Shown: positions 1 through 64,000, counted from the stretch's first letter. The stretch: DNA of 64,000 bases from a virus (IMGVR_UViG_3300019766_000011:5668-69667), one strand, 5' to 3'. Notes: generated by a model from the letters alone, not told the origin. Program-made: numbers and translations.

Positions 1-253
1 GAATACCACGTACAGCGTAAGATGGAGGAATTTCTACTGATTCCTCTACATCTACACTAACAAACTTAAATTCGCTAACCACAGATGGATCATTACCATC
101 TTCGATTGCTTCCTCTTCAAAGGTGATAGAGTCATTCATAATTTCATCCATAAGCTTACAAGGACCACACCAGTTAGCTCCGAATTTTACAAGAACAGGA
201 CCTTCATAGTCAAGCACTTCTTTTTTAAATGTTTCATCGTTAACTTTTAACAT
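1..253 (-). CDS. trxA: thioredoxin (3' end beyond window edge)
   Basis: Manual translation MLKVNDETFKKEVLDYEGPVLVKFGANWCGPCKLM; WCGPC active site; GGAG SD upstream of ATG at 253. Confidence 0.9.
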   Translation of the reverse strand, partial: MLKVNDETFKKEVLDYEGPVLVKFGANWCGPCKLMDEIMNDSITFEEEAIEDGNDPSVVSEFKFVSVDVEESVEIPPSYAVRGI

Positions 254-312
254 CTTAACTCCTTTACTTTATTTGATGATATGTATCATATACCTATCAT
301 TTATGAATGCAA

Positions 313-747
313 CTACTTATTAAATTTAATTCTATTATTTTTAAGTAGATCATTATAGAGATTTCCAACCTTCTCAGGGTCTAATCGGAATGCTTTAGCA
401 GTAGCTACTACTGAATTACCATTAATTAGCATTTCATTACAACCTTTCCAGTTCTCTTCTGTTGGTGAATTGTATTTTGACATCTCTTTCTCCTCATTTA
501 AGTTAAGTCTAACAAATGCTGTAGTATTTTTCAATTTTAAAATGACCTCCTCTGATTGAATCTCCTTTAATATGAAAGGCCATTTACCACCACAAGGTAT
601 TAAAGTCCCCTCAACTACACAAGTATTAGATGTTTCGTAGTAGCACCCTTCACAACTTAAAGAGTTATCTATTTTAGTTACTTCTACATCAGTCCCATTA
701 TCTGTTGTGATTATTGAACCATATGCGTATTCAGTACTATCCGACAT
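313..747 (-). CDS. hypothetical protein, N-terminal Cys-rich domain paralogous to 1004..1249
   Basis: ORF; YGSIITTD..EV..SCEGCYY..C..IPC. Confidence 0.7.
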   Translation of the reverse strand: MSDSTEYAYGSIITTDNGTDVEVTKIDNSLSCEGCYYETSNTCVVEGTLIPCGGKWPFILKEIQSEEVILKLKNTTAFVRLNLNEEKEMSKYNSPTEENWKGCNEMLINGNSVVATAKAFRLDPEKVGNLYNDLLKNNRIKFNK

Positions 748-973
748 GATTAGTATCTACTATATTAAGTTCAACTAGGCTACACATCCATCCTTGAGCT
801 TCTAGATCTTCCCAAGTTGTATGTAGTTTCCCTCCTATTGAACACCTAGCAAAGTGTACAGCTAAGTCCTGAGAATGTGATTTAGATTTACGGGCTGAAT
901 TTATTAATACATCAGCTTCCAATGGGTTGTGACATACCCAATATTTAAGTTTATGTTTTTTACCCTTATTCAT
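737..973 (-). CDS. hypothetical phage protein
   Basis: ORF in packed operon with SD. Confidence 0.6.
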   Translation of the reverse strand: MNKGKKHKLKYWVCHNPLEADVLINSARKSKSHSQDLAVHFARCSIGGKLHTTWEDLEAQGWMCSLVELNIVDTNHVG

Positions 974-1003
974 GAATAGCTATTCCTCACTTTAATTTAT
1001 TAG

Positions 1004-1249
1004 TTAACAAACCCTGTGATACTCTTCGTAATCTAGTACTTCTGAGGAGGTAGTAGTATCATCAGGTACTTTAAGAATAAAGTTATCTTCTATACAAGGG
1101 ATATCTTCTCCACCTATCTTGCAAATTAAATTATTCTCTCTGAAGTAACAATCATTACAACTTCCTTCATACTCTTCAACTACTTCAAGCTTTGTTCCGC
1201 TATCTGTTGTAATTATAGAACCGTGTTCATATTTATTCTCACTATGCAT
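1004..1249 (-). CDS. hypothetical protein, paralog of 313..747
   Basis: HGSIITTD..EV..SCNDCYF..C..IPC. Confidence 0.7.
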   Translation of the reverse strand: MHSENKYEHGSIITTDSGTKLEVVEEYEGSCNDCYFRENNLICKIGGEDIPCIEDNFILKVPDDTTTSSEVLDYEEYHRVC

Positions 1250-1571
1250 TACATAAACCCCTCTTTAGTTTCCTTAGATCTTTTATTAGGTCTAGGAAGT
1301 AATAACCTCCTTCGTTACCCTTAATTTCTGTATCTCTTGTACCTCTAAAAGATTCGTAAGACACTAATAGTACATCTTCACCTTTAACATTACATTCACC
1401 AGTGTACCATCTAAGTTCAATACCACTACCGTGTGAATTAAAAGAAACCGTATAGTACCAAGTACGCAAACCATCAGTACTAAATACAGGTTTACCTCTT
1501 CTGACTATTTCAGTAACCAAAGCAGTTCGGTTAGAGCCTCGTGGACTGTTTGATGATAAATTAGTCGGCAT
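1242..1571 (-). CDS. hypothetical phage protein
   Basis: ORF with AAGGAG SD downstream of a promoter. Confidence 0.65.
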   Translation of the reverse strand: MPTNLSSNSPRGSNRTALVTEIVRRGKPVFSTDGLRTWYYTVSFNSHGSGIELRWYTGECNVKGEDVLLVSYESFRGTRDTEIKGNEGGYYFLDLIKDLRKLKRGLCNA

Positions 1572-1590
1572 TACACTCTCCTTTAATTAA

Positions 1591-1630
1591 ATTAGTGAGG
1601 AGATTGTAATAGATCCTCACTAATTGTCAA
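1591..1630 (-). promoter_or_regulatory. sigma70-like promoter overlapped by an 11-bp inverted repeat
   Basis: Minus strand TTGACA-16-TACAAT (1630-1603); IR attagtgagga 1591-1601 / tcctcactaat 1614-1624. Confidence 0.55.
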
Positions 1631-1942
1631 CTAATAAATTATAATTTTTTTAATACCAGCAAGTTCAGCAGCATTAGTGCAATTATCACATGCATAGCTA
1701 TGTCCAGTTAAATAAAGTGTTGCCCCTTTACACTTAGGTCCTGCTTTAGTTATTGCAATTACCTCTGCATGTGCTTCCTGATCACATACTTCTTTACAAA
1801 GATGATAACCTTCTCCACTAGCGTAACCTTCAGACTCTCTTGGGCAAACCTCCTGTGGGTTAGCACAGGAGTTATCACCTTTAAAGATCTCACCATCACT
1901 TGCAACAATTACAGCTTTTACTATTTGTTTAGCACAAGTCAT
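1631..1942 (-). CDS. dCMP/cytidine deaminase family protein
   Basis: HAE and CxxC (ACDNC) zinc motifs; start moved to ATG at 1942 with AGGAGG SD. Confidence 0.85.
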   Translation of the reverse strand: MTCAKQIVKAVIVASDGEIFKGDNSCANPQEVCPRESEGYASGEGYHLCKEVCDQEAHAEVIAITKAGPKCKGATLYLTGHSYACDNCTNAAELAGIKKIIIY

Positions 1943-1953
1943 AAAACCTCCTG

Positions 1954-4824
1954 TTAATGGCAATCTAACCAACTAAGTCCAATTTTGTACTCAGCATCTA
2001 GTGGACAGTTAAGTTCATAAAACTCACCAGCATCTATAATTGATTGCTTCATCATTTCACCAACCATCTCTGCATACTTTGGATTACAATGTATTTGGCT
2101 CTCATCGTGGTAAGTAATAACAATCTCACCAAAGAAGTCATCAAACTCTTCACGGAACTCTTGAAGCTTTACAGCCTGAGTATCAAAAGCTTTCTTCATA
2201 ACTAAAGCACCACCAGATTGACATGCCAAGTTAAGTGCAGCATGAACACCACGTACAGGCATCATACGTCCATCTATTGCTACTAAGAAACCTTGCTCTG
2301 CATCTTTCTGGATACGGTCAATACAATCACCTAAAGGTTTAAGACCCTTCATAATCCGCTCACGAATCTGAGTACCTATTACTGTATTCTGTGCTTCGAT
2401 GAAGGTAATAGATTCCTTCTCAGCTCTCCAATGTGAAAGTCTCCAACCACCTCTAAGTTTCTCCCAACCATTATCCCAGAGATAGTCTTCATCAAACTCC
2501 CCACGGTTAAGCTTAGCAACAGACCCAAGTTTACAATCACCTGCACCAAATATCAATGCGTACTCTACAGTTTTCGTATCTCCTCGTGTTTCAATCCATT
2601 CGTCAATAAGCTTCCAAAGGATTGTATGGAAATCACCATCAGTTATCTCAAATGTAGTTTGTACATCATTCATCAAGTGAGCAAGTATACGTAACTCTAA
2701 ACCACTAGCATCACAACCTATCTGAGCCATACGACCTTTAACGTATGAAGTCATCACAAAATCAAGTTTAGGCTCACCCTTTTTATCAACTTCACCTGTG
2801 TCCACCTCTTTAAACTCGAAACGATCTACGATGGACTTGTTAAGTTCCACATAGTTGTTTCTCATTTCCTCAGTACCAAAGGTCATATCATAGCTCCAAG
2901 GCTCTACACGGTCATCTAGAGGCGCTACAAAGCATCTACGCATCTCACGACCCCATCGTGCATCTACTGAAGGTACATTAACTACCCCCGCATGGCGACT
3001 ACGGGCTGTAGGTGTCCCTTGTGGTGTATTCCTGCAAGTTATCTGTCCATCATCCCGGATAAGGTTCAACCAACCCTTTGTAGGGTCTTTAAAGTTCTTT
3101 ATAGCTGTTCTACGAGCTGAATCTACAAAACGATCTTGTACCTTCATGCCTAAGTCATTAGTCATACTATTGAAGGATGATTCTGTTAATTTAGGGTTAC
3201 CTTTATCAGTAAACTCATCAGGTATCCATTCGTAATGTTTTAAGAAGAGGGCTTTAACCTGATTATTTGATGATAATTCATAAGGTAGATACTCAATTTT
3301 AGAGTAAGGCCCCACCACAACATCCTTTAATGGCTCACGTATGGATGTGTACGGGCCAATAATTGTTTCTTTGAGTAACCACTTAGGTACAGAGGTACGA
3401 AGCTCTCCAGCCTTCTTAGAGGCCGTTGTATCCTTAGTATCTTTAAGATGATCCCAATCTTTGAGAGCCATGCCAGCTTCACTAGCTAATTCTTCGATAA
3501 ATCCTTCTGGATCATCTAAGTAATGGTTGGATTCTTTAGCCTTAATCCCAGCAGATTTTAACCAAGTTTTAAGGATACGTTCTGGGAACTCAAAAAGCTT
3601 CCTTGGCGGGAACATCAAATCCATTTGCTCCTTAGCTGTCATATACTTCGTGCCTGTAGAGAATGCTTTATCAAAGTAGTTCTGTACAAGTGCCTTCAAC
3701 TCTCGATCTTGGCTATAAGGCATCAATGTAGGTTTACCATGACGGATATCGTCATTATCCCAATCCCACTCCATAGGCCAAAAAGCTTTTAGTTCTGTTA
3801 CAGGTTCTCCGTTACTTTTTAATAAAGGATGGGGATCACCATACTCATCTAACTCCGTTACAATTTCAGTAATAGAATGACCCATATCTATTAATGGTTT
3901 AGATAAACCCACTTCCATGGATTCTACATACTCTTGATTATCAACTTTAGATGAGACAGCTTCACTAAATCGTAGAGGTAATTGAGGTAAAACTTCTTCG
4001 TCACACTTAGCAATTAGTGAGTCTAATTTATTAACAAATCGAATAGCATGTTCTTCATCAAAACCACTACCAACTCGTTCAGCCCTTGCTATTATAGTTG
4101 AAGCACGATGCTCTATGTTTAAGGGATTCCTCCAATCAATACCATGGTGGATTTTATCAGCACCTATTTCATCAATAAGTTCTACGTAGGTCATTACATT
4201 GTTTTTAACATCATCACGTAGGCGTTTAACCATATCCATACTAAATACAGTCCAGTCCTCAATACCCGGCTTAGGCATACCATTACGTTCACCCCACGCT
4301 TCTAAACCATGAGGACCACCTTTAATTCCCTTAACAGCTGGACGGTCTACGTATTGAGTACGAGACATTACAAGGGTATCTATAATCCTACGCTTATCGT
4401 TTAGTTCAAAACCTTTATACCAATCATAACTCATTATCCGATTTAGTAATGGAACATCGTATTGAATAAAATTATGACCAATTAGAACATCACAACGATC
4501 CAAGTAGTTCTTAAGCATAGACATAGGAAATATTTTAGTACCACTTGTTGCAGTCCTACGTATTCTGTCACCGTATTTCTTTAACATTTCCTCATCATAA
4601 AATTCAACAGCTTCCATGTCATCATGCTTTACGTCAAAATCAACAGCAGATGTAAAGGTGATTATCTTACCTGTAGATCGGCTTAATGGCCAACCTGATG
4701 GAGACACGTTAATAAACCTGACACACCAAATACGATCAGCTTCAGGTTGTCCACGGGGAGTTAAGAATAAACCGTTTGACTCTAAATCTCCAAGTGCTCT
4801 AAACTTTTTCTTCTTAATTCCCAT
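1954..4824 (-). CDS. family A DNA polymerase (T7 gp5-like) with 3'-5' exonuclease
   Basis: ExoI DLE, ExoII GHNFIQYD, motif A CDASGLELR, motif B RGDTKTVEYALIFGAG, motif C YHDE. Confidence 0.95.
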   Translation of the reverse strand: MGIKKKKFRALGDLESNGLFLTPRGQPEADRIWCVRFINVSPSGWPLSRSTGKIITFTSAVDFDVKHDDMEAVEFYDEEMLKKYGDRIRRTATSGTKIFPMSMLKNYLDRCDVLIGHNFIQYDVPLLNRIMSYDWYKGFELNDKRRIIDTLVMSRTQYVDRPAVKGIKGGPHGLEAWGERNGMPKPGIEDWTVFSMDMVKRLRDDVKNNVMTYVELIDEIGADKIHHGIDWRNPLNIEHRASTIIARAERVGSGFDEEHAIRFVNKLDSLIAKCDEEVLPQLPLRFSEAVSSKVDNQEYVESMEVGLSKPLIDMGHSITEIVTELDEYGDPHPLLKSNGEPVTELKAFWPMEWDWDNDDIRHGKPTLMPYSQDRELKALVQNYFDKAFSTGTKYMTAKEQMDLMFPPRKLFEFPERILKTWLKSAGIKAKESNHYLDDPEGFIEELASEAGMALKDWDHLKDTKDTTASKKAGELRTSVPKWLLKETIIGPYTSIREPLKDVVVGPYSKIEYLPYELSSNNQVKALFLKHYEWIPDEFTDKGNPKLTESSFNSMTNDLGMKVQDRFVDSARRTAIKNFKDPTKGWLNLIRDDGQITCRNTPQGTPTARSRHAGVVNVPSVDARWGREMRRCFVAPLDDRVEPWSYDMTFGTEEMRNNYVELNKSIVDRFEFKEVDTGEVDKKGEPKLDFVMTSYVKGRMAQIGCDASGLELRILAHLMNDVQTTFEITDGDFHTILWKLIDEWIETRGDTKTVEYALIFGAGDCKLGSVAKLNRGEFDEDYLWDNGWEKLRGGWRLSHWRAEKESITFIEAQNTVIGTQIRERIMKGLKPLGDCIDRIQKDAEQGFLVAIDGRMMPVRGVHAALNLACQSGGALVMKKAFDTQAVKLQEFREEFDDFFGEIVITYHDESQIHCNPKYAEMVGEMMKQSIIDAGEFYELNCPLDAEYKIGLSWLDCH

Positions 4825-5083
4825 TTGAAGATTCCTTAATTATCTCAAAGAAGTGGTGACCTTTAATTTCATCATTCCCTTTTAATCCAAACACTTCATA
4901 AAAAGAGTAATTATGAGGAGAACCCTTCTCTGAAGTAATCTCAAATGAGTCTAAATCAGTATCATACTCATATTGATAAACTTTTTCAACTTTATACTCC
5001 TTACCTACCACTAAAGCAGGTCCCGAACCATCCTCCATCTGACAGTCATCTATAGCTAGTAGTTTAGTTCCTATTTTTAGCAT
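4814..5083 (-). CDS. hypothetical phage protein
   Basis: ORF with GGAGG SD, overlapping neighbours. Confidence 0.6.
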   Translation of the reverse strand: MLKIGTKLLAIDDCQMEDGSGPALVVGKEYKVEKVYQYEYDTDLDSFEITSEKGSPHNYSFYEVFGLKGNDEIKGHHFFEIIKESSNGN

Positions 5084-5091
5084 AATACCTC

Positions 5092-5313
5092 CTACATTCT
5101 AAGTTTAAGTTTAATATCCGTAGCTACAAAAGACTGTAGCTTATTTATTTCCCCATCTGATATTAATCCTATATTAGATGGGTAACCATTGTCAATTAAT
5201 TGTCCAACTTCTTCAATAATTTTAATAGAGTATGTACTAATAACCGAAGGAGTTATACCTTTCTTCAATAAACAAGAAGCTACACCTACACGCCACTGTT
5301 TTAAATCAATCAA
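5092..5313 (-). CDS. hypothetical phage protein
   Basis: ORF, TTG start with AGGAGG SD. Confidence 0.55.
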   Translation of the reverse strand: MIDLKQWRVGVASCLLKKGITPSVISTYSIKIIEEVGQLIDNGYPSNIGLISDGEINKLQSFVATDIKLKLRM

Positions 5314-5560
5314 AGAAAACCTCCTTTAAGTGATTAGCGACATTTAAAGGACCCATTAGTGCTACATGATCTACAGGTAGCATAGGCTGCACAATCGCTG
5401 GATGGAAGTTACCATGAAACATATCCATCATAACCTCTTCCATCTCTTCAGCTTCAGATCCTTTCATATTTGTTAGCTTGTCTACATTAACTCCTGCCTT
5501 AACTAACTGAGTCTTAACTTCTGCCATCCAACAGTATAGGTGCCATTTTGATAACTTCAT
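5306..5560 (-). CDS. hypothetical phage protein
   Basis: ORF; likely start MKLSKW coupled to the helicase stop. Confidence 0.6.
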   Translation of the reverse strand: MKLSKWHLYCWMAEVKTQLVKAGVNVDKLTNMKGSEAEEMEEVMMDMFHGNFHPAIVQPMLPVDHVALMGPLNVANHLKEVFFD

Positions 5561-6678
5561 TAACGTGTTCCTCTTCCAATTAATAAACATTTACGACTAG
5601 CACGAGTGATAGCAGTATACTTCCAACGGTTATGTTCTTTTAAGTTAGAACCCGGTAAACGTTCCTCAATAATTACAACATTAGGATACTCGCTACCTTG
5701 GCTTTTATGAACTGATAAGCAATACCCAAAATCAAAATAAGCCCTACGTTTATCCGGATTTTCAGGAACCTCTCCATTAAAAGTATTTTTATCTACAATA
5801 AGCTCAAAACTCTCTTCGTATCCATCTGGTTTAAATTTGATAGATATCGTGCTTACATTAACTTCTAGTATCTTTTCAACTGTACCCGTCATTCCATTAT
5901 TAATTAGCATATCTCGATTATTTTTAAGACAAACTAAACGTTCACCTTCCTCAGGGATATCACCCTCATAACCACGGTACTCCCTAATCTGTCTATTAAC
6001 TCTATGTCGCGTTCTATTAGTTGCACATAAAACAACATCAGCCCAATTTAAGGTTTTAATGTTATTAGATTCCTTCTTTGGGAATTGACAGAAATCTTTA
6101 CCAATTTTACCCATTGGAATTTTCTCATTCTGCCTGCACATTTGAGAGGCTATGATGATCCCGCTAGAAGCTTCCTGACGCATGATTTCATCTAGGTTAA
6201 TATGAGGACGTGCCATAATATTAGATCCACGAGAACCACCCACTGGATCAAGCTGACCTTTATCACCAACATATATAATTGGAATACCAAATGATTCTAA
6301 ATCTCTTCGTATATCAGGATCGGCCATACTAGCCTCATCGACTACTATTAATTCGATATCATCAAGATCTTCTTTAAGTTCTTGTCTCACATTAAAATCA
6401 TCATCAATATCATAATCATAAATAGAGGAGTGGATGGTATGTGCATTCATTCCTTTAGATTTCATAACCTGTGCTGCTTTACCAGTGTAAGCACAGTATA
6501 AAATATTATTAGGCTTATAACCAAGGTCTTGAGATATAACATGGCTTAATAGAGTGGTCTTACCTGTACCAGCGTAACCTCCTAGAATAAAAGGTTCCCT
6601 CATAGGGCCTTTAGACCAATCTATTAACATTGTTCTAGCTATCCCTTGTCGTTTTGTAAACGAGATTTCATCTAACAT
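5560..6678 (-). CDS. Dda/RecD-like superfamily 1B DNA helicase
   Basis: Walker A GYAGTGKT, Walker B VVDEASM, VGDKGQL, HKSQGSEY, YTAITRA. Confidence 0.92.
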   Translation of the reverse strand: MLDEISFTKRQGIARTMLIDWSKGPMREPFILGGYAGTGKTTLLSHVISQDLGYKPNNILYCAYTGKAAQVMKSKGMNAHTIHSSIYDYDIDDDFNVRQELKEDLDDIELIVVDEASMADPDIRRDLESFGIPIIYVGDKGQLDPVGGSRGSNIMARPHINLDEIMRQEASSGIIIASQMCRQNEKIPMGKIGKDFCQFPKKESNNIKTLNWADVVLCATNRTRHRVNRQIREYRGYEGDIPEEGERLVCLKNNRDMLINNGMTGTVEKILEVNVSTISIKFKPDGYEESFELIVDKNTFNGEVPENPDKRRAYFDFGYCLSVHKSQGSEYPNVVIIEERLPGSNLKEHNRWKYTAITRASRKCLLIGRGTR

Positions 6679-6686
6679 TTTACCTC

Positions 6687-7169
6687 CTACTTTTTAACAA
6701 GAGTTAAGTGTGCTCTTGATTTGATTGGTTTTATCTTAGGATTAAATCCTACTATTTTTAAGTTTTTACTACTTAATAAAGGTTTAGGTTTCTCTAAATT
6801 ATCAGAAACAATTGAAGTATCTTCTTCGTAATTATCTTCCCTATCATTGTAAGTCATATCACCTATAGGAAACGAAGAATTAGCTGGATCTTCCTTGGCG
6901 TAGATCACTTCTAAAGACTCTAAAGGACAATAAATACTATAAGGGACACCACTAAAACGAGCTGTGAATGACATAACTTTACTATTTAATTTAAAATCAA
7001 TAACAGCCGATGATGACACATTGAAAATAATACTTCCATCTTGAATTAAATGTTCAGGAACTATCACATCTTTGACATTACAATTTACTAAGATATAAGG
7101 TGTAAGGTTATTCTCACAGATCCATTGAATATGTGCATTAGCATAGAAACTTGTTAGTGGCTTATACAT
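6687..7169 (-). CDS. sspB: ClpXP adaptor SspB homolog
   Basis: WICENNLTPYILVN..VIVP..DGSIIFNVS..AV..FTARFSGVP..IYAKE core and C-terminal XB-like RAHLTLVKK; start moved to ATG 7169 (GGAGG SD). Confidence 0.85.
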   Translation of the reverse strand: MYKPLTSFYANAHIQWICENNLTPYILVNCNVKDVIVPEHLIQDGSIIFNVSSSAVIDFKLNSKVMSFTARFSGVPYSIYCPLESLEVIYAKEDPANSSFPIGDMTYNDREDNYEEDTSIVSDNLEKPKPLLSSKNLKIVGFNPKIKPIKSRAHLTLVKK

Positions 7170-7503
7170 TATGAGCCTCCTCGTTATTATGTTCAGATAA
7201 AAATCGTGCCATTCCAATATAAATAGCTAGAATTATTGTAGAACTAGTGAATGGTTCTATCGAGTACCTGTGTAAAAAAAGAGAAGAACTTGTGTATCCT
7301 AATTCAATAGCAAGTATAGTAATAGCTTCAGGCAAGTGCTCCGTCAAAGCTTTTAATTCTTCAGTACATCCATTAGGATTACCCAACTCTATCTGAGAAA
7401 GATGATGTTCTATAGATATTCTACTATTAAGTTTTATACCTTTTAATTCGCAATAATTACGTATTAAATTAATATTACGATCTTTTATAGGTGCTTTAAT
7501 CAT
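7162..7503 (-). CDS. hypothetical phage protein
   Basis: ORF overlapping both neighbours. Confidence 0.6.
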   Translation of the reverse strand: MIKAPIKDRNINLIRNYCELKGIKLNSRISIEHHLSQIELGNPNGCTEELKALTEHLPEAITILAIELGYTSSSLFLHRYSIEPFTSSTIILAIYIGMARFLSEHNNEEAHNV

Positions 7504-7724
7504 TTAACACCTCCCTCATGGCTAACTATGTGACAATAAATTACATCTGTGTAAGAGTCTGGTAGACTTAATTCATCCAAACTATTAGCAATACTATTTC
7601 GTGTAAGTTCGTCTTGTTTTTGTAAAGCCTTACGGATACGATGTTCTACAGCACCACGATTATTAGGAGAAATAACATCTTCTAAAATTTCTACAACAGC
7701 TTTAGCTCTTTCTAGTACGTTCAT
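7500..7724 (-). CDS. small helical protein, paralog 3 of tandem triplet
   Basis: IRKALQKQDELTR motif; start moved to 7724 (AAGGAGG SD). Confidence 0.6.
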   Translation of the reverse strand: MNVLERAKAVVEILEDVISPNNRGAVEHRIRKALQKQDELTRNSIANSLDELSLPDSYTDVIYCHIVSHEGGVK

Positions 7725-7984
7725 TTGATACCTCCTTGGTAATTCATAAGAGCCTCTTGAGTGTCTATAACTTCTAAACAACCACCAGTTTCGGTAGAGG
7801 TTGGTAAATTATTAATTAAAGTACAGCAAGCTTCACGAGTGATTCTATCCTGTTCCAATAGAAGAAGTCTTAGACCTTTCTTTAAACCGTCTATCAGATA
7901 CCCCGGTACTTGAGACATAGCATCGTCTTGTATCCCTTCCTCATTGTAAATGAAGTTCTCGATACGTTTATTTAAAGTACTCAT
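7721..7984 (-). CDS. small helical protein, paralog 2 of tandem triplet
   Basis: LRLLLLEQDRITR motif. Confidence 0.6.
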   Translation of the reverse strand: MSTLNKRIENFIYNEEGIQDDAMSQVPGYLIDGLKKGLRLLLLEQDRITREACCTLINNLPTSTETGGCLEVIDTQEALMNYQGGIK

Positions 7985-8223
7985 ACTAATTCAACTCCTT
8001 CAATTATCTTCTTAGAATACTCAAAAGCCAACTTTCCATGTGGCTCTTTTAATTTAGATAATTCATTTATGCATTGTTTCTTAGTCAGCTCGTGCTGTTC
8101 TTTAAGAAGATGACGGACACTTTCCTTAAGAATCCTTAATTTATAACTTTCTAACTTATTTGTAAGTTGTGAGATACTTGAATCCCTTCCAGCCCACTTT
8201 GATATACGTACCGCTATTTGCAT
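7981..8223 (-). CDS. small helical protein, paralog 1 of tandem triplet
   Basis: VRHLLKEQHELTK motif. Confidence 0.6.
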   Translation of the reverse strand: MQIAVRISKWAGRDSSISQLTNKLESYKLRILKESVRHLLKEQHELTKKQCINELSKLKEPHGKLAFEYSKKIIEGVELV

Positions 8224-9137
8224 TTGATAGCTCCTTTCAAGATTTCGTAAACAGTATCATGACCACCACCGTTAAGCAACTCATCATTTGCATCTTTTCC
8301 AGATTTAGAAATAATAGGTATTAACTTATCCCCTAGTAGTTCCTTCATGCTCTCAATACACTTCAAACCAACATCATCATTATCACCCCAAAAGATTACT
8401 TTAGAATGGGATTCTACAAATTCAAGGTTATTAATAATTCCTTGAATTGACCCACCTGTAGGCAGGCTTACCACTCTGCACCATCTTCCTGTTTTCAGTT
8501 TCAAGGTTTCTAGCACCGTTAATGCATCAGGTTCACCTTCTGTAACAATTAGATAGCCCTTATTGGGTAAAGCTTCAGCCTGCCTTTGTAAATAAAGTTT
8601 ACTACCACGAGTGCCACCTATCACAAACATTTGCTTCGGTAATATTCTAACTTTAAAACCACTGAGAACCGATTCAATGTATGTATCATCTTCTTCATCT
8701 ATACCTTCCCGGCTATAGTACTCAAATAGTACAGCTTCGAGTGTTCCGAAGTAAGGCGACCCTCTCATTCTCGTACCAGAATATCTCATGGTACGGGTAC
8801 TTATTCCTCTCCAAGCTTCCATGTAAGGAAAGCCTTTAGCTTGTTTCAATCTATCTTGTACATAACGCTCTGGTAGCTCCTGTGAGATCATTTCAGGAGA
8901 CAGTACACCGTCAGTAACCCCAACTATGTTATCGACCTCCTGTGGGCTATACCAAGTACTACAGGACCAGCAATACCCAGATAAAACACCAGAATCATGA
9001 GAATGAATCTCTACAGCATCTGATGATGTACAACCTTTACCATCTGGATCATGACAAGGGTTATTAACACTAACCCTTTCACTGTTACCAGAGAAAAGAT
9101 CATCTCTATGTGTTTTAATCGGTACTGATATTGCCAC
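8214..9137 (-). CDS. T7 gp4-type DNA primase (Zn finger + TOPRIM), no fused helicase
   Basis: PC..GCTSSDA..YCWSC Zn finger; TEGEPDAL, GDNDDVG, KDAND TOPRIM motifs. Confidence 0.88.
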   Translation of the reverse strand: MAISVPIKTHRDDLFSGNSERVSVNNPCHDPDGKGCTSSDAVEIHSHDSGVLSGYCWSCSTWYSPQEVDNIVGVTDGVLSPEMISQELPERYVQDRLKQAKGFPYMEAWRGISTRTMRYSGTRMRGSPYFGTLEAVLFEYYSREGIDEEDDTYIESVLSGFKVRILPKQMFVIGGTRGSKLYLQRQAEALPNKGYLIVTEGEPDALTVLETLKLKTGRWCRVVSLPTGGSIQGIINNLEFVESHSKVIFWGDNDDVGLKCIESMKELLGDKLIPIISKSGKDANDELLNGGGHDTVYEILKGAIKCK

Positions 9138-9139
9138 GT

Positions 9140-9340
9140 TTACTCCTCGAAATTAGGTTCTAACTTAACACGTTCAAACATCTTATCACAAATTTCTTTA
9201 CCATGTGTATGTACTATTTTATTCATTTGAACTCTTGCAACATTTCTAAGGTATGTTGGACTTCCTGAATCCATGTAAGCTTTAAAAAACTCTTGGTACA
9301 ACTCTTCTGTATATCCTTGTTTTTCCTCTTGTTCAGTCAT
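9140..9340 (-). CDS. hypothetical protein
   Basis: ORF with AAGGAG SD; resembles C-terminal tail of 9337..10119. Confidence 0.55.
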   Translation of the reverse strand: MTEQEEKQGYTEELYQEFFKAYMDSGSPTYLRNVARVQMNKIVHTHGKEICDKMFERVKLEPNFEE

Positions 9341-10119
9341 AAGTAATTACGCTCCTTTTTGTATCTTTCCAACATTTGACCATACCCAGTTATACCTACT
9401 TCATTCATAAGCTCTCGCTTAATGTAATCAGCCTCAACCTTTTCAAAGTAGTGACCCTGACTCATAGTATTCATTTCTACAAAGATCTCGTAGTGCTCCT
9501 CTGAATAAGCCTTAGGCCATACTACTTTTTTATCTTTTTCTTCTAAAGGTTTACGGAATGTGTGTCCTTTAAACACTATAGTAATCACAGTACGATCCAT
9601 CCAACCTTGTGAGACTTCATGCTGCGTATAATAAAGAGCATTACCAGATAAGTTAAGTCGAATAGCTTCTGGCTCATTAATAATACGTGAAGCCATTTCA
9701 TATGCCATCTCCATAGACTTAACCTCACTAGGTAGATCTGCATTATATACTTCAGGTAAGCCATCACAGTAATAAGAGAATGCACATAACCAAGGCCTTG
9801 TATCGTCACGACTAGGCTGGTGTATCACACCACAATAACTATCAATATTACGAAACTCATAAACTTTATCTTCTACCCGTTCACGAATAACTTCACCAAC
9901 TAGGAACATACCGATCTTACCGTCACCACGAGCTTCATAAAACATAGCTTCTGCTAAACAATCAATACCTCGCTGTGCTTCCATACTCTCATGGAAAGAT
10001 TTAAAGTTATCAGCTTTACTATTACTAGCTCCTATGACAAGTAAAAGACCTAGCAGCACTAAAGCCCACCATGGTGTTTGTGGTTTATTTTTGTAATTAT
10101 AGAGTTTAGTTGAATTCAT
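9337..10119 (-). CDS. SleB/Hydrolase_2 family cell wall hydrolase
   Basis: Signal/TM segment then CLAEAMFYEARG, VGEVIRERV, CAFSYYCDG, GHTF; start moved to 10119. Confidence 0.85.
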   Translation of the reverse strand: MNSTKLYNYKNKPQTPWWALVLLGLLLVIGASNSKADNFKSFHESMEAQRGIDCLAEAMFYEARGDGKIGMFLVGEVIRERVEDKVYEFRNIDSYCGVIHQPSRDDTRPWLCAFSYYCDGLPEVYNADLPSEVKSMEMAYEMASRIINEPEAIRLNLSGNALYYTQHEVSQGWMDRTVITIVFKGHTFRKPLEEKDKKVVWPKAYSEEHYEIFVEMNTMSQGHYFEKVEADYIKRELMNEVGITGYGQMLERYKKERNYL

Positions 10120-10334
10120 TATTGAGTATTCTCCCCTAGAGTGCATAAATCGTGATGGTAGTGTTCCATAGCTTCCTTCCGATTGCAACGGTTAATTAAG
10201 TGTGCACATTTTTCACAATAATACTTACATGTGCTGTGATTATAGTATATAGCACTGCTAGACTTTTGGCAAGCAGTACGATTGCATTTACCACCAAATA
10301 CACCCTTACTTTCAGAAGGTTTTAAATTAGTCAT
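10119..10334 (-). CDS. small Cys-rich (Zn-binding) phage protein
   Basis: CNRTAC..YYCEKC. Confidence 0.65.
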   Translation of the reverse strand: MTNLKPSESKGVFGGKCNRTACQKSSSAIYYNHSTCKYYCEKCAHLINRCNRKEAMEHYHHDLCTLGENTQ

Positions 10335-10731
10335 TCACGTCATCCCAGTAGTCATCACTATACTGACAATCATCCCAATTATAATAAACATCTAAGCCAT
10401 CTAGACTTTCTTTATGTTTCTTAAGTAATCCACTTAACTCTAGATAAACTTGCCAGTTATTTGCTTGCTTCTCGGTTTTAAATAGACGGTTATAGTTATT
10501 CAGGTAGCCACCTTGTTTATAAACACCCATATCATTTAGACTGGAATCAGTAAACTTACTAAAGTCCCAAGAGAACGGATGCTTAACCCAATAACTTCTA
10601 TCCTGAATGAAGGGTTTAGAGATTACCTTTAACTTCTCTACACCACCTAGACCCGAACGCCATAGGGTCATACCTGATTTAATCTGATTAGCATGTGTAA
10701 TACGACCACGGACTTTATTAAGCTTTTTCAT
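10327..10731 (-). CDS. hypothetical phage protein
   Basis: ORF with AAGGAG SD. Confidence 0.65.
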   Translation of the reverse strand: MKKLNKVRGRITHANQIKSGMTLWRSGLGGVEKLKVISKPFIQDRSYWVKHPFSWDFSKFTDSSLNDMGVYKQGGYLNNYNRLFKTEKQANNWQVYLELSGLLKKHKESLDGLDVYYNWDDCQYSDDYWDDVND

Positions 10732-10740
10732 AATAACTCC

Positions 10741-11232
10741 TTATAAGAAACTGTTTGGATTAATTACTGAGATACCTTGTTCTGAACAATATACGTTAAA
10801 AGGTACGAGGTCGTCAACAACTAATTTAACTTTTAAGTCACCTTCCATTAAATTATCCAAAACACCTTTTTTAAATGCTGTTTGGTACTCTTTATAATTA
10901 GACTCATTCATTAACTTAGTAATCCCATCAGGTAGCATTACAAGTTCATTATAAGGCACTCCACGATCCTTCAAGTCGTATTCAGTCTGATCACGTATGA
11001 TATCACTACGAGAAGTTAAGATAACAATATAGGTAGTATCAGGTACTTCCAGAAGGAGATTAAGTATTGGTTCAATGGTTTCTTGTTCTGGAAAGTGATC
11101 AGCATACATCTCGAAATCAAAAGAACCATCTTCTCTTACACAAAGAGGACCCATTCCATCACACTTAATAAGTGAATCATCTATGTCACAGATTAAGATA
11201 TCAGTATATATTTGGTCAGTCATTATAAGCAC
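10741..11232 (-). CDS. HAD-family phosphatase (PNKP 3'-phosphatase-like)
   Basis: ICDIDDSL motif I, LTSR motif II, FKK, VVDD motif IV. Confidence 0.8.
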   Translation of the reverse strand: MLIMTDQIYTDILICDIDDSLIKCDGMGPLCVREDGSFDFEMYADHFPEQETIEPILNLLLEVPDTTYIVILTSRSDIIRDQTEYDLKDRGVPYNELVMLPDGITKLMNESNYKEYQTAFKKGVLDNLMEGDLKVKLVVDDLVPFNVYCSEQGISVINPNSFL

Positions 11233-11374
11233 TCCTCAGTACGATAAATTGGGATAAATAGGAACCAGTAAGTAGTGACACGATATAAAGCAGTAGACTT
11301 ATTACAGTCTAGATGACTCCTGAATATCTTCTTCTTTTTGGTAGTTTTAGTAATATTTAATATCATATTATCTC

Positions 11375-11719
11375 CTAATGGAAGTTAATCTCCCCTGATT
11401 TACTAACTGTACACTTAACTTCAGTCTTGTGCAACTCTTTTTGTAAAATTAATTCATTATGTAATTGTACCTCAGGACTACATAAATAAAGATGTTTAAA
11501 CTCTTCATGAGTCATTGGAGGTCTAGGTACTTCCTTCTCTAGATCATCCCATACAGATGAATAAAGATTAGTCGGTACTTTAGCAGCCATAAGCCCGACA
11601 TACCCTAAACTCTTTTTTAATCTTAAGGGTTTGTATCTTTTTTTATATTTATAAGGTTCAGCACCATAAGCTTCTGCTATTCTTTGACCTCTTGCATAAC
11701 TTTTCTTTTGTTTACTCAT
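11375..11719 (-). CDS. hypothetical basic protein
   Basis: ORF with AGGAG SD. Confidence 0.6.
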   Translation of the reverse strand: MSKQKKSYARGQRIAEAYGAEPYKYKKRYKPLRLKKSLGYVGLMAAKVPTNLYSSVWDDLEKEVPRPPMTHEEFKHLYLCSPEVQLHNELILQKELHKTEVKCTVSKSGEINFH

Positions 11720-11853
11720 TAGTACTTTCTCCTTTTTTCGAGGTCTTTAATTACCCACTTATTCAATATATAAAAGATAGATAAAGGAATCAAACCAATA
11801 GATAATATTACTAAACAAAATTGAATCTTTTCTGACATTTTAACTCCTCAATT

Positions 11854-12019
11854 ACCGGATGGGTTTTTGTAAAGAATGCAATACTAATCTATTAATCATA
11901 TCTGGTCAACAACCGGATAGGTTTTTGTAGAAAAATACCTCAACAACCGGATAGGTTTCTGTAAAGAAGAATGACCGGATGGGTTTTTGTAGAGATAATC
12001 AACCGGATGGGTTTCTGTA
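11854..12019 (+). repeat. five copies of 18-bp direct repeat ACCGGAT(G/A)GGTTT(T/C)TGTA
   Basis: Copies start at 11854, 11912, 11946, 11974, 12002. Confidence 0.95.
11881..11909 (-). promoter_or_regulatory. sigma70-like promoter driving the leftward replication arm
   Basis: Minus strand TTGACC-17-TAGTAT between repeat copies 1 and 2. Confidence 0.55.
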
Positions 12020-12048
12020 CAGCTGTATTTTTGTAGAGAATTACATCT

Positions 12049-12151
12049 AATGAGAATGATTCTCTTTTACAGTTAATGATTATCATTCTCATTATCAATT
12101 ACTAATAAGAATTATTCCTATTATCATTCTCAAATGTTAATGATTCTCATT
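12049..12151. promoter_or_regulatory. cluster of Fur-box-like sites
   Basis: Matches to AATGANAATNATTNTCATT at 12049 (1 mismatch), 12075 (1), 12104 (3), 12133 (1); 12072-12090 is 16/19 to GATAATGATAATCATTATC. Confidence 0.7.
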
Positions 12152-12404
12152 ACCAGAACGACAAGCAGGGCAGCCCCTAACGGAACTGCCCTAGAATGTG
12201 TGCCTTGCACTTGTTAAGCTTTTAAACTTAAGATTACATGCTATTACCTCTCTATGTTTGGTTAGTGTTAAATAAATGTCTTTCGACTAGGTAACCTATT
12301 TTAATGATTCCTTTTATTAATGCAAGTACTTTATTTAAAATAATTAACTTTAATTTACCTATAATAGCAGGATGAACAACTATTAAATTAATCACCTTTA
12401 ATAG

Positions 12405-12433
12405 TTGACCTAATTTAATAATAGGTTTAAGAT
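12405..12433 (+). promoter_or_regulatory. early sigma70 promoter
   Basis: TTGACC-17-TAAGAT upstream of the first island gene. Confidence 0.65.
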
Positions 12434-12472
12434 TTAATCTCACTCATTAGTTAAGTAAGCAAAGGTTGAATT

Positions 12473-12748
12473 ATGAAAACTAATTTACAGGTTTTAAAAG
12501 ATTTACTACTAAGCCACGACCTGAAACAAGGGAATACTTTTTCCCCTTGGCACCGTGAACCTATGAATTTATATTATCATGATTTAAAAGAAAATATACC
12601 AGCTGGGTTTTATTCCTTAAATGGTGTGTTATACTCAGTCAAATACACAAGCGGATTAAATGGCCGTGGCGGTATGGATCAAGGAACACCGCCTACAGTG
12701 GTAATCAAAGAAATTAAAAAAGTAACAAGTTTGGATAATGTAAAATGA
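12473..12748 (+). CDS. early hypothetical protein
   Basis: ORF downstream of promoter. Confidence 0.65.
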   Translation: MKTNLQVLKDLLLSHDLKQGNTFSPWHREPMNLYYHDLKENIPAGFYSLNGVLYSVKYTSGLNGRGGMDQGTPPTVVIKEIKKVTSLDNVK

Positions 12749-13164
12749 GTAAAATTATATATAAAGTTGAATTTGGAATAGTTCACAGTGAATTAGACAG
12801 TTATGAGAATGGCTGTGATGGTTCTTGTAATAGTCGCTTTATTGATCCTATTGTAATTAAAGCCGAATCATTAACAAGATTATTTGATATAGTGTCTAAA
12901 CAGTTCCGAATTAATAAAGATGATCTCCTAATTAATTCCTGTGATGAGCTTGGCCGATTAGATATTCAAACATATACAAAGACTCTCAATTCTTTAACAG
13001 ATCAATCTAAAAAGTTAAGGGAAGGTTGGGAAAATGGTGATTTTGATTTATATTTGAATAATATATCAGGTTATGTTAGTGTTGAGGCTTCAAACTTCGA
13101 CTTAGAAAAAGTTTTTAATAATGAACAAACGAAAGGATTAGAATCTAATGCAATCATCTTTTAA
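12745..13164 (+). CDS. early hypothetical protein
   Basis: ORF coupled by ATGA overlap. Confidence 0.7.
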   Translation: MSKIIYKVEFGIVHSELDSYENGCDGSCNSRFIDPIVIKAESLTRLFDIVSKQFRINKDDLLINSCDELGRLDIQTYTKTLNSLTDQSKKLREGWENGDFDLYLNNISGYVSVEASNFDLEKVFNNEQTKGLESNAIIF

Positions 13165-13324
13165 TAGTAACTTTGTACGCTCTGTAAAGCCACAACGTGA
13201 CCACAGCGAGGCGAAAGAAAAAAGCCTGAGCCGTAAACAGGCTAAAAAAGAACGTGATCTAAAACGCTCTTATGATACCCATCAAACTAATATAGAAAAT
13301 GATTATTTTAACTCTTATATTTGA
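13148..13324 (+). CDS. small early protein (58 aa, below ORF-track cutoff)
   Basis: MQSSFNSNFVRSVKPQRDHSEAKEKSLSRKQAKKERDLKRSY.., AAGGA SD. Confidence 0.55.
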   Translation: MQSSFNSNFVRSVKPQRDHSEAKEKSLSRKQAKKERDLKRSYDTHQTNIENDYFNSYI

Positions 13325-13331
13325 ATAAACC

Positions 13332-13360
13332 TTGCCCCTTTAATGGGGCTTTGCTAGTAT
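13332..13360 (+). promoter_or_regulatory. early sigma70 promoter containing a hairpin
   Basis: TTGCCC-17-TAGTAT with extended TG; gcccc-tttaat-ggggc in spacer. Confidence 0.55.
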
Positions 13361-13392
13361 AATATACTTAAAATCAACTAAAGGTTATTTTA

Positions 13393-13656
13393 ATGTTCTC
13401 TTTTAATAAATCACATATGAATTCAGCCGTTAAATCTAAATTATTAAAGGCTATAATATTAACTAAAAAATACGGGCATGTTAATCATGTACTAAATAAA
13501 AAAGGTTATGCTTTTCTAGCTGTACGCATTGCCCCTAGTGGTTTAATATCTGTTACAGATCAAAAAGGTAATAATGTTAAAAAACATTTACTTTCTTGGA
13601 GAAACACGGTAACCTTCAGAAACTTTATTCACAATAACTTATCAAACTTCTATTAA
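13393..13656 (+). CDS. early hypothetical protein
   Basis: ORF downstream of promoter. Confidence 0.6.
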   Translation: MFSFNKSHMNSAVKSKLLKAIILTKKYGHVNHVLNKKGYAFLAVRIAPSGLISVTDQKGNNVKKHLLSWRNTVTFRNFIHNNLSNFY

Positions 13657-13674
13657 ATAACGAGTGTACAGATA

Positions 13675-13950
13675 ATGCGTAAAATTGAATTAGAAATGTT
13701 ACAAGCTATTAACTTGAAAAATAATTGGTCAAAAGATAATACACAAGTTATTTTTGATAATGGCACCTCTAAAGTGTATTTACACGGTCACCATATAGCT
13801 AATATAAACCACTTAACAGGGTGTAAAGAGGCTAATAAAGAAACTTTAAAAGATTGGCCCACTAATACTACGAAAAGCCGACTTAGATCCCTAGGTTTAA
13901 ATGTATCTACTAAAAAAGGTGTAACCTATTTAAACGGTGAAAAGCTTTAA
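13675..13950 (+). CDS. early hypothetical protein (recurrent phage family)
   Basis: MRKIE..NWSKDNTQV..VYLHGHHIA..TNTTKSRL pattern recalled from other phage early genes. Confidence 0.7.
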   Translation: MRKIELEMLQAINLKNNWSKDNTQVIFDNGTSKVYLHGHHIANINHLTGCKEANKETLKDWPTNTTKSRLRSLGLNVSTKKGVTYLNGEKL

Positions 13951-14020
13951 TAGTTATTTACAACTGGCATTATTTAATAGATAATGCATTATCTCTAAAC
14001 AAATAAACAAACAAATAAGA

Positions 14021-14551
14021 GTGTTAATCATGAAAACTAAACAAACCAATATCAAAGCTAAATTACCTTTACTGCCTCAAGAAATTAAAAAAGGGGCATA
14101 TTGGCATGATAAGGAACATTTAAGTACTTACAAGATAATAGACAAGAAAACGGAAAAAACCATTATAGATTGCCGTGTTTCCTGTTCTAGAAGTCGTAAC
14201 TCTTCAAGCGTTTATTGTGATTTGTGGATATCTAATATTTTAAAGATACCTAAAAATGCGGATTATACTGTAACTATTCAAGGCGTAGGTTATGAGACAA
14301 CGTATAACACTACAGAGCTAAGCGGTCAAGGTGTAGCTGGTGGATATGGGTACGATAAAGAGTCTAGTGCCGTAGGTAGTGCTATCTCAGATTGTGGTGT
14401 AGAATTATACGGCTCACCATACCCTCACCACTCCGATAATCCTAATTTTAAGAAACGGGCTTATATTGGTGGTACTGGTTGTCATGAAAGTGCTTTGTTA
14501 GCCATTGCTTACACTTGTGGGTATAATAACTGTATTTTGGTAAAATCTTAA
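14021..14551 (+). CDS. early hypothetical protein
   Basis: Contains GxAGGYGYDKESSA motif recalled from phage early genes. Confidence 0.7.
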   Translation: MLIMKTKQTNIKAKLPLLPQEIKKGAYWHDKEHLSTYKIIDKKTEKTIIDCRVSCSRSRNSSSVYCDLWISNILKIPKNADYTVTIQGVGYETTYNTTELSGQGVAGGYGYDKESSAVGSAISDCGVELYGSPYPHHSDNPNFKKRAYIGGTGCHESALLAIAYTCGYNNCILVKS

Positions 14552-14569
14552 ACTAACATTAAATAAGTG

Positions 14570-14604
14570 TTGACACCTTGGCCGCTATTCTTTAAAATAG
14601 CGGC
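14570..14604 (+). promoter_or_regulatory. strong sigma70 promoter with 9-bp inverted repeat over -10
   Basis: TTGACA-17-TAAAAT; gccgctatt 14581-89 / aatagcggc 14596-604. Confidence 0.75.
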
Positions 14605-14634
14605 ATAACTTAAACAAATAACGGATCTAATTAT

Positions 14635-14781
14635 ATGTGCTCACTATTCAAATCTAAATCCACAAAGCGAAAAGAAGAAGCCTTGAAACGCTCCCGAACT
14701 CGTAAAGCATCTAAAAATAAAGCACAATCTAAAACTGTATATGATTGGTCAGAATTTAATAGTGATGTGAGTGCCAAATAA
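14635..14781 (+). CDS. small basic early protein (48 aa)
   Basis: MCSLFKSKSTKRKEEALKRSRTRKASKNK.. directly after the promoter. Confidence 0.5.
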   Translation: MCSLFKSKSTKRKEEALKRSRTRKASKNKAQSKTVYDWSEFNSDVSAK

Positions 14782-14902
14782 TGGAGAATACAGGTTTTAT
14801 TTATTGTATGACTCTGGCATTATTTGCCGTAACTATCCCTTTTCTTAAATAGGTTTAAAATCATGTTTAATACTAAGTGTAAAGAATGTTTATTTAATAT
14901 CA

Positions 14903-15214
14903 TTGGTCTTGGTTGTTTCTGTACTGTTTGTGTGTACACTATCACTGGCGGGCTTTAATTTGAGGGTTTTTAATAAACATAGGCATCAGCCCACGCTTTT
15001 GGGTGTTGTGTATACTTGGTCAGATAGTCAAGGGTATATATACAAAGCTGTAAGGGTGCGAGGGGGTCTTTACGAAATATTCCTAACAGAATCACAAAGC
15101 CATGATATCAATGAGCTTAAAAAGCATTGTGCTTACTCTCAGGGATACTTTAATGCTCCTTTAATAGGTAGTTTAATCGAATACTTCAAACAACTCGAAA
15201 AGGTAGGTCCTTAA
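14903..15214 (+). CDS. early hypothetical protein, N-terminal hydrophobic segment
   Basis: ORF; start uncertain. Confidence 0.5.
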   Translation: MVLVVSVLFVCTLSLAGFNLRVFNKHRHQPTLLGVVYTWSDSQGYIYKAVRVRGGLYEIFLTESQSHDINELKKHCAYSQGYFNAPLIGSLIEYFKQLEKVGP

Positions 15215-15216
15215 TA

Positions 15217-15531
15217 ATGAAAGCTCTAAAACGCTACGCATTCTATAATAAGATTATTAACCGTTTTAATTTCATAAGAATGCGTTTTATTTGTAAGCCA
15301 TTTGTAAAAGTGGTTTTTTGGAACCCTGAAAAAACGGGAACTTGTAACTATAATGATTTAATTGTTAAAGAAGACATAGAAAACTGCTCTTGGTCTACAG
15401 AGCTTGAATTATGTGTATGGATTACACCTATTCATAGAATCACTGAAATGTGTGAAAATGAGTATAGTGATACATGCTATCAATCCATAAAAAGTACTTG
15501 GTTGCCTTGGAAATTAAATAAATATAAATAG
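15217..15531 (+). CDS. early hypothetical protein
   Basis: ORF. Confidence 0.6.
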   Translation: MKALKRYAFYNKIINRFNFIRMRFICKPFVKVVFWNPEKTGTCNYNDLIVKEDIENCSWSTELELCVWITPIHRITEMCENEYSDTCYQSIKSTWLPWKLNKYK

Positions 15532-15534
15532 TTA

Positions 15535-15563
15535 TTGACTTTAATACTTATTAACTTTAATAT
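15535..15563 (+). promoter_or_regulatory. early sigma70 promoter
   Basis: TTGACT-17-TAATAT. Confidence 0.65.
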
Positions 15564-15595
15564 CTATATCACACTCACTTAATAAGATTAATCAA

Positions 15596-16039
15596 ATGAA
15601 AGCTACTTATTCTACACGCATGTTAAACCTTCACTTTAAACAGTGTGAGCATAACAAAGCAGAACAAGAAGTAATGAAGCGTAAATTATCCCGCAAAGGC
15701 TACACGGCGGGTTTAGTAAGTTCTGATAGTGTTGAGCGTGTTTGTAATTTCATGGCACCTATAGGGTATACGGTGGCCATGATCAAACAAGACTATAAGG
15801 ACACTAAAAAAACCCTTTCCCTCTTAACTGTTACAAATAGTGATGAACATTCGAGACTAGATAGAACCTTAAGAAATTGTAACAGCATTGAAAAGTTAGA
15901 AAGCCGTTTTAATGCATATAATTGGGACCCTTGCCTTATCATTGATTGTGGACAAATGCTAGTGATATCCACCTCTGATAATATCGAGTATATTGTGAGC
16001 TGGTCACATGGTGGAACATACACCGCAATGAGTTTCTAA
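15596..16039 (+). CDS. early hypothetical protein
   Basis: ORF downstream of promoter. Confidence 0.65.
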   Translation: MKATYSTRMLNLHFKQCEHNKAEQEVMKRKLSRKGYTAGLVSSDSVERVCNFMAPIGYTVAMIKQDYKDTKKTLSLLTVTNSDEHSRLDRTLRNCNSIEKLESRFNAYNWDPCLIIDCGQMLVISTSDNIEYIVSWSHGGTYTAMSF

Positions 16040-16060
16040 GGGTTAATATCATGGCTTTAT

Positions 16061-16357
16061 TTGAAGAAATTAAAGGGTAGATTTATGACTATTTTAGACG
16101 TAGTTTGTCAAGTGAGAATGTCTGTTAAGTATGAAGAGCCTTGCTTATTTTATAAAGGTGATTATGGTGAAACTATCTGTTTTTGCTTTTCTGAGAGCCA
16201 TAGTGAATGCGGTGATCATTTTAGGCTTAACTGTTGCAAACCGTTACCAGTTAAAGAACAAAAAGAATTCTTAGAAAAAGTGCAAAAATACTATGATTCT
16301 ATCCCGAGTGATGTTAAAATAAATTTAATCCTTAAACAAAACTTAAAGGTAGTGTGA
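16061..16357 (+). CDS. early hypothetical protein
   Basis: ORF; start may be ATG 16085. Confidence 0.55.
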   Translation: MKKLKGRFMTILDVVCQVRMSVKYEEPCLFYKGDYGETICFCFSESHSECGDHFRLNCCKPLPVKEQKEFLEKVQKYYDSIPSDVKINLILKQNLKVV

Positions 16358-16361
16358 AACT

Positions 16362-16670
16362 ATGGCATCCACTAAAAAAGGCTTAATTGATAAAGTATAC
16401 CTAGGTTATGAGAACGGGCCGCACTGGGCCTTATATGCTCACAATACAAAGGCTCACATAAAAACCTATGCTAGTTTTGAAGAATGTATTAATGACGTGT
16501 ATTCGCCAGAATTACAAGGGCATCGACCACCCACAAGTGGCGAAATCAGGTTCGGACATGGTGCTACGCATTATAAGAAGTTTGATATCTTAGATTGTGT
16601 TAAACCTTGTGGCACTATCAAAAAATGGATTAAATGCCCCTATGATGGGTTACGTTATAGCTTAGCATAG
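16362..16670 (+). CDS. early hypothetical protein
   Basis: RPPTSGEIRFGHGATHY..KKW..DGLRY pattern recalled from phage early genes. Confidence 0.7.
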   Translation: MASTKKGLIDKVYLGYENGPHWALYAHNTKAHIKTYASFEECINDVYSPELQGHRPPTSGEIRFGHGATHYKKFDILDCVKPCGTIKKWIKCPYDGLRYSLA

Positions 16671-16682
16671 GTTTAAAATTTA

Positions 16683-16764
16683 CGGCGGTTAGCTTAATGG
16701 GAAAGCAGTCCCACTCTTGAAAGATAGGGGGATCATTGCGGCTTCGATACCCGCACCGCCACCC
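16683..16764 (+). ncRNA. tRNA-like element with aberrant 16-nt anticodon loop (pseudo-tRNA)
   Basis: Acceptor cggcggt/accgcca, T8A9, D-arm gctt-aatggga-aagc, stem gtccc/gggat, T-arm gcggc-ttcgata-cccgc. Confidence 0.7.
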
Positions 16765-16992
16765 TTCAATAAGTAATAGGTACTAATATTATGAAAGTCG
16801 GTATATTTAACGCTAGTAATTACACATTAGCAGAAGCGATACAGCAAAATGCCATTAAATGGATTGATGCCCCCATGTGGTCTAGATGCATCTAGTTCCT
16901 TAATAGCGCCAATTGTGCACGCTTGTGCAAATCATGATATTGGTGTTATACATAATGACAAAATTACAATCTTTAGTGGTAAGGGTTAAAAT

Positions 16993-17400
16993 ATGCTAAC
17001 AATTAACGCGGCATTGTATGATAGGATATGTAGACTAGAATGGTATTTAATTCGACTAAATAAGCCCTGTATGCCTGTTACCGTTGAAGTAGAAATAAAA
17101 GGGTTTCCCATAGATGAACTAGCTAGGGTCATGTTAGATAATCCTGATGGGGTTTTTACTTCTGTAGTATATAGTGATGGGGAAGAAGTGGATATCTATT
17201 TCAGGTATAAAAGGCCAGCAAATAACCTAGAAATTGAAAAATACTTGAACGATAACCTAAACGGTGTTAAGTATACCTTAGATCTTATTAGTAAACAGAT
17301 AAACCGTAACATGATGGACAAAGTATCACTTTCTAGGTGGATAGATAGAAAATACCAGTCTAGTGGTGTTATCGCTCAAAACCTCTTAAAGTTGTTGTAA
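16993..17400 (+). CDS. early hypothetical protein
   Basis: ORF, last of island; followed by hairpin aaccc-ttaatt-gggtt. Confidence 0.6.
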   Translation: MLTINAALYDRICRLEWYLIRLNKPCMPVTVEVEIKGFPIDELARVMLDNPDGVFTSVVYSDGEEVDIYFRYKRPANNLEIEKYLNDNLNGVKYTLDLISKQINRNMMDKVSLSRWIDRKYQSSGVIAQNLLKLL

Positions 17401-17441
17401 TTCTAGAACCCTTAATTGGGTTTTGTACCTACCACTACCTA

Positions 17442-17606
17442 GATGATAACCATTCTCATTTGTATAAAGTTTAATCAATTATCACAAACCATATAATAAT
17501 CAACCAAACCTTAAACGCCCTGTAAGCCCCTGTACTAAACGCAAAATTTAAACCCTTGCCCTACTACTCTAAAACCCCAAACTCCCTAATAAGAACCATT
17601 CTCACC
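17442..17606. promoter_or_regulatory. two Fur-box-like sites
   Basis: gatgataaccattctcatt 17442 (2 mismatches), aataagaaccattctcacc 17588 (4). Confidence 0.45.
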
Positions 17607-17803
17607 TATCCCTGAAGCAATCCCCATGCCAACATATACACCCATTATCAAACCCACATCAAAATATAATTGAACTGGGACAATTCCCCATAAATAAACC
17701 TTAACCACAATATACCCTTTCTCTTAATAGTGAATAAGTGAGCGTTAGCGAACGAATGAACGTTCTCTTTAATTCCTATTAATATTATAAGTATAATTAT
17801 CTA

Positions 17804-17990
17804 TCCCCCCACTTCCCCCTCTCCCTATCCTTAACCCTTCCCCATTCCCAACCCCTTTTTGGGTATCCCTATCCCCTTTCCCTATCCCCTTTTCCCAGTT
17901 CTTCAGGTAGCTAGGGGCTGTGCTGTCTCTCTCTCGTTCTCTCTTCTTCTCCCTTTTCCTGTCCCTCTCCTTTTCTCCTTTCCCCCCCCT
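17804..17990 (+). repeat. low-complexity polypyrimidine tract (G-runs on minus strand)
   Basis: Repeated cccctt/ccctat units, almost no G on the plus strand. Confidence 0.9.
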
Positions 17991-18006
17991 TAGTGTACAG
18001 TTTAAG
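17985..18006 (+). repeat. 22-bp element CCCCCTTAGTGTACAGTTTAAG, copy 1
   Basis: Identical to 24772..24793. Confidence 0.95.
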
Positions 18007-18470
18007 AGTACCAAAATCGCTACAGGCCACGGGACACTAAGGCTACAGCGTTTTCACGATTTGTACAAAGCCTTGTATTGAGTAGGGTTATTATTGGGGG
18101 ATTCCCGACCCCTTTTATTTAAGGAGTTAAGCCCTAATGTGTATACATTTTGTACACTTTCACTAATTGATCAGGTAGTCACACCCAGCACATTTAGGAC
18201 ATATATGCAACACTATACACATAACCAGTATTGTACATATATACAGTACTAGACCATGGTGGCATATGTCCTTACCATTAATTAGCACCCATGGCAAGGT
18301 ATTAATTACCACCTACCACACACACATATGCACACATTAACCAAGCCACCCTATGCACTTGTAAGAGGTGTTCTATTCAATCCCATACAATCATCCACCC
18401 ACAGGATAGGACCAACACAGGGCCTTACAATAAAGTCAACCCCTCAATTATCATGCCAACTCTTAACACG

Positions 18471-18536
18471 AATGGTAATGCAAATGAGAATGATTCGTAT
18501 CTCAGATATTGCCAGAGAATGAGAAGCATCCCCATC
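18471..18536. promoter_or_regulatory. Fur-box-like sites
   Basis: Hexamer run AATGGT AATGCA AATGAG AATGAT; aatgagaatgattcgtatc 18483 (3 mismatches), aatgagaagcatccccatc 18518 (4). Confidence 0.5.
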
Positions 18537-18591
18537 CCCGGTGCTGCCAGCCCTAGCGATAAAATAAAATTTTAAAATTAAATTACCAATT

Positions 18592-18623
18592 ATGCGGGAT
18601 ATGCGGAAATGCGGGTATTGCGG
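18592..18623 (+). repeat. four (A/T)TGCGG hexamers at 8-9 bp spacing
   Basis: Starts at 18592, 18601, 18609, 18618. Confidence 0.8.
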
Positions 18624-18720
18624 AGGAGAGGGCTTCTAATGTGTTTAAAGAGGAGTATTAGGTCTTTGAGGGAATGTGTGCGCGGGAAGGAGAAAAGCCC
18701 TATAGGAGGGCGTATATATG

Positions 18721-19113
18721 CTATGTGGACTTGATTAAACCATCTTTAGTAACTGTAACTAAGAATCGTGTTAGTACTTCCCTGTTGTCAATCTCCCGGA
18801 TGAATGTAGCATTAAGGTACGGGTTGTATTTTATAATTTCGTGCGCGGGGGATGTATATTCTGTACTTTCACAAACATTCTCAGGCAACTCTCTGAACCT
18901 GAATGGGTTAAAACCTTTACAATTTAGTATGGTTCCAGATATTAATGCATGTACATTCTTTTGCCCGGAATCCCGAACACGCTTCTGTCCTGCCTTGTTG
19001 ATAGAGAAGATACAACCAGTCATCGTTATCTCATCACAATGCCCTACTACTTTATTTTTATACTTTATAGATAATTTACCGTTTGTCACATTCCTGTATA
19101 CTGATACTTTCAT
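18721..19113 (-). CDS. conserved phage hypothetical protein
   Basis: VYRN..SIK..GQKRVR..KNVHA..YNPY family pattern; AGGAG SD. Confidence 0.75.
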   Translation of the reverse strand: MKVSVYRNVTNGKLSIKYKNKVVGHCDEITMTGCIFSINKAGQKRVRDSGQKNVHALISGTILNCKGFNPFRFRELPENVCESTEYTSPAHEIIKYNPYLNATFIREIDNREVLTRFLVTVTKDGLIKST

Positions 19114-19145
19114 TCTATTCTCCTATTGAATTAGATTTAGAGTAA

Positions 19146-19167
19146 CCTCCTAGATCCGTCTAGGAGG
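19146..19167 (-). terminator. hairpin after RNA ligase gene
   Basis: cctcctaga-tccg-tctaggagg. Confidence 0.55.
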
Positions 19168-19178
19168 TATGTAGTTTG

Positions 19179-20135
19179 TTAGAAGTTAGAGAAGAACCAC
19201 TTACGGGCTTTTTCAGATAGGTATTTATTAACCTCTTTAGGGTCAAGGCCACTATCCTCTAAGGTGTCTGATTCTTCTTTGTGAATATCTTTAATAATCC
19301 ATCGTAAGAAGTCACCAGTACCTTTTTGAGATGGCTCAATATTATTTTGGGTGAATACTTCATCCATACCTTGTTTTAATCGGTTTTCCGTAACAGTATA
19401 ATCTACAAAGGTTCTAATATTGGCCATCTTGACTGTATCTACAGGGGCTAGTGTCTTTACCTTAGATACTGAGTGCTTCTGTCCTTTTACTTTGAATCGG
19501 AATAGACCATGTGATGAATTATGAGTCCAAACGATGCCCTCACCTACCCCGGATACTCCAAGATACTTACCAATAGGACATTCCTCTTCTACACGCATTG
19601 TAGCCTGTTCTAATAACTCCTGAGATTCTTCAGGTCGGCTAAAATCAATATCAATACTGAATGTAGGGAACTCATTAATACAGTAGATAGGTGCTTTACA
19701 TATATAATTAAGCGAAGGAGGCAGTACAAGCCAGCGTTCTCCGATCTTTACTCCAAAGATAATAAACATCTTAGGAAGTTCTGCAAGAGCCACACCTTTT
19801 TGAATATTTTCGCCACACCACTCCCCAAATAGGGTTATAATGTTGGAATCATCTTTAACACTTTTACAGATACTAATAAGGTCATCTAGATATTCATCAC
19901 AGAATTTAGCAAAACCTGCATTATCGTCACCTAAGCTAATAACCCTGTTACGACTTTGTGTAAGATACTCCCCAGTTGATGGGTCATATTGGAATCCTGC
20001 ATTAGTACCATGGGCTTTAACAGTTCCCTTAAAATTAAGAGTAGTCTCTGAAGGACCAAGTGTGGAGCATCTATTCACTTCCTTGACAACTTGACGATAC
20101 TGATTAATTGACGGGTATTTTTCAAATTCTAACAT
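19179..20135 (-). CDS. Rnl2-family RNA ligase
   Basis: Motif I KAHGTN, QSRNR, LFGEWCG, GEGIVW, FKVKG. Confidence 0.85.
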   Translation of the reverse strand: MLEFEKYPSINQYRQVVKEVNRCSTLGPSETTLNFKGTVKAHGTNAGFQYDPSTGEYLTQSRNRVISLGDDNAGFAKFCDEYLDDLISICKSVKDDSNIITLFGEWCGENIQKGVALAELPKMFIIFGVKIGERWLVLPPSLNYICKAPIYCINEFPTFSIDIDFSRPEESQELLEQATMRVEEECPIGKYLGVSGVGEGIVWTHNSSHGLFRFKVKGQKHSVSKVKTLAPVDTVKMANIRTFVDYTVTENRLKQGMDEVFTQNNIEPSQKGTGDFLRWIIKDIHKEESDTLEDSGLDPKEVNKYLSEKARKWFFSNF

Positions 20136-20139
20136 AATA

Positions 20140-20538
20140 TTATCCTTTATTTGTATTGGTTAAAGTGAGTGTTGGGTTTTCAGATAGTATTTTCTTCTTA
20201 AGTACTTCCATCTGATGGATATTACTTTCTATCCTTTCAAGTTCGTTACGTTTCGCTTCCATCTCTTTAAAGATAGCATGGGCTTCTCTTTTTTTACGTT
20301 CTTCTTCTGTTTCAGAACATCGACTACACTTGTTAATATCCAATGGAATAGATATAAGTTCTGAGTACGAAGCCATAAAGCGATTACAACAGCAGCAATA
20401 GACATCATACCAATCATGATCCCGGATAGAAGGGATAGGTTCTTCAGATTTAAGGGTATTAATAGAATCATCTACAGCTTCTTTAACGGACTCTAACATG
20501 GACTTCAAATTATCTTTACTTATTGGATCTTTCATCAT
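20140..20538 (-). CDS. hypothetical Zn-ribbon/coiled-coil protein
   Basis: CxxC..CxxC followed by charged helix. Confidence 0.6.
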   Translation of the reverse strand: MMKDPISKDNLKSMLESVKEAVDDSINTLKSEEPIPSIRDHDWYDVYCCCCNRFMASYSELISIPLDINKCSRCSETEEERKKREAHAIFKEMEAKRNELERIESNIHQMEVLKKKILSENPTLTLTNTNKG

Positions 20539-20960
20539 TAACTCCTAATTAGTTTAAGGATTTTATATAAACCTTCAGTATCTCAGAAAACCTTCAGGTT
20601 TATTTAAGCAAGAACCTACTTCACAAGAACTGAAAAGTCGTTAGGTTCTAATGGGTACTTATTAGGAGTAAGTCCTCCGAATACGAAAATGTAATTAACT
20701 CCCGAATCAGGAACTACTTCACAATAAGTGTAAGTACCAAAGGTATCTACTATCGTTTGTGTGAATATTTCCATTAATAACTCCTATTTGTCAGATTTAA
20801 GAAACAATTTAGTACATTGCTTTAGTACTACCACAGTGTATACATTTATATTTAGTACGTCCACTACTATCTTTACAAATTATTTTAAACCTGTAACTAT
20901 ATGGTCTATGAAACTGTTTAGACCATTTATGTCCAAATAACCAACATAATAGAGTCTTCA

Positions 20961-21170
20961 TTAAATTACCTCCAAATTAAATTCTAGGTAGGCACCATTA
21001 GCTGGCCAGTGTCCTAAAATATAAACTAACCATTTACGGGTGTACTCCATCTTACCCGTATGTTTGTTCCTTGAGAGGCTATCAGGGCCATCTAGACGAT
21101 GACCTACGATACCTACCTTTCCTTTATATTTCCCTGTTAGCACTTTAACTTGCTTATCCATTAAACTCAT
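20961..21170 (-). CDS. KOW/SH3-like small protein
   Basis: VKVLTGKYKGKVGIV KOW-like motif. Confidence 0.6.
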   Translation of the reverse strand: MSLMDKQVKVLTGKYKGKVGIVGHRLDGPDSLSRNKHTGKMEYTRKWLVYILGHWPANGAYLEFNLEVI

Positions 21171-21207
21171 ATTAACTCCTAGTTATTAAATTTAATAAAG
21201 CCACCAG

Positions 21208-21399
21208 CTAATTATTATCAACTACTTCATTAAGTAACTGTATGCCTTTTTGATTCCAACCTTTACGCCAACCTTCTAGGTAAATATATCTACGAGGATT
21301 CTGACCACCTGAAGGAGGTGTAGGTTTCTTCATATCATATCCATGGATACGACCCTGTACAAATTCATCATAAATCTCAATGTTTGATATTTCTAACAT
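21208..21399 (-). CDS. hypothetical protein
   Basis: ORF; YLEGWRKG motif. Confidence 0.55.
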   Translation of the reverse strand: MLEISNIEIYDEFVQGRIHGYDMKKPTPPSGGQNPRRYIYLEGWRKGWNQKGIQLLNEVVDNN

Positions 21400-21635
21400 T
21401 ATGAAATACCTTTATGATTATTGGAAACATATCGGTTAACGTGATTTAAACCCTCAGTTAATTTATCAATTTGTTTTTGCTGTTCACATATCTTCCAAGC
21501 CAACATGTAGGTTAGTCCAGAAGCTCCTGATAGGTTTTCATCTATTACAGCATGTTTAAAAGCTTCAGAATCCCAAATCTCTTTTAAAAGATCCTTAACC
21601 GGAGTTTCTTTAAGGTGTTTGATACTTTTAGCCAT
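21399..21635 (-). CDS. hypothetical protein
   Basis: ORF with GAGG SD. Confidence 0.6.
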   Translation of the reverse strand: MAKSIKHLKETPVKDLLKEIWDSEAFKHAVIDENLSGASGLTYMLAWKICEQQKQIDKLTEGLNHVNRYVSNNHKGIS

Positions 21636-21636
21636 T

Positions 21637-21962
21637 CTAGTTACCTCTCAACTTATTAATAATACGATTACGAACTTGAACATCAGTTTCACCTAATCTT
21701 CTTTTATCTAAATCATATAAGTCTAACTGTTCATCTAACTGTTATTACCTGTTAAGATTTCGATACCGTCATCGTCTAGTTCTGGAAGCTCTTCTCTTAG
21801 TTTATTAGCCTGATCTATTGACATTATCAAATTAACAGGACCAATGCGTACATTGACCCTTTCTGGGAAATGTTGTGGATCTGGGTTCTTAAGTTTTACT
21901 ACTTCGGGATCACCATCACTACATACAATATTAACAAGAGCTACAGGACTATCAGATTCCAT
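21637..21962 (-). pseudogene. apparently frameshifted gene (MESDSP.. continuing in another frame as QLDEQLDLY..RNRIINKLRGN)
   Basis: Coding-like continuation 21637-21742 lacks its own start; frame break near 21743. Confidence 0.45.
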
Positions 21963-22501
21963 TATATTCCTCCTTTTATTATGTAACCAATCCATAATAA
22001 CAGACCAACAATTAAGAAGGAAGACATAATTGGATAATCCATAAAATGAGGGACGGTATTTTCAATGTCGTTACCTAAATTAGGACCAATCGTTTGATTA
22101 GGTTTTATATTATTTATTGAATTATCTGCATATATTAAACGAGAGAAAATATAATTCAATTTAGTGTTATCAAAATAACCATATAGTATAAGGATATTCC
22201 TAAAGGTTAGTCCATCTAATTTATGGGGATCATCATTAGTGCTCAAGAAATATTGAGTCTTTTCATTACCTTTAGTATCTACCGTTACAATACGACTAGG
22301 GACTACACGGTAATTATTATAATAAATAATAACTTCCTTATAGTAAGTTGCTTCACGCTCTCTTTTGATATATTCCATTACGGAATCTAGAGTTGCATAA
22401 AGGATTATAATATTATTACTATTACTTGGTTTTAAAATAGCCGGATATCCACTAACAACCTTAGTAATTTTGATACCATTATCATCTGTTTTACATGCCA
22501 T
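21962..22501 (-). CDS. membrane-anchored hypothetical protein with terminase-ATPase-like fragment
   Basis: FLSTNDDPHKLDGLTFRNILI; C-terminal TM helix. Confidence 0.6.
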   Translation of the reverse strand: MACKTDDNGIKITKVVSGYPAILKPSNSNNIIILYATLDSVMEYIKREREATYYKEVIIYYNNYRVVPSRIVTVDTKGNEKTQYFLSTNDDPHKLDGLTFRNILILYGYFDNTKLNYIFSRLIYADNSINNIKPNQTIGPNLGNDIENTVPHFMDYPIMSSFLIVGLLLWIGYIIKGGI

Positions 22502-22503
22502 TA

Positions 22504-22746
22504 TTACTCTCCTATTTCTGAAGGATTATTAGGTTCATAAACTGGAATAAATTTAGTCATATTCATGAATAAATCATTACTTGTTCCGACTTCTTGCCAG
22601 AAGTCAACAGGTCCTATTGGTTTGTACTTATTTAATCGACAAAGTTTTTTACTACCACATGGGAAGTAAACCCAGCAAAACTGTTGATCTTTTAGTAAGT
22701 CATTATACCTATCAACTTCAATCCACTCATCTAATTCTTTTAACAT
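22504..22746 (-). CDS. hypothetical protein
   Basis: ORF. Confidence 0.6.
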   Translation of the reverse strand: MLKELDEWIEVDRYNDLLKDQQFCWVYFPCGSKKLCRLNKYKPIGPVDFWQEVGTSNDLFMNMTKFIPVYEPNNPSEIGE

Positions 22747-23190
22747 TTAAAGACCCTTAAATCGATATGAGTAACCTGCACCTACAAGCGAATCTGGTAC
22801 TAATATAAATGTGATTCCAACATCTCCTAGGTACTTAGTGTAACCAAAAGATGGGAGGATTACATATTTATCTAGAGTATGCATACTCTCTGGGTATCCG
22901 GAGATTATAGATAAATCGAAACTAAACCCGGTAGCCTTAAAGTCCCAACGATTAGTAACTAGAAAAGATTGACGACAGTGTGTATTGATGTAAGCCCCTA
23001 CACCTAAGTTTTTATAACGATAAGCTACTAGGTCATGTTCTTCGTTAAAACACTCCCAAGGCTTCACAGTTCGATCAAAGTGGTATGTCCACAGTCCTAA
23101 GTCTAATACATGTTCAGGCTCTTTAGCCATTGCTGGCTGACAAGATACTAATGTAAAAACCAGTGTAATTAAAGTAATTAATTTGTTCAT
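22747..23190 (-). CDS. putative outer-membrane beta-barrel protein (PagP-like pattern)
   Basis: Signal peptide ..AMA, YHFDR..NEEH motif, alternating hydrophobic strands, terminal YSYRF. Confidence 0.5.
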   Translation of the reverse strand: MNKLITLITLVFTLVSCQPAMAKEPEHVLDLGLWTYHFDRTVKPWECFNEEHDLVAYRYKNLGVGAYINTHCRQSFLVTNRWDFKATGFSFDLSIISGYPESMHTLDKYVILPSFGYTKYLGDVGITFILVPDSLVGAGYSYRFKGL

Positions 23191-23208
23191 AAATTGATCT
23201 CCTTTTGT

Positions 23209-23234
23209 ATGGAGGCGATTTATTTCGCCTCCAT
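23209..23234 (-). terminator. hairpin
   Basis: atggaggcga-tttatt-tcgcctccat. Confidence 0.55.
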
Positions 23235-23242
23235 ATTATTAG

Positions 23243-23572
23243 TTAGTTACGAATCCCACTAATAATACGATATTTAGGTGGGTTCCTTACATGAGATTGA
23301 ATAGGTACACCTGTTTGCGTTGCATAAGTTTTAACTTTACGTACTTGATAAAAGGGTACTCCGTAAAGTGTACCATAATTAAGTAGTTCAACTGTTAAAT
23401 TACTTAGTTCTCTTTTATTTTCAATTTCTAAGAGTAAAGAAAGATAGTAATCTTCTTCTACATAAACTTCAAGAGGTTCGGGCTTACCTGTCTTCCTCGT
23501 ACTTTCATACCTCCTAATGTGAATTGAATTAGCTAAATCATCAAACAAGGGGGTAGTAGATACACTAGCCAT
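23243..23572 (-). CDS. hypothetical protein resembling an HK97-fold capsid fragment
   Basis: P..VYV...YYLSL...GTLYGVPF pattern. Confidence 0.6.
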   Translation of the reverse strand: MASVSTTPLFDDLANSIHIRRYESTRKTGKPEPLEVYVEEDYYLSLLLEIENKRELSNLTVELLNYGTLYGVPFYQVRKVKTYATQTGVPIQSHVRNPPKYRIISGIRN

Positions 23573-23994
23573 TATAACAAACCCTTAAACCATTTGGTAA
23601 TCTTACGGTATTTAACAACTGCTTTATACATGATACGTGTGGTGCACTTATCAACACCCTCTTCCTTTAGTAAGAATCGGAAAGCTTTATCACGTAGTTC
23701 ACCATTATCATCTTGATCACACATATGATCGTGAATAAGTGAAGGTATCTTAAACTCTTCATCAAGTGGATCACCTATAAGTGAATGGAAACCATATGGA
23801 ATAGATGCACTAAATCGGTAATCTTCTGCTATAGTATCTTCATGTAGAGAATATGTATAGGAATGTCCTTGTACCTTTGCAGCCTTAGAATCCCAGTACC
23901 TAATCTCAAATGACACATAATCGTTTAATTGGTGACGTACACCCTTGATACTCGAATCTACTTCTGAATAATCTATTGATAATATTTTAATCAT
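23572..23994 (-). CDS. DUF1353-like protein
   Basis: FSASIP, LIHDHMC, D..F..LL..EGV..MYKAV pattern. Confidence 0.7.
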   Translation of the reverse strand: MIKILSIDYSEVDSSIKGVRHQLNDYVSFEIRYWDSKAAKVQGHSYTYSLHEDTIAEDYRFSASIPYGFHSLIGDPLDEEFKIPSLIHDHMCDQDDNGELRDKAFRFLLKEEGVDKCTTRIMYKAVVKYRKITKWFKGLL

Positions 23995-24003
23995 ATCTTC
24001 TCC

Positions 24004-24390
24004 TTACACTCTGATAATTTTAGGTTTCTTATGCTTAGGAGATCTAGACTCACCAAGCATACTATAATGAATTTCATCATCTTGTTCAAATTCTAATATA
24101 TATTGAGTGATGAAGTCAATCATTTTTACAACAGTTTTCATAGAGCATCCTCGGATACCCGGAATTGACCTAACTTTCTTAAAACTAAATGGCCTTAATA
24201 CGATAGCACCATCTTCAATACTTTTACGGTGGCACCAAACATACTTCCAATGGTTAGCCTCATCGTAGCTTACAGACCATACGTACCCGTGAGGTACAAG
24301 TCCGTCATAGCGTTCACCTGTACCATAGATAACTCCCATATGGCGACCATTTATATCACCTGTTAATGCATTCTTGAATTTTCGACCCAT
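24004..24390 (-). CDS. hypothetical protein
   Basis: ORF with AGGAGG SD. Confidence 0.65.
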   Translation of the reverse strand: MGRKFKNALTGDINGRHMGVIYGTGERYDGLVPHGYVWSVSYDEANHWKYVWCHRKSIEDGAIVLRPFSFKKVRSIPGIRGCSMKTVVKMIDFITQYILEFEQDDEIHYSMLGESRSPKHKKPKIIRV

Positions 24391-24639
24391 AGACCTATAC
24401 CTCCTGTAGGCTCTTGTGAGGTTATTTTAACTTAAACCTAAGTAACGCCATTAATTATCTGCTAAATAGCGTCACAGCTATACTAGCGAGGCTTACGACC
24501 CTTAAACCCATCCACAATATCACCCCAAATGCTAAATATTATAATTAATATTAAAATTATTGTGAATTTCAGAAAAGTTAGTATCCCCTTCAAACGAGTA
24601 AATTTACGTAATATCTTCATATTTCTCCTATCCTACGAT

Positions 24640-24793
24640 TAATAATTATTAATAATATAATACTAAATATAATAATACAAGTAATAATATAAATATAATC
24701 ACAGACGAAGTGACGAGCGAGAGCGAGGAGCTGAAGTAACCTGTGATTCTATTCCACCTTTTCCTATCTTTCCCCCTTAGTGTACAGTTTAAG
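24640..24793 (+). other. origin-like element: AT-rich tract, GA-rich hairpin, pyrimidine tract, 22-bp box (copy 2)
   Basis: AATCACAG 24697-704 / CTGTGATT 24741-748 flanking GACGAGCGAGAGCGAGGAG; CCCCCTTAGTGTACAGTTTAAG 24772-24793. Confidence 0.55.
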
Positions 24794-24796
24794 GAT

Positions 24797-24825
24797 TTGA
24801 CAGGTACTTTTTAAGGGTGTAAAGT
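24797..24825 (+). promoter_or_regulatory. sigma70 promoter of the polymerase operon
   Basis: TTGACA-17-TAAAGT, 3 bp downstream of the 22-bp box. Confidence 0.65.
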
Positions 24826-24859
24826 AGGTTAATAATTTTAAGTAGTGAGGAGTAGATTT

Positions 24860-26182
24860 ATGGCGATTTCTAGCCCTATAAGAAAGGAGGTAATTAAGAG
24901 AGAACACACGTTCATATCTCAAGAGTATCTACTTGCAGACCCTGATATGCCTATACTTGAGGCAGTTTGTACCCTATACCTTGATGAGTATCCATGTGTA
25001 AGAATACCTTCCAAAATGAGGGAAACTATTTCTTGCTTTTTAGCCAATTTAATTGTGATTCAAAGGATCAATTCTGAGCAGTTTTTGAGTTTGTACAAAC
25101 ACCGTATTAATCGGACCTTCTATACTACCAATTTTACGGCCTTTAAATGGAACCATACGGTGATGAATAATTTGATTAAATTACTAGAGAGGGAATCAAT
25201 TATTGAAGGAAGTTTAGGTTATAAACTAGAGGAGAGTATGCCATCCCTCTACAGGTTAACAATTGATCAGAAATTACTTGAGAATGTTACAAAAGCTAAG
25301 GTAGTTATTAATAATAAAGCTGCCCGGTATGTTGTGTTACGACCCGGTAGTTATGATTATGACAATAAGAAGGAGATCATGGCTAATACTAAGACTTTGA
25401 AAGATCTACCTGATCGTACCAAGAGGGGTTTCAGCCAACATAAACAGCTGGCCAATAATCTTCATAACTTAATGAAAAAGAATTCACTAATGAATGGTAG
25501 AGGTGACGAACTCATACCTAATTACTTGTGTTGGGTTTTTACGGAATCCTTTGAAAAACATGGACGTATGTACTTTAATTTACAGAATATGCCATCAAAG
25601 GATAGGAAGAAACTTACAATAAATGGGGAGGAAGTCGTTGAAATAGATTACGATAACTGTAGTGCTCATATCATGTACGCTATGAATGGATTACAATTAA
25701 CAGGAGATGCCTACCCTACATCTCCTAAATTTACACGTAAGATCTCTAAGAAGTGCTTTACTGTTATGGGTAATGTATCAAGTTCAGCGAGAGCCATTGA
25801 AGCTGTGTACCAAGATATGAAACTACAGCTTAGTACAGAAATGCCAAACAAGGATAAGAAATTAGCAGCTATGTCTAACGTATACCTTAAGAAGTCCATA
25901 CGTAGCGCTATCGAAGCTTTAGAGTTGCAGCATGACCAAATTATAGGGGTAGATTCTTTTGGATTGTATCAACGTAATGGATTGGATGTTATGGCAATTG
26001 ATGCTAAGGTAGCAATGTTGGTTACGCAACACTTCGTAGGTAAAGGTGAAGTTATAATACCTATTCATGATAGTTTTATAGTTAGAAAAAGCTTGACGCA
26101 AGAATTAAAAGATGTAATGATTTCATCTTATAAAGCAGTACTTGGTAGTGAGTACACCATTACAATAACAGAGGAGGGGTAG
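24860..26182 (+). CDS. TV-Pol-like polymerase (family A / T7 RNAP-related fold)
   Basis: HGRMY..LQNMP..R..TINGE..VEIDY (motif A), GDAY, RKISK (motif B), IPIHDSFIV (motif C); start ATG 24860 with GAGGAG SD. Confidence 0.75.
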   Translation: MAISSPIRKEVIKREHTFISQEYLLADPDMPILEAVCTLYLDEYPCVRIPSKMRETISCFLANLIVIQRINSEQFLSLYKHRINRTFYTTNFTAFKWNHTVMNNLIKLLERESIIEGSLGYKLEESMPSLYRLTIDQKLLENVTKAKVVINNKAARYVVLRPGSYDYDNKKEIMANTKTLKDLPDRTKRGFSQHKQLANNLHNLMKKNSLMNGRGDELIPNYLCWVFTESFEKHGRMYFNLQNMPSKDRKKLTINGEEVVEIDYDNCSAHIMYAMNGLQLTGDAYPTSPKFTRKISKKCFTVMGNVSSSARAIEAVYQDMKLQLSTEMPNKDKKLAAMSNVYLKKSIRSAIEALELQHDQIIGVDSFGLYQRNGLDVMAIDAKVAMLVTQHFVGKGEVIIPIHDSFIVRKSLTQELKDVMISSYKAVLGSEYTITITEEG

Positions 26183-26183
26183 T

Positions 26184-26318
26184 ATGTCAGAGTATGTAGT
26201 CGATGAGGAGTTATACATTGGAAGTACTGATGAAGAATACATTTCAAAATTAACAGAAGATTTTAATAATTCAGAAGACGGTTTCTTTAGCATCTCATTA
26301 GGTGATCTAGATGACTAA
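26184..26318 (+). CDS. 44-aa highly acidic protein
   Basis: MSEYVVDEELYIGSTDEEYISKLTEDFNNSEDGFFSISLGDLDD; GAGGAGG SD; overlaps the RNAP start. Confidence 0.6.
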   Translation: MSEYVVDEELYIGSTDEEYISKLTEDFNNSEDGFFSISLGDLDD

Positions 26319-28359
26319 TCTAGTTGATACCCAATTAGAGTTAGAAGATACCATGGTAGATATGAGTATCGAGAAGATGGAAGAAGCCATGGAGTCTGGT
26401 ACTTTCCACTCTCCACAGGTACAGATGCTTATGGAAGATACTCTTGAAAAGTTAACCAAAATCTACAAGGAAGATAAGTACCTTAAGGATCTTAAGTACC
26501 CTAGACAAGCAGCTTTTGGGATTCTTTGTTATATCATCCCATCTGTATTTGAGGGTTACGATTTACGTATAGCTGCCTTGGATGCAGCTGGACAGCATTT
26601 CCCAGATGAGCCACTTAAGCGTCAATTGCAACTTGGTACTCGTATGGTTACAGTTATCCCCGGATTTACTACAGGTTATGATGAACGTAATCATCTTATC
26701 ATAGAGGGAACTGAAGAAACTAAGAATTCCCTAGTGGATCAAGCACAGGAACTTGCCGAGTTATACCCTAAGCTGAAACCTATGATTGTTAAACCTAAGC
26801 AATGGGAGAAAGGGGAGAACGAAGGTGGTTACCTCTCAATTCGTAAACCACTTATTAGTCAACGACATAAGACTTGTAGAAATCCTTCAACAAAAGTTTT
26901 ATCTGCTATTAACAAAATGCAGAACACAGCTTTCAAAGTTAATAAAAAAGTTTTGGAAGTGGCTAATGCTATTGGTATTGAAGAAGAGAAACCTGAAAAG
27001 AAGAAGAGAGGTGAAAAGGCTAAGGCATTTAAACTTAGATTGAAAGCTATCGACTCTACTAACTCGGATAGTAATAAAATATTGTCTATCGCCAATGAGT
27101 ATAGGGATTTTGATGACTTTTGGTTCACTGTTTATGCAGATTACCGAATTAGAGTTTATTATTCTCAACATTATTTTAATGGACAAGGTAATGACCTATC
27201 TAGGGGACTGTTACAGTTTAGTAGTGGTAAGCCGTTAACAAGTGAAAAAGCTAAAAGATGGTTCCTTATCAATATAGCTAACTTAGCAGGTAAGGATAAA
27301 CTATTACTTAAAGATCGTGTTAAGTGGGTTAAACGTAACCACGATAAGATACTAGGTTGGGCTAATAATCCTGTAGAAGATCAAGGTTGGAGAGAGGGAT
27401 CTATCGCTAAAGATGGTAAACCTTGGCAATTCTTACAATCTTGTTTTGAGTATAAAGAGTATATCGAAAAAGGTGATAACTTTATTAACTACCAACCAGT
27501 AGCTTTGGATGCTGTATGTTCCGGTATCCAATTTTGGTCAGGATTACTATTGGATGAAAGTGGTGCTAGTAGTGTAGCCATGATGCCGGGAGATGTTATC
27601 AGTGACATTTACACTGAAGTAATGACTCAAGGTATTGATGCTATGACTAATGATGAGTTTAATGAATTTGCTAAAGAGTGGTTACGAAGTAATTTACTAA
27701 CTCGTAAACTTTATAAAACTCCAACTATGACGATATGTTATTCAGCAGGTAAAAAAGCTTTTAAAAAATATGTAAGAGACTTTAGTAAAGAGTTTATGTT
27801 CAAAGATAGAGAAGGTGCTATCACTTATATGGTAGATAATCTCATGAAAGCCATTAACTCTGTAGTTAAAGTTCAAAGGGGTATGGATTTCCTTAAAGAT
27901 TGTGTCAGAGGTAAAGGGGGAGTTGATTACACATCATACCTTGGTGCTCATATAGTACATAAGCCACTTGTTATGTACAAAGATAAAGTTGAGTGCATCG
28001 TTAATGGACAGAGATTCCAGATGGTACTAATGCGTAAAGGTTCTAAAGTTGATGATCGAAAGATCCTTACAGCTATTGCTCCTAACTTTATTCATAACCT
28101 AGATGCAACACTTTTAATGATGGTTGTTAATGCTTGTCCTAATATTAATAGTTGGTTATTGTGCCATGACTCTTATGCTACACATGCTGCTGATATTCCA
28201 GAAATGGCACAGCAATGTAGGAAGTGTTTTGTTGAGTTACTTAGTCAACCTTTACTTGAAAGGTTTAGAGAATCAATGAATGCTCAAGATATTAAGTTAC
28301 CTGAAAAAGGTAGTTATGATCTTAAAAATGTATTGAAGGCTCCTTACTTTTTCAACTAA
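26311..28359 (+). CDS. single-subunit T7-like RNA polymerase, short (682 aa)
   Basis: PMIVKPKQW, DYRIRVY, QGNDLSRGLLQF, LDAVCSGIQ (A), RKLYKTPTMTICY (B), APNFIHNLDA, HDSY (C), YFFN end. Confidence 0.93.
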   Translation: MTNLVDTQLELEDTMVDMSIEKMEEAMESGTFHSPQVQMLMEDTLEKLTKIYKEDKYLKDLKYPRQAAFGILCYIIPSVFEGYDLRIAALDAAGQHFPDEPLKRQLQLGTRMVTVIPGFTTGYDERNHLIIEGTEETKNSLVDQAQELAELYPKLKPMIVKPKQWEKGENEGGYLSIRKPLISQRHKTCRNPSTKVLSAINKMQNTAFKVNKKVLEVANAIGIEEEKPEKKKRGEKAKAFKLRLKAIDSTNSDSNKILSIANEYRDFDDFWFTVYADYRIRVYYSQHYFNGQGNDLSRGLLQFSSGKPLTSEKAKRWFLINIANLAGKDKLLLKDRVKWVKRNHDKILGWANNPVEDQGWREGSIAKDGKPWQFLQSCFEYKEYIEKGDNFINYQPVALDAVCSGIQFWSGLLLDESGASSVAMMPGDVISDIYTEVMTQGIDAMTNDEFNEFAKEWLRSNLLTRKLYKTPTMTICYSAGKKAFKKYVRDFSKEFMFKDREGAITYMVDNLMKAINSVVKVQRGMDFLKDCVRGKGGVDYTSYLGAHIVHKPLVMYKDKVECIVNGQRFQMVLMRKGSKVDDRKILTAIAPNFIHNLDATLLMMVVNACPNINSWLLCHDSYATHAADIPEMAQQCRKCFVELLSQPLLERFRESMNAQDIKLPEKGSYDLKNVLKAPYFFN

Positions 28360-28558
28360 AATGGGTAAATTCCGGACACTTACATGTTCGGAATTCCTAA
28401 AATATCCCCTACAGCCCCCGTATTTACTGGATTCCCTTACCCCCTTACAACGGGAGTAAAAGCGAACGGACTTTCTAGGTTCAAGAGATCTCAAGCGAAC
28501 TTATGATTTATTCGTTTATCCTCCCACAACATGTGCTCCTCCTCAAGGTGACTAACTA

Positions 28559-28615
28559 GCCACTACCTCTATGGATCTTTTTATTATTCATTATTTCGAG
28601 GTAGGGGCTTTTTTA
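28559..28615 (+). terminator. possible intrinsic terminator between RNAP and late operon
   Basis: ctacctc...gaggtag stem with large loop followed by T-run. Confidence 0.4.
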
Positions 28616-28639
28616 TTCTGATAGATTTGAGGAGAACCT

Positions 28640-29128
28640 ATGAGTACTACTAATTCTAAAAAACCTAAACCGAAGATAGCCGCTCCTTTTACCAAAGGTG
28701 ATGTGAGGGCTTCAAACGGTGGTAAAGCTAAAAAGAAAAATAGGATAGGCCGTGAATCCGCTATAGCTACATGTAGGCGTATGAATTTTGATTGTATGGA
28801 ACAACTCATACTTATAGCTCAGCGTAATGAACATGCGTTAGGGTGGAAAGAAGGTGAGATTACAGCAGCTGCATCTCTTAGTGCGACTAAAGAAGTAATG
28901 TCTTACATTATGGTTAAGAAACAAAATGTAGCTATAGTTGAAGGTGGAGGTTCTACGGGTGGCGGTGTCGAAGTAAGAATTACAGCCCCTATGAATAGTC
29001 AAGAGAAACGAGTTATACATTTAGAGGATAAAAAGGGAACATCTATAGAATTACCTGTTATGTCTCAGGAGGATTTAGATTCTATTAATGATGGAGTTAT
29101 TGATGCTGAGTTTATTGAGGTAGATTAA
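28640..29128 (+). CDS. putative terminase small subunit
   Basis: Position before TerL; PFTKGD.R..GG N-terminal motif; acidic IDAEF tail. Confidence 0.7.
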   Translation: MSTTNSKKPKPKIAAPFTKGDVRASNGGKAKKKNRIGRESAIATCRRMNFDCMEQLILIAQRNEHALGWKEGEITAAASLSATKEVMSYIMVKKQNVAIVEGGGSTGGGVEVRITAPMNSQEKRVIHLEDKKGTSIELPVMSQEDLDSINDGVIDAEFIEVD

Positions 29129-29130
29129 CT

Positions 29131-30930
29131 ATGTCTGATAACTACGAGTACATAGATGTATTCAAATCCCGACCTATTAACATAGGTAAGGTTAAAGGAA
29201 CAAATCAATTCGTTTATTATGAAATTGATCCTTTAACAGGTAAATACCTAATAGATCCATACTATGAAGAACATGAGCAATACCGTATTGCTTATAATCA
29301 TCAAGTATCTAAAGCGAGAGCTGGTATTATTTCTCATGAAGATGCAAATGATTTATCAGCACAGCCGGGACCTCAATGGTATTTTCTTCGTAATCAAGCA
29401 GATGTTATTATTTATGGTGGTGCTGCTGGTGCTGGTAAGACTTATGCAATAACTCTAAATCCTTTAACTACTATGGATCGTGAGCGTTTTAATCACGTTA
29501 TATTTCGTAGAACAAAAGAGGATTTAAAGAAATCAGGTGGTCCACTTGATGAAGCTAAATCCATGTACGCCAAGATTCCCGGTATGGAATACAATGTAGG
29601 TGAGAAGGAATTCTCATTCCCTTTCCTAACTAAACCCGGAGAACCTGAACGTCCTGAAGTTAAAGGAATGAATGTCCGTTTTGAAGGTCTTGAACATGTG
29701 GACTCTGTTCTGAAGTTCCAAGGTGCTCAGATTGAGAGTATTGTCTTTGATGAATTAACGCATTTTGAAGAATCCCAATTTACTTATATGATGACTCGTA
29801 ACCGTACAGGTACAGGACTTCCTCATAAGTGTACTGTTAAAGCGACTACTAACCCGGAGACGGGTTCTTGGGTACGTAAATGGTTAGATTGGTATTTATG
29901 GCCATTTGGTTCTGTTTATCCAGAAGGGTATAAGTCACCTACGGGTGAAGATGTATCTGGCCAAGAGTGTGGTGGACTTCCTATCAGAGAACGTTCCGGT
30001 AAGATTACTTACTACATTATACACCCTACACAGGGTCTTCAATTTAGAACTACACGTAAAGAGCTTCAAAGGGAATTCCCAGATCAGTGTATGCGGGAAG
30101 GTAATATTCTTACGGGTGATCCAGAAGACCCTATGGGAGCTATAAAATCTTTTACTTTTATATCAGCATCTGTATACGATAATCCTAAGATGCTAATGTC
30201 GAATCCCGGTTACATCTCCAGCCTTAAGAATCAGCCTAAACATATAGCTGATGGTTTGTTAGGTGGTAATTGGGATTCAACTTCCGGTGGTGGTCTATAC
30301 TTCAAAAGAGAATGGATTACCGAGTTTAAAGGTGGTAGTCGAGAAATAGAAAGACTACCTAACATCCCCTTAACTTATCTACGTTATTGGGATAGGGCTG
30401 CAACAGAACCGTCACTTGAATACCCTGATCCAGATTGGACAGTGGGTGCAAGGATGGCTAAAGACCATGATGGTAACATCTATGTAATAGATATTGAACG
30501 AGATCGTAAAGATCCCGGTGGTGTTGAAGACATGATGATGAATGCAGCTAGGAGGGATGGTATAGGGTGTCCACTATGGGTCGAGCAAGATCCCGGTTCT
30601 GGTGGTAAGTCCGATGTTAGTAACATCATACGTAAGTTTAGTAAGTACCCAGTAAGAGTTCATAGGCCAACTAAAGATAAGTTAACTAAAGGTCTATCCT
30701 TTTCAGCAGCTTGTCAAAACGGTATTGTTTACTTCGTAAAGGGCAGGTACTTAAACACCCTATACCATGAGTTAGAAACCTTTGATAATGATGGTAAAAA
30801 GAAAGACGATCAGTGGGATGCTGTAACAGGTGGTTATAATCAACTATCTGAATCAAATGCTCTAATATTCGAAATTGATGACCCTAATGAAGATCTTTGT
30901 GGACCTTCTCACTTTACAGAAAATTACTAG
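29131..30930 (+). CDS. terL: terminase large subunit
   Basis: QPGPQ, Walker A GGAAGAGKT, Walker B FDELTHF, TTNP, nuclease WDRAA..DWT..DDQWDA. Confidence 0.95.
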   Translation: MSDNYEYIDVFKSRPINIGKVKGTNQFVYYEIDPLTGKYLIDPYYEEHEQYRIAYNHQVSKARAGIISHEDANDLSAQPGPQWYFLRNQADVIIYGGAAGAGKTYAITLNPLTTMDRERFNHVIFRRTKEDLKKSGGPLDEAKSMYAKIPGMEYNVGEKEFSFPFLTKPGEPERPEVKGMNVRFEGLEHVDSVLKFQGAQIESIVFDELTHFEESQFTYMMTRNRTGTGLPHKCTVKATTNPETGSWVRKWLDWYLWPFGSVYPEGYKSPTGEDVSGQECGGLPIRERSGKITYYIIHPTQGLQFRTTRKELQREFPDQCMREGNILTGDPEDPMGAIKSFTFISASVYDNPKMLMSNPGYISSLKNQPKHIADGLLGGNWDSTSGGGLYFKREWITEFKGGSREIERLPNIPLTYLRYWDRAATEPSLEYPDPDWTVGARMAKDHDGNIYVIDIERDRKDPGGVEDMMMNAARRDGIGCPLWVEQDPGSGGKSDVSNIIRKFSKYPVRVHRPTKDKLTKGLSFSAACQNGIVYFVKGRYLNTLYHELETFDNDGKKKDDQWDAVTGGYNQLSESNALIFEIDDPNEDLCGPSHFTENY

Positions 30931-30938
30931 GAGCTATT

Positions 30939-32399
30939 ATGCCCAAACGTAGCAATATGCAAATGGCTTCTGGTTATAACCCTGAAGCTTGGAAACAAAA
31001 CTCAACTCATTCCTTTGGTCAATCAGGTATTACCCGAACAGATGGTTCCTTTGCTCAAGATGAAATTCTAAGAAACTTACAATTCCCTAATGGTATGTAC
31101 ATTTACAGGGAGATGAGAGATAACGATCCTATTGTTGGTGCAATGATGTTTGCGATCAACTCTATTATTAAGACCGTAACATTCTCAGCAAAATCTGCAA
31201 ACGATTCAGAAGAGGCACAGAATAATGCTTCACACCTTGAGTCTTGTTTAGCAGATATGGAACGCCCTTTTCACAAGTACATCTCTGAATTCTTTACTAT
31301 GCTTATCTTCGGGTTTGCAATTAATGGAATCGAATTTAAGAAACGAGTTGGTAATGTATTAGATCCTAAGTTTAAATCTAAATACCGTGACGGTAGGTGG
31401 GGATTCAGAGGCTTCCCTACTCGTGCTCAGGAAACTATAAGTGGTTGGAGATACCTTGATGAGTCTGATCCTCAAAGACTTACACATGCTGTTCAGGAGA
31501 ACGTAGGAAGTCTTAAATATGGTACGGAGGATTTAGACCTAGTACGTTTTTTACATTTCCGTGTAGATACTAACAAAGATAATCCGGAGTCCAGATCTAT
31601 ACTACGTAATGCTTATTTACCTTGGTTTTATAAAAAGAACTATGAACGTGATCAAGCTTTACGTATTAGCCATGATGCAAGAGGTCTTCCTGTATTTAAA
31701 GCCCCAGCTCAAGCAATGTCTTCACATGCAGCTCCGGGCGATAAGCAAATAATGAATGGTATTAGAGACTCTATTCGTAATATGTATGAGGGTAAACAGA
31801 AAGGTTTAGTGATTCCCTCTGATTGTGATATGGCAGGGAAAGAACTTTACTCTGTAGCCTACCTAAATCGTGATGCTAATGGTAGCTATGATGTTGAAGC
31901 TATTATTCAGAGACATAGTAAAGAGATACTGCAAACTGTTTTAGCCGACTTTATTGAGATGGGTAATACATCTGTAGGTTCTTTTGCACTTTCTAGTAAT
32001 AAGACTAAAATGTTCTCTGTTGCAGTTAGTGGTTGGCTAGATGAGATCGTAGATACTTTTCAAAAAGCTATTAATTATTTAGCAGAGTTAGAAAAGTGGT
32101 CACCTGAAAATGTCCCTACACTTCAGTATACAGATATAGAATCTGTTGATTTAGATGTATACGGTACATTCATTGAGAAGATGACTAAATCTGGTGTTAT
32201 TATCCCTGATGATCTTTTAGAAGAAGCAGTGCGTAAAGAAAGTGGATTACCACAAGCTTCGTCAGGATCTCGTGATGTGGGTATGATAGCAACTGCTAAG
32301 GCTAAAGCTGCTAAGGTTAAAGAGGAAGTAGATTCCAAGATAACCCCATCTGCTAAACCTGTAGCAAAACCATCTAGTCCAAGTAATTTAAAAACATAA
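30939..32399 (+). CDS. portal protein
   Basis: Follows TerL; YREMRDNDPIV, NPESRSILR, GLPV, GSFALS (DUF935/Mu gp29-like). Confidence 0.88.
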   Translation: MPKRSNMQMASGYNPEAWKQNSTHSFGQSGITRTDGSFAQDEILRNLQFPNGMYIYREMRDNDPIVGAMMFAINSIIKTVTFSAKSANDSEEAQNNASHLESCLADMERPFHKYISEFFTMLIFGFAINGIEFKKRVGNVLDPKFKSKYRDGRWGFRGFPTRAQETISGWRYLDESDPQRLTHAVQENVGSLKYGTEDLDLVRFLHFRVDTNKDNPESRSILRNAYLPWFYKKNYERDQALRISHDARGLPVFKAPAQAMSSHAAPGDKQIMNGIRDSIRNMYEGKQKGLVIPSDCDMAGKELYSVAYLNRDANGSYDVEAIIQRHSKEILQTVLADFIEMGNTSVGSFALSSNKTKMFSVAVSGWLDEIVDTFQKAINYLAELEKWSPENVPTLQYTDIESVDLDVYGTFIEKMTKSGVIIPDDLLEEAVRKESGLPQASSGSRDVGMIATAKAKAAKVKEEVDSKITPSAKPVAKPSSPSNLKT

Positions 32400-32408
32400 G
32401 GAGGCTTT

Positions 32409-33230
32409 ATGGCTTTAACACCATCACAGGTGTCCGAAGAGTTTGAAGAAGCCTTAACTGAAGAAATACTTATTCTATTATTCCTATTAAGAGAGTCAGT
32501 AGATACTGGGATACTTAAAGAAGCTTACAGAGTAGGAAACCCTCAAGCTGTTGTTGATTCCATAGACTGGGAAACTTTTAAATCGGGCTTAAGTGGAATA
32601 ACTCCTACCCTTTTGAAGGCTTATACCGAGGGAAGTAAATCTACATTAGCTGAACAGTCTAATACATTTAAAGGAGGCCCTATTGATATAACAGGGCCAC
32701 AGTCACAGGTTTTCTTACAAGCTATCTATGATATGATTTTAGAACTTGTAGAGGCAACAAAGAGAGGTGTCTACTCCGTTACAGAGAAGCTTCAATCTGA
32801 AGGTATGGGAACTAACACAGCAGCATCCATTATAATTTTATTATTAGGTTTAACTTCACAATCAGCTTCATCTTTAATTAATGCTAGAAATGCTCAAATA
32901 AAGAATGGAAACCCTCTTAAAAGTGTGAAGGAATCTTTAAATCGTCAATCTGAGAAAGCTCTACTGACTCGTGCTTCTTTTATTTCAGAGGATGAGTTAT
33001 ATAGCTCCGTTTCACAAGGTCGTAAAGATACATGGGAACAATGGGTTGCTACAGGTTTCTTAGCTAGTGATAAATTAAAACAATGGGTCACTAAAGCTGA
33101 TGAGTTCGTATGTCCCGTTTGTGGACCTTTACATTTAGTTACCACCGCTATAGGGACACCCTATCCCGGTGGATTATTTTCAACCCCGGCACACCCTAGG
33201 TGTCGATGTTACGAGAGGCTTTTTAGATGA
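32409..33230 (+). CDS. head morphogenesis protein (Mu gpF/SPP1 gp7-like)
   Basis: KQWVT..D..VCPVC..PAHPRCRC. Confidence 0.85.
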   Translation: MALTPSQVSEEFEEALTEEILILLFLLRESVDTGILKEAYRVGNPQAVVDSIDWETFKSGLSGITPTLLKAYTEGSKSTLAEQSNTFKGGPIDITGPQSQVFLQAIYDMILELVEATKRGVYSVTEKLQSEGMGTNTAASIIILLLGLTSQSASSLINARNAQIKNGNPLKSVKESLNRQSEKALLTRASFISEDELYSSVSQGRKDTWEQWVATGFLASDKLKQWVTKADEFVCPVCGPLHLVTTAIGTPYPGGLFSTPAHPRCRCYERLFR

Positions 33231-33790
33231 GCGAAGAAATGAAAACAGATGCACAACAGAACTTAGATGCTGTTAATGCACTAATTAAACAAATTAAACC
33301 TTTCATAGAAAACCCAGCACAAGATAAAACCATTAAATTGGAAATGTATGGTGATTGGGCAGAAATTAGCACTAGAACCTATGAATCTATTCGTAAATCT
33401 GGTGAAGTTACTGCTACTACTGATGAAGCTATGCAAATGACAGCTATTGTCATGAAGGCAGATTATCGTGATGCTCATGGTGGTTACACCTCAGCAGAAA
33501 CTGTTAAGAAAGCTTGTCAGAGTTATAACTCTATGGGTAATGGTGCAGCAGGTATTCAACATGCCTTAGCTGTAGAATCCGATACAGTTCAATTTACTGA
33601 AAGTTTTATTGCTATGGAAGATTTTGAGATAGTAGGTAGTGAAGCAACTACATTAGTAAAAGCTGGTGATTGGGTAGCTACTGCACAATTCAATAACCCG
33701 TTCTTCTGGAACATGGCCAAAGCTGGCGATTTGGATTCATTTTCAATCGAAGCTGATGGCATAATTACTATGGATGATGTTGATGTCTAA
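33227..33790 (+). CDS. prohead protease (XkdF/S78-like)
   Basis: DAHG, QH, ESFI, GDW, SFSIE motifs. Confidence 0.75.
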   Translation: MSEEMKTDAQQNLDAVNALIKQIKPFIENPAQDKTIKLEMYGDWAEISTRTYESIRKSGEVTATTDEAMQMTAIVMKADYRDAHGGYTSAETVKKACQSYNSMGNGAAGIQHALAVESDTVQFTESFIAMEDFEIVGSEATTLVKAGDWVATAQFNNPFFWNMAKAGDLDSFSIEADGIITMDDVDV

Positions 33791-34697
33791 TTTTATAGGT
33801 AATCACGAGATTACAAATATTACTTTCACCAAAGGTACATCCTGTATCTCAATAGTAGGTCCAGCACTCGGATCTGGTGCAAATGGTGAAACAGTTGCTT
33901 TACTTAAGTCGGATGAAGTTGATACTTCTAAAAAGATTGAATTTATTACTAAAGCAATGACTCAATTAAAGAAAGGTGATGAAGCTGTTGCTGAAAACTT
34001 ACTTAATTCTTTAAATGAGTTAAAAGAATCCTTGGAATCTTCTAACGAAAATGTAGAAGATGAGAAGGCAGAGGTGGTTGAACCTACAGAAGGTGATCCT
34101 CTCGAATCCGCTGATATTAATGATCCCGGAGTATCTACTGTAGATGTAGTATCAGGTGATCCATCAGCAACAACTGAGGCAGTACCTGTAGTTGCTTCAG
34201 AACCACAACCATCTCTGGTTATTAAATCTAAAAAAGGAAATAAAGAAATGTCTAAAGAAGTTGAACTAACAGTAGAACAAAAATATGAAGCACTTGTTAA
34301 AGCTAACGAAGCTAAGGATGCTAAATTAGATAAACTACTTAAAGCTGAAGAAGCTCGTACCTTTGAAGCTTGCTTAAATAAAGCTAAAGGCGTAGCACAT
34401 GCTATTGGTGAAGATGCTATTGAACCTCTTGCTAAAGCGTTAATGGCTATCGAAGGTGTTGAGACTATGGAGCCTCTTCTAAAAGCACTAGAAGCAGTAT
34501 CTGATTACGAAACCAATAAAGATCAACTAAATAAATCAGCGGGTCATGGTCTAGAAGGCGAAGATAATTCAAGCCTTAGTGTTGATCAGAAGATTGAGAA
34601 AGAATTTGATCGTTTAGTTAAAGCAACTAAAGATGCAGGTGAGTCTGTAAACTTTAAAGCAATTTTAGCTGAAGCAAAATCTAACATCCAAGGTTAA
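33783..34697 (+). CDS. protease-associated/scaffolding protein
   Basis: ISIV..GAN..LLKS N-terminus, acidic linker, helical C-terminus; internal SD+ATG at 34248. Confidence 0.7.
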   Translation: MSNFIGNHEITNITFTKGTSCISIVGPALGSGANGETVALLKSDEVDTSKKIEFITKAMTQLKKGDEAVAENLLNSLNELKESLESSNENVEDEKAEVVEPTEGDPLESADINDPGVSTVDVVSGDPSATTEAVPVVASEPQPSLVIKSKKGNKEMSKEVELTVEQKYEALVKANEAKDAKLDKLLKAEEARTFEACLNKAKGVAHAIGEDAIEPLAKALMAIEGVETMEPLLKALEAVSDYETNKDQLNKSAGHGLEGEDNSSLSVDQKIEKEFDRLVKATKDAGESVNFKAILAEAKSNIQG

Positions 34698-34754
34698 TTT
34701 CTAATAACTAGAAATTTTAACCTACAATTAATTTAATATAAGGAATTTTAAAAC

Positions 34755-35171
34755 ATGGCTAAGTCACGTCCAGTAGATATGATCGGTACTTTTGAAGCAG
34801 GCGAAACTCTATCAGCATACACTTTTGTATCATTAGATGTTGCAACTGGTAAATGGGTACAAACCACAGCTGCCAGTGCAGTAGACCAAACTGTATTAAC
34901 TGGTGTTATCCAGCAAGATGCAGTAGCTGGTCAAGAAGTTAATGTAATGCTTAAAGGTCAAACCAAGTTAGTATTCAGTACACCTATCTTAGAGGCAGCA
35001 GCTTCTAACGCTGGTAAGAAAGGCGCTCCTGTAGGTGTTCATGCAACTACTGGTGTAGGTATCCTAGGTGTAGCCGCTACAGCAGCAGGTGTACGTCCTA
35101 ACTTATTTGGTTTCATTACAGATACAGTTACTACTAATGGTAATATTGGTTCAATTTACTTAGTAGATTAA
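34755..35171 (+). CDS. capsid decoration/cement protein
   Basis: Immediately before MCP; GVIQQDAVAGQEVNVMLKG pattern. Confidence 0.75.
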   Translation: MAKSRPVDMIGTFEAGETLSAYTFVSLDVATGKWVQTTAASAVDQTVLTGVIQQDAVAGQEVNVMLKGQTKLVFSTPILEAAASNAGKKGAPVGVHATTGVGILGVAATAAGVRPNLFGFITDTVTTNGNIGSIYLVD

Positions 35172-35232
35172 TTGTTCCAGTAACCGATAAACCTAATAAT
35201 TTTAATATAGTTAATAAAAGGAATATATAAAT

Positions 35233-36300
35233 ATGCCAACTCCTAATATCAGTGATGTTCACATTTCTCGCCCGTTATCTAACATTTCTATCCAAATGAT
35301 TCAAGAAAGCGAAGATTTCATTGCTACTAAAGTTTTCCCTGCTGTACCTGTACGTCACAAAGCTGATACTTTTGTAACTTATGATCGTGCAAGTCGTAAC
35401 ACTCAAGCTATGGAAGTTCGTGCGCCCGGTACTGAAACCGTTGGTGGCGGCTGGAACTATGGTGAAGACACTTACGTGTGTAAAGTATACGGTTACCACG
35501 TAGATATTGATGATCAAACTCGTGATAATGCTGACCCAGCATATGATCTAGAAGCTGAAGCAGCTGAAGACTGTGGCCACAAAGCTTTACTACAACGTGA
35601 AGATAGTTTCATGAACTCTTTCTATAAGGCGAGTGTATGGGGTCGTGAGTTCCAAGGTGAAGATGCAGCCCCTGCATCAGTAGGTGCAGATACAGCAGCT
35701 ACAGCTACTCGTGGTAAGATCTCTCGTTTCAGTCAGTTTAACCGAGCTGATTCTGAGCCGTTTAAATTCTTCAAGCGTGTTATCAATGAGCAGAAGCTTC
35801 TTTCTGGTTACAAGCCGAATACCTTAATCTTATCTCAAGATATCTTTGATGTTCTTTCTGAGCACCCAGATTATCTAGAGCGTGTTACTGGTGGTTCTAC
35901 TGATTATGTAGGTACTGAGCTACAGCTTAGTCAACTTGCTGGTATCATTGGTGTTAACCGTGTACTACTTGCTAATGCAGTTGAATGGGTTGGTGATGAG
36001 CTACCTGAGGCTCATACTAGCAACAATGCATTTAATGATGCTAATGGTAATACCTATATGGGTGACCAGAAAGCTATGCTTTTCCTATACGTCAAGCCGG
36101 GTAAGATGGGTTTGAAATCTGTATCTGCTGGTTGTGTATTTGAGTGGACAGGTTACCGTGGTACTGTATCTAATGGTGCTAAAGTTAAGAAATTCCGTAT
36201 GGAAGCTCTTGAATCAGATCGTATTGAAATTAGCTTAGCGTATGACATGAAAGTGTTAGCTAAAGATTGCGGTACTTGGGTATTTGATTGTATCGCTTAA
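35233..36300 (+). CDS. major capsid protein
   Basis: 355 aa, strongly biased codons, LSNISI..FIA..VFP.VPV, KPNTLIL; followed by terminator. Confidence 0.92.
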   Translation: MPTPNISDVHISRPLSNISIQMIQESEDFIATKVFPAVPVRHKADTFVTYDRASRNTQAMEVRAPGTETVGGGWNYGEDTYVCKVYGYHVDIDDQTRDNADPAYDLEAEAAEDCGHKALLQREDSFMNSFYKASVWGREFQGEDAAPASVGADTAATATRGKISRFSQFNRADSEPFKFFKRVINEQKLLSGYKPNTLILSQDIFDVLSEHPDYLERVTGGSTDYVGTELQLSQLAGIIGVNRVLLANAVEWVGDELPEAHTSNNAFNDANGNTYMGDQKAMLFLYVKPGKMGLKSVSAGCVFEWTGYRGTVSNGAKVKKFRMEALESDRIEISLAYDMKVLAKDCGTWVFDCIA

Positions 36301-36320
36301 TAGCTTACTAATTTACCTTC

Positions 36321-36353
36321 AAAGGACATACTATTAAAGTATGTCCTTTTTTT
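36321..36353 (+). terminator. intrinsic terminator after MCP
   Basis: aaaggacatac-tattaaa-gtatgtcc + T7. Confidence 0.85.
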
Positions 36354-36977
36354 ATGGAGTACCAAATGTACACTAATATTTTTAAAGCTGCCCGACAGGG
36401 TAAATTACTTGTAGCCGAAGATGGTGTTCGTATCTTAGGGCGTACTTACAAGAAGAATGATAAAGTAAGATTCCGAGTTAATATGAATCGAATGAGTCTT
36501 AAGAAATTACTACTAATGGGTTTACTAAAGATAAGTGACTCAGATACTGTAGTTAAAGAAACTAAGGAATTATCTAATGAAAATACTAACCAACGTTCTG
36601 AAGGGCTTGAAGGGTTTGAAGGAAATGAAGACGATCAAGAATTCACTGAAAAAGGATGTGAAGGAGACGTTATCGAAGAGAGTATTGAAGGAGACTCCGT
36701 TATCCAAGAACCTGATAATGCTACAGAACTTGAAGGAACAATTATTGAACCTTCTACAGACCTTGAAAATGATCAAGAAGATAGTAATCAACTTGAAGAG
36801 CCAGTTGAAGGTACTTTGGAAGGATCTGAAGTTGAAATTGAAGAATCTGTAACTGAAATCCCTTCGAAAGAAGATCTATTAGAAATGACACTTAACGAGA
36901 TTCGAGTAATTGCGAATCCACTTGGTCTTTCTAGTAATAGTAAAGAAAAGTTAATTGATAAACTTTTAGCACTTTAA
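36354..36977 (+). CDS. acidic protein with C-terminal Rho-N/HeH-like helical domain
   Basis: LLEMTLNEIRVIA..LGL..SKEKLIDKLL. Confidence 0.6.
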   Translation: MEYQMYTNIFKAARQGKLLVAEDGVRILGRTYKKNDKVRFRVNMNRMSLKKLLLMGLLKISDSDTVVKETKELSNENTNQRSEGLEGFEGNEDDQEFTEKGCEGDVIEESIEGDSVIQEPDNATELEGTIIEPSTDLENDQEDSNQLEEPVEGTLEGSEVEIEESVTEIPSKEDLLEMTLNEIRVIANPLGLSSNSKEKLIDKLLAL

Positions 36978-36992
36978 TTATAAGGAGTTCCT

Positions 36993-37487
36993 ATGTCTAG
37001 TACATACACTTATTCGGGCAATCCCGCAACTGTTCCATTAGATGAAGCTCGATTACTTTTAAGTGATATGGGAACTTCTGATAATACAACTGCGGGAGCA
37101 CCACCTAATTCTAAATTTGGATGTTTAGTAAGTGATGAGATTATTAACTATTATATTAGTAAATATCCAGAAAACATTTATAGAGCATGTTACCACATAT
37201 TATCCTCAGTGATATCTGGATTACAAGGTGGTAACCAAAGATACAAAACTATCCTAAAACAGAAGACAGGTGATCTAGAGAATACTTACGGTAATACCGG
37301 AGCTGACTCTATGTATGTTATCCAAATGATGATTGATAATATAAAGCAGCAGGAACTACAGCAGTATGGATCATTTGTAGATGGATTAGATGTTGACCTT
37401 TCTAAAGAAATTAAAGAAGGTTTCTCACCTGAAAAGCTTTCGATCATAGAACCTATAATGGGGTTAGATCATAGATTCTTAGATTAA
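36993..37487 (+). CDS. head-tail adaptor
   Basis: TYSGNP..LDEARLLLSD..SDEII pattern; position. Confidence 0.7.
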   Translation: MSSTYTYSGNPATVPLDEARLLLSDMGTSDNTTAGAPPNSKFGCLVSDEIINYYISKYPENIYRACYHILSSVISGLQGGNQRYKTILKQKTGDLENTYGNTGADSMYVIQMMIDNIKQQELQQYGSFVDGLDVDLSKEIKEGFSPEKLSIIEPIMGLDHRFLD

Positions 37488-37496
37488 GGAGCCTAC

Positions 37497-37949
37497 ATGA
37501 TAAAAGTTGACGACAGAGTTTGGCAAAAGATGATGAAGGATCTTTTAGTTACCGAGAAGCAGAAAGCTCAAGCTGGTTTCTTCGATGCTAAAACACCTAG
37601 TATTTACAGAGGTAAATCTGAAGCGGATATCATGAACATTAATGAATATGGAGCACATCTTAAGAATGGCTCTAAGATCCCACCTAGGCGAGCAATTGGT
37701 AAAGTAGCAAGACAGAAGCATAAGGTATTTAAGAAGCTTTCTGCAATGCATTTTAGAAGGGTTATTAACGGTGGTAGAGTTAATTTAAAACCATTTGGTA
37801 AAGTTATGAATCAGGCTATCTCCGATAATATAAATAGCCCTACAGGTATGATTAGAAATAAGAAATCAACTATCAGATCTAAAGGTTTTAACAACCCATT
37901 AACAGAGACAGGACACTTAGGTTCAAGTGTCGAGGATAGGGTAATTTAA
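37497..37949 (+). CDS. neck/tail completion protein
   Basis: NEYG..IPPR..STI..KG.NNPL.ETG.L..SV motif. Confidence 0.8.
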   Translation: MIKVDDRVWQKMMKDLLVTEKQKAQAGFFDAKTPSIYRGKSEADIMNINEYGAHLKNGSKIPPRRAIGKVARQKHKVFKKLSAMHFRRVINGGRVNLKPFGKVMNQAISDNINSPTGMIRNKKSTIRSKGFNNPLTETGHLGSSVEDRVI

Positions 37950-38287
37950 TGATTGGAGTTGGTATACACCAAATTAGAAGAGAAGAGGCTGGTACAAGGG
38001 TTAGAGGTAAGTATGTATCAGGTATTATTACAGAGGAACCTTTTGAAGCCTCAATTCAACCAGCAAGTCCTAAAGAGACTACTGAGATACTAGCAGGGGG
38101 CGAAGTAGACTATGAATTATACAAAGGCTACACCTACAGTGATGTTAGGGGTGTAAGGAAGAGTATAGGTAAACCAGCTGATAAAGTCTTTTATGATGAA
38201 ACTTGGTGGAAAGTCGTTAAAGCTAATAGATACAGAGAATCTGATACTGAAGTTCATACTAAGTTCTTTATGGTTAGGGAGATCTAA
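37949..38287 (+). CDS. head closure protein
   Basis: ASIQP..ADKV..WKVV pattern; position. Confidence 0.7.
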   Translation: MIGVGIHQIRREEAGTRVRGKYVSGIITEEPFEASIQPASPKETTEILAGGEVDYELYKGYTYSDVRGVRKSIGKPADKVFYDETWWKVVKANRYRESDTEVHTKFFMVREI

Positions 38288-38991
38288 TGGCTGATATTAC
38301 TAATCTAGATGATATCTTATCTGATATCTATGAAACAGTTTTAGGAAACGAATACCCTATAAATTGGGTAGACCAAGAAGATGTACCTGAACTTAACTCG
38401 AATGTATCAACTTATGTAGATCTTGAGATTGAGAACCTTGAGCAAATCGGTAATGAGTACAATTATAGTGTAACTAATGATGCAGAGGGTAATACCTTTA
38501 GAAGCACTAAAACTGAATGGGAATTTCAATTCATCTTTACAGCCCATGGACCTGATGCAGATAAGGCGATACGTCTAATCGGTAGGTCTAAGGATCAGCT
38601 AGAGACGCGATACCTCTTAACTAATAACAACATAGCACTAAGAAGGTCAAGTGGTATCACACGGCTTCCTAGGGTGGCTGGTGGTGCTATAGAGAAAGGT
38701 GCAACTATTACCTTTACGATGGGTGTTGCTGATATCTATACTGAAGAGATTCCAACTATAGACTCGACAGTTGTTGAAGGGATAGTACCTATTACTTTCC
38801 AAAACCACGAGTCGGATTTAACAGTAGATACTCAAAGTTATTTCTCCCGTTATGGTTATGAAATTGATACTGTATTTAAAGACTACCATAGCTACACAAA
38901 TGAATATAATCACATCATTAATTTAGGAAGTTATTTAGATTCTACTGAATCTGATAATGTAAATGATGGTGGGTCTTACCCAATTTTATAA
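38287..38991 (+). CDS. tail terminator/neck protein
   Basis: Position between closure and tail genes. Confidence 0.6.
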   Translation: MADITNLDDILSDIYETVLGNEYPINWVDQEDVPELNSNVSTYVDLEIENLEQIGNEYNYSVTNDAEGNTFRSTKTEWEFQFIFTAHGPDADKAIRLIGRSKDQLETRYLLTNNNIALRRSSGITRLPRVAGGAIEKGATITFTMGVADIYTEEIPTIDSTVVEGIVPITFQNHESDLTVDTQSYFSRYGYEIDTVFKDYHSYTNEYNHIINLGSYLDSTESDNVNDGGSYPIL

Positions 38992-39006
38992 TTAAAGGAA
39001 TTTAGT

Positions 39007-41667
39007 ATGCCAGAAAAGTTAATACCTATGCATGGTACATCATCAGCTGCTGATGAATATACAGGCTCTAAGTCTGAAATAACCATGGATGAAACTAATA
39101 ATACCATACGAGTACATGATGGAGCTAAAGCAGGTGGCCATGCATTAGCTAGACTTGATCAAGTATCAGAACAACTACAGGCGGATTGGGGTGCAACTGA
39201 AGTAGAAGATAAATCTTTCATTAAAAACAAACCTACCAACTTAAGTGATTTTGATAATGATCAGGTTTTTATATCAGAAGCACCAGAAGATGGTAATCAG
39301 TATGTACGGAAAGATACAGATTGGGAAGAGATTGTAGTAGAGCAATCTGACTGGACTGAAACGGATAACACAAGTGCAGCTTATATACATAACAAGATCA
39401 CACCATCTACTGTACTAGAAGTGGAAGACCCTACAAGTGAAGACACTTACATCACTCCTAAAGTCTTGAAAGACCTGACCAAAGTGGCCATTGGTTTAGA
39501 TGCGGGGAAGATCTTACAAGGGAATAACTCCGTGGCAATAGGTGACGAGGCAGGTAGGGATACCCAAGGAAATTCTGCTGTATCTATAGGAGATGCAGCA
39601 GGTAAAGCTGACCAAGGGAACTATTCAGTAGCGGTAGGGAGAAATTCGGCCTTGACGAACCAAGGCAACTCTTCAGTAGCGGTAGGTGATACATCAGGCA
39701 GGACAAACCAAGGTAGAAGTGCAGTAGCAGTGGGAACCTACGCAGGGGTCCAAGGGCAGGAAGACTACGCAGTTGCCGTTGGTAGTGGTGCTGGTGGGAC
39801 GAATCAAGGATTATCTTCAGTTTCAATTGGTCCAACATCTGGAGCTAATGAACAGGGTCAATATTCTGTAGCTGTCGGATCTGGATCTGGTGAAAATGGT
39901 CAAGGAAATGGTGCAGTATCTGTAGGTAAGAATGCTGGTGAGACTACTCAGGGAGATTATGCAATAGCCTTAGGTGAAAATGCTGGGAGAAGTTCCCAAG
40001 GTGGCGGATCTGTTGCTATTGGTAGGTCTTCGGGAGACACCTCACAACAATCGAATGCAGTAGCTGTTGGCAGTTCGGCAGGTCGTGAAGATCAAGAGAC
40101 TAATGCAGTAGCTGTAGGATACTTAGCAGGGGATATCGCACAAGGAACTGAAGCTGTAGCTATCGGTAACGAAGCAGGGAAAGGGACTCAAAGATCTGGT
40201 GCCGTTGCTATAGGGGGCGAATCTGGTAGTGTTTCACAAGGGACTAAGTCTGTTGCCATTGGTTTTGAATCCGGTAATGGTTATCAAGGGTCTACATCTG
40301 TAGCAGTTGGTTACCAATCTGGGCAAACTAATCAGTCAACCGCCTCTGTAGCTGTAGGTGTTAGATCCGGTCAAACTAACCAGTCTGGAAGTGCTGTAGC
40401 AGTTGGTAATGAAGCGGGTCAAACCTCTCAAGGTATTAGTGCTGTAGCTGTTGGTAAGAGGTCAGGTGAAACCAGTCAAGGTCAGGCAGCCATTGCCATA
40501 GGTGACTCTGCTGGTAATAGCCTGCAAGGTGCTGGCGCTATCGCTATAGGGTTAGCAGCTGGTGCATCTAACCAAGAGGCCCAAGGTGTACATATTAAGA
40601 CAACAGACTTCGATATGGAGTACCTACCTTCAACTAAAGTACTAGACTTCACTAACGCTGATGGGGATCTAGACTTAACTGTGAACGGTGTAGCTGTTGG
40701 TGGGGGTGGGATAAACGCCCCATATAGTAGACTATTTATAGATTGTCTTAATGACCCATCAGCTCCTTTAGTTAAACCAGATGGGACAGTGACAACAATT
40801 GGAGGAATTGGTGGTAAGTTGATGGGTCGTAGTAAGTATAAGATCCCTAACTCTTTCTACTTCGAGACAACTAAAGAATCCAGCTCCAATAGTAGTGCAT
40901 TATACTTAATGTTTTGTCCAATCACTACCAATGCATTAGGAGATACTACAGACTTCACTAAGGGTTTTGGTATAAGATTCCTACAAACTTCATCAGAGAA
41001 CATTGTAAGTGTAGGTACTGTAGTGGGAACCTCTTTGACAGATAGGATTATATCTGTAAATAGCGCCACAGACTCCTTCCCCTGTAATGTAGGTGACACT
41101 ATAGGTTTTAGTGTACAACCTGATGGACTAGATATGCACATTATTGCAAATAATATAACGCAGGGAACGACACTCACACATACTCATAATGACGGAGCTA
41201 CTAACTGGTCTAACGTGTTATTAGATTTTAGTGTACAAATGTCTGGGATATCTAATGGGTCTTACACTCTTAATACAGGGCAGAGTGAGTTCTTAGGGGA
41301 CTCTCAAGGTTTCCCAGTTTTAGATCATACTCCTCTAGGGGTTAATAGGAGTCTGGTAACTCTTTGGGAGGGTTCAAAAAATACACCAAATATTACTAAT
41401 GACTATATAGTTAAAGGTGCAGGCAACTGGTATATAACATCAGGAAGTTCAACCCCGTTCCTAGTAACTGTTAGCAATTTACAGACCAGACACATAGTAG
41501 AACAAACTACTGCAAACTTTATAGGTAACACGATGGCAGTCACTGCTGTCACAACACAAGCAGGTATGTCATCTATGTCTACAATACAGAATGATATAAA
41601 CCTATCCTCTAATCAAGTTGGTTTAGTAAATATTCCGGTAACTAAAATAGAATATGCACCCCTTTAA
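39007..41667 (+). CDS. fibre/whisker protein with Mtd-N-like anchor and 22 YadA-head-like 16-aa repeats
   Basis: EITMD..TIRVHDG..AGG N-terminus; QGxxAVAVGxxAGxxx repeats 39517-40572. Confidence 0.8.
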   Translation: MPEKLIPMHGTSSAADEYTGSKSEITMDETNNTIRVHDGAKAGGHALARLDQVSEQLQADWGATEVEDKSFIKNKPTNLSDFDNDQVFISEAPEDGNQYVRKDTDWEEIVVEQSDWTETDNTSAAYIHNKITPSTVLEVEDPTSEDTYITPKVLKDLTKVAIGLDAGKILQGNNSVAIGDEAGRDTQGNSAVSIGDAAGKADQGNYSVAVGRNSALTNQGNSSVAVGDTSGRTNQGRSAVAVGTYAGVQGQEDYAVAVGSGAGGTNQGLSSVSIGPTSGANEQGQYSVAVGSGSGENGQGNGAVSVGKNAGETTQGDYAIALGENAGRSSQGGGSVAIGRSSGDTSQQSNAVAVGSSAGREDQETNAVAVGYLAGDIAQGTEAVAIGNEAGKGTQRSGAVAIGGESGSVSQGTKSVAIGFESGNGYQGSTSVAVGYQSGQTNQSTASVAVGVRSGQTNQSGSAVAVGNEAGQTSQGISAVAVGKRSGETSQGQAAIAIGDSAGNSLQGAGAIAIGLAAGASNQEAQGVHIKTTDFDMEYLPSTKVLDFTNADGDLDLTVNGVAVGGGGINAPYSRLFIDCLNDPSAPLVKPDGTVTTIGGIGGKLMGRSKYKIPNSFYFETTKESSSNSSALYLMFCPITTNALGDTTDFTKGFGIRFLQTSSENIVSVGTVVGTSLTDRIISVNSATDSFPCNVGDTIGFSVQPDGLDMHIIANNITQGTTLTHTHNDGATNWSNVLLDFSVQMSGISNGSYTLNTGQSEFLGDSQGFPVLDHTPLGVNRSLVTLWEGSKNTPNITNDYIVKGAGNWYITSGSSTPFLVTVSNLQTRHIVEQTTANFIGNTMAVTAVTTQAGMSSMSTIQNDINLSSNQVGLVNIPVTKIEYAPL

Positions 41668-41676
41668 GGAAGACCT

Positions 41677-42138
41677 ATGAAAATTAAACTAGATACAGAG
41701 AGATTTGTATTCCCTAACGGTGAATGGCAAGACTTACCCAACACCACCTTGGACGAATCCGTGGCAGTGGTCAGCAAAGAGGTTGACCTATCCACTGTGA
41801 AGTATGAGGGAGGTAAGATGATACCACTTACGGAGGAGGAACTACTCTACAAGTTGATGGAGGAAAGAGCCATAGAAGGTAATGAGATCGTAAATTATCT
41901 AACTATCTACTTAAATACTAAAGCTAAGGAATATGGTTACGATAATTACCATTCTTCTATGATCTATATCAATTCTTCTGATACAGATGTTAGTAGCTTA
42001 TCTCAAGCTTTCTTCAATTGTGTTGATGCTGTTTGGTCGTATGTGAAATCTAATAGAGATTCCTTTGAAGCTACAGGTCATCCTAATTTAGAAGAAATTA
42101 AATTAAACCACCCTAAACTAGAAGATTATTTAGTTTAA
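41677..42138 (+). CDS. fibre assembly chaperone
   Basis: Follows fibre; L..KAKEYGYD..S..Y..S..A..F..D.VW pattern. Confidence 0.7.
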   Translation: MKIKLDTERFVFPNGEWQDLPNTTLDESVAVVSKEVDLSTVKYEGGKMIPLTEEELLYKLMEERAIEGNEIVNYLTIYLNTKAKEYGYDNYHSSMIYINSSDTDVSSLSQAFFNCVDAVWSYVKSNRDSFEATGHPNLEEIKLNHPKLEDYLV

Positions 42139-42189
42139 CTATTAAACGAGGTACTACTAAAGTACCTCACCTACTTAAAAGGAAATAAA

Positions 42190-43212
42190 ATGACTTCATT
42201 AACTAAAATTGCTAATAGTCAGATATCTCGAAGCACTGCACGTATTTCAGTTGCTTCATTTAATCAAGGACTTTACCTTGTAGAAGCTGATTCAAATCTA
42301 GATGATAACGACTACTATGCTGTATCTAGTACTGATGATGTACTTGCAATTACAGGTATGACTACTACATCACCTGCTTATTTAGCAGCAGCTGCTTACT
42401 TCAGTGGCGACATTACTCCTCAAACTTTGATCATCGGTCAGAAACTTGCAAGTGATACAGACCACGGTGCTGCTGTAGCTCGTATTAAAGCAGCAGGGGC
42501 CTCTTTCTACTACATGGCTGCTGAGACTCGTGTATTTACAGAACAACAGGCTATCAGTACATACATTGGCTCTCAGCCTAAAGTATACTTAGCTATGTCT
42601 AACTTACCAGCTGATATTGTAGCAGCTAATGATTCATCAGCTGAGACTACTAATTCTGATCGCACAACTTACTTTTATGAAACAGCCGCTGCCATTACTT
42701 ATAATGAAATGCGAGCTATGGGTAAATTCTGTGCTGCTACTACGGGATCTTGGGTAGCTGCTTCTCAGTTATTATCAGGTGCAGTGGATACTAAGTTAAG
42801 TGATACCCAATACGATGAAGCTATTACTAATCGTATGAACTTCTTCGCTAACTTTGGTGGCTTAGTTGCACTTCAAAATGGCCAAGCATCTTCAGGTGAA
42901 TGGTTAGACGTTATCGTTAATTTAGATTATGTAGATGCACGATTAGAAGAAGCCCTTGCTCTACTAAAAATCTCTCGTGATAAAATTAGTTATGATGATG
43001 ATGGTATTGCTTTAGAAGAAAATGCAATTCGTGGTGTATTAGGTACAGCACAGGATTTAGGAATCTTCTCTTCTTATACAATTACCTCTAAAACTGCTGC
43101 TGAAGTAGGCAGTCAAGTTCGTGGTACTCGTGAGTATGCTGGTTTCAATTGGACAGCAGTACTTGAAGGCGCTATTCAATACACAGATGTACGTGGCAAC
43201 GTAGGAGCATAA
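42190..43212 (+). CDS. tail sheath protein (DUF3383-like)
   Basis: AYLAAAAYFS..P..L.IG, SGEWLDVI..LDY..ARL, KISYDDDGI, GAI. Confidence 0.88.
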   Translation: MTSLTKIANSQISRSTARISVASFNQGLYLVEADSNLDDNDYYAVSSTDDVLAITGMTTTSPAYLAAAAYFSGDITPQTLIIGQKLASDTDHGAAVARIKAAGASFYYMAAETRVFTEQQAISTYIGSQPKVYLAMSNLPADIVAANDSSAETTNSDRTTYFYETAAAITYNEMRAMGKFCAATTGSWVAASQLLSGAVDTKLSDTQYDEAITNRMNFFANFGGLVALQNGQASSGEWLDVIVNLDYVDARLEEALALLKISRDKISYDDDGIALEENAIRGVLGTAQDLGIFSSYTITSKTAAEVGSQVRGTREYAGFNWTAVLEGAIQYTDVRGNVGA

Positions 43213-43216
43213 TATA

Positions 43217-43636
43217 ATGGAAACATATCTACCAAGTGAAGTAAAAATGTCTTTAGGCACAATACCTATTAAAGGTGTTATGGATGGTACTTTTATTACT
43301 ATCGAACCTAATGCAGATACATGGAAAAAGAAAGTAGGTGCTCAAGGCACTGTAGGACGTACACGTATTGAAGATAGTTCATATCGTATCACTATTACGC
43401 TAATGGGAAGTTCTGCAACTAATGAAGAACTAACTGGTGCTTACCTAGTTGATAAAGCTACAGGTGCTGGACAGCTCCCATTCTCTATGAATGATAATAG
43501 TGGTAAGGATAAGTTCTTTGCTACTAACGCATGGATTGTAGCACTTCCAGCTGTGAGTAAATCTGATGATATTACTCCTGTAGTTTGGATTATCGACTGT
43601 GCAGTTGGTGATAACATTATTGGCGGAAACGCTTAA
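43217..43636 (+). CDS. tail tube protein (DUF3277-like)
   Basis: TY.P.EV..G..DGTFITI..VGAQG..ITITLM.SSATN..L. Confidence 0.88.
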   Translation: METYLPSEVKMSLGTIPIKGVMDGTFITIEPNADTWKKKVGAQGTVGRTRIEDSSYRITITLMGSSATNEELTGAYLVDKATGAGQLPFSMNDNSGKDKFFATNAWIVALPAVSKSDDITPVVWIIDCAVGDNIIGGNA

Positions 43637-43659
43637 CTTAAACATCTGAGGAGGATGAC

Positions 43660-44121
43660 ATGGCTTTAAAATTACATCAAGGTGAGATCACAGATTCAGA
43701 AGGTAACGTAATATCGTATGCCTTTAAAACAATGGGATCACGTAAAGGTATCCCAACTAAACTAAAATTAGCTAAACTTATCGGACCAAGTATTACAGGC
43801 GCATTTTCAAGTGTCACTACTGACGAAAATGGTGAAGCTGTTATTAAACCTGAAGACCTTAATAGCATCACAGCTACGATCTTAGAAGCAATCTCGGATG
43901 ATGAAAGTGCTTTAGATCTAATCGAAACCCTTCTATCTGGTGTTATAATGGATGGAGTTGAAGTGGATTTCGATGAATACTGGGCAGGTAATTATGGCAC
44001 CATGTACAAGATGGCATTGATTGTCGCTAAGGCTAACTTCGGGAGTCTTCTAAGCTTGGTCGGTATCAGCCCTATGCATTCCCAGATTCCAAAGGATCTA
44101 GGGGAGCTTACAGCACAATAG
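43660..44121 (+). CDS. tail assembly chaperone
   Basis: Between tube and tape measure; FDEYWAGNYG..NFG. Confidence 0.8.
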   Translation: MALKLHQGEITDSEGNVISYAFKTMGSRKGIPTKLKLAKLIGPSITGAFSSVTTDENGEAVIKPEDLNSITATILEAISDDESALDLIETLLSGVIMDGVEVDFDEYWAGNYGTMYKMALIVAKANFGSLLSLVGISPMHSQIPKDLGELTAQ

Positions 44122-44309
44122 TAAGTACTACGGCCAGTCATTATAATATTAACTGGCCTATAATGCGTTTAGTGTACGATCAAAGCTTAAATTATACAGC
44201 AGATTACTTATACGATGAATGCGATATACATGATATTGAAGAGTTAATCGAATATCAAGATCTGCTGGCTGATATGAATAAAGCAGATGAAATAGATAAT
44301 GAAAGGTAA
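44037..44309 (+). CDS. -1 frame ORF, probable chaperone extension (gpT-like)
   Basis: Open in -1 frame 44037-44309, ends ..IEELIEYQDLLADMNKADEIDNER just before TMP. Confidence 0.55.
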   Translation, partial: LRESSKLGRYQPYAFPDSKGSRGAYSTIVSTTASHYNINWPIMRLVYDQSLNYTADYLYDECDIHDIEELIEYQDLLADMNKADEIDNER

Positions 44310-44314
44310 TTAAT

Positions 44315-45988
44315 ATGGCTACACAGAGTATCAAGGTAGCAGATATCTTTGCACAATTTGGTTTTAAAATTGATAAGACCTCCATGCAAAGTGTTAACAA
44401 TGCTATCCAATCTGGTGGTGCTAATATGGGCACCTATACTAACAAGATAAAAAGAAACCGTAGTGCAATGCAGGGTTTAGTTAACACCATGCGAGATTAC
44501 AAAGGTATCTTAATTGCAGTTGGTGGTTTACAGTTAGGCCAGTCCCTTGTTAGGGCAACTCGTGATGCTCAGTCCATGGATAATGCCTTGTTAGCAGCCT
44601 CCGGATCTCAGGAGGCTTATGCTACGAACAATGAATTTTTACAAGGTACAGTCGATAGATTGGGGCTTTCATTAAGAGAAACAGCTAACGATTATACTTT
44701 GATGACTGCATCAGCTGATGGACTATTTGATGCCAATAATAAAATAGCGAATCAGAAAGAAATTGATAAAGTATTTCTATCTGTAGCAGAAGCTTCAACT
44801 GTTTTAGGTTTAAGTGCAGACAAAACCCATGGAACACTTCTCGCACTTACCCAGATAATGAGTAAAGGGAAAGTACAGTCAGAAGAATTACGTGGTCAGC
44901 TGGGTGAACGGTTACCCGGTGCTTATAGAATAGCAGCCGAGGCAATGGGTTTAACTACTGCTGAATTAAACAAACAACTAGAATTAGGTAATATCTCTTC
45001 TAAAGAGTTCCTACCAAAGTTTGCTGATAGGTTAAGGGAAACTTTCACCAATGCAGATGTGATACGTGGATCTAGGTCTTTAAATGCAAATATTAATAGA
45101 TTAAATACTACGTTCTTTAGAGCTGGTAAAGAATTAGGTGAAGGTGGTTTTAATAAAGGGTTAACACTTCTTCTTATTAATATATCTAAATTACTAGATA
45201 GACTAACCCCTGTATTCTACGCATTAGGACGTGGACTAGAATTCTTAATGGTTCCTTTTAGGGTACTATTTAGAATGCTTGAAGGTGTTGCAGCGGTCTT
45301 CGAGTGGAGTACCACAGCAGGTCTAGGACTTGTAATGGCTATAGGCGGTATAGTAACAGCTGTAATTGGGGCTGGACCTGTTCTAGCGGGCTTAGGTGCT
45401 ATTCTAGCTCTGCTAACATCCCCTATAACAATTGCTATTGGATTATTCACAGCTATAGGTATTGCAATAGATGAAATGTGGACCTACTTTCAAGGTGGTG
45501 AGACAATACTAGGTGAGTTTGAATGGTTCCGTGATCTAATGGATATGTTTAAAGAGATTCCACAACTTATAGAAGATGCAAAGAAAGCTGTTGACGATTT
45601 CTTTAGTTTGAAAACTGTTGATAAGGTGAATGATGCTTTACTTGATGCGGGAGATTTACTTCAGGAAAAAGCTGATGAATACTTAGGTGATGCAACGGAT
45701 GTAATCTCTGTAATGTGGTCAGGACTTAAAAGTGATATGTCTGATATGTTCGGAACTCCCTCACAGGTTGTAACTTCTAAAGATTCTACTGTACGTCCAA
45801 TAGATAGAGTAAGTGCCACCACATCAAGTAATAAGACTAATATTGATTCCTCTACTACTATCGACAAAGTTGAAATAAATCTTAAGAGTGATCTAGATAA
45901 AGATGTGATACAGAGTGAAGTGACAAAAGGTATTAATTCTTATACTCAAAATAAAACTACTCTTAAAATGAAACCTACGGAGGGTTAA
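44315..45988 (+). CDS. tape measure protein
   Basis: ALTQIMSKGKVQSEELRGQLGERLPG tape-measure motif; hydrophobic segment. Confidence 0.92.
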   Translation: MATQSIKVADIFAQFGFKIDKTSMQSVNNAIQSGGANMGTYTNKIKRNRSAMQGLVNTMRDYKGILIAVGGLQLGQSLVRATRDAQSMDNALLAASGSQEAYATNNEFLQGTVDRLGLSLRETANDYTLMTASADGLFDANNKIANQKEIDKVFLSVAEASTVLGLSADKTHGTLLALTQIMSKGKVQSEELRGQLGERLPGAYRIAAEAMGLTTAELNKQLELGNISSKEFLPKFADRLRETFTNADVIRGSRSLNANINRLNTTFFRAGKELGEGGFNKGLTLLLINISKLLDRLTPVFYALGRGLEFLMVPFRVLFRMLEGVAAVFEWSTTAGLGLVMAIGGIVTAVIGAGPVLAGLGAILALLTSPITIAIGLFTAIGIAIDEMWTYFQGGETILGEFEWFRDLMDMFKEIPQLIEDAKKAVDDFFSLKTVDKVNDALLDAGDLLQEKADEYLGDATDVISVMWSGLKSDMSDMFGTPSQVVTSKDSTVRPIDRVSATTSSNKTNIDSSTTIDKVEINLKSDLDKDVIQSEVTKGINSYTQNKTTLKMKPTEG

Positions 45989-45990
45989 TT

Positions 45991-46716
45991 ATGCCATTAG
46001 GATTAGTACAAGCTGCTAGTGGTGTAGCATCACGACTAGGACTTTATAACGATAAATCTTCCCAACCTGAGAAGTACCTTACATTTAGATTTCAAGAACT
46101 AGAGAATGGTACTTTTAAGGATGATGAAGCTTTATACGTAACATTAGATGTTGTAGATGAAATCAATATAAAGATGCCAACTAGGATTTCAAAGAAACCA
46201 ACATCTGAAGGTCGTAAAACCGATAATATCCACAACGACCCTATAGAGGTTCACTTTAGAGGCTTTATTTCTAATGCATCCATCAATCTTTTAGATACTA
46301 ATAAGATAGGATCTAGGATTACTTCAATACTAGCAAGTAGTGTAGGACTCTCACCTCTAGCAGCTGGATTAGCAGCAGAGGCAGCTATGGCTACCATAGT
46401 AACAGATAAAGCCTCAGATAAAGCTTATGATTTGATTAAACAGATTAGGAATAAACGAGGACTTGTATCTATCTCAACAAGTCTAGAAACTTTCTCAGGG
46501 ATGGTCTTCGAGTCAATTGATATTCCTATAAATTACGATGTAGGTGATTCTCTATACATTGAAGCAAGAGCTATTAAGCTTCCTATTGTATCTTCCAAAA
46601 CTATTGCAAGTACTTTTATGGATCTTGAAGATAATAGTGGTGGTGCATCAACTACCGACCTTGGAAATCAATCAATGAAGACAACTGATTCATCCATTTT
46701 AAAATCTTTATTTTAA
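45991..46716 (+). CDS. tail tube initiator/baseplate protein
   Basis: Follows TMP; P..EG..TDNI..P..G pattern. Confidence 0.7.
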   Translation: MPLGLVQAASGVASRLGLYNDKSSQPEKYLTFRFQELENGTFKDDEALYVTLDVVDEINIKMPTRISKKPTSEGRKTDNIHNDPIEVHFRGFISNASINLLDTNKIGSRITSILASSVGLSPLAAGLAAEAAMATIVTDKASDKAYDLIKQIRNKRGLVSISTSLETFSGMVFESIDIPINYDVGDSLYIEARAIKLPIVSSKTIASTFMDLEDNSGGASTTDLGNQSMKTTDSSILKSLF

Positions 46717-46725
46717 GGAGTACTT

Positions 46726-47085
46726 ATGCAACAAGTTCCAATTAAAGAAGGTACTCAAGATTTTATACAAACCTTACAACTGGATGATGGTATTAAAACC
46801 TTACCTATTCGTTTAAGGTTACGGTGGAGTAGTAGACTAGGAGAAAATGGCTTAGGTATGTGGGTGTTATCCTTTTACAAATCAAACGGTGAGCCTCTTA
46901 TCACAGGAATTCCATTGGTTGTAGGTTTGGATATAACAGGCAGATTTGGTAGGGATGAATTAGGAACAGGTCATTTGGTTTGTGTACATGTTGATGGTTT
47001 GGTTGAAGTAGGTTTTAATGATTTAACAAATGGTAAGGCTAGTCTTTATTATTTAACGGATGCTGAATATGACGCTATTACTTAA
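46726..47085 (+). CDS. baseplate protein
   Basis: LRW..W.L..G.PLI.GIPLV.G.D..LYY pattern. Confidence 0.7.
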   Translation: MQQVPIKEGTQDFIQTLQLDDGIKTLPIRLRLRWSSRLGENGLGMWVLSFYKSNGEPLITGIPLVVGLDITGRFGRDELGTGHLVCVHVDGLVEVGFNDLTNGKASLYYLTDAEYDAIT

Positions 47086-47998
47086 TCATTCTTACCAACT
47101 ACTAATTGGAAGTAATAATACTTCTTACCAAACTATTGAATTAACAGAACATGATGTTCATTTTGAGATTGTAAAGGATACAGCAGCAGGATCTACAGCT
47201 AAGTTTAAAATATTTAATTTAGATCCATCTGATTATGACTTAATTGAATCATACGGGGAGAATGTATCTGTTATATTCCTAGCTGGGTACTTAACAGATA
47301 CAACTTCTGAGATTTTTACTGGTAACGCTAATCTTATTTTCAATACTACGGAGAATGAAGATCACGTTATTAATATACATGCAGACTCTTCAGAAACCTT
47401 AATGTTAGATGCTTACTCCCAAATAACAATTCCAAGTGAAGGCAGTAATAAAGCAACAAGAAGGAAGGCTATTAAGGCACTTGCAAATGATCTACAAAAG
47501 ATAGCTAGACTTAATAATGATTATATTAATCTGTCCGTACAAGATAGTAACCTACAAGGACTATTTATGGATGATACCTTTGAATCCGGTTTTTCTTGGA
47601 TGGGTCCTACAGCTGCTGGACTAGATTGGCTTTGTAACTCAGTAGGGTACGACTGGTTTATTGATCAAGGTGAGTTTTATGTAAAACCTAAATCATTTAG
47701 TAAGGCTACAACTTCTGGATCTTTCAGTGGAAGTGTTATTTATCAATTAAGTGCTGATTCTGGTCTTTATAGTATTGAGAAAAAAGTAGGTAAAGCTTCT
47801 GAAGGGCTAAAACTAACAGCTAGGTGTGCATTACTTAATAAGGTTTCAGTAGGTGATAAAGTCGAAGTAATAGATGAGTTAGCTAATGGTACTTTTAAGA
47901 TTGATAAAATTAAAACATCTGGTCAATTTATTGGTGACCTTTGGGATACTGAACTAGAACTATCAACTGAAGCCTCAGAAAAGGCTAAGTCACTTTAA
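47069..47998 (+). CDS. baseplate hub protein
   Basis: FEI.K..A..KIFNL..AGY..IF.G pattern; position. Confidence 0.75.
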   Translation: MTLLLNHSYQLLIGSNNTSYQTIELTEHDVHFEIVKDTAAGSTAKFKIFNLDPSDYDLIESYGENVSVIFLAGYLTDTTSEIFTGNANLIFNTTENEDHVINIHADSSETLMLDAYSQITIPSEGSNKATRRKAIKALANDLQKIARLNNDYINLSVQDSNLQGLFMDDTFESGFSWMGPTAAGLDWLCNSVGYDWFIDQGEFYVKPKSFSKATTSGSFSGSVIYQLSADSGLYSIEKKVGKASEGLKLTARCALLNKVSVGDKVEVIDELANGTFKIDKIKTSGQFIGDLWDTELELSTEASEKAKSL

Positions 47999-48009
47999 AA
48001 GGAGGGATT

Positions 48010-48684
48010 ATGGAAAGTATTAATCAACCATCTGAGCAGGAATTGTTTGAAAATAATGTAACTTTTATGTTACAAGCTGTACGAACAGGTATACCCGGTA
48101 AAATAGTAAAAACAGATGGACAGAAAGCTACCGTAATCCCAACTGTTAAAAGGTTGTTTAAAGGTAAACCTATAGATCCGGTAGCTATCCCAAATGTACC
48201 TATTTGGAGATTAGGGACAAAGACAGCAAGGGTAACCGTACCTCTTAATAAGCAAGGTGGTGATTTTTGTTTAATCATGTTTGCTGAACGTCCTATAGAT
48301 ACATGGGCAGCAGGGGATGGCTCTCCCAAGGCCCCTAAAGACGGCGGACACCATGATACTCGTGGAGCTTGGTGTTTGGTAGGGTTAGAACCCTTTACAG
48401 CTGCTGCTGTCGATACAGAGAACCTTGTGGTTGAAATGAATAGAGATAAGCCTGCTAACTATTGTTCTATGACTTTAGCACCAACGGGTGTAATTAAGAT
48501 GGTATCTCCAAAAGAGATTATTTTAGATACACCAGTCGTTAAATGCACAGGTAATATAGAGGCAGCTCAAGAAGTCCAAGATAAGGTTGGTACGCTAGAC
48601 AGGCTTCGTCAGAATTATAATACAGCTACATACATTGGCAACCTAGGAGCACCAACTTCTATAACTAACAAGGTTGATTCATAA
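48010..48684 (+). CDS. baseplate central spike (gp138/gpV-like)
   Basis: RTGIPG.I..ATV.P..I.NVP..GD.CL.MFAER.ID.W..HHD. Confidence 0.85.
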   Translation: MESINQPSEQELFENNVTFMLQAVRTGIPGKIVKTDGQKATVIPTVKRLFKGKPIDPVAIPNVPIWRLGTKTARVTVPLNKQGGDFCLIMFAERPIDTWAAGDGSPKAPKDGGHHDTRGAWCLVGLEPFTAAAVDTENLVVEMNRDKPANYCSMTLAPTGVIKMVSPKEIILDTPVVKCTGNIEAAQEVQDKVGTLDRLRQNYNTATYIGNLGAPTSITNKVDS

Positions 48685-49202
48685 TGGCATTAGATTCTAC
48701 AACTTACGGAACAGCTTGTAATAATCTTTTAGCCACACAAGTAACTGATCCTACATCCCTTGATCTTAAATCACCTACAGAGATGGCAGAACTATTTGCA
48801 GCTGAGTATGATAAATATGCTAAAGGTGGAACACTTCTAGGTGCCGATTTAACTAAAGGTGGTGATATTACTATATTAGAAGCTGGCTTCATATCTGATA
48901 ATACAACTGCAATGTCAACTAAAATAGCTACTGCAATTTGCGGATACTGGGCATCTGCTACTACAGTATCTGAGACTCCCGAACATGGTGGTACTTCTGT
49001 AGTTTCTGTTGAGATACAAGCAATTACTGTTTTAGCAGCTATGATAGCTGCGGTTACCGATACTATCACAAATGTTGCAGGAGATGGTTGGATTGATCTC
49101 TTTAAAAATACTGAGGAAGTGGTTAAAACAATCCCTTGTATAATTACCGAGTTAGTAGGAGCACCACCAGTTTCTACAACTTTCCCTGAAAGTATTACAT
49201 AG
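48684..49202 (+). CDS. putative baseplate-associated protein
   Basis: Coupled to the spike gene. Confidence 0.55.
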   Translation: MALDSTTYGTACNNLLATQVTDPTSLDLKSPTEMAELFAAEYDKYAKGGTLLGADLTKGGDITILEAGFISDNTTAMSTKIATAICGYWASATTVSETPEHGGTSVVSVEIQAITVLAAMIAAVTDTITNVAGDGWIDLFKNTEEVVKTIPCIITELVGAPPVSTTFPESIT

Positions 49203-49211
49203 GAGTTACTT

Positions 49212-49541
49212 ATGGATTTCAGAATAGATCCCGCTACTGGGGATATCGACTTATTTGGAAGTTATGTTTCAGGAGTTGAACGAGCAGCACAAAGAATAGA
49301 TTTCCTCGTTAATACAATGAGGGGCGAGTGGTTTTATGATAGAACAAGTGGAATACCTTATTTCCAAGAGATACTTGGTAAAAAGAAATCTAAAGAAACA
49401 ATAGATGCACTATTTATAGAAGCACTTTTAAACGAGAACTACGTGGAGTCAGTTACTTCCTTTAGTTCAGAAATTATTGATAGAACATACATCCCCACTT
49501 TTACAATTAAAACTGTAGAAGGGGTTGTATCAAAAATTTAA
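49212..49541 (+). CDS. baseplate wedge protein (gp25/W-like)
   Basis: AQRI..GEWF.D..GIPYFQEILG. Confidence 0.8.
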   Translation: MDFRIDPATGDIDLFGSYVSGVERAAQRIDFLVNTMRGEWFYDRTSGIPYFQEILGKKKSKETIDALFIEALLNENYVESVTSFSSEIIDRTYIPTFTIKTVEGVVSKI

Positions 49542-49550
49542 GGAAATAAT

Positions 49551-51029
49551 ATGGCTGGCTTAACCGATAATGGTTTTGAAGTAAAAACCGTAGAAGAAAT
49601 TGTAGAGTCAATGAATGAAGACTACAAATTAAAATTTGGTGAAAACTTTGATGTTAATCGAGATGTAATTGGTCAACACTCTGCACAAACATCAAGTGAG
49701 TTAGCATTAGCTTGGGAAGCTATTGGTGGTATCTATGCTATGCTAGATCCTGATACAAATAGTGGTGTAATGCAAGATTTTACTGCAAGTTTAATTGGTA
49801 CTAACCGTTTATCAGGACAGCCTGCCACGCTTCCTAAAGTTTTAATTAAAGGTACTGATGGAGCTTCAGCTTCAACTACTAACCTAATTGTTTCTTATAA
49901 CTCGGAACAGTACGCACCTTCTTCTCCTCTTATTATTGACTCTAATGACTCTTACTGGTGGAAGATAGCTGTAACAGGATCAACTACTGTAACTAATATT
50001 ATTTTTACATCTACTAATTCATCTCAAGATATCACAGTAGGACTACTACTTTCTGATACTGAAGAAGAGATTGCTGATAAAGTTGTAAACTCTTTTAATG
50101 CAGCTCAGACAATTGGACTTAAAGATGTATTCTTTGCGGAGAAAGTGTTAGAAGGTTCTACTTGGACAATTGGAATACGCCTTCTACTTGAAGATGCAAA
50201 TGCAGAAGTAGTCACTGAAACCACCTCCGGACCTTTTACCTTTGAAGAGTATGGCACTGTATCACGCATGATCTCAATTTTAGAATCAGCAATTACGGTC
50301 CCACTTTTAACAACTTTGCAGATAGATTTACCACCTAGTAATATTACAGGTGCTTTTAATATTGATGCAGGACAAGCAGGACGTAAAACTGAAACAGCAG
50401 CAGAATTAAGAGTAAGACGTAAGAACTCTTTCAGTATATCAGGTGGTGGATCTTTAGCAGCTATCATTGGGAGAGTTGGTGATGTTACAGGTGTTACAAA
50501 TGTATCAGGTCTTCAGAATGTAACTAAAGTAACAGATTCTAATGGTTTACCAGCTTCAAGCTACCAGATTATAGTTTCAGGAACAGCTACTGATCTTGAT
50601 ATTGGTGAAGCTATACTAGATGCAGGACCAGCAGGTATTGAAACACATGGTGATGAATCAATTATCATAACAGACGAATCAGGTAATCCTGTTCCAGTTT
50701 ATTTCTCAAGAACAGAAATTGCGTATATCTCTGTTAAAGTGGTTTATACTTTATTTGATGAAGGTACTACTTCTGATGTAGTAGTTGATGAAATCAAGAA
50801 CGCTATCTTATTAGCAGCAGAGAAACGATCCGGTGGAGGTATTGATTTACTCCCTGATGTATACTCAGGAACCGTAATGGCGAATGTTGAAGGTCTAGAA
50901 TCTGCAACAGTTACTTTTAATGTTAGTGATGTTATAGAAACTAATCCAGTATTCACTTCAGGTAGACAAGTAATTACAAACCTTCAAATTCCTGAATTTA
51001 ATGCAGATAGAATACAGGTAACTTTATAA
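49551..51029 (+). CDS. baseplate J-like wedge protein
   Basis: GLT.NGF, G...ET.AELR.RR, PAGI.T.G, V.FSR. Confidence 0.88.
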   Translation: MAGLTDNGFEVKTVEEIVESMNEDYKLKFGENFDVNRDVIGQHSAQTSSELALAWEAIGGIYAMLDPDTNSGVMQDFTASLIGTNRLSGQPATLPKVLIKGTDGASASTTNLIVSYNSEQYAPSSPLIIDSNDSYWWKIAVTGSTTVTNIIFTSTNSSQDITVGLLLSDTEEEIADKVVNSFNAAQTIGLKDVFFAEKVLEGSTWTIGIRLLLEDANAEVVTETTSGPFTFEEYGTVSRMISILESAITVPLLTTLQIDLPPSNITGAFNIDAGQAGRKTETAAELRVRRKNSFSISGGGSLAAIIGRVGDVTGVTNVSGLQNVTKVTDSNGLPASSYQIIVSGTATDLDIGEAILDAGPAGIETHGDESIIITDESGNPVPVYFSRTEIAYISVKVVYTLFDEGTTSDVVVDEIKNAILLAAEKRSGGGIDLLPDVYSGTVMANVEGLESATVTFNVSDVIETNPVFTSGRQVITNLQIPEFNADRIQVTL

Positions 51030-51943
51030 TGAATATTAGAGATTCAGTAACTAAAGGGTTAGGTAGATCTCTTTCAATTGTAAAAAACAAACCTAACTTT
51101 AAAGCTCTTCAAGAGGTATCTCTCAAACAAGTGAAAGAGCTTGAAGATGCTATTTTTGATTTGATAGATCACTTAAGCATAAATGAAGCAACAGGTGATC
51201 TTCTTAATAAGATTGGGGCAATGGTTGGTGCTTACCGTAATGGTCGTTCTGATCCTGATTTCAGAGATGAAATATTTCTAAATATTGCAATCAACACATC
51301 GGATGGAACTCACAACAAGTTAATTAATATTATTAGATTGTTAACCAAATCAACCAACGTGAATATCCAAAGAGATTTCCCAGCAGGTCTTATTATTACT
51401 GTTGATGGAGCTAACGTAACACCAACTATGGCATCTAAGATACAAAGGGCTGTTGCAGCAGGTGTAAGCCTAACTCTTAATGGTACTAATGGTAAGAACC
51501 CTCTGGGGCTTGTATCAGGAAGTACAGGTCAGAACGGGGTTACGGGTGCTAAAGGTTTATATGATGATGGTTTGGATTTAGAAGAGGCTGGTTACCTTGT
51601 AGATGGTTTCCCTAATACCGGAATTAACTCACCTACCCTAGAGGGATATGTTAATGCAGCGGAGACTTACGCCACACCTCAATTAACAGCAGATGCTATA
51701 GTTGAAGTTTATAATAATCCCTCACAGTATACACCTATTTTTAATGCAAGGTTAGCTGTTGTAATTGCTGCATTCAATCCAACGGATGCTGTAGATTACC
51801 AAACTATTGCATTTAATTATTTGTTACTTTGGGGACTACAGGGCGAAACTGAAGAAGACTTCAATAAAGCTAAACCTGTTATCGACAGTCTACCAACATC
51901 CCTAGATAAAATTAGATATTTAACCTTACTAGGGGTTTACTAA
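51029..51943 (+). CDS. baseplate I-like wedge protein (DUF2612-like)
   Basis: ATGDLLNKIG..VG..R.GRSD.DFR..I..N.SDGT. Confidence 0.82.
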   Translation: MNIRDSVTKGLGRSLSIVKNKPNFKALQEVSLKQVKELEDAIFDLIDHLSINEATGDLLNKIGAMVGAYRNGRSDPDFRDEIFLNIAINTSDGTHNKLINIIRLLTKSTNVNIQRDFPAGLIITVDGANVTPTMASKIQRAVAAGVSLTLNGTNGKNPLGLVSGSTGQNGVTGAKGLYDDGLDLEEAGYLVDGFPNTGINSPTLEGYVNAAETYATPQLTADAIVEVYNNPSQYTPIFNARLAVVIAAFNPTDAVDYQTIAFNYLLLWGLQGETEEDFNKAKPVIDSLPTSLDKIRYLTLLGVY

Positions 51944-51952
51944 GGAGAAATT

Positions 51953-52951
51953 ATGGCTAAGCCAGCTACTACTTTTACGTTTGCTACTAACACTGTAAAC
52001 AACGGAACTTTTAATACACCCAACAAGAAAGCACCATCAGCTACTAAACTAGAAGATGGTTTTCTTGTTGAAACATTACATCGTGGAGAATTAAACTATT
52101 TATTTAATCAAATAGGTGAGTGGATAACTTACCTTGCAGATGATGTAAATGGAGAGAAAATTGAGTTCGGAACTTCTAAGGTTGAGATACCTGTTATTGA
52201 TGGGGATATTCTAAGTACTCGTAACAATGTACTAAAACAACGTATCACATCTAATACAACTGATTTTCTAAATGATATTAGAACAGAAAGTATTTCAGGT
52301 GATAATCATTTCTCAGTTAATAAAGAGACAGGTGAGATAACGGCACCATTACTAACTGGTAACGCTGGAACTGCTACTAAGCTTGAGACTGCCAGAACTA
52401 TTGAACTTACAGGTGATGTTACAGGGTCTGCAAATTTTGATGGTACATCTAATATAGATATTTCAGCAACTGTGAATGGGAACTTACACGAACATGATGC
52501 AGCAAAAATAACGACAGGTACTTTGAGTAATGCTCGACTAAATAAAGCTTCTTCTAGCACACAGGGTATTCTAAAAGTAAGTAACTCACTTAGTAGTACC
52601 AGTTCTTTGGATGCCTTATCTTCCTCAGGTGGTAAGAATTTGCAAGATCAAATTAGCTCACTACTTTCTTCACATACAACTATCTGGACAGGTAATCAAG
52701 TATATCTTGATATGAATTCATTACCCGGAGGTTGGCCGGGTGATGGATTCTACTTAGCAAATGGTACACTTATGTATTTAATTCAAAATCAAACAAATAG
52801 TGTAGTCTCGAGTGGTGGTGCGGGTGGAGGAGTTATGAGTATTACAAAACTTCTTAAAAATTCAAGTAATGTTATATTTTTCCGAACCTACTACGATGAC
52901 GGAACTGGATATGTCGATATTAATATTACAAGTTTGATTAAGGTAGGTTGA
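51953..52951 (+). CDS. tail fibre protein
   Basis: LNYLFNQIGEWITYL anchor, GNA.TATKL.TARTI.LTGDVTGSA.FDG, HEH. Confidence 0.85.
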   Translation: MAKPATTFTFATNTVNNGTFNTPNKKAPSATKLEDGFLVETLHRGELNYLFNQIGEWITYLADDVNGEKIEFGTSKVEIPVIDGDILSTRNNVLKQRITSNTTDFLNDIRTESISGDNHFSVNKETGEITAPLLTGNAGTATKLETARTIELTGDVTGSANFDGTSNIDISATVNGNLHEHDAAKITTGTLSNARLNKASSSTQGILKVSNSLSSTSSLDALSSSGGKNLQDQISSLLSSHTTIWTGNQVYLDMNSLPGGWPGDGFYLANGTLMYLIQNQTNSVVSSGGAGGGVMSITKLLKNSSNVIFFRTYYDDGTGYVDINITSLIKVG

Positions 52952-52975
52952 CACTACTAAGGAGAATTCCACAGG

Positions 52976-53872
52976 ATGGAAGCAATCACAACTAAAATAG
53001 GATTTATACCAGCTGCTGAAGATCTAACAGGTATGGTAGGTAGAGCTGTTGCAATTAATGGTTTCAACCCTGAATACAAACATGGTCTTTGGCAGCTACC
53101 TCGTACCCTTAAAGCAAAGGGTATCGTAACTAAGGGAGCCAAGACTTTAGATGCACCAGCAGTTGTTATATCAGGTGTAACGGATGTACGGTTATCAGCT
53201 ACCTCTGGCCCGGTATCTCCGGGTGATTCCTTAACTTGGGACACAGATGGCTACCTTACTAAAGGTGGGGCTTTTGCTACAGCACTAGGTTATGGGGATA
53301 GTGGTAAGATCATACCTGCTTTCATTTTTCCTACGGAAGAGAGTGGTATAGGGGGTAAATACGTTGAAGGTGGTAGATACTCTGATACAACGACTCAGAC
53401 GGTTACAGGTCCCGATATCCTAACACCTGTTCTTTATGGTCCCGGTGGTACAGATAATAGAGGTATCGCTACTATGGATACTGAAGGTGTTATAACTTTA
53501 AATAAGTCAGGACCTGCTTTTGTTAAGCTACATTTTAGAGTTGGTAGAACAGGCGCATCTGGTACTTCTAAGGTGGTTCTTAAAAGCCAAGTTTCTGTTG
53601 ATGGTGGAGCTTCTTGGCAATTTACTGAGAATGATGTATTCAGTGCATCACTTCATAACTCAACGGATATCGAAGTTATAAGTGAACAAGTATTTATCAA
53701 TGGCTTAGCTGGTTTTAAGTTTAGGACTGTATGGGCTAGGGATAGTACAGGAGATAATTCTGGTAATTTAGAACCATTAGAGATAGGACCTAATCTACAA
53801 GTACAAGGTTTAAGTGTACAACCAAGTGCTAGAATGGTTGTTTACTTTGATGAAGAGTTCGTATACTATTAA
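52976..53872 (+). CDS. virion protein: capsid-cement-like N-domain fused to beta-sandwich C-domain
   Basis: AAEDL..GRAV..G.V..V..SG..V..GD.LT.D.DG..AL..G.II pattern. Confidence 0.5.
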   Translation: MEAITTKIGFIPAAEDLTGMVGRAVAINGFNPEYKHGLWQLPRTLKAKGIVTKGAKTLDAPAVVISGVTDVRLSATSGPVSPGDSLTWDTDGYLTKGGAFATALGYGDSGKIIPAFIFPTEESGIGGKYVEGGRYSDTTTQTVTGPDILTPVLYGPGGTDNRGIATMDTEGVITLNKSGPAFVKLHFRVGRTGASGTSKVVLKSQVSVDGGASWQFTENDVFSASLHNSTDIEVISEQVFINGLAGFKFRTVWARDSTGDNSGNLEPLEIGPNLQVQGLSVQPSARMVVYFDEEFVYY

Positions 53873-53907
53873 TTCTAAAGTTAATAAAAATACCGTGAGG
53901 AGGTGTA

Positions 53908-54159
53908 ATGTCAGAACAAGTAGATCTATTAAGATTAAAGGAATCTGTGAGCGTATTACAGGGGATGTTAGCTAATCAAGTAATGGAGTACTCTCGACTG
54001 AAAGTAGAAGAGTCATTAGTTAGAAAAGATGCACAAGCCCTTAATACTTATTGTACTGAGTTAGAAGAGGAAGTTAGTAAATTACAAGCTGATAAATTAC
54101 AACTTAAAGCAAAGCTAAATTCAGTAACTTTGGATAATAAATCAGAATCATCTGAATAA
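53908..54159 (+). CDS. coiled-coil protein
   Basis: Heptad pattern; GAGGAGG SD. Confidence 0.65.
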   Translation: MSEQVDLLRLKESVSVLQGMLANQVMEYSRLKVEESLVRKDAQALNTYCTELEEEVSKLQADKLQLKAKLNSVTLDNKSESSE

Positions 54160-54234
54160 TTTTAATAAATAACTCATCTCATTAACTACAAGAGGCTTAT
54201 GCCTCTTTTTCATGCCCGAAGGGGATTAATATAA

Positions 54235-54450
54235 ATGTCAATAGAATCACACACAGCGGGTCATATAATTGATGGTGCTAGTGTTGTAACAGGAGTGCCA
54301 GTAACAGTGGCTACAGTAATATATGGTATCGACCTTGAAGCTTTCATCATGTACGGTACAGCCATACTTGTAGGAACCAGTTTACTAAAATTAGCTTGGA
54401 ATGCAGGAAAATTCGTAATCAAGAAAGCAAACGAGTTATTAGAAAAATAA
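54235..54450 (+). CDS. putative holin
   Basis: 71 aa, two hydrophobic segments, basic C-terminus, end of late operon. Confidence 0.6.
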   Translation: MSIESHTAGHIIDGASVVTGVPVTVATVIYGIDLEAFIMYGTAILVGTSLLKLAWNAGKFVIKKANELLEK

Positions 54451-54482
54451 CTTAGGAATAAAATACATGGAATGTAGACAAT

Positions 54483-54518
54483 AAGCCCCACACCTTAAAT
54501 GGTAGTGGGGCTTTTTTT
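54483..54518 (+). terminator. terminator between convergent operons
   Basis: aagccccac..gtggggctt + T-run. Confidence 0.8.
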
Positions 54519-54789
54519 ATTATTTTATTCTTTTAACTATTCGCAATTTAAGAAAAGAACCGTGGGATATGACTAATCTTTGGGCTTGCCTTAATGTCAT
54601 TAAATCCCACTTTAAGTCTTCCCATCTCTCAAAGAATTCACACCAGTCCTGTACCATGTAAGCGCGCTTCTTACTCATTGCCTGCCTCCAATTTGTTATT
54701 AATTAGATACTATAAACTAAATAATCACTCTGTCAATCATTTATAAAAATCCCTTAATATTTCTACTAAGGGATTCTAATTGTTAAAGT

Positions 54790-55100
54790 TTAAGGTTTAT
54801 TTAATTGACTATCTAGAAATTCTTTAATTATATCACCATGGCACCTTTTAGGTGAACAAAAGCATTCTAGTTTCACATCTTCTTTTTGAGCTATACGGTA
54901 GATACGTACAACTTCTTTATATAAAGAACAAGATTTATCTTTAATACTTTCATTAAAATAGACTTCAAATTCTTTAATTACTTTAGTTCGTTCTCTTTCG
55001 GATTGATTATTCATAATATAAGGATTACCTAAAGGAGAACCACGCCCTATATAAATAGCTCCTACATACCTATCCTTTTTATTAACAACTTTATAGTCAT
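54790..55100 (-). pseudogene. DUF4326-like gene with frameshift after codon 3
   Basis: YIGRGSPLGNPY and CFCSPKRCHGDII in one frame; upstream ATG (55100, MTIK) is out of frame by one base. Confidence 0.65.
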
Positions 55101-55107
55101 AAGTATA

Positions 55108-55674
55108 TCAAACTTCAAAGAAGTAAATACGTTTATTACCTTCAGGGTCACAAACCCAACGATTATGGTGTGCATTATTCTGCCACTTAGTATCAAAGTG
55201 GAGCCAGTTAACCCGGTTCTCAATCCTTCTAATACATTCAGGTACAAAGGAACCCTGTTCAATACGAGTCTTGATACTCTCACGAACTCGTTCAGCAGTG
55301 AAACTTTTAAACTTACAATCGAATGCACGACCCACTGAGTGCATAGACTTCTCAGACCAGTAGCTGCTTCCTAACTCCCGATACCCCGAATGTTTACAAG
55401 CATGACCATTATTAATAATCGTAGGACCGAAGGTAGCACGTAACCAATCAATAGCCACAAGGATACTTACATCAAACAACGCCCAACAAGATGTTTCACC
55501 TAATCTATCAAGAGTCTCCGGTTGTACAAGCTCTTTAATTCCGAAGTTGCGACAATGGTATTCCCCACGTCCTAAAACCTCCCAGTGACCTTCCTGAACC
55601 CATGCAATGAAGCCTTCATCACTTAATTTCTGTAGTTGTTCTTTCAAATTACCTTTACGTACAATATTATGCAT
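55108..55674 (-). CDS. peptidase M15-type endolysin
   Basis: SGYR, SMHSVGRAFD, WLHFD zinc motifs. Confidence 0.82.
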   Translation of the reverse strand: MHNIVRKGNLKEQLQKLSDEGFIAWVQEGHWEVLGRGEYHCRNFGIKELVQPETLDRLGETSCWALFDVSILVAIDWLRATFGPTIINNGHACKHSGYRELGSSYWSEKSMHSVGRAFDCKFKSFTAERVRESIKTRIEQGSFVPECIRRIENRVNWLHFDTKWQNNAHHNRWVCDPEGNKRIYFFEV

Positions 55675-56239
55675 CCCAGTCCCCTCCTTTTAGTTTTTGA
55701 ATTTGATTTTCTAACTTATCAAGAAGTAAATGACCCTTTTCTATTAGGGCAGATTCATCCTTTCTTTTGACGATATCGTAACACTCTGTAATTGTCAAAT
55801 TATTATTAACAAGTTTAACTAACGCAACACTTGTGTTATCTAACCCAAGTCCAAAGTTTGCTTGAATAGGGGGATGACCTTCTTGCTCTACATACCCCAC
55901 ATCCGGGTAGTATATGATAGCTGCTGGTGGTATTTTTCTCTTAATGGTAAAAGGTCCCTCGGTATGGTATCCGTCAATAGTTGCTCCATTAATACTCAAG
56001 TTAACATCTTTTGGACTGAATCCCGGTAAAGTAGTCTCTGAACTTTCAGGATACGAGTTAATACAATCACCTGCACTAGGGTCAATAGGGGTATTACACG
56101 ACTTATAACCCTCTTTTAGTAGAGCTAACTCCTTCTCCATATCCAAAATAGCAAGGTATTCTTCACGAGTAATAGTTGCTTGTGGTACATTGATAGAGTT
56201 ACTTGATGTAAACTTATTATGAATTGATTCAGGAAGCAT
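55667..56239 (-). CDS. mosaic hypothetical protein
   Basis: ORF with GGAGG SD; internal tube-like and terminase-like segments. Confidence 0.65.
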   Translation of the reverse strand: MLPESIHNKFTSSNSINVPQATITREEYLAILDMEKELALLKEGYKSCNTPIDPSAGDCINSYPESSETTLPGFSPKDVNLSINGATIDGYHTEGPFTIKRKIPPAAIIYYPDVGYVEQEGHPPIQANFGLGLDNTSVALVKLVNNNLTITECYDIVKRKDESALIEKGHLLLDKLENQIQKLKGGDWDA

Positions 56240-56242
56240 TGG

Positions 56243-57076
56243 TTATCCCTCCATGGTTTTATTGATTAGATCGCGTTTATCAATAATCTGACGATCATTA
56301 GTCATCTCAAACCCTTCTGGGAGTACCACAGTCTTAATGTAACCAGCGTCCAGACGTTTTTGAGTATCCACGACCCACTTCTGTAGGTCAGCTTCAAAAG
56401 TATCCTCAGAGGCTTCCCACGCTTCTGTGATAGCTAAACGATGTTCCATAATCTCATCACCAGATGCAATAACCCATTGAGGGTCTTCACCTACCACATA
56501 AGTAGAGTTGAAACTACGGATAGATGCATAAGGGAAAAGGGTGCATAGTCCTTGGTGACCTTCAAATACTTCAAAGAGTGCTACAAATAATTCATCCCAG
56601 TTATAGAAGACTTGACGTTTGGCACCAAAGATACGATTACGTTTATTAGCACTACAACGAAGCAGGAAGTCATCTAAGCTACTTAGACGGTCTTGCAGTG
56701 TACATGTATAAAGGTCCTGTAAATGCCAGTCAGTGGGCATTGCATCATGAACTACGAGGGTTACTTCACCTTCTTCATCACGAGAGATAAATGCATCAAG
56801 TGTTAGATGAATATCAATATTATCGAATACACGTTTCAGCTGTTCACGAAGTTTAGAACCTAGACGCTTATATGGTTGACCATCCATATCCCATGCAGTT
56901 ACTTTAGATTTCTCATCAGTACCACCACCTGTGATATGTATACGTTTATAATCAAGTGGGCTGTAGACAGGCATTACAATGACCGGAAACTTTAGACCAG
57001 TTAAGGATTGTTCGGATGGACGAGTTGGCAATGTTGCGAATACATAATTATCAGTTTCGATAGATTTGTTTGTCAT
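56243..57076 (-). CDS. degenerate ATP-dependent ligase-like protein
   Basis: FPV.V.P, LDAFI, LVVHDA, DRL..L, Y..G..W follow ligase motif order without KxDG. Confidence 0.55.
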   Translation of the reverse strand: MTNKSIETDNYVFATLPTRPSEQSLTGLKFPVIVMPVYSPLDYKRIHITGGGTDEKSKVTAWDMDGQPYKRLGSKLREQLKRVFDNIDIHLTLDAFISRDEEGEVTLVVHDAMPTDWHLQDLYTCTLQDRLSSLDDFLLRCSANKRNRIFGAKRQVFYNWDELFVALFEVFEGHQGLCTLFPYASIRSFNSTYVVGEDPQWVIASGDEIMEHRLAITEAWEASEDTFEADLQKWVVDTQKRLDAGYIKTVVLPEGFEMTNDRQIIDKRDLINKTMEG

Positions 57077-57132
57077 GTAAAGATTCTCCTCAGAATGAGA
57101 GCTACCCTTATTGGTAGCTCATGTTGGTAAGA

Positions 57133-58185
57133 TTATAGATCAGGGATCGACTTGTCAAGTCTTTGCTCATGAAATTTAGCTAATCGGATAGAACCTTGTG
57201 AGCCAATACACAAACCTTTTATCTTAAAAACTGTTCCCAATACTTGAGCCGGGTCTTCTAGCCACTCTCTACGCATTGAATCAGTTGCACAACCGTCAAT
57301 AGTTAGAAAAGAATCCGGTTGGCTTTTATCTTCGAAAGCTTTCCAACGGAATATTAGTTTATTAACCATTCCTTCACGTTTAGTCCCTACATCCCCGGCT
57401 TCATAACCTACACATTCCAAATCAATATCATAATTACTTACAATTTTAAAAGAAGTGTGATCTTTACGGCCAGCAACCCATCCAGCTTCTTCTAACTTAG
57501 CTACAATACCTTCTTCACCTTTAGCTATTACTTTTTCAGACATTTCAATTATATGATCAAGATCTACATGGTATTGACCTAGTACACGGGATAGGAATAT
57601 TACTTGATTACCCCAACCTTCGCTAGTAAGACCTTGTACTACATTCTCACGTCTTTTCCAAAAAGGTGTTAAGCTGATACCTTCATTAAACTGATCTAGG
57701 GTTACTACATCAAATAGTCGTAAATAAGTATGTTCATTTGCTTCGATTTCATCGAAGTGGATACGATCACCTACATCATGTCCCGGATTCTTCGCAGTAG
57801 CTTTCTTAGCCTTAGTCGCGATACCGTCACTTAATGGTTTCTTACGGCTAGACTTGTACATAGCCCCAAGCTCTTCTAAGCTCACAGTATCGTTAACAAG
57901 TTCACCCATAACCACTTGGGCACCTTTAAGGCTGAAACCCTCCTCTAGGCCCTGTACGATTCGATCAACGTGTACTAACTCATTACCAGTACGTGACCAA
58001 CCACCTTGGCAAGTCCCATCTTCATTAAGCACCCAGAAAGAGTAGATACCATCTTCTTTAATCTCAACAGTATACTCATCAGAAGATGTAGCAGCTTGTG
58101 CTTTCTTACGGCAGTCTTTCAAGTGCTTAACTAATTGAACTACTTTGTTAGCCTTGCGAGAGCAGTTTTCAATAGACCACTTCAT
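57133..58185 (-). CDS. ATP-dependent DNA ligase
   Basis: EIKEDG, SRTG, MGEL, LFDV, EEGIVAK, GRK..FK, OB-fold with R.DK. Confidence 0.9.
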   Translation of the reverse strand: MKWSIENCSRKANKVVQLVKHLKDCRKKAQAATSSDEYTVEIKEDGIYSFWVLNEDGTCQGGWSRTGNELVHVDRIVQGLEEGFSLKGAQVVMGELVNDTVSLEELGAMYKSSRKKPLSDGIATKAKKATAKNPGHDVGDRIHFDEIEANEHTYLRLFDVVTLDQFNEGISLTPFWKRRENVVQGLTSEGWGNQVIFLSRVLGQYHVDLDHIIEMSEKVIAKGEEGIVAKLEEAGWVAGRKDHTSFKIVSNYDIDLECVGYEAGDVGTKREGMVNKLIFRWKAFEDKSQPDSFLTIDGCATDSMRREWLEDPAQVLGTVFKIKGLCIGSQGSIRLAKFHEQRLDKSIPDL

Positions 58186-58324
58186 TTAACCTCCTCAATT
58201 TTCAATTTTTTATCATTAGGTTTGTTAAAGATACAACCATCACATCCTTCATCAGGACATTCACTATTAAGTGATACAGTTTCACAAAACTCTTCAATAG
58301 TCTCAGAACTTACCGCAATAATCA

Positions 58325-58795
58325 TTAAATCATCCCCTCATTTAAGTTAGCAACATCAGTATCGGTAAGGTCAATAAGCTCCACCTCACCTACTGCGTAT
58401 AATGTACCACGAGTAGAACGTAGTTGTCTATAAATATGATCCATAGATGTTTGACTAACAGGTTGTAATACTTGTATTACTGTAGACATATACATCTCTG
58501 AATGCTCATTATTAGATTCTTCTAAATGTGTATGCATCGTAGGTGATAAGTCATCTTCTTCCAAATCAACCTCAATAACTTCATCTTCAAGTATAGGAAC
58601 AGAGGGATCATAGTCACTGATACTATCACCAGTGTCTTCGTCATCATCAAGATCAGATTCCATATCAAGATAAATGTCATTTTCATCATCAATAGTTTCA
58701 TCTACCTCTACCTCTACCTCTTTAAATTCGCTATCGGTAGTGTCCTCTATTTCTGGATCATCGTCAAGCCAATCAAAATCTTTATCATCTACCAT
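58325..58795 (-). CDS. very acidic hypothetical protein
   Basis: D/E-rich N-terminal ~85 aa. Confidence 0.65.
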   Translation of the reverse strand: MVDDKDFDWLDDDPEIEDTTDSEFKEVEVEVDETIDDENDIYLDMESDLDDDEDTGDSISDYDPSVPILEDEVIEVDLEEDDLSPTMHTHLEESNNEHSEMYMSTVIQVLQPVSQTSMDHIYRQLRSTRGTLYAVGEVELIDLTDTDVANLNEGMI

Positions 58796-58797
58796 TG

Positions 58798-59613
58798 TTA
58801 GTTACTCCCTAAATACTTCATATGCTCTGAGATCGTCTTAACAAATTGCACACCCGGAGTAAAGTGAAACCCTTCAAGCGGTCGATCATTATGACCAAAT
58901 AGGTCAATAAGTAAATAGTCTTGGAAGTCAGCTGCTTTATCCTTGAAGTTCTCTAGTGTTGAGTCGTTTTTAACGATAGCTGTTAATTTACTACGATCAA
59001 GACCTTGTTCTGAGATATGTCCGGTAACTGCTGTTGCTATACCTTGATCCTCTACACGATCAATCCCTAACACAAAACAATCATTATTAGTAAACCATTC
59101 AAGCTCATTAGGGAATCGTACATCTGTAACAATTAGAAGTGGAATATACGTTGGTATTAAATCTACCCAGATACTCTCACTAATTTCACGACCAAATTCA
59201 GTACCAAACCATTGATAAGCTTGACGAGGTGATACTACATAAGCGTTATCACTACTACTAATTGCGAATACTTCACAGAAATGAGATAGAAGGTTTTCAG
59301 AACCAAATCCAGTATCTTCTGCAATTACACCGAATCGTTCATCTAAAACTATAGCTAATTCAGCAGCCCAATTAGATTTAAGTTCGACATTAACAACTGT
59401 TTCTTTGAGGTGACCTTCAGAATGACGTTCATCCCAACCAAATAACCCATTAATAACTTCTTTGATAGGTTGTGCCATTGCATATTTCTTCCATTGTGGA
59501 TTAGCTGCAATCATTTCATCTGCAAATGTATCCTTACCACATCGAGCATTACCGATACGTTCACCAGATTGAGTTAGTAGCGAACCGTAAAGACCTACGA
59601 TAATTTTAGACAT
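58798..59613 (-). CDS. deoxynucleoside monophosphate kinase
   Basis: ARCGKDT, PRQ..QWFGTEFGR, VTDVRFPNE, HISE. Confidence 0.9.
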   Translation of the reverse strand: MSKIIVGLYGSLLTQSGERIGNARCGKDTFADEMIAANPQWKKYAMAQPIKEVINGLFGWDERHSEGHLKETVVNVELKSNWAAELAIVLDERFGVIAEDTGFGSENLLSHFCEVFAISSSDNAYVVSPRQAYQWFGTEFGREISESIWVDLIPTYIPLLIVTDVRFPNELEWFTNNDCFVLGIDRVEDQGIATAVTGHISEQGLDRSKLTAIVKNDSTLENFKDKAADFQDYLLIDLFGHNDRPLEGFHFTPGVQFVKTISEHMKYLGSN

Positions 59614-59614
59614 A

Positions 59615-59857
59615 TTAATACTCCTTTAATTTTAGTAACAAAACTTCTTCAGCTGCACATACATCTATAAGTCTTTTTAATTCTGATTTTAGATTACGTA
59701 GCTCAGGTGTGATAACTACAGATAATACTTCTAACTCATTTTCAAACTGTGCTTTACGTATACGGGTATCATCAAGCATACGGTCTAAATCTAGATTGAT
59801 CGACTTAGTTTTTATTGCAATCTCTCCAAAAGTTTCCTGTTCATGTTGATCTGTCAT
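59615..59857 (-). CDS. hypothetical coiled-coil protein
   Basis: ORF with GAGGAGG SD. Confidence 0.6.
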   Translation of the reverse strand: MTDQHEQETFGEIAIKTKSINLDLDRMLDDTRIRKAQFENELEVLSVVITPELRNLKSELKRLIDVCAAEEVLLLKLKEY

Positions 59858-59906
59858 ATAACCTCCTCAGGTTGTGAAGGGAGAGAATTAACTCTCCCAG
59901 AGTGTG

Positions 59907-61640
59907 TTAGCCCTCGCAAGCTACACAGGTTGCCTTAGCTGCCTGTATACCTGCAAGTGCTCGCATATAATACAAAGTTTTAATCCAATCATTAAGCATT
60001 GCTGATTGAACGATTTGTTGAATAACCTCTTCCTCTTCATCTGCTGAGAAGAATAAGTTAATACTTTGTGCCTGACATATTTGAGTCTGTCGTTGTGCAG
60101 CTAACCGAATAATAACATTCTGATCAATCTCATATGCCGTTAAGAATACTCGTTTCTCGTGATCTGATAACCAATCCAACTGCTGAACTGATCCATAATG
60201 CTCAATGATACTATCAATAAGATCATTCTGCTGTTCTTCAGTATCCCACATCCCCTTTGATTTAGCTAGTGCTAAAAAGCTAGGGTTAATACGTTGTATT
60301 TCACCTGCACTTGTAGGCTGGTTATATACAGCAGCTACTACAGGTTCAATACCTTGGCTAACACCACCACATAGTAAACTAGAACTTGTGTTAGGTGCAA
60401 TAGCTAATCGGTGAGTATTACGTACACCGTAACCTTTACACCATTCAGGTTCCCCAAGTTCCTTAGCCATCCACTGAGATGCACGTAGAGATTCTTTATT
60501 CAAGTGCTTAAAGATCTCACCATTTGCATATACAGCTTCTAAGCTATCCATAGGGATACTACGGTCTTGTAAATAAGTATGGAACCCTAACGTACCTAGT
60601 CCTAATGCACGACCCTTCTCAGTGAATCGTACAGCTTTCTCAAGTCCTTCCTTCTTCTTGCCTGATTGGATAAACAATTCTGCCATACAATCCAAGAAAA
60701 TAGTAGCCCAGAACACAGCATCTGTATCTTTCCATTCATCATACTTAGCTAAGTTCATTGAAGAGAGGACACAAGTAAATGTGTGATCAGCATCAGAGAA
60801 TAAAGTAATCTCCGTACAAAGGTTAGAAGCCTTAACAACTAATCCCCGGTTCTTATACATATCCGGACTAAGGTCATTAACAGTATCAATCTTAAAGAAG
60901 TATCCACGCCCTGTTAGACGTTTCAATTCCATAACATCCATCCAACGCTCATTAAGCTCAGGATCACCAGCTTCTAAACGATCAATAGCATCACGAAAGA
61001 ATACCCAACCAATATTATTACTATCTGGACTATCTTTAACATTCTTCAGAATTTCATGGAAGTCATCTGATTCAAAATCTACATAGTAAGATACAGCACC
61101 ACGTCTGTTACCTTGACTCACATCTTTAGCTGATTGAATTAAGCCTTTGATAACGGGTAATGCACCACTAGCTTTACCACCAGCACTAATACTAGCACCA
61201 CGAGGACGGATATTTGTAAGATTATAGCTAGTACCAAATCCATTCTTAGTTAGACATTCCATCTCTAAACGGGAAGCACCCATTCCATAAATAGAATCCT
61301 GAATATCCCCACCGCTACAACTTACAGATTCACCACGGTTAGTACCTGTATTTGCAAGAACTGGTGTACTCCCAGCAAGCCAACCATTCCATAACAACTC
61401 AAAGAATTTATCAAAAGATGTTGCTCTTCGTTTTAAAGGTAACATTTTAGCAGCTGTTTTAGCTACTCGTGTAAAGCAATCTCTTACAGTCTCCCCTTCG
61501 TATTGGTATGCATCTTTAAACAATTGGTAACCGCCTGATGTATACCAAGAAGGTGCTGTACCATCTTCAATAGCTTTTACTCGTTCTGCTTTTAAACTTG
61601 CTAATGCTGTTACACTAATCTTTGCTACTTCTTTTGACAT
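59907..61640 (-). CDS. nrdA: class I ribonucleotide reductase alpha subunit (no ATP cone)
   Basis: STPVLAN, VSC, RRGA, SNLCTEI, IAPNTSSS, GIEP, QSIN, LYY, C-terminal CVACEG. Confidence 0.95.
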   Translation of the reverse strand: MSKEVAKISVTALASLKAERVKAIEDGTAPSWYTSGGYQLFKDAYQYEGETVRDCFTRVAKTAAKMLPLKRRATSFDKFFELLWNGWLAGSTPVLANTGTNRGESVSCSGGDIQDSIYGMGASRLEMECLTKNGFGTSYNLTNIRPRGASISAGGKASGALPVIKGLIQSAKDVSQGNRRGAVSYYVDFESDDFHEILKNVKDSPDSNNIGWVFFRDAIDRLEAGDPELNERWMDVMELKRLTGRGYFFKIDTVNDLSPDMYKNRGLVVKASNLCTEITLFSDADHTFTCVLSSMNLAKYDEWKDTDAVFWATIFLDCMAELFIQSGKKKEGLEKAVRFTEKGRALGLGTLGFHTYLQDRSIPMDSLEAVYANGEIFKHLNKESLRASQWMAKELGEPEWCKGYGVRNTHRLAIAPNTSSSLLCGGVSQGIEPVVAAVYNQPTSAGEIQRINPSFLALAKSKGMWDTEEQQNDLIDSIIEHYGSVQQLDWLSDHEKRVFLTAYEIDQNVIIRLAAQRQTQICQAQSINLFFSADEEEEVIQQIVQSAMLNDWIKTLYYMRALAGIQAAKATCVACEG

Positions 61641-62713
61641 TAAAATGAACCTCCTTTACGTTCTGCTTTAGGAACCCAACGGAATCCCTTACGGTTTACT
61701 TTACGGTTATACTCATTACCAACACCCGGAGTAAAGAAATCTTTAAACTGAACTGAGTTAATACCTTTGTAGAACCACTTCTCAATAGGGTTTTCATCCA
61801 CAGAGAAAATTTCTTTATGTCCTAAACCTTGTAGGCAAAGATTCAAGCGACTCTTAATAAAGGTGTTAAGTTCCCATTCATTAATACCTTCGATAAGTCC
61901 TTTCTCGAAAATCTTATCTACTATCAAAGACTCATGATTTGATAGTTGAATTGCAGCCTCTATCATTTTAGCTTCATAGTAATTTTTAATCTCTAATTCT
62001 TTATCAGGGTTAAGATTTATTACTTCCTTAATCAAAGATTTGTAAGCAGCAGCTCCTCCCATTGAATGAAGATTCTCATCTCGTACTGAGAAGTTAATAC
62101 CAGAAAGTAAAGCTGGAAGCTTGTTCTTACCTTCACTTTGGAAATGCTTTAAGAATGCAAAGCTAGAGTATAGTATTGCACCTTCAACCATTGAAAAGAC
62201 ACCTAGTGATACTAAAGGATCTTTGTGATTAATTTTCTTGTCCAGCCACTCTACACGAGATGTTAATATCGGGTCACGTAGGTATCGAGTATAAAACTCA
62301 CGATTAGCTTCATGTACTATCTTATCCAATTCAGAATAGAATATTGTATGAATATTAGATTCAAAGAATGAGAAAGCATTACCCATGGTTCTTAGGGAAG
62401 GGCGTGGAAACATACGCTTAAATCTACCGCCCCAGTACTCATCACCTGCAAATACTTCATATTTAGTAAATAGACCTGTAACAGTATTCACACCATGCTT
62501 CTCAGCTTCTGTACACTCTACTAAGAAGTTTTGGAGATCACTTGATACATCCATCTCATCTGGTGGCCAAAAGAGACTACGTTGCTCTCTAGCAGCTTCC
62601 ATAGCCCAAGGATAATCATTTACGATATATTCTTCTTCTTTCTGCATCATTTGTGGGTAACATTCGATACCTAAATCTTCATTACGAAAGGCATTGCCTA
62701 ATACATCACTCAA
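61640..62713 (-). CDS. nrdB: class I ribonucleotide reductase beta subunit
   Basis: FWPPDE, E..H..Y, VEG.ILYSSF, DENLH, DFF. Confidence 0.93.
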   Translation of the reverse strand: MSDVLGNAFRNEDLGIECYPQMMQKEEEYIVNDYPWAMEAAREQRSLFWPPDEMDVSSDLQNFLVECTEAEKHGVNTVTGLFTKYEVFAGDEYWGGRFKRMFPRPSLRTMGNAFSFFESNIHTIFYSELDKIVHEANREFYTRYLRDPILTSRVEWLDKKINHKDPLVSLGVFSMVEGAILYSSFAFLKHFQSEGKNKLPALLSGINFSVRDENLHSMGGAAAYKSLIKEVINLNPDKELEIKNYYEAKMIEAAIQLSNHESLIVDKIFEKGLIEGINEWELNTFIKSRLNLCLQGLGHKEIFSVDENPIEKWFYKGINSVQFKDFFTPGVGNEYNRKVNRKGFRWVPKAERKGGSF

Positions 62714-63106
62714 CTAATTACCCTCCAATGCGATACGTTCTTCTTCGGTATTACGATTAACGGCATCTTCATTATTGAATCCATTAGGGTATCGTTTAGT
62801 TAGTTTACGTTGGACAGCTTTTTGACTATCTTCTAAATCAAATCCAGCAGCTTTAGCAAATAACTGTGCATAAAATAGAACATCACCAACTTCTTCTTTA
62901 CCATTAGTAAAGTCTAAAGGTGCTCCATAATAAATATGACGTTTAAGCATATCCGCTAACTCACCTACTTCTGTTAAAAGTCCTGTGATTGCATGTTGCA
63001 TATCGAGAACAGCAGGGTTAGCTGTCATACGTTCTGCAATAGCTTTATAGTCTTTAGATTTAAGACGATCTACAAGATCTTCAAATGTTTCATTAAATTC
63101 AGGCAT
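62714..63106 (-). CDS. mazG: MazG-like nucleotide pyrophosphohydrolase
   Basis: GL..EVGEL.D..K..EEVGDVLFY..KL.KRYP.GF. Confidence 0.88.
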   Translation of the reverse strand: MPEFNETFEDLVDRLKSKDYKAIAERMTANPAVLDMQHAITGLLTEVGELADMLKRHIYYGAPLDFTNGKEEVGDVLFYAQLFAKAAGFDLEDSQKAVQRKLTKRYPNGFNNEDAVNRNTEEERIALEGN

Positions 63107-63132
63107 ATTTACTCCTCAGTTAAGTTATTAAA

Positions 63133-64000
63133 TTATTTGTAATTAGTACAAACATGGTTGTTGATCAATTGACGGTGTTGAATCCATCCTTTGAAGTTAC
63201 CAGACCAGAAGTTACCTTCACGATCTTGGTGTGTTTTACCTTTTTCCCATCCATCACCTTTAGTCATTGTGTTTCGACTTAACTGATGCATAGGTGTAGC
63301 CTGATGCTCAAAAGGACTTGCATGTACAGGAGTCATATTAACAAGCATTTCCCAAATCTTCAAGGCTTTTTCTAAACTATCGTCATTCTTACGATAAGAA
63401 ACTTGAGCACAACATGATGCAGAGATTTTCAAAGCTTCTTCCAATGTAAGATCCGTTTGATCTTCATCATCTAAACTATACATTTCATTACCATATTCAG
63501 GACAAACATAAGTAACTACATAAGGAAGATGCCATTGGCCCGGTGATAGTTCTTGAGCAACTGTATTTGTATCTGCTTCATACATCTTTTCAGCAAGTAC
63601 ACGGATCTCTGGCTGTGCATCTGTATGGCAACGTAACCAATAGAAGTTATCCATCTCTGTAGCAGTTACAATTGTTTTCATCATTTGAAAAGGTTCAAGA
63701 ACACGGTTTACAATTTGTTTATGCAATCCTAGATTACGTAAGTAATTAGCACTATCTACTGCATCTTCAGAAGCGTATCCCCATTGTGCGATACAATCAC
63801 TAGGATTGACATGTAACTCTTTAGCTTGCATACCTGATTGGTTAAGACCCCACTGAACAGGTACTGCTGGATTAGCTAATACATTATCCATCATTGCTTG
63901 AATAGGAATTGCTCGTGAACTTGCAGCATTACGACTGAACATACGATGAGTCATTAACTCACCATGGATGAATCGTGGATACTCTAATTCAAAAGTAATG
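63133..64000 (-). CDS. thyX: flavin-dependent thymidylate synthase ThyX (5' end outside window)
   Basis: Frame open to window end: FELEYPRFIHGELMTHRMFSRNAASSRAIP; HKQIVNR; AQPEI; HASPFEH. Confidence 0.9.
   Translation of the reverse strand, partial: ITFELEYPRFIHGELMTHRMFSRNAASSRAIPIQAMMDNVLANPAVPVQWGLNQSGMQAKELHVNPSDCIAQWGYASEDAVDSANYLRNLGLHKQIVNRVLEPFQMMKTIVTATEMDNFYWLRCHTDAQPEIRVLAEKMYEADTNTVAQELSPGQWHLPYVVTYVCPEYGNEMYSLDDEDQTDLTLEEALKISASCCAQVSYRKNDDSLEKALKIWEMLVNMTPVHASPFEHQATPMHQLSRNTMTKGDGWEKGKTHQDREGNFWSGNFKGWIQHRQLINNHVCTNYK

Follow-up and report, generated by a model that had tools for sequence, protein, structure and literature searches.

Introduction

TV-Pols, a polymerase family predicted computationally by Iyer, Abhiman and Aravind (2008, Biol Direct 3:39; PMC2579912) and barely studied since, were described as a minimal thumb-palm-fingers core without nuclease domains, marked by an arginine in a beta-hairpin, two aspartates in the palm, and an aspartate plus an RxxxK motif in the fingers. 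Members with an additional N-terminal domain, for which an all-helical fold was predicted, occur in mobile elements with an integrase, resolvase or transposase; the other reported context is a D5-like helicase, and one TV-Pol element was described as inserted in the Microcystis phage Ma-LMM01. A primase (RNA polymerase) activity was proposed as ancestral for the family (PMC2579912).

CcPol of SCCmec, which belongs to the set of Iyer et al., is the only characterised TV-Pol and an active polymerase (Bebel et al. 2020, PMC7581432). The sections of that study that concern us report that CcPol and MP, an OB-fold ssDNA binder, together form a dNTP primase on ssDNA, that CcPol without MP cannot prime, and that CcPol extends primers with both NTPs and dNTPs, although far better with dNTPs; priming by CcPol-MP uses dNTPs only, and in primer extension CcPol-MP also acts as a reverse transcriptase (PMC7581432). 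In the portion of Rice (2023, PMC10061031) that we draw on, CcPol is described as lacking the TV-Pol N-terminal domain.

Here, we analyze a relative of these enzymes in a 64,000-nucleotide stretch of viral DNA (hereafter, the window). A preliminary description had read its locus as an operon in which one sigma-70 promoter leads to a TV-Pol-like enzyme, a tiny acidic ORF and a short T7-like RNA polymerase (RNAP), and had offered three roles for the first of these: origin priming, a second transcriptase, or a specificity partner for the RNAP. Its remark that TV-Pols were described computationally and proposed as primases agrees with Iyer et al. but has been overtaken by CcPol-MP, now characterised as a dNTP primase-polymerase.

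Results

Gene order around ORF-A

The + strand carries, in this order, a 440-aa ORF (ORF-A), a 44-aa acidic ORF and a 682-aa RNAP gene, all as the preliminary description had them, and the terminase and capsid genes come after this stretch, in agreement with the claimed placement directly ahead of the virion operon (Table 1). The genome also encodes a PolA and a TOPRIM-type primase, and the three enzymes of the family A/T7 fold that had been counted are ORF-A, the RNAP and PolA. The 440-aa form of ORF-A begins at an ATG preceded by a GAGGAG Shine-Dalgarno (SD) sequence, and its close homologues P0001 and P0002 also have 440 aa, with the N-terminus MAISS; the mechanical ORF begins at GTG 24845 and has 445 aa.

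ORF-A lies where two gene arms meet in a lytic-type phage genome, and is the first gene past a divergent intergenic region both in the window and in L008, the one divergent relative with genomic context. Its other neighbor is a 128-aa protein without known family, followed by a DUF1353 protein. Pfam and PHROG annotation of the window genes gave no recombinase or D5 helicase adjoining ORF-A, and neither the window nor L008 has a recombinase gene or terminal repeats flanking it. A Dda-like helicase is encoded 18 kb away from ORF-A, outside its operon, and five 29-nt iterons, which are a more classical origin candidate, lie 13 kb away.

Table 1. Features of the ORF-A locus and of the surrounding phage genome (positions in the window)
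Feature	Position	Strand	Evidence or remark
PolA, 956 aa	1954-4824	minus	phrog_17 2.8e-78; PF00476 2.7e-16
TOPRIM-type primase	8214-9137	minus	phrog_239 3e-34; Toprim_2 21.6 bits, just below the 22.1 cut-off
Five 29-nt iterons	11848-12024
Conserved non-coding element between divergent gene arms: purine-rich GAGCG-type block and 13-nt inverted repeat	24692-24753	.
22-nt box abutting the -35 hexamer	24772-24793	+	second exact copy at 17985-18006
Putative sigma-70-like promoter of ORF-A (TTGACA, 17 nt, TAAAGT)	24797-24825	+	10/12 matches
ORF-A, 440 aa: winged-helix-like N-terminal domain and minimal family-A (TV-Pol type) polymerase domain	24860-26182	+	AF2; phrog_4756 1.9e-52
Winged-helix-like domain (ORF-A residues 27-156), probable counterpart of TV-PolN in Iyer 2008	24938-25327	+	domain model and VIA
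ORF-A residues 157-440: reduced thumb, beta-hairpin G235-R236, palm, fingers	25328-26179	+	VIA and conservation counts
ORF-A palm catalytic Asp, codons of D263 and D404	25646-25648; 26069-26071	+
ORF-A fingers: D283 and R293-x3-K297
Acidic ORF of 44 aa, closely coupled to both flanking genes	26184-26318	+	SD and overlaps
T7-type single-subunit RNAP, 682 aa, N-terminus shortened and unrelated	26311-28359	+	PF00940; phrog_414
Terminase large subunit	29131-30930		downstream of RNAP gene
Major head protein	35233-36300		downstream of RNAP gene

ORF-A is predicted to be a family-A-type polymerase with an intact active site

Searches with ORF-A gave no match in Pfam (E <= 1), NCBIfam or PADLOC. Its homologues fall into 3016 representative clusters at E <= 1e-3. 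The AlphaFold (AF2) model has a pLDDT of 87.3 and a pTM of 0.88. Family-A DNA polymerases and T7/N4/mitochondrial RNAPs make up the whole of the best 20 matches of this model in a VIA fold search (Z 13.2-6.5), most of which cover residues about 150-440; apPOL (Z 13.2, rmsd 4.2 over 226 residues) is joined by yeast mtRNAP (Z 12.2) and T7 RNAP (Z 11.5, rmsd 3.7 over 250 residues). With Foldseek, the matches listed from the PDB are all family-A DNA polymerases (best E 7.4e-6), and BFVD holds full-length structural look-alikes (E 2e-21 to 1.8e-15). Structure prediction and fold searches thus agree on the right-hand family-A/T7-type fold proposed earlier for this protein. The likeness to family-A polymerases is at the level of fold and motifs only: PF00476 (DNA_pol_A) has no match in ORF-A at E <= 1 or in 64 A1 members at E <= 0.01, and with the same model PolA alone was found in the phage genome (E <= 10).

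The four sequence features of Iyer et al. are all present in ORF-A. Specifically, AF2, VIA and Foldseek outline a minimal core within 440 aa, with no exonuclease domain matched in Pfam or PHROGs. The hairpin arginine (G235-R236, in the predicted strand pair 224-228/234-238) and the palm aspartates (D263 and D404, on predicted strands 257-264 and 400-409) are invariant in 132/132 family members, as are R249, E261, Y285 and K297. The two aspartates lie in motif A (EIDY, E261-I-D263-Y) and motif C (IHDS, I402-H403-D404-S405; 440-aa numbering), which were correctly described as intact. In the fingers, D283 is kept in 122/132 members and R293, which with K297 belongs to predicted helix 293-303, in 124/132; H403 is kept in 131/132. 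Counted as TV-Pol markers, 7/9 residues are invariant across 132/132 relatives.

We also inspected the positions relevant to nucleotide choice. In PolA, the steric gate is a Glu five positions after the motif-A Asp; at what we take to be the same register, ORF-A has Ser and 109/132 relatives have His. The position of PolA Y766 and T7 Y639 is Asn in ORF-A and in 123/132. With Ser or His at the first position and Asn at the second, nucleotide preference cannot be read from the sequence.

Among near relatives, ORF-A differs from P0001 at 11 of 440 residues, and 79 nt differ over the 1796-nt contig that, from its length and match, we equated with that of P0001. A rough estimate of dN/dS from these sequences, about 0.1 or less, would correspond to purifying selection.

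The N-terminal domain is winged-helix-like

Residues 27-156, folded alone, gave a pLDDT of 74 and a pTM of 0.71. The leading VIA matches of this domain are winged-helix proteins (JetA, ORC2, Cdc6, Fur/PerR, MarR, TFE, ribosomal proteins) and a few are other protein kinds, with Z 7.2-5.1 and none at 8 or above; the Foldseek matches, to PadR/LmrR/RTP at E >= 0.014, are not significant. From the model, we infer a winged-helix-like, candidate DNA-binding domain, which probably corresponds to the TV-PolN region. Our prediction combines helices with a small sheet, whereas that of Iyer et al. was all-helical. In the A2 alignment of the window with P0009, invariant columns are much scarcer in the N-terminal half of ORF-A than in the C-terminal half.

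By its features, ORF-A belongs with the TV-Pols of bacterial mobile elements

The A1 profile matches the central ORF in 80/80 bacterial loci. In 36/80 of these loci, and in 24 of the 45 that have 4 kb on both sides, an ORF from an integrase or resolvase cluster is found no more than 4 kb away; Pfam confirmed the sampled cluster members (integrase 5/5, resolvase 4/4). The relatives thus adjoin lambda-type integrases and gamma-delta-type resolvases, and their taxa overlap the published list (Methylobacterium, Rhodobacterales, alpha proteobacterium BAL199, Desulfobacterota, Bacteroidota). Because fold, motifs and the integrase/resolvase context of the relatives all agree with the published family, to which the extra N-terminal globular domain adds a further likeness, the designation "TV-Pol-like" is well founded, and ORF-A is supported at the feature level as a phage member of the TV-Pol family. 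The mobile context is a property of the family but not of the window's copy, which, unlike the published TV-Pols, lies beside a T7-type RNAP in a lytic-type phage.

The distribution in phages is patchy (50/50,697 records; tblastn, 1e-5). Vibrio phage ICP1 ORF100, matched by the A1 profile at 2.6e-59, and Aeromonas phage 4L372D gp150 are members of phrog_4756 and thus of the same family, and they are of the same length class as ORF-A. Unlike the window, the phages of this group have 110-145 kb and no T7-type RNAP (4/4 checked), and large Vibrio and Aeromonas phages carry the TV-Pol gene amid small, early-type genes without known function. The phrog_4756 relatives are all annotated as hypothetical, save one BFVD entry, "DNA polymerase". 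Among four phage homologues of ORF-A, no small neighbor gene is kept, and the downstream genes are mutually unrelated. The whole Ma-LMM01 record, for which we had no positive control, gave no A1 profile match at E <= 1 and no candidate at first look, and with it no direct sequence link from ORF-A to a TV-Pol named by Iyer et al. was obtained.

CcPol resembles ORF-A in being a stand-alone A-family domain that is encoded on a mobile element and counted among the TV-Pols, with a small ORF directly next in the operon; it differs in its lack of the N-terminal domain. The CcPol operon ends in a helicase, whereas ORF-A is followed by the 44-aa ORF and then the RNAP. The 44-aa ORF has 14 Asp/Glu and 1 Lys (net charge about -13), carries a strong SD (GAGGAGGGG), begins 1 nt past the ORF-A stop and shares its last 8 nt with the RNAP gene. 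Its sole homologue cluster, 95% identical, is on a 71.2-kb contig, and this strain shows no indels relative to the window across 24691-28474. No Pfam, PHROG or PADLOC match was obtained, and L008 has no counterpart. We regard the ORF as real but poorly conserved. It would be too short for an OB fold, and no OB-fold ssDNA-binding partner comparable to MP was found downstream of ORF-A.

A short RNAP of the T7 type

The identification of the 682-aa protein as a short T7-type RNAP is secured by PF00940 (2.8e-69, 234.5 bits against a cut-off of 22), phrog_414 (2.5e-141) and kept catalytic motifs. Residues 131-681 align to T7 RNAP 244-883 (E 8.7e-52). In the HMMER alignments, LDAVCSG of motif A pairs with T7 FDGSCSG (D537), TRKLYKTPTMTICYS of motif B with T7 TRSVTKRSVMTLAYG (R627, K631, Y639), and CHDSY of motif C with T7 IHDSF (H811/D812); D537, R627/K631/Y639 and D812 have catalytic roles in the T7 enzyme. 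The window's enzyme is about 200 aa shorter. It does not have the full T7-like N-terminal promoter-binding domain: T7 residues 1-243 find no counterpart, residues 1-130 have none in T7, and RPOL_N scores 25 bits, under the cut-off of 30.1, over residues 138-187 only. Vibrio phages V6Aob and henriette 12B8 have RNAPs that are 37% identical to residues 130-682; residues 1-130 have no counterpart in V6Aob and a weak 32% match over 3-86 in henriette, and they are common only to the L008 relative. N4 RNAPII is a split enzyme, unlike this single chain, and its small subunit is a weak match (6dt7_A, E 3.7e-7).

The two polymerases look like neighbors rather than partners

L008 has the TV-Pol gene between the same neighbors, but turned around together with its promoter and divergent from the RNAP gene. 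In addition, T7-type RNAP (PF00940) is absent from 4/4 TV-Pol phages checked, ICP1 included, and the phages whose RNAPs are closest have no TV-Pol (2/2). ORF-A of the window and its L008 counterpart share 35% identity over the full length (41% in the best segment), compared with 54% for the RNAP, also over its residues 1-380, and 47.5% for geneX. The genes described earlier as an operon are thus co-oriented in the window and may be co-transcribed there, but they are not a conserved unit; likewise, the gene-neighborhood survey that had been proposed recovered the TV-Pol context in bacterial loci and no conserved TV-Pol/RNAP module.

Non-coding elements upstream of ORF-A

The sigma-70 promoter of the preliminary description is a predicted site. 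Both hexamers are kept in L007, a 74%-identical relative in which the spacer has diverged, and TTGACA starts 63 nt before the ORF-A ATG in both the window and L008. The region shows no excess of sigma-70-like sites (21 versus 18.8 +/- 4.2 in shuffles), so the scan alone proves nothing. Further upstream, the arms of the inverted repeat (24692-24704 and 24741-24753) are 92% complementary, and L007, with proteins at 74-81% identity, has the 33-nt block 24703-24735 unchanged. As ssDNA, this element folds no better than shuffles (z -0.97). By eye, L008 has a GAGCG/GCGA-type motif and an AT-rich tract upstream of its TV-Pol gene.

Discussion

Of the three roles offered earlier for ORF-A, origin priming is our best guess, and we give about an even chance to the reading that ORF-A is an early site-directed primase-polymerase whose link to the RNAP is one of position and timing. 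ORF-A has a putative sigma-70-type promoter to itself, so that transcription by host RNA polymerase, early in infection, would be expected. The winged-helix domain would place the protein on a specific DNA site, for which the conserved element just upstream of the ORF-A promoter is a candidate; the polymerase core would start or extend a short strand, and the PolA replisome of the phage would take over. With the RNAP gene, in this lineage, presumably downstream in the same early transcript, the phage RNAP would be ready for the virion genes, and since it is merely downstream, no physical partnership is implied.

The polymerase fold, the invariant active site, the family context, the CcPol-MP precedent, the ORC/Cdc6-type winged-helix matches, the first-gene position with its kept TTGACA, the upstream block identical in L007 and the purifying selection together suggest priming. 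On the other side, the phage already has a TOPRIM-type primase, a Dda-like helicase and PolA, which leaves no obvious need for another priming enzyme, and the iterons offer a more classical origin. ORF-A also has no adjacent helicase (compare D5-linked TV-Pols and CcPol/Cch2), no MP-like OB-fold partner and no small neighbor kept among the four phage homologues. The published TV-Pol carrier Ma-LMM01 gave no profile match, in a record that had no positive control; the winged-helix matches all have Z < 8, and the nucleotide preference is unreadable.

Alternatively, ORF-A could be a selfish TV-Pol cassette of mobile-element origin, hitch-hiking with its own promoter outside the replication and transcription programme of the phage. 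Its bacterial relatives in integrase- or resolvase-bearing islands, its patchy distribution in phages, the in-place inversion of gene and promoter between two related phages, its greater divergence from L008 than that of RNAP and geneX, and the reported insertion in Ma-LMM01 (PMC2579912) would all fit. We nevertheless consider this unlikely, since flanking recombinase genes and terminal repeats are absent from both the window and L008, the locus is constant across lineages whose proteins are only 35-54% identical, and the catalytic residues are invariant, with apparently strong purifying selection among near relatives.

We judge it just as unlikely that ORF-A makes RNA, whether as an RNA primase or as a second site-specific transcriptase that produces a short transcript from one site or a small number of sites. 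Motif C of ORF-A is HDS as in T7-type RNAPs, whereas that of PolA is HDE; the steric-gate Glu of PolA is absent, and the fold search scores RNAPs on a par with DNA polymerases. Against this, T7 RNAP Y639 is the Tyr that selects rNTPs and its position is Asn in ORF-A, and the 440-aa protein has no T7-type specificity loop or promoter-binding domain. The ancestral activity proposed for TV-Pols (PMC2579912) and the use of NTPs by CcPol in primer extension would favor RNA, but in the sections of Bebel et al. considered above (PMC7581432) CcPol incorporates dNTPs far better and priming takes dNTPs only.

Less probable still is another nucleic-acid transaction that would not require priming, such as translesion or gap-filling synthesis, reverse transcription or counter-defence: the reverse-transcriptase activity of CcPol-MP and the position among small early-type genes in large phages are compatible with it, but ORF-A has no PADLOC match, no kept partner or context suggests defence or repair, and nothing positive points to any single such role.

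That ORF-A, or its winged-helix domain, gives the shortened RNAP its promoter contacts in trans is very improbable: beyond adjacency, seen in both lineages with context, nothing favors it, for the missing counterpart of T7 residues 1-243 and the TFE-type winged helices among the weak fold matches are set against divergent genes in L008, the separate occurrence of the two enzymes in 4/4 and 2/2 phages, an N-terminal half much less well kept than the C-terminal half between the window and P0009 whereas RNAP residues 1-380 are 54% identical, and an invariant active site that a pure adaptor would not need.

If the primase-polymerase reading is carried further, winged-helix TV-Pols such as ORF-A and ICP1 ORF100 might be self-contained sequence-specific primase-polymerases that start a strand de novo unaided by a helicase-bound or SSB-like partner. 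Their N-terminal domain would read a gene-adjacent site (here the palindrome-flanked GAGCG block); we offer this as a tentative idea that is more probably wrong than right. If true, lytic phages would have a third way to fire an origin, besides DnaG and AEP primases, and in the window's lineage the origin-firing enzyme and the late-gene RNAP would come from one early transcript. ORF-A in any case adds to the family a phage member with a winged-helix-like domain beside an RNAP.

As a separate observation, the 22-nt box next to the -35 hexamer has two exact copies only, which rules it out as a multi-copy phage promoter. Its 17-nt core has 3 matches with <= 3 mismatches, compared with 0.43 +/- 0.62 in shuffles, and the box is partly kept in L007.

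ORF-A is a new TV-Pol family member by features and context

The three ORFs reported in the preliminary description are all real, and that observation is confirmed. ORF-A, the 440-aa polymerase-like protein, most likely starts at the ATG at 24860, after a GAGGAG site, which gives it the same length as its close homologues. The 44-aa ORF (14 acidic and 1 basic residues, with a strong Shine-Dalgarno site) begins 1 nt past the ORF-A stop and overlaps the start of the RNAP gene by 8 nt. Sigma-70-like sites are not enriched (21 found versus 18.8 ± 4.2 in shuffles), and it is conservation rather than the scan that speaks for the putative promoter ahead of ORF-A: a relative with 74% protein identity (L007) retains both hexamers around a diverged spacer, and in a divergent relative (L008) a TTGACA likewise begins 63 nt 5' of the ATG, with an AAGTAGT in the leader common to both.

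Features of the window (positions in the window; strand where applicable)
Feature	Position	Strand	Remarks
PolA	1954-4824	-	
Primase			phrog_239, 3e-34; Toprim_2, 21.6 bits, just below cut-off
SspB-like protein	6687-7217	-	PF04386, 2.7e-17
Iteron-like array	11848-12024		five direct copies, 29-nt unit, 72-100% identity to reference copy
22-nt box, first copy	17985-18006		exact duplicate of second copy
geneX and geneY	23572-24390	-	128 and 140 aa
13-nt inverted repeat	24692-24753		flanks purine-rich block; whole element at about 665-730 in L007
Purine-rich block	24703-24735		33 nt; identical in L007, where proteins are 74-81% identical
22-nt box, second copy	24772-24793		abuts -35 of ORF-A promoter
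Sigma-70-like site	24797-24825		10/12 positions match
ORF-A	24860-26182	+	440 aa
Acidic ORF	26184-26318	+	44 aa
RNAP	26311-28359	+	682 aa; PF00940, 2.8e-69; phrog_414, 2.5e-141
Non-coding gap	28360-28639		280 nt, between RNAP and first virion-arm gene
End repeat	63878-64000		123 bp; other copy at genome bases 1-123

ORF-A has no match in Pfam, NCBIfam or PADLOC, and Pfam is also blank for 64/64 members of its family alignment (A1). Against the PDB, the best E value was 0.27 by sequence and 0.048 by profile (ribosomal S19e winged helix), and the sole curated-library match was phrog_4756 (1.9e-52), to which that library assigns no function. Exhaustive HMMER searches place relatives in 3016 representative clusters (50% identity) at E <= 1e-3 and in 453 at E <= 1e-10, the conserved portion being the C-terminal ~200 residues. 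When A1 was aligned by hhalign with the two polymerases of the window, the probability was 4.6% for the RNAP, confined to the motif C region, and 0.8% for PolA.

Structure prediction, proposed as a check in the preliminary description, gave a confident AlphaFold model of ORF-A from 64 homologues (pLDDT 87.3, pTM 0.88) that matches family-A polymerases and T7-type RNAPs. Each of the 20 top-scoring VIA matches is either a family-A DNA polymerase or an RNAP of T7, N4 or mitochondrial type (Z of 13.2 for apPOL, 12.7 for Aquifex Pol I, 12.2 for yeast mtRNAP and 11.5 for T7 RNAP), and most of them cover model residues ~150-440. Foldseek against the PDB returned family-A DNA polymerases throughout, among the matches listed, and one structural neighbour cluster in the ESM Atlas (TM 0.71) bears the automatic name “DNA polymerase family A palm domain-containing protein”. 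Modeled alone, residues 27-156 reached a pLDDT of 74, and their leading fold matches are winged-helix domains (ORC2, Cdc6, JetA, Fur, MarR and TFE; Z 7.2-5.1), accompanied by a few rows from other kinds of protein. Since no match reached Z 8 and Foldseek was not significant, we call this predicted domain only “winged-helix-like”, an assignment with moderate support.

Four features define TV-Pols: a thumb, an invariant Arg carried on a beta-hairpin, a pair of Asp in the palm, and an insert in the fingers that bears an Asp and an RxxxK motif; a subset with an N-terminal TV-PolN domain lies beside integrases, resolvases or transposases (PMC2579912). A genome scan for ORF-A relatives obtained 112, with 80 loci retained, and the A1 profile matches 80/80 of these bacterial loci. 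We aligned 132 members, combining A1 (64 sequences) with 68 bacterial ORFs; the other 12 of the 80 are shorter than 380 aa and were left out. In this alignment G235-R236, D263, K297 and D404 are invariant, R293 occurs in 124 sequences, and D283 in 122. Blastp clustering of crude ORF calls within 4 kb of the bacterial relatives revealed an integrase cluster at 30 loci and a resolvase cluster at 16; one or both occur at 36/80 loci and, among the 45 loci whose flanks are complete, at 24. All nine sampled members of these clusters carry the expected Pfam domains, and the host taxa of the relatives overlap the species list in Iyer 2008.

The A1 profile gave no match to the Ma-LMM01 genome in a comparison that included no positive control; it is by features and context, therefore, that we class ORF-A as a TV-Pol, and not by direct alignment with a named member. 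The earlier label “TV-Pol-like” is thus supported by the features, the fold and the bacterial context, and ORF-A is a new member of an already known, computationally defined family.

Candidate roles of ORF-A and of the DNA elements 5' of it

A guide to function is CcPol of SCCmec, which belongs to Iyer's TV-Pol set. CcPol is an active polymerase that forms a dNTP-using primase on ssDNA together with the OB-fold protein MP, and on its own can do no more than extend primers; the authors of that study state that no other TV-Pol had been characterized by 2020 (PMC7581432). The N-terminal domain of TV-Pols is absent from CcPol (PMC10061031). ORF-A differs from CcPol in having such a domain, and it has neither an OB-sized partner nor an adjoining helicase; the genes downstream of four phage ORF-A homologues are unrelated to one another. 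In the large phages that carry this family, its gene is surrounded by small early-type genes. We give an even chance to the role that we consider most likely, that of an early, DNA-site-directed primase-polymerase.

Among the less likely alternatives is an RNA-making enzyme, in keeping with the structural matches to RNAPs. At the position corresponding to the steric-gate Glu of PolA, ORF-A has Ser and 109 of the 132 relatives have His; the position of PolA Y766 and T7 Y639 is occupied by Asn in 123/132 aligned members. The nucleotide preference of ORF-A cannot be read from its sequence alone. ORF-A might also serve other nucleic-acid transactions. Alternatively, the gene could be a hitch-hiking cassette, in keeping with the integrases and resolvases near its bacterial relatives; on either side of the cassette, both in the window and in L008, the only inverted repeats are of chance size.

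The divergent intergenic region 5' of ORF-A holds, besides the repeat, block and box listed in the table, an AT-rich tract and a pyrimidine tract. The inverted repeat around the purine-rich block folds no better than shuffles (z -0.97) and forms no stable hairpin; the element may be a protein-binding site. The 22-nt box occurs in two exact copies only, each preceded by a pyrimidine-rich tract, the first of ~190 nt; a third copy, inside TerL, has 3 mismatches. By eye, the divergent region of L008 is alike in having a GAGCG/GCGA motif, and it too contains an AT-rich tract. The elements 5' of ORF-A may belong to an operator or an origin, and they are candidate targets of the winged-helix domain. 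A rival candidate for the replication origin is the iteron-like array (spacings of 58, 34, 28 and 28), which sits in the other divergent intergenic region.

It has been proposed that PolA and T7-type RNAPs share an ancestor similar to TV-Pols (Iyer 2008; PMC2579912). The winged-helix TV-Pol family is large and has no model in Pfam, NCBIfam or PADLOC; its members come from islands of bacteria as well as from phages, including well-studied ones such as ICP1, and we found no bench-tested TV-Pol with an N-terminal domain in the published literature searched. Showing what these proteins do would give the biology of phages and islands a further mechanism of priming or initiation, and would also probe the ancestor idea. 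Family function could be probed in ICP1, a tractable model phage of Vibrio cholerae: its ORF100 (L111 5114-6781; 555 aa), annotated as hypothetical, belongs to the ORF-A family (A1 profile E 2.6e-59).

The ORF-A/RNAP adjacency is lineage specific

Among the roles that the preliminary description suggested for ORF-A was that of a specificity partner for the RNAP. A 95%-identical strain (71.2-kb contig) is colinear across 24400-28700, with all indels in the two intergenic stretches, and L007 retains the upstream side of the locus. L008, the sole divergent relative with gene context, has the RNAP on one strand (54% identity over residues 1-380); geneX, geneY and a homologue of ORF-A (35-41% identity) occupy the other. 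The order geneX-ORF-A-RNAP is retained there, with ORF-A and its promoter inverted so as to head the geneX arm rather than the RNAP arm; the 44-aa ORF was not found in L008. PF00940 was detected in 0/4 phages with the ORF-A family (ICP1, PAc, 4L372D and KLEP7), the window's own genome serving as positive control, and the ORF-A family in 0/2 phages with the closest RNAPs (37%; V6Aob and henriette 12B8), where positive controls worked.

Because of the L008 inversion and these co-occurrence counts, we conclude that the adjacency is inherited within one small lineage and that co-transcription is not conserved even there. The neighborhood survey proposed earlier thus yields no conserved ORF-A/RNAP unit, and a functional coupling of the two enzymes is not supported. 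When the ORF-A N-terminal domain alone (160 residues; alignment A5) was co-folded with the complete RNAP, the score was 0.10 (mark 0.32), which speaks neither for nor against binding. No TV-Pol/RNAP pairing was found in the literature searched. Two polymerases in one operon represent a lineage-specific gene order that is not in itself a sign of new biology, and bench work is better merited by the winged-helix TV-Pol family than by this particular order.

Two neighborhoods deserve separate mention. geneX (no family) and geneY (DUF1353; weak PHROG match to “tail assembly chaperone”) adjoin the TV-Pol gene in both lineages (L008 2771-3642, plus strand). In the Pseudaeromonas phage KLEP7, whose genome gave one first-look PF00940 candidate and none at E <= 0.001, a 1457-aa hypothetical protein (gp195; L006 7896-12269) is encoded two genes downstream of the TV-Pol homologue.

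The T7-type RNAP and the phage genome

The identification of the 682-aa protein as a T7-type RNAP is borne out by its profile matches (see the table). Residues 131-681 align with residues 244-883 of T7 RNAP (E 8.7e-52), and the residues of motifs A, B and C are retained. For residues 1-130, neither T7 nor V6Aob offers a counterpart; they are common to L008 only, with a weak match of henriette to residues 3-86 (32%). Promoter recognition probably differs from that of T7; in a scan of the whole genome for a repeated promoter-like motif of the phage RNAP, no motif had as many as three good copies. The gap downstream of the RNAP gene has no Rfam match and no terminator-like site, differs by six small indels from that of the 95%-identical strain, and may hold a late promoter. 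Rfam families numbered 0 across 17000-30000.

The virus record (69,667 bp, the window being its bases 5668-69667) is classed as having direct terminal repeats. The end repeat falls within the thymidylate synthase ORF, in its 5' portion, and is therefore probably an overlap of a circular or permuted assembly; we dropped physical terminal repeats. An N4-like phage was likewise dropped, given that there is no giant vRNAP (largest ORF 956 aa) and that TerL is <33% identical to any of 50,697 phage records. Apart from PolA and the primase, the genome encodes a Dda-like helicase, RNA and DNA ligases, ribonucleotide reductase, dNMP kinase and thymidylate synthase, and the terminase and the major head protein are encoded in its rightward virion arm. 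The SspB-like protein, a ClpXP adaptor homologue, is encoded between the helicase and primase genes. Close relatives numbered 0 in the phage collection (megablast) and 0 in viral_contigs; near-identical DNA is present in metagenome contigs from microbial-mat, seawater and marine runs.
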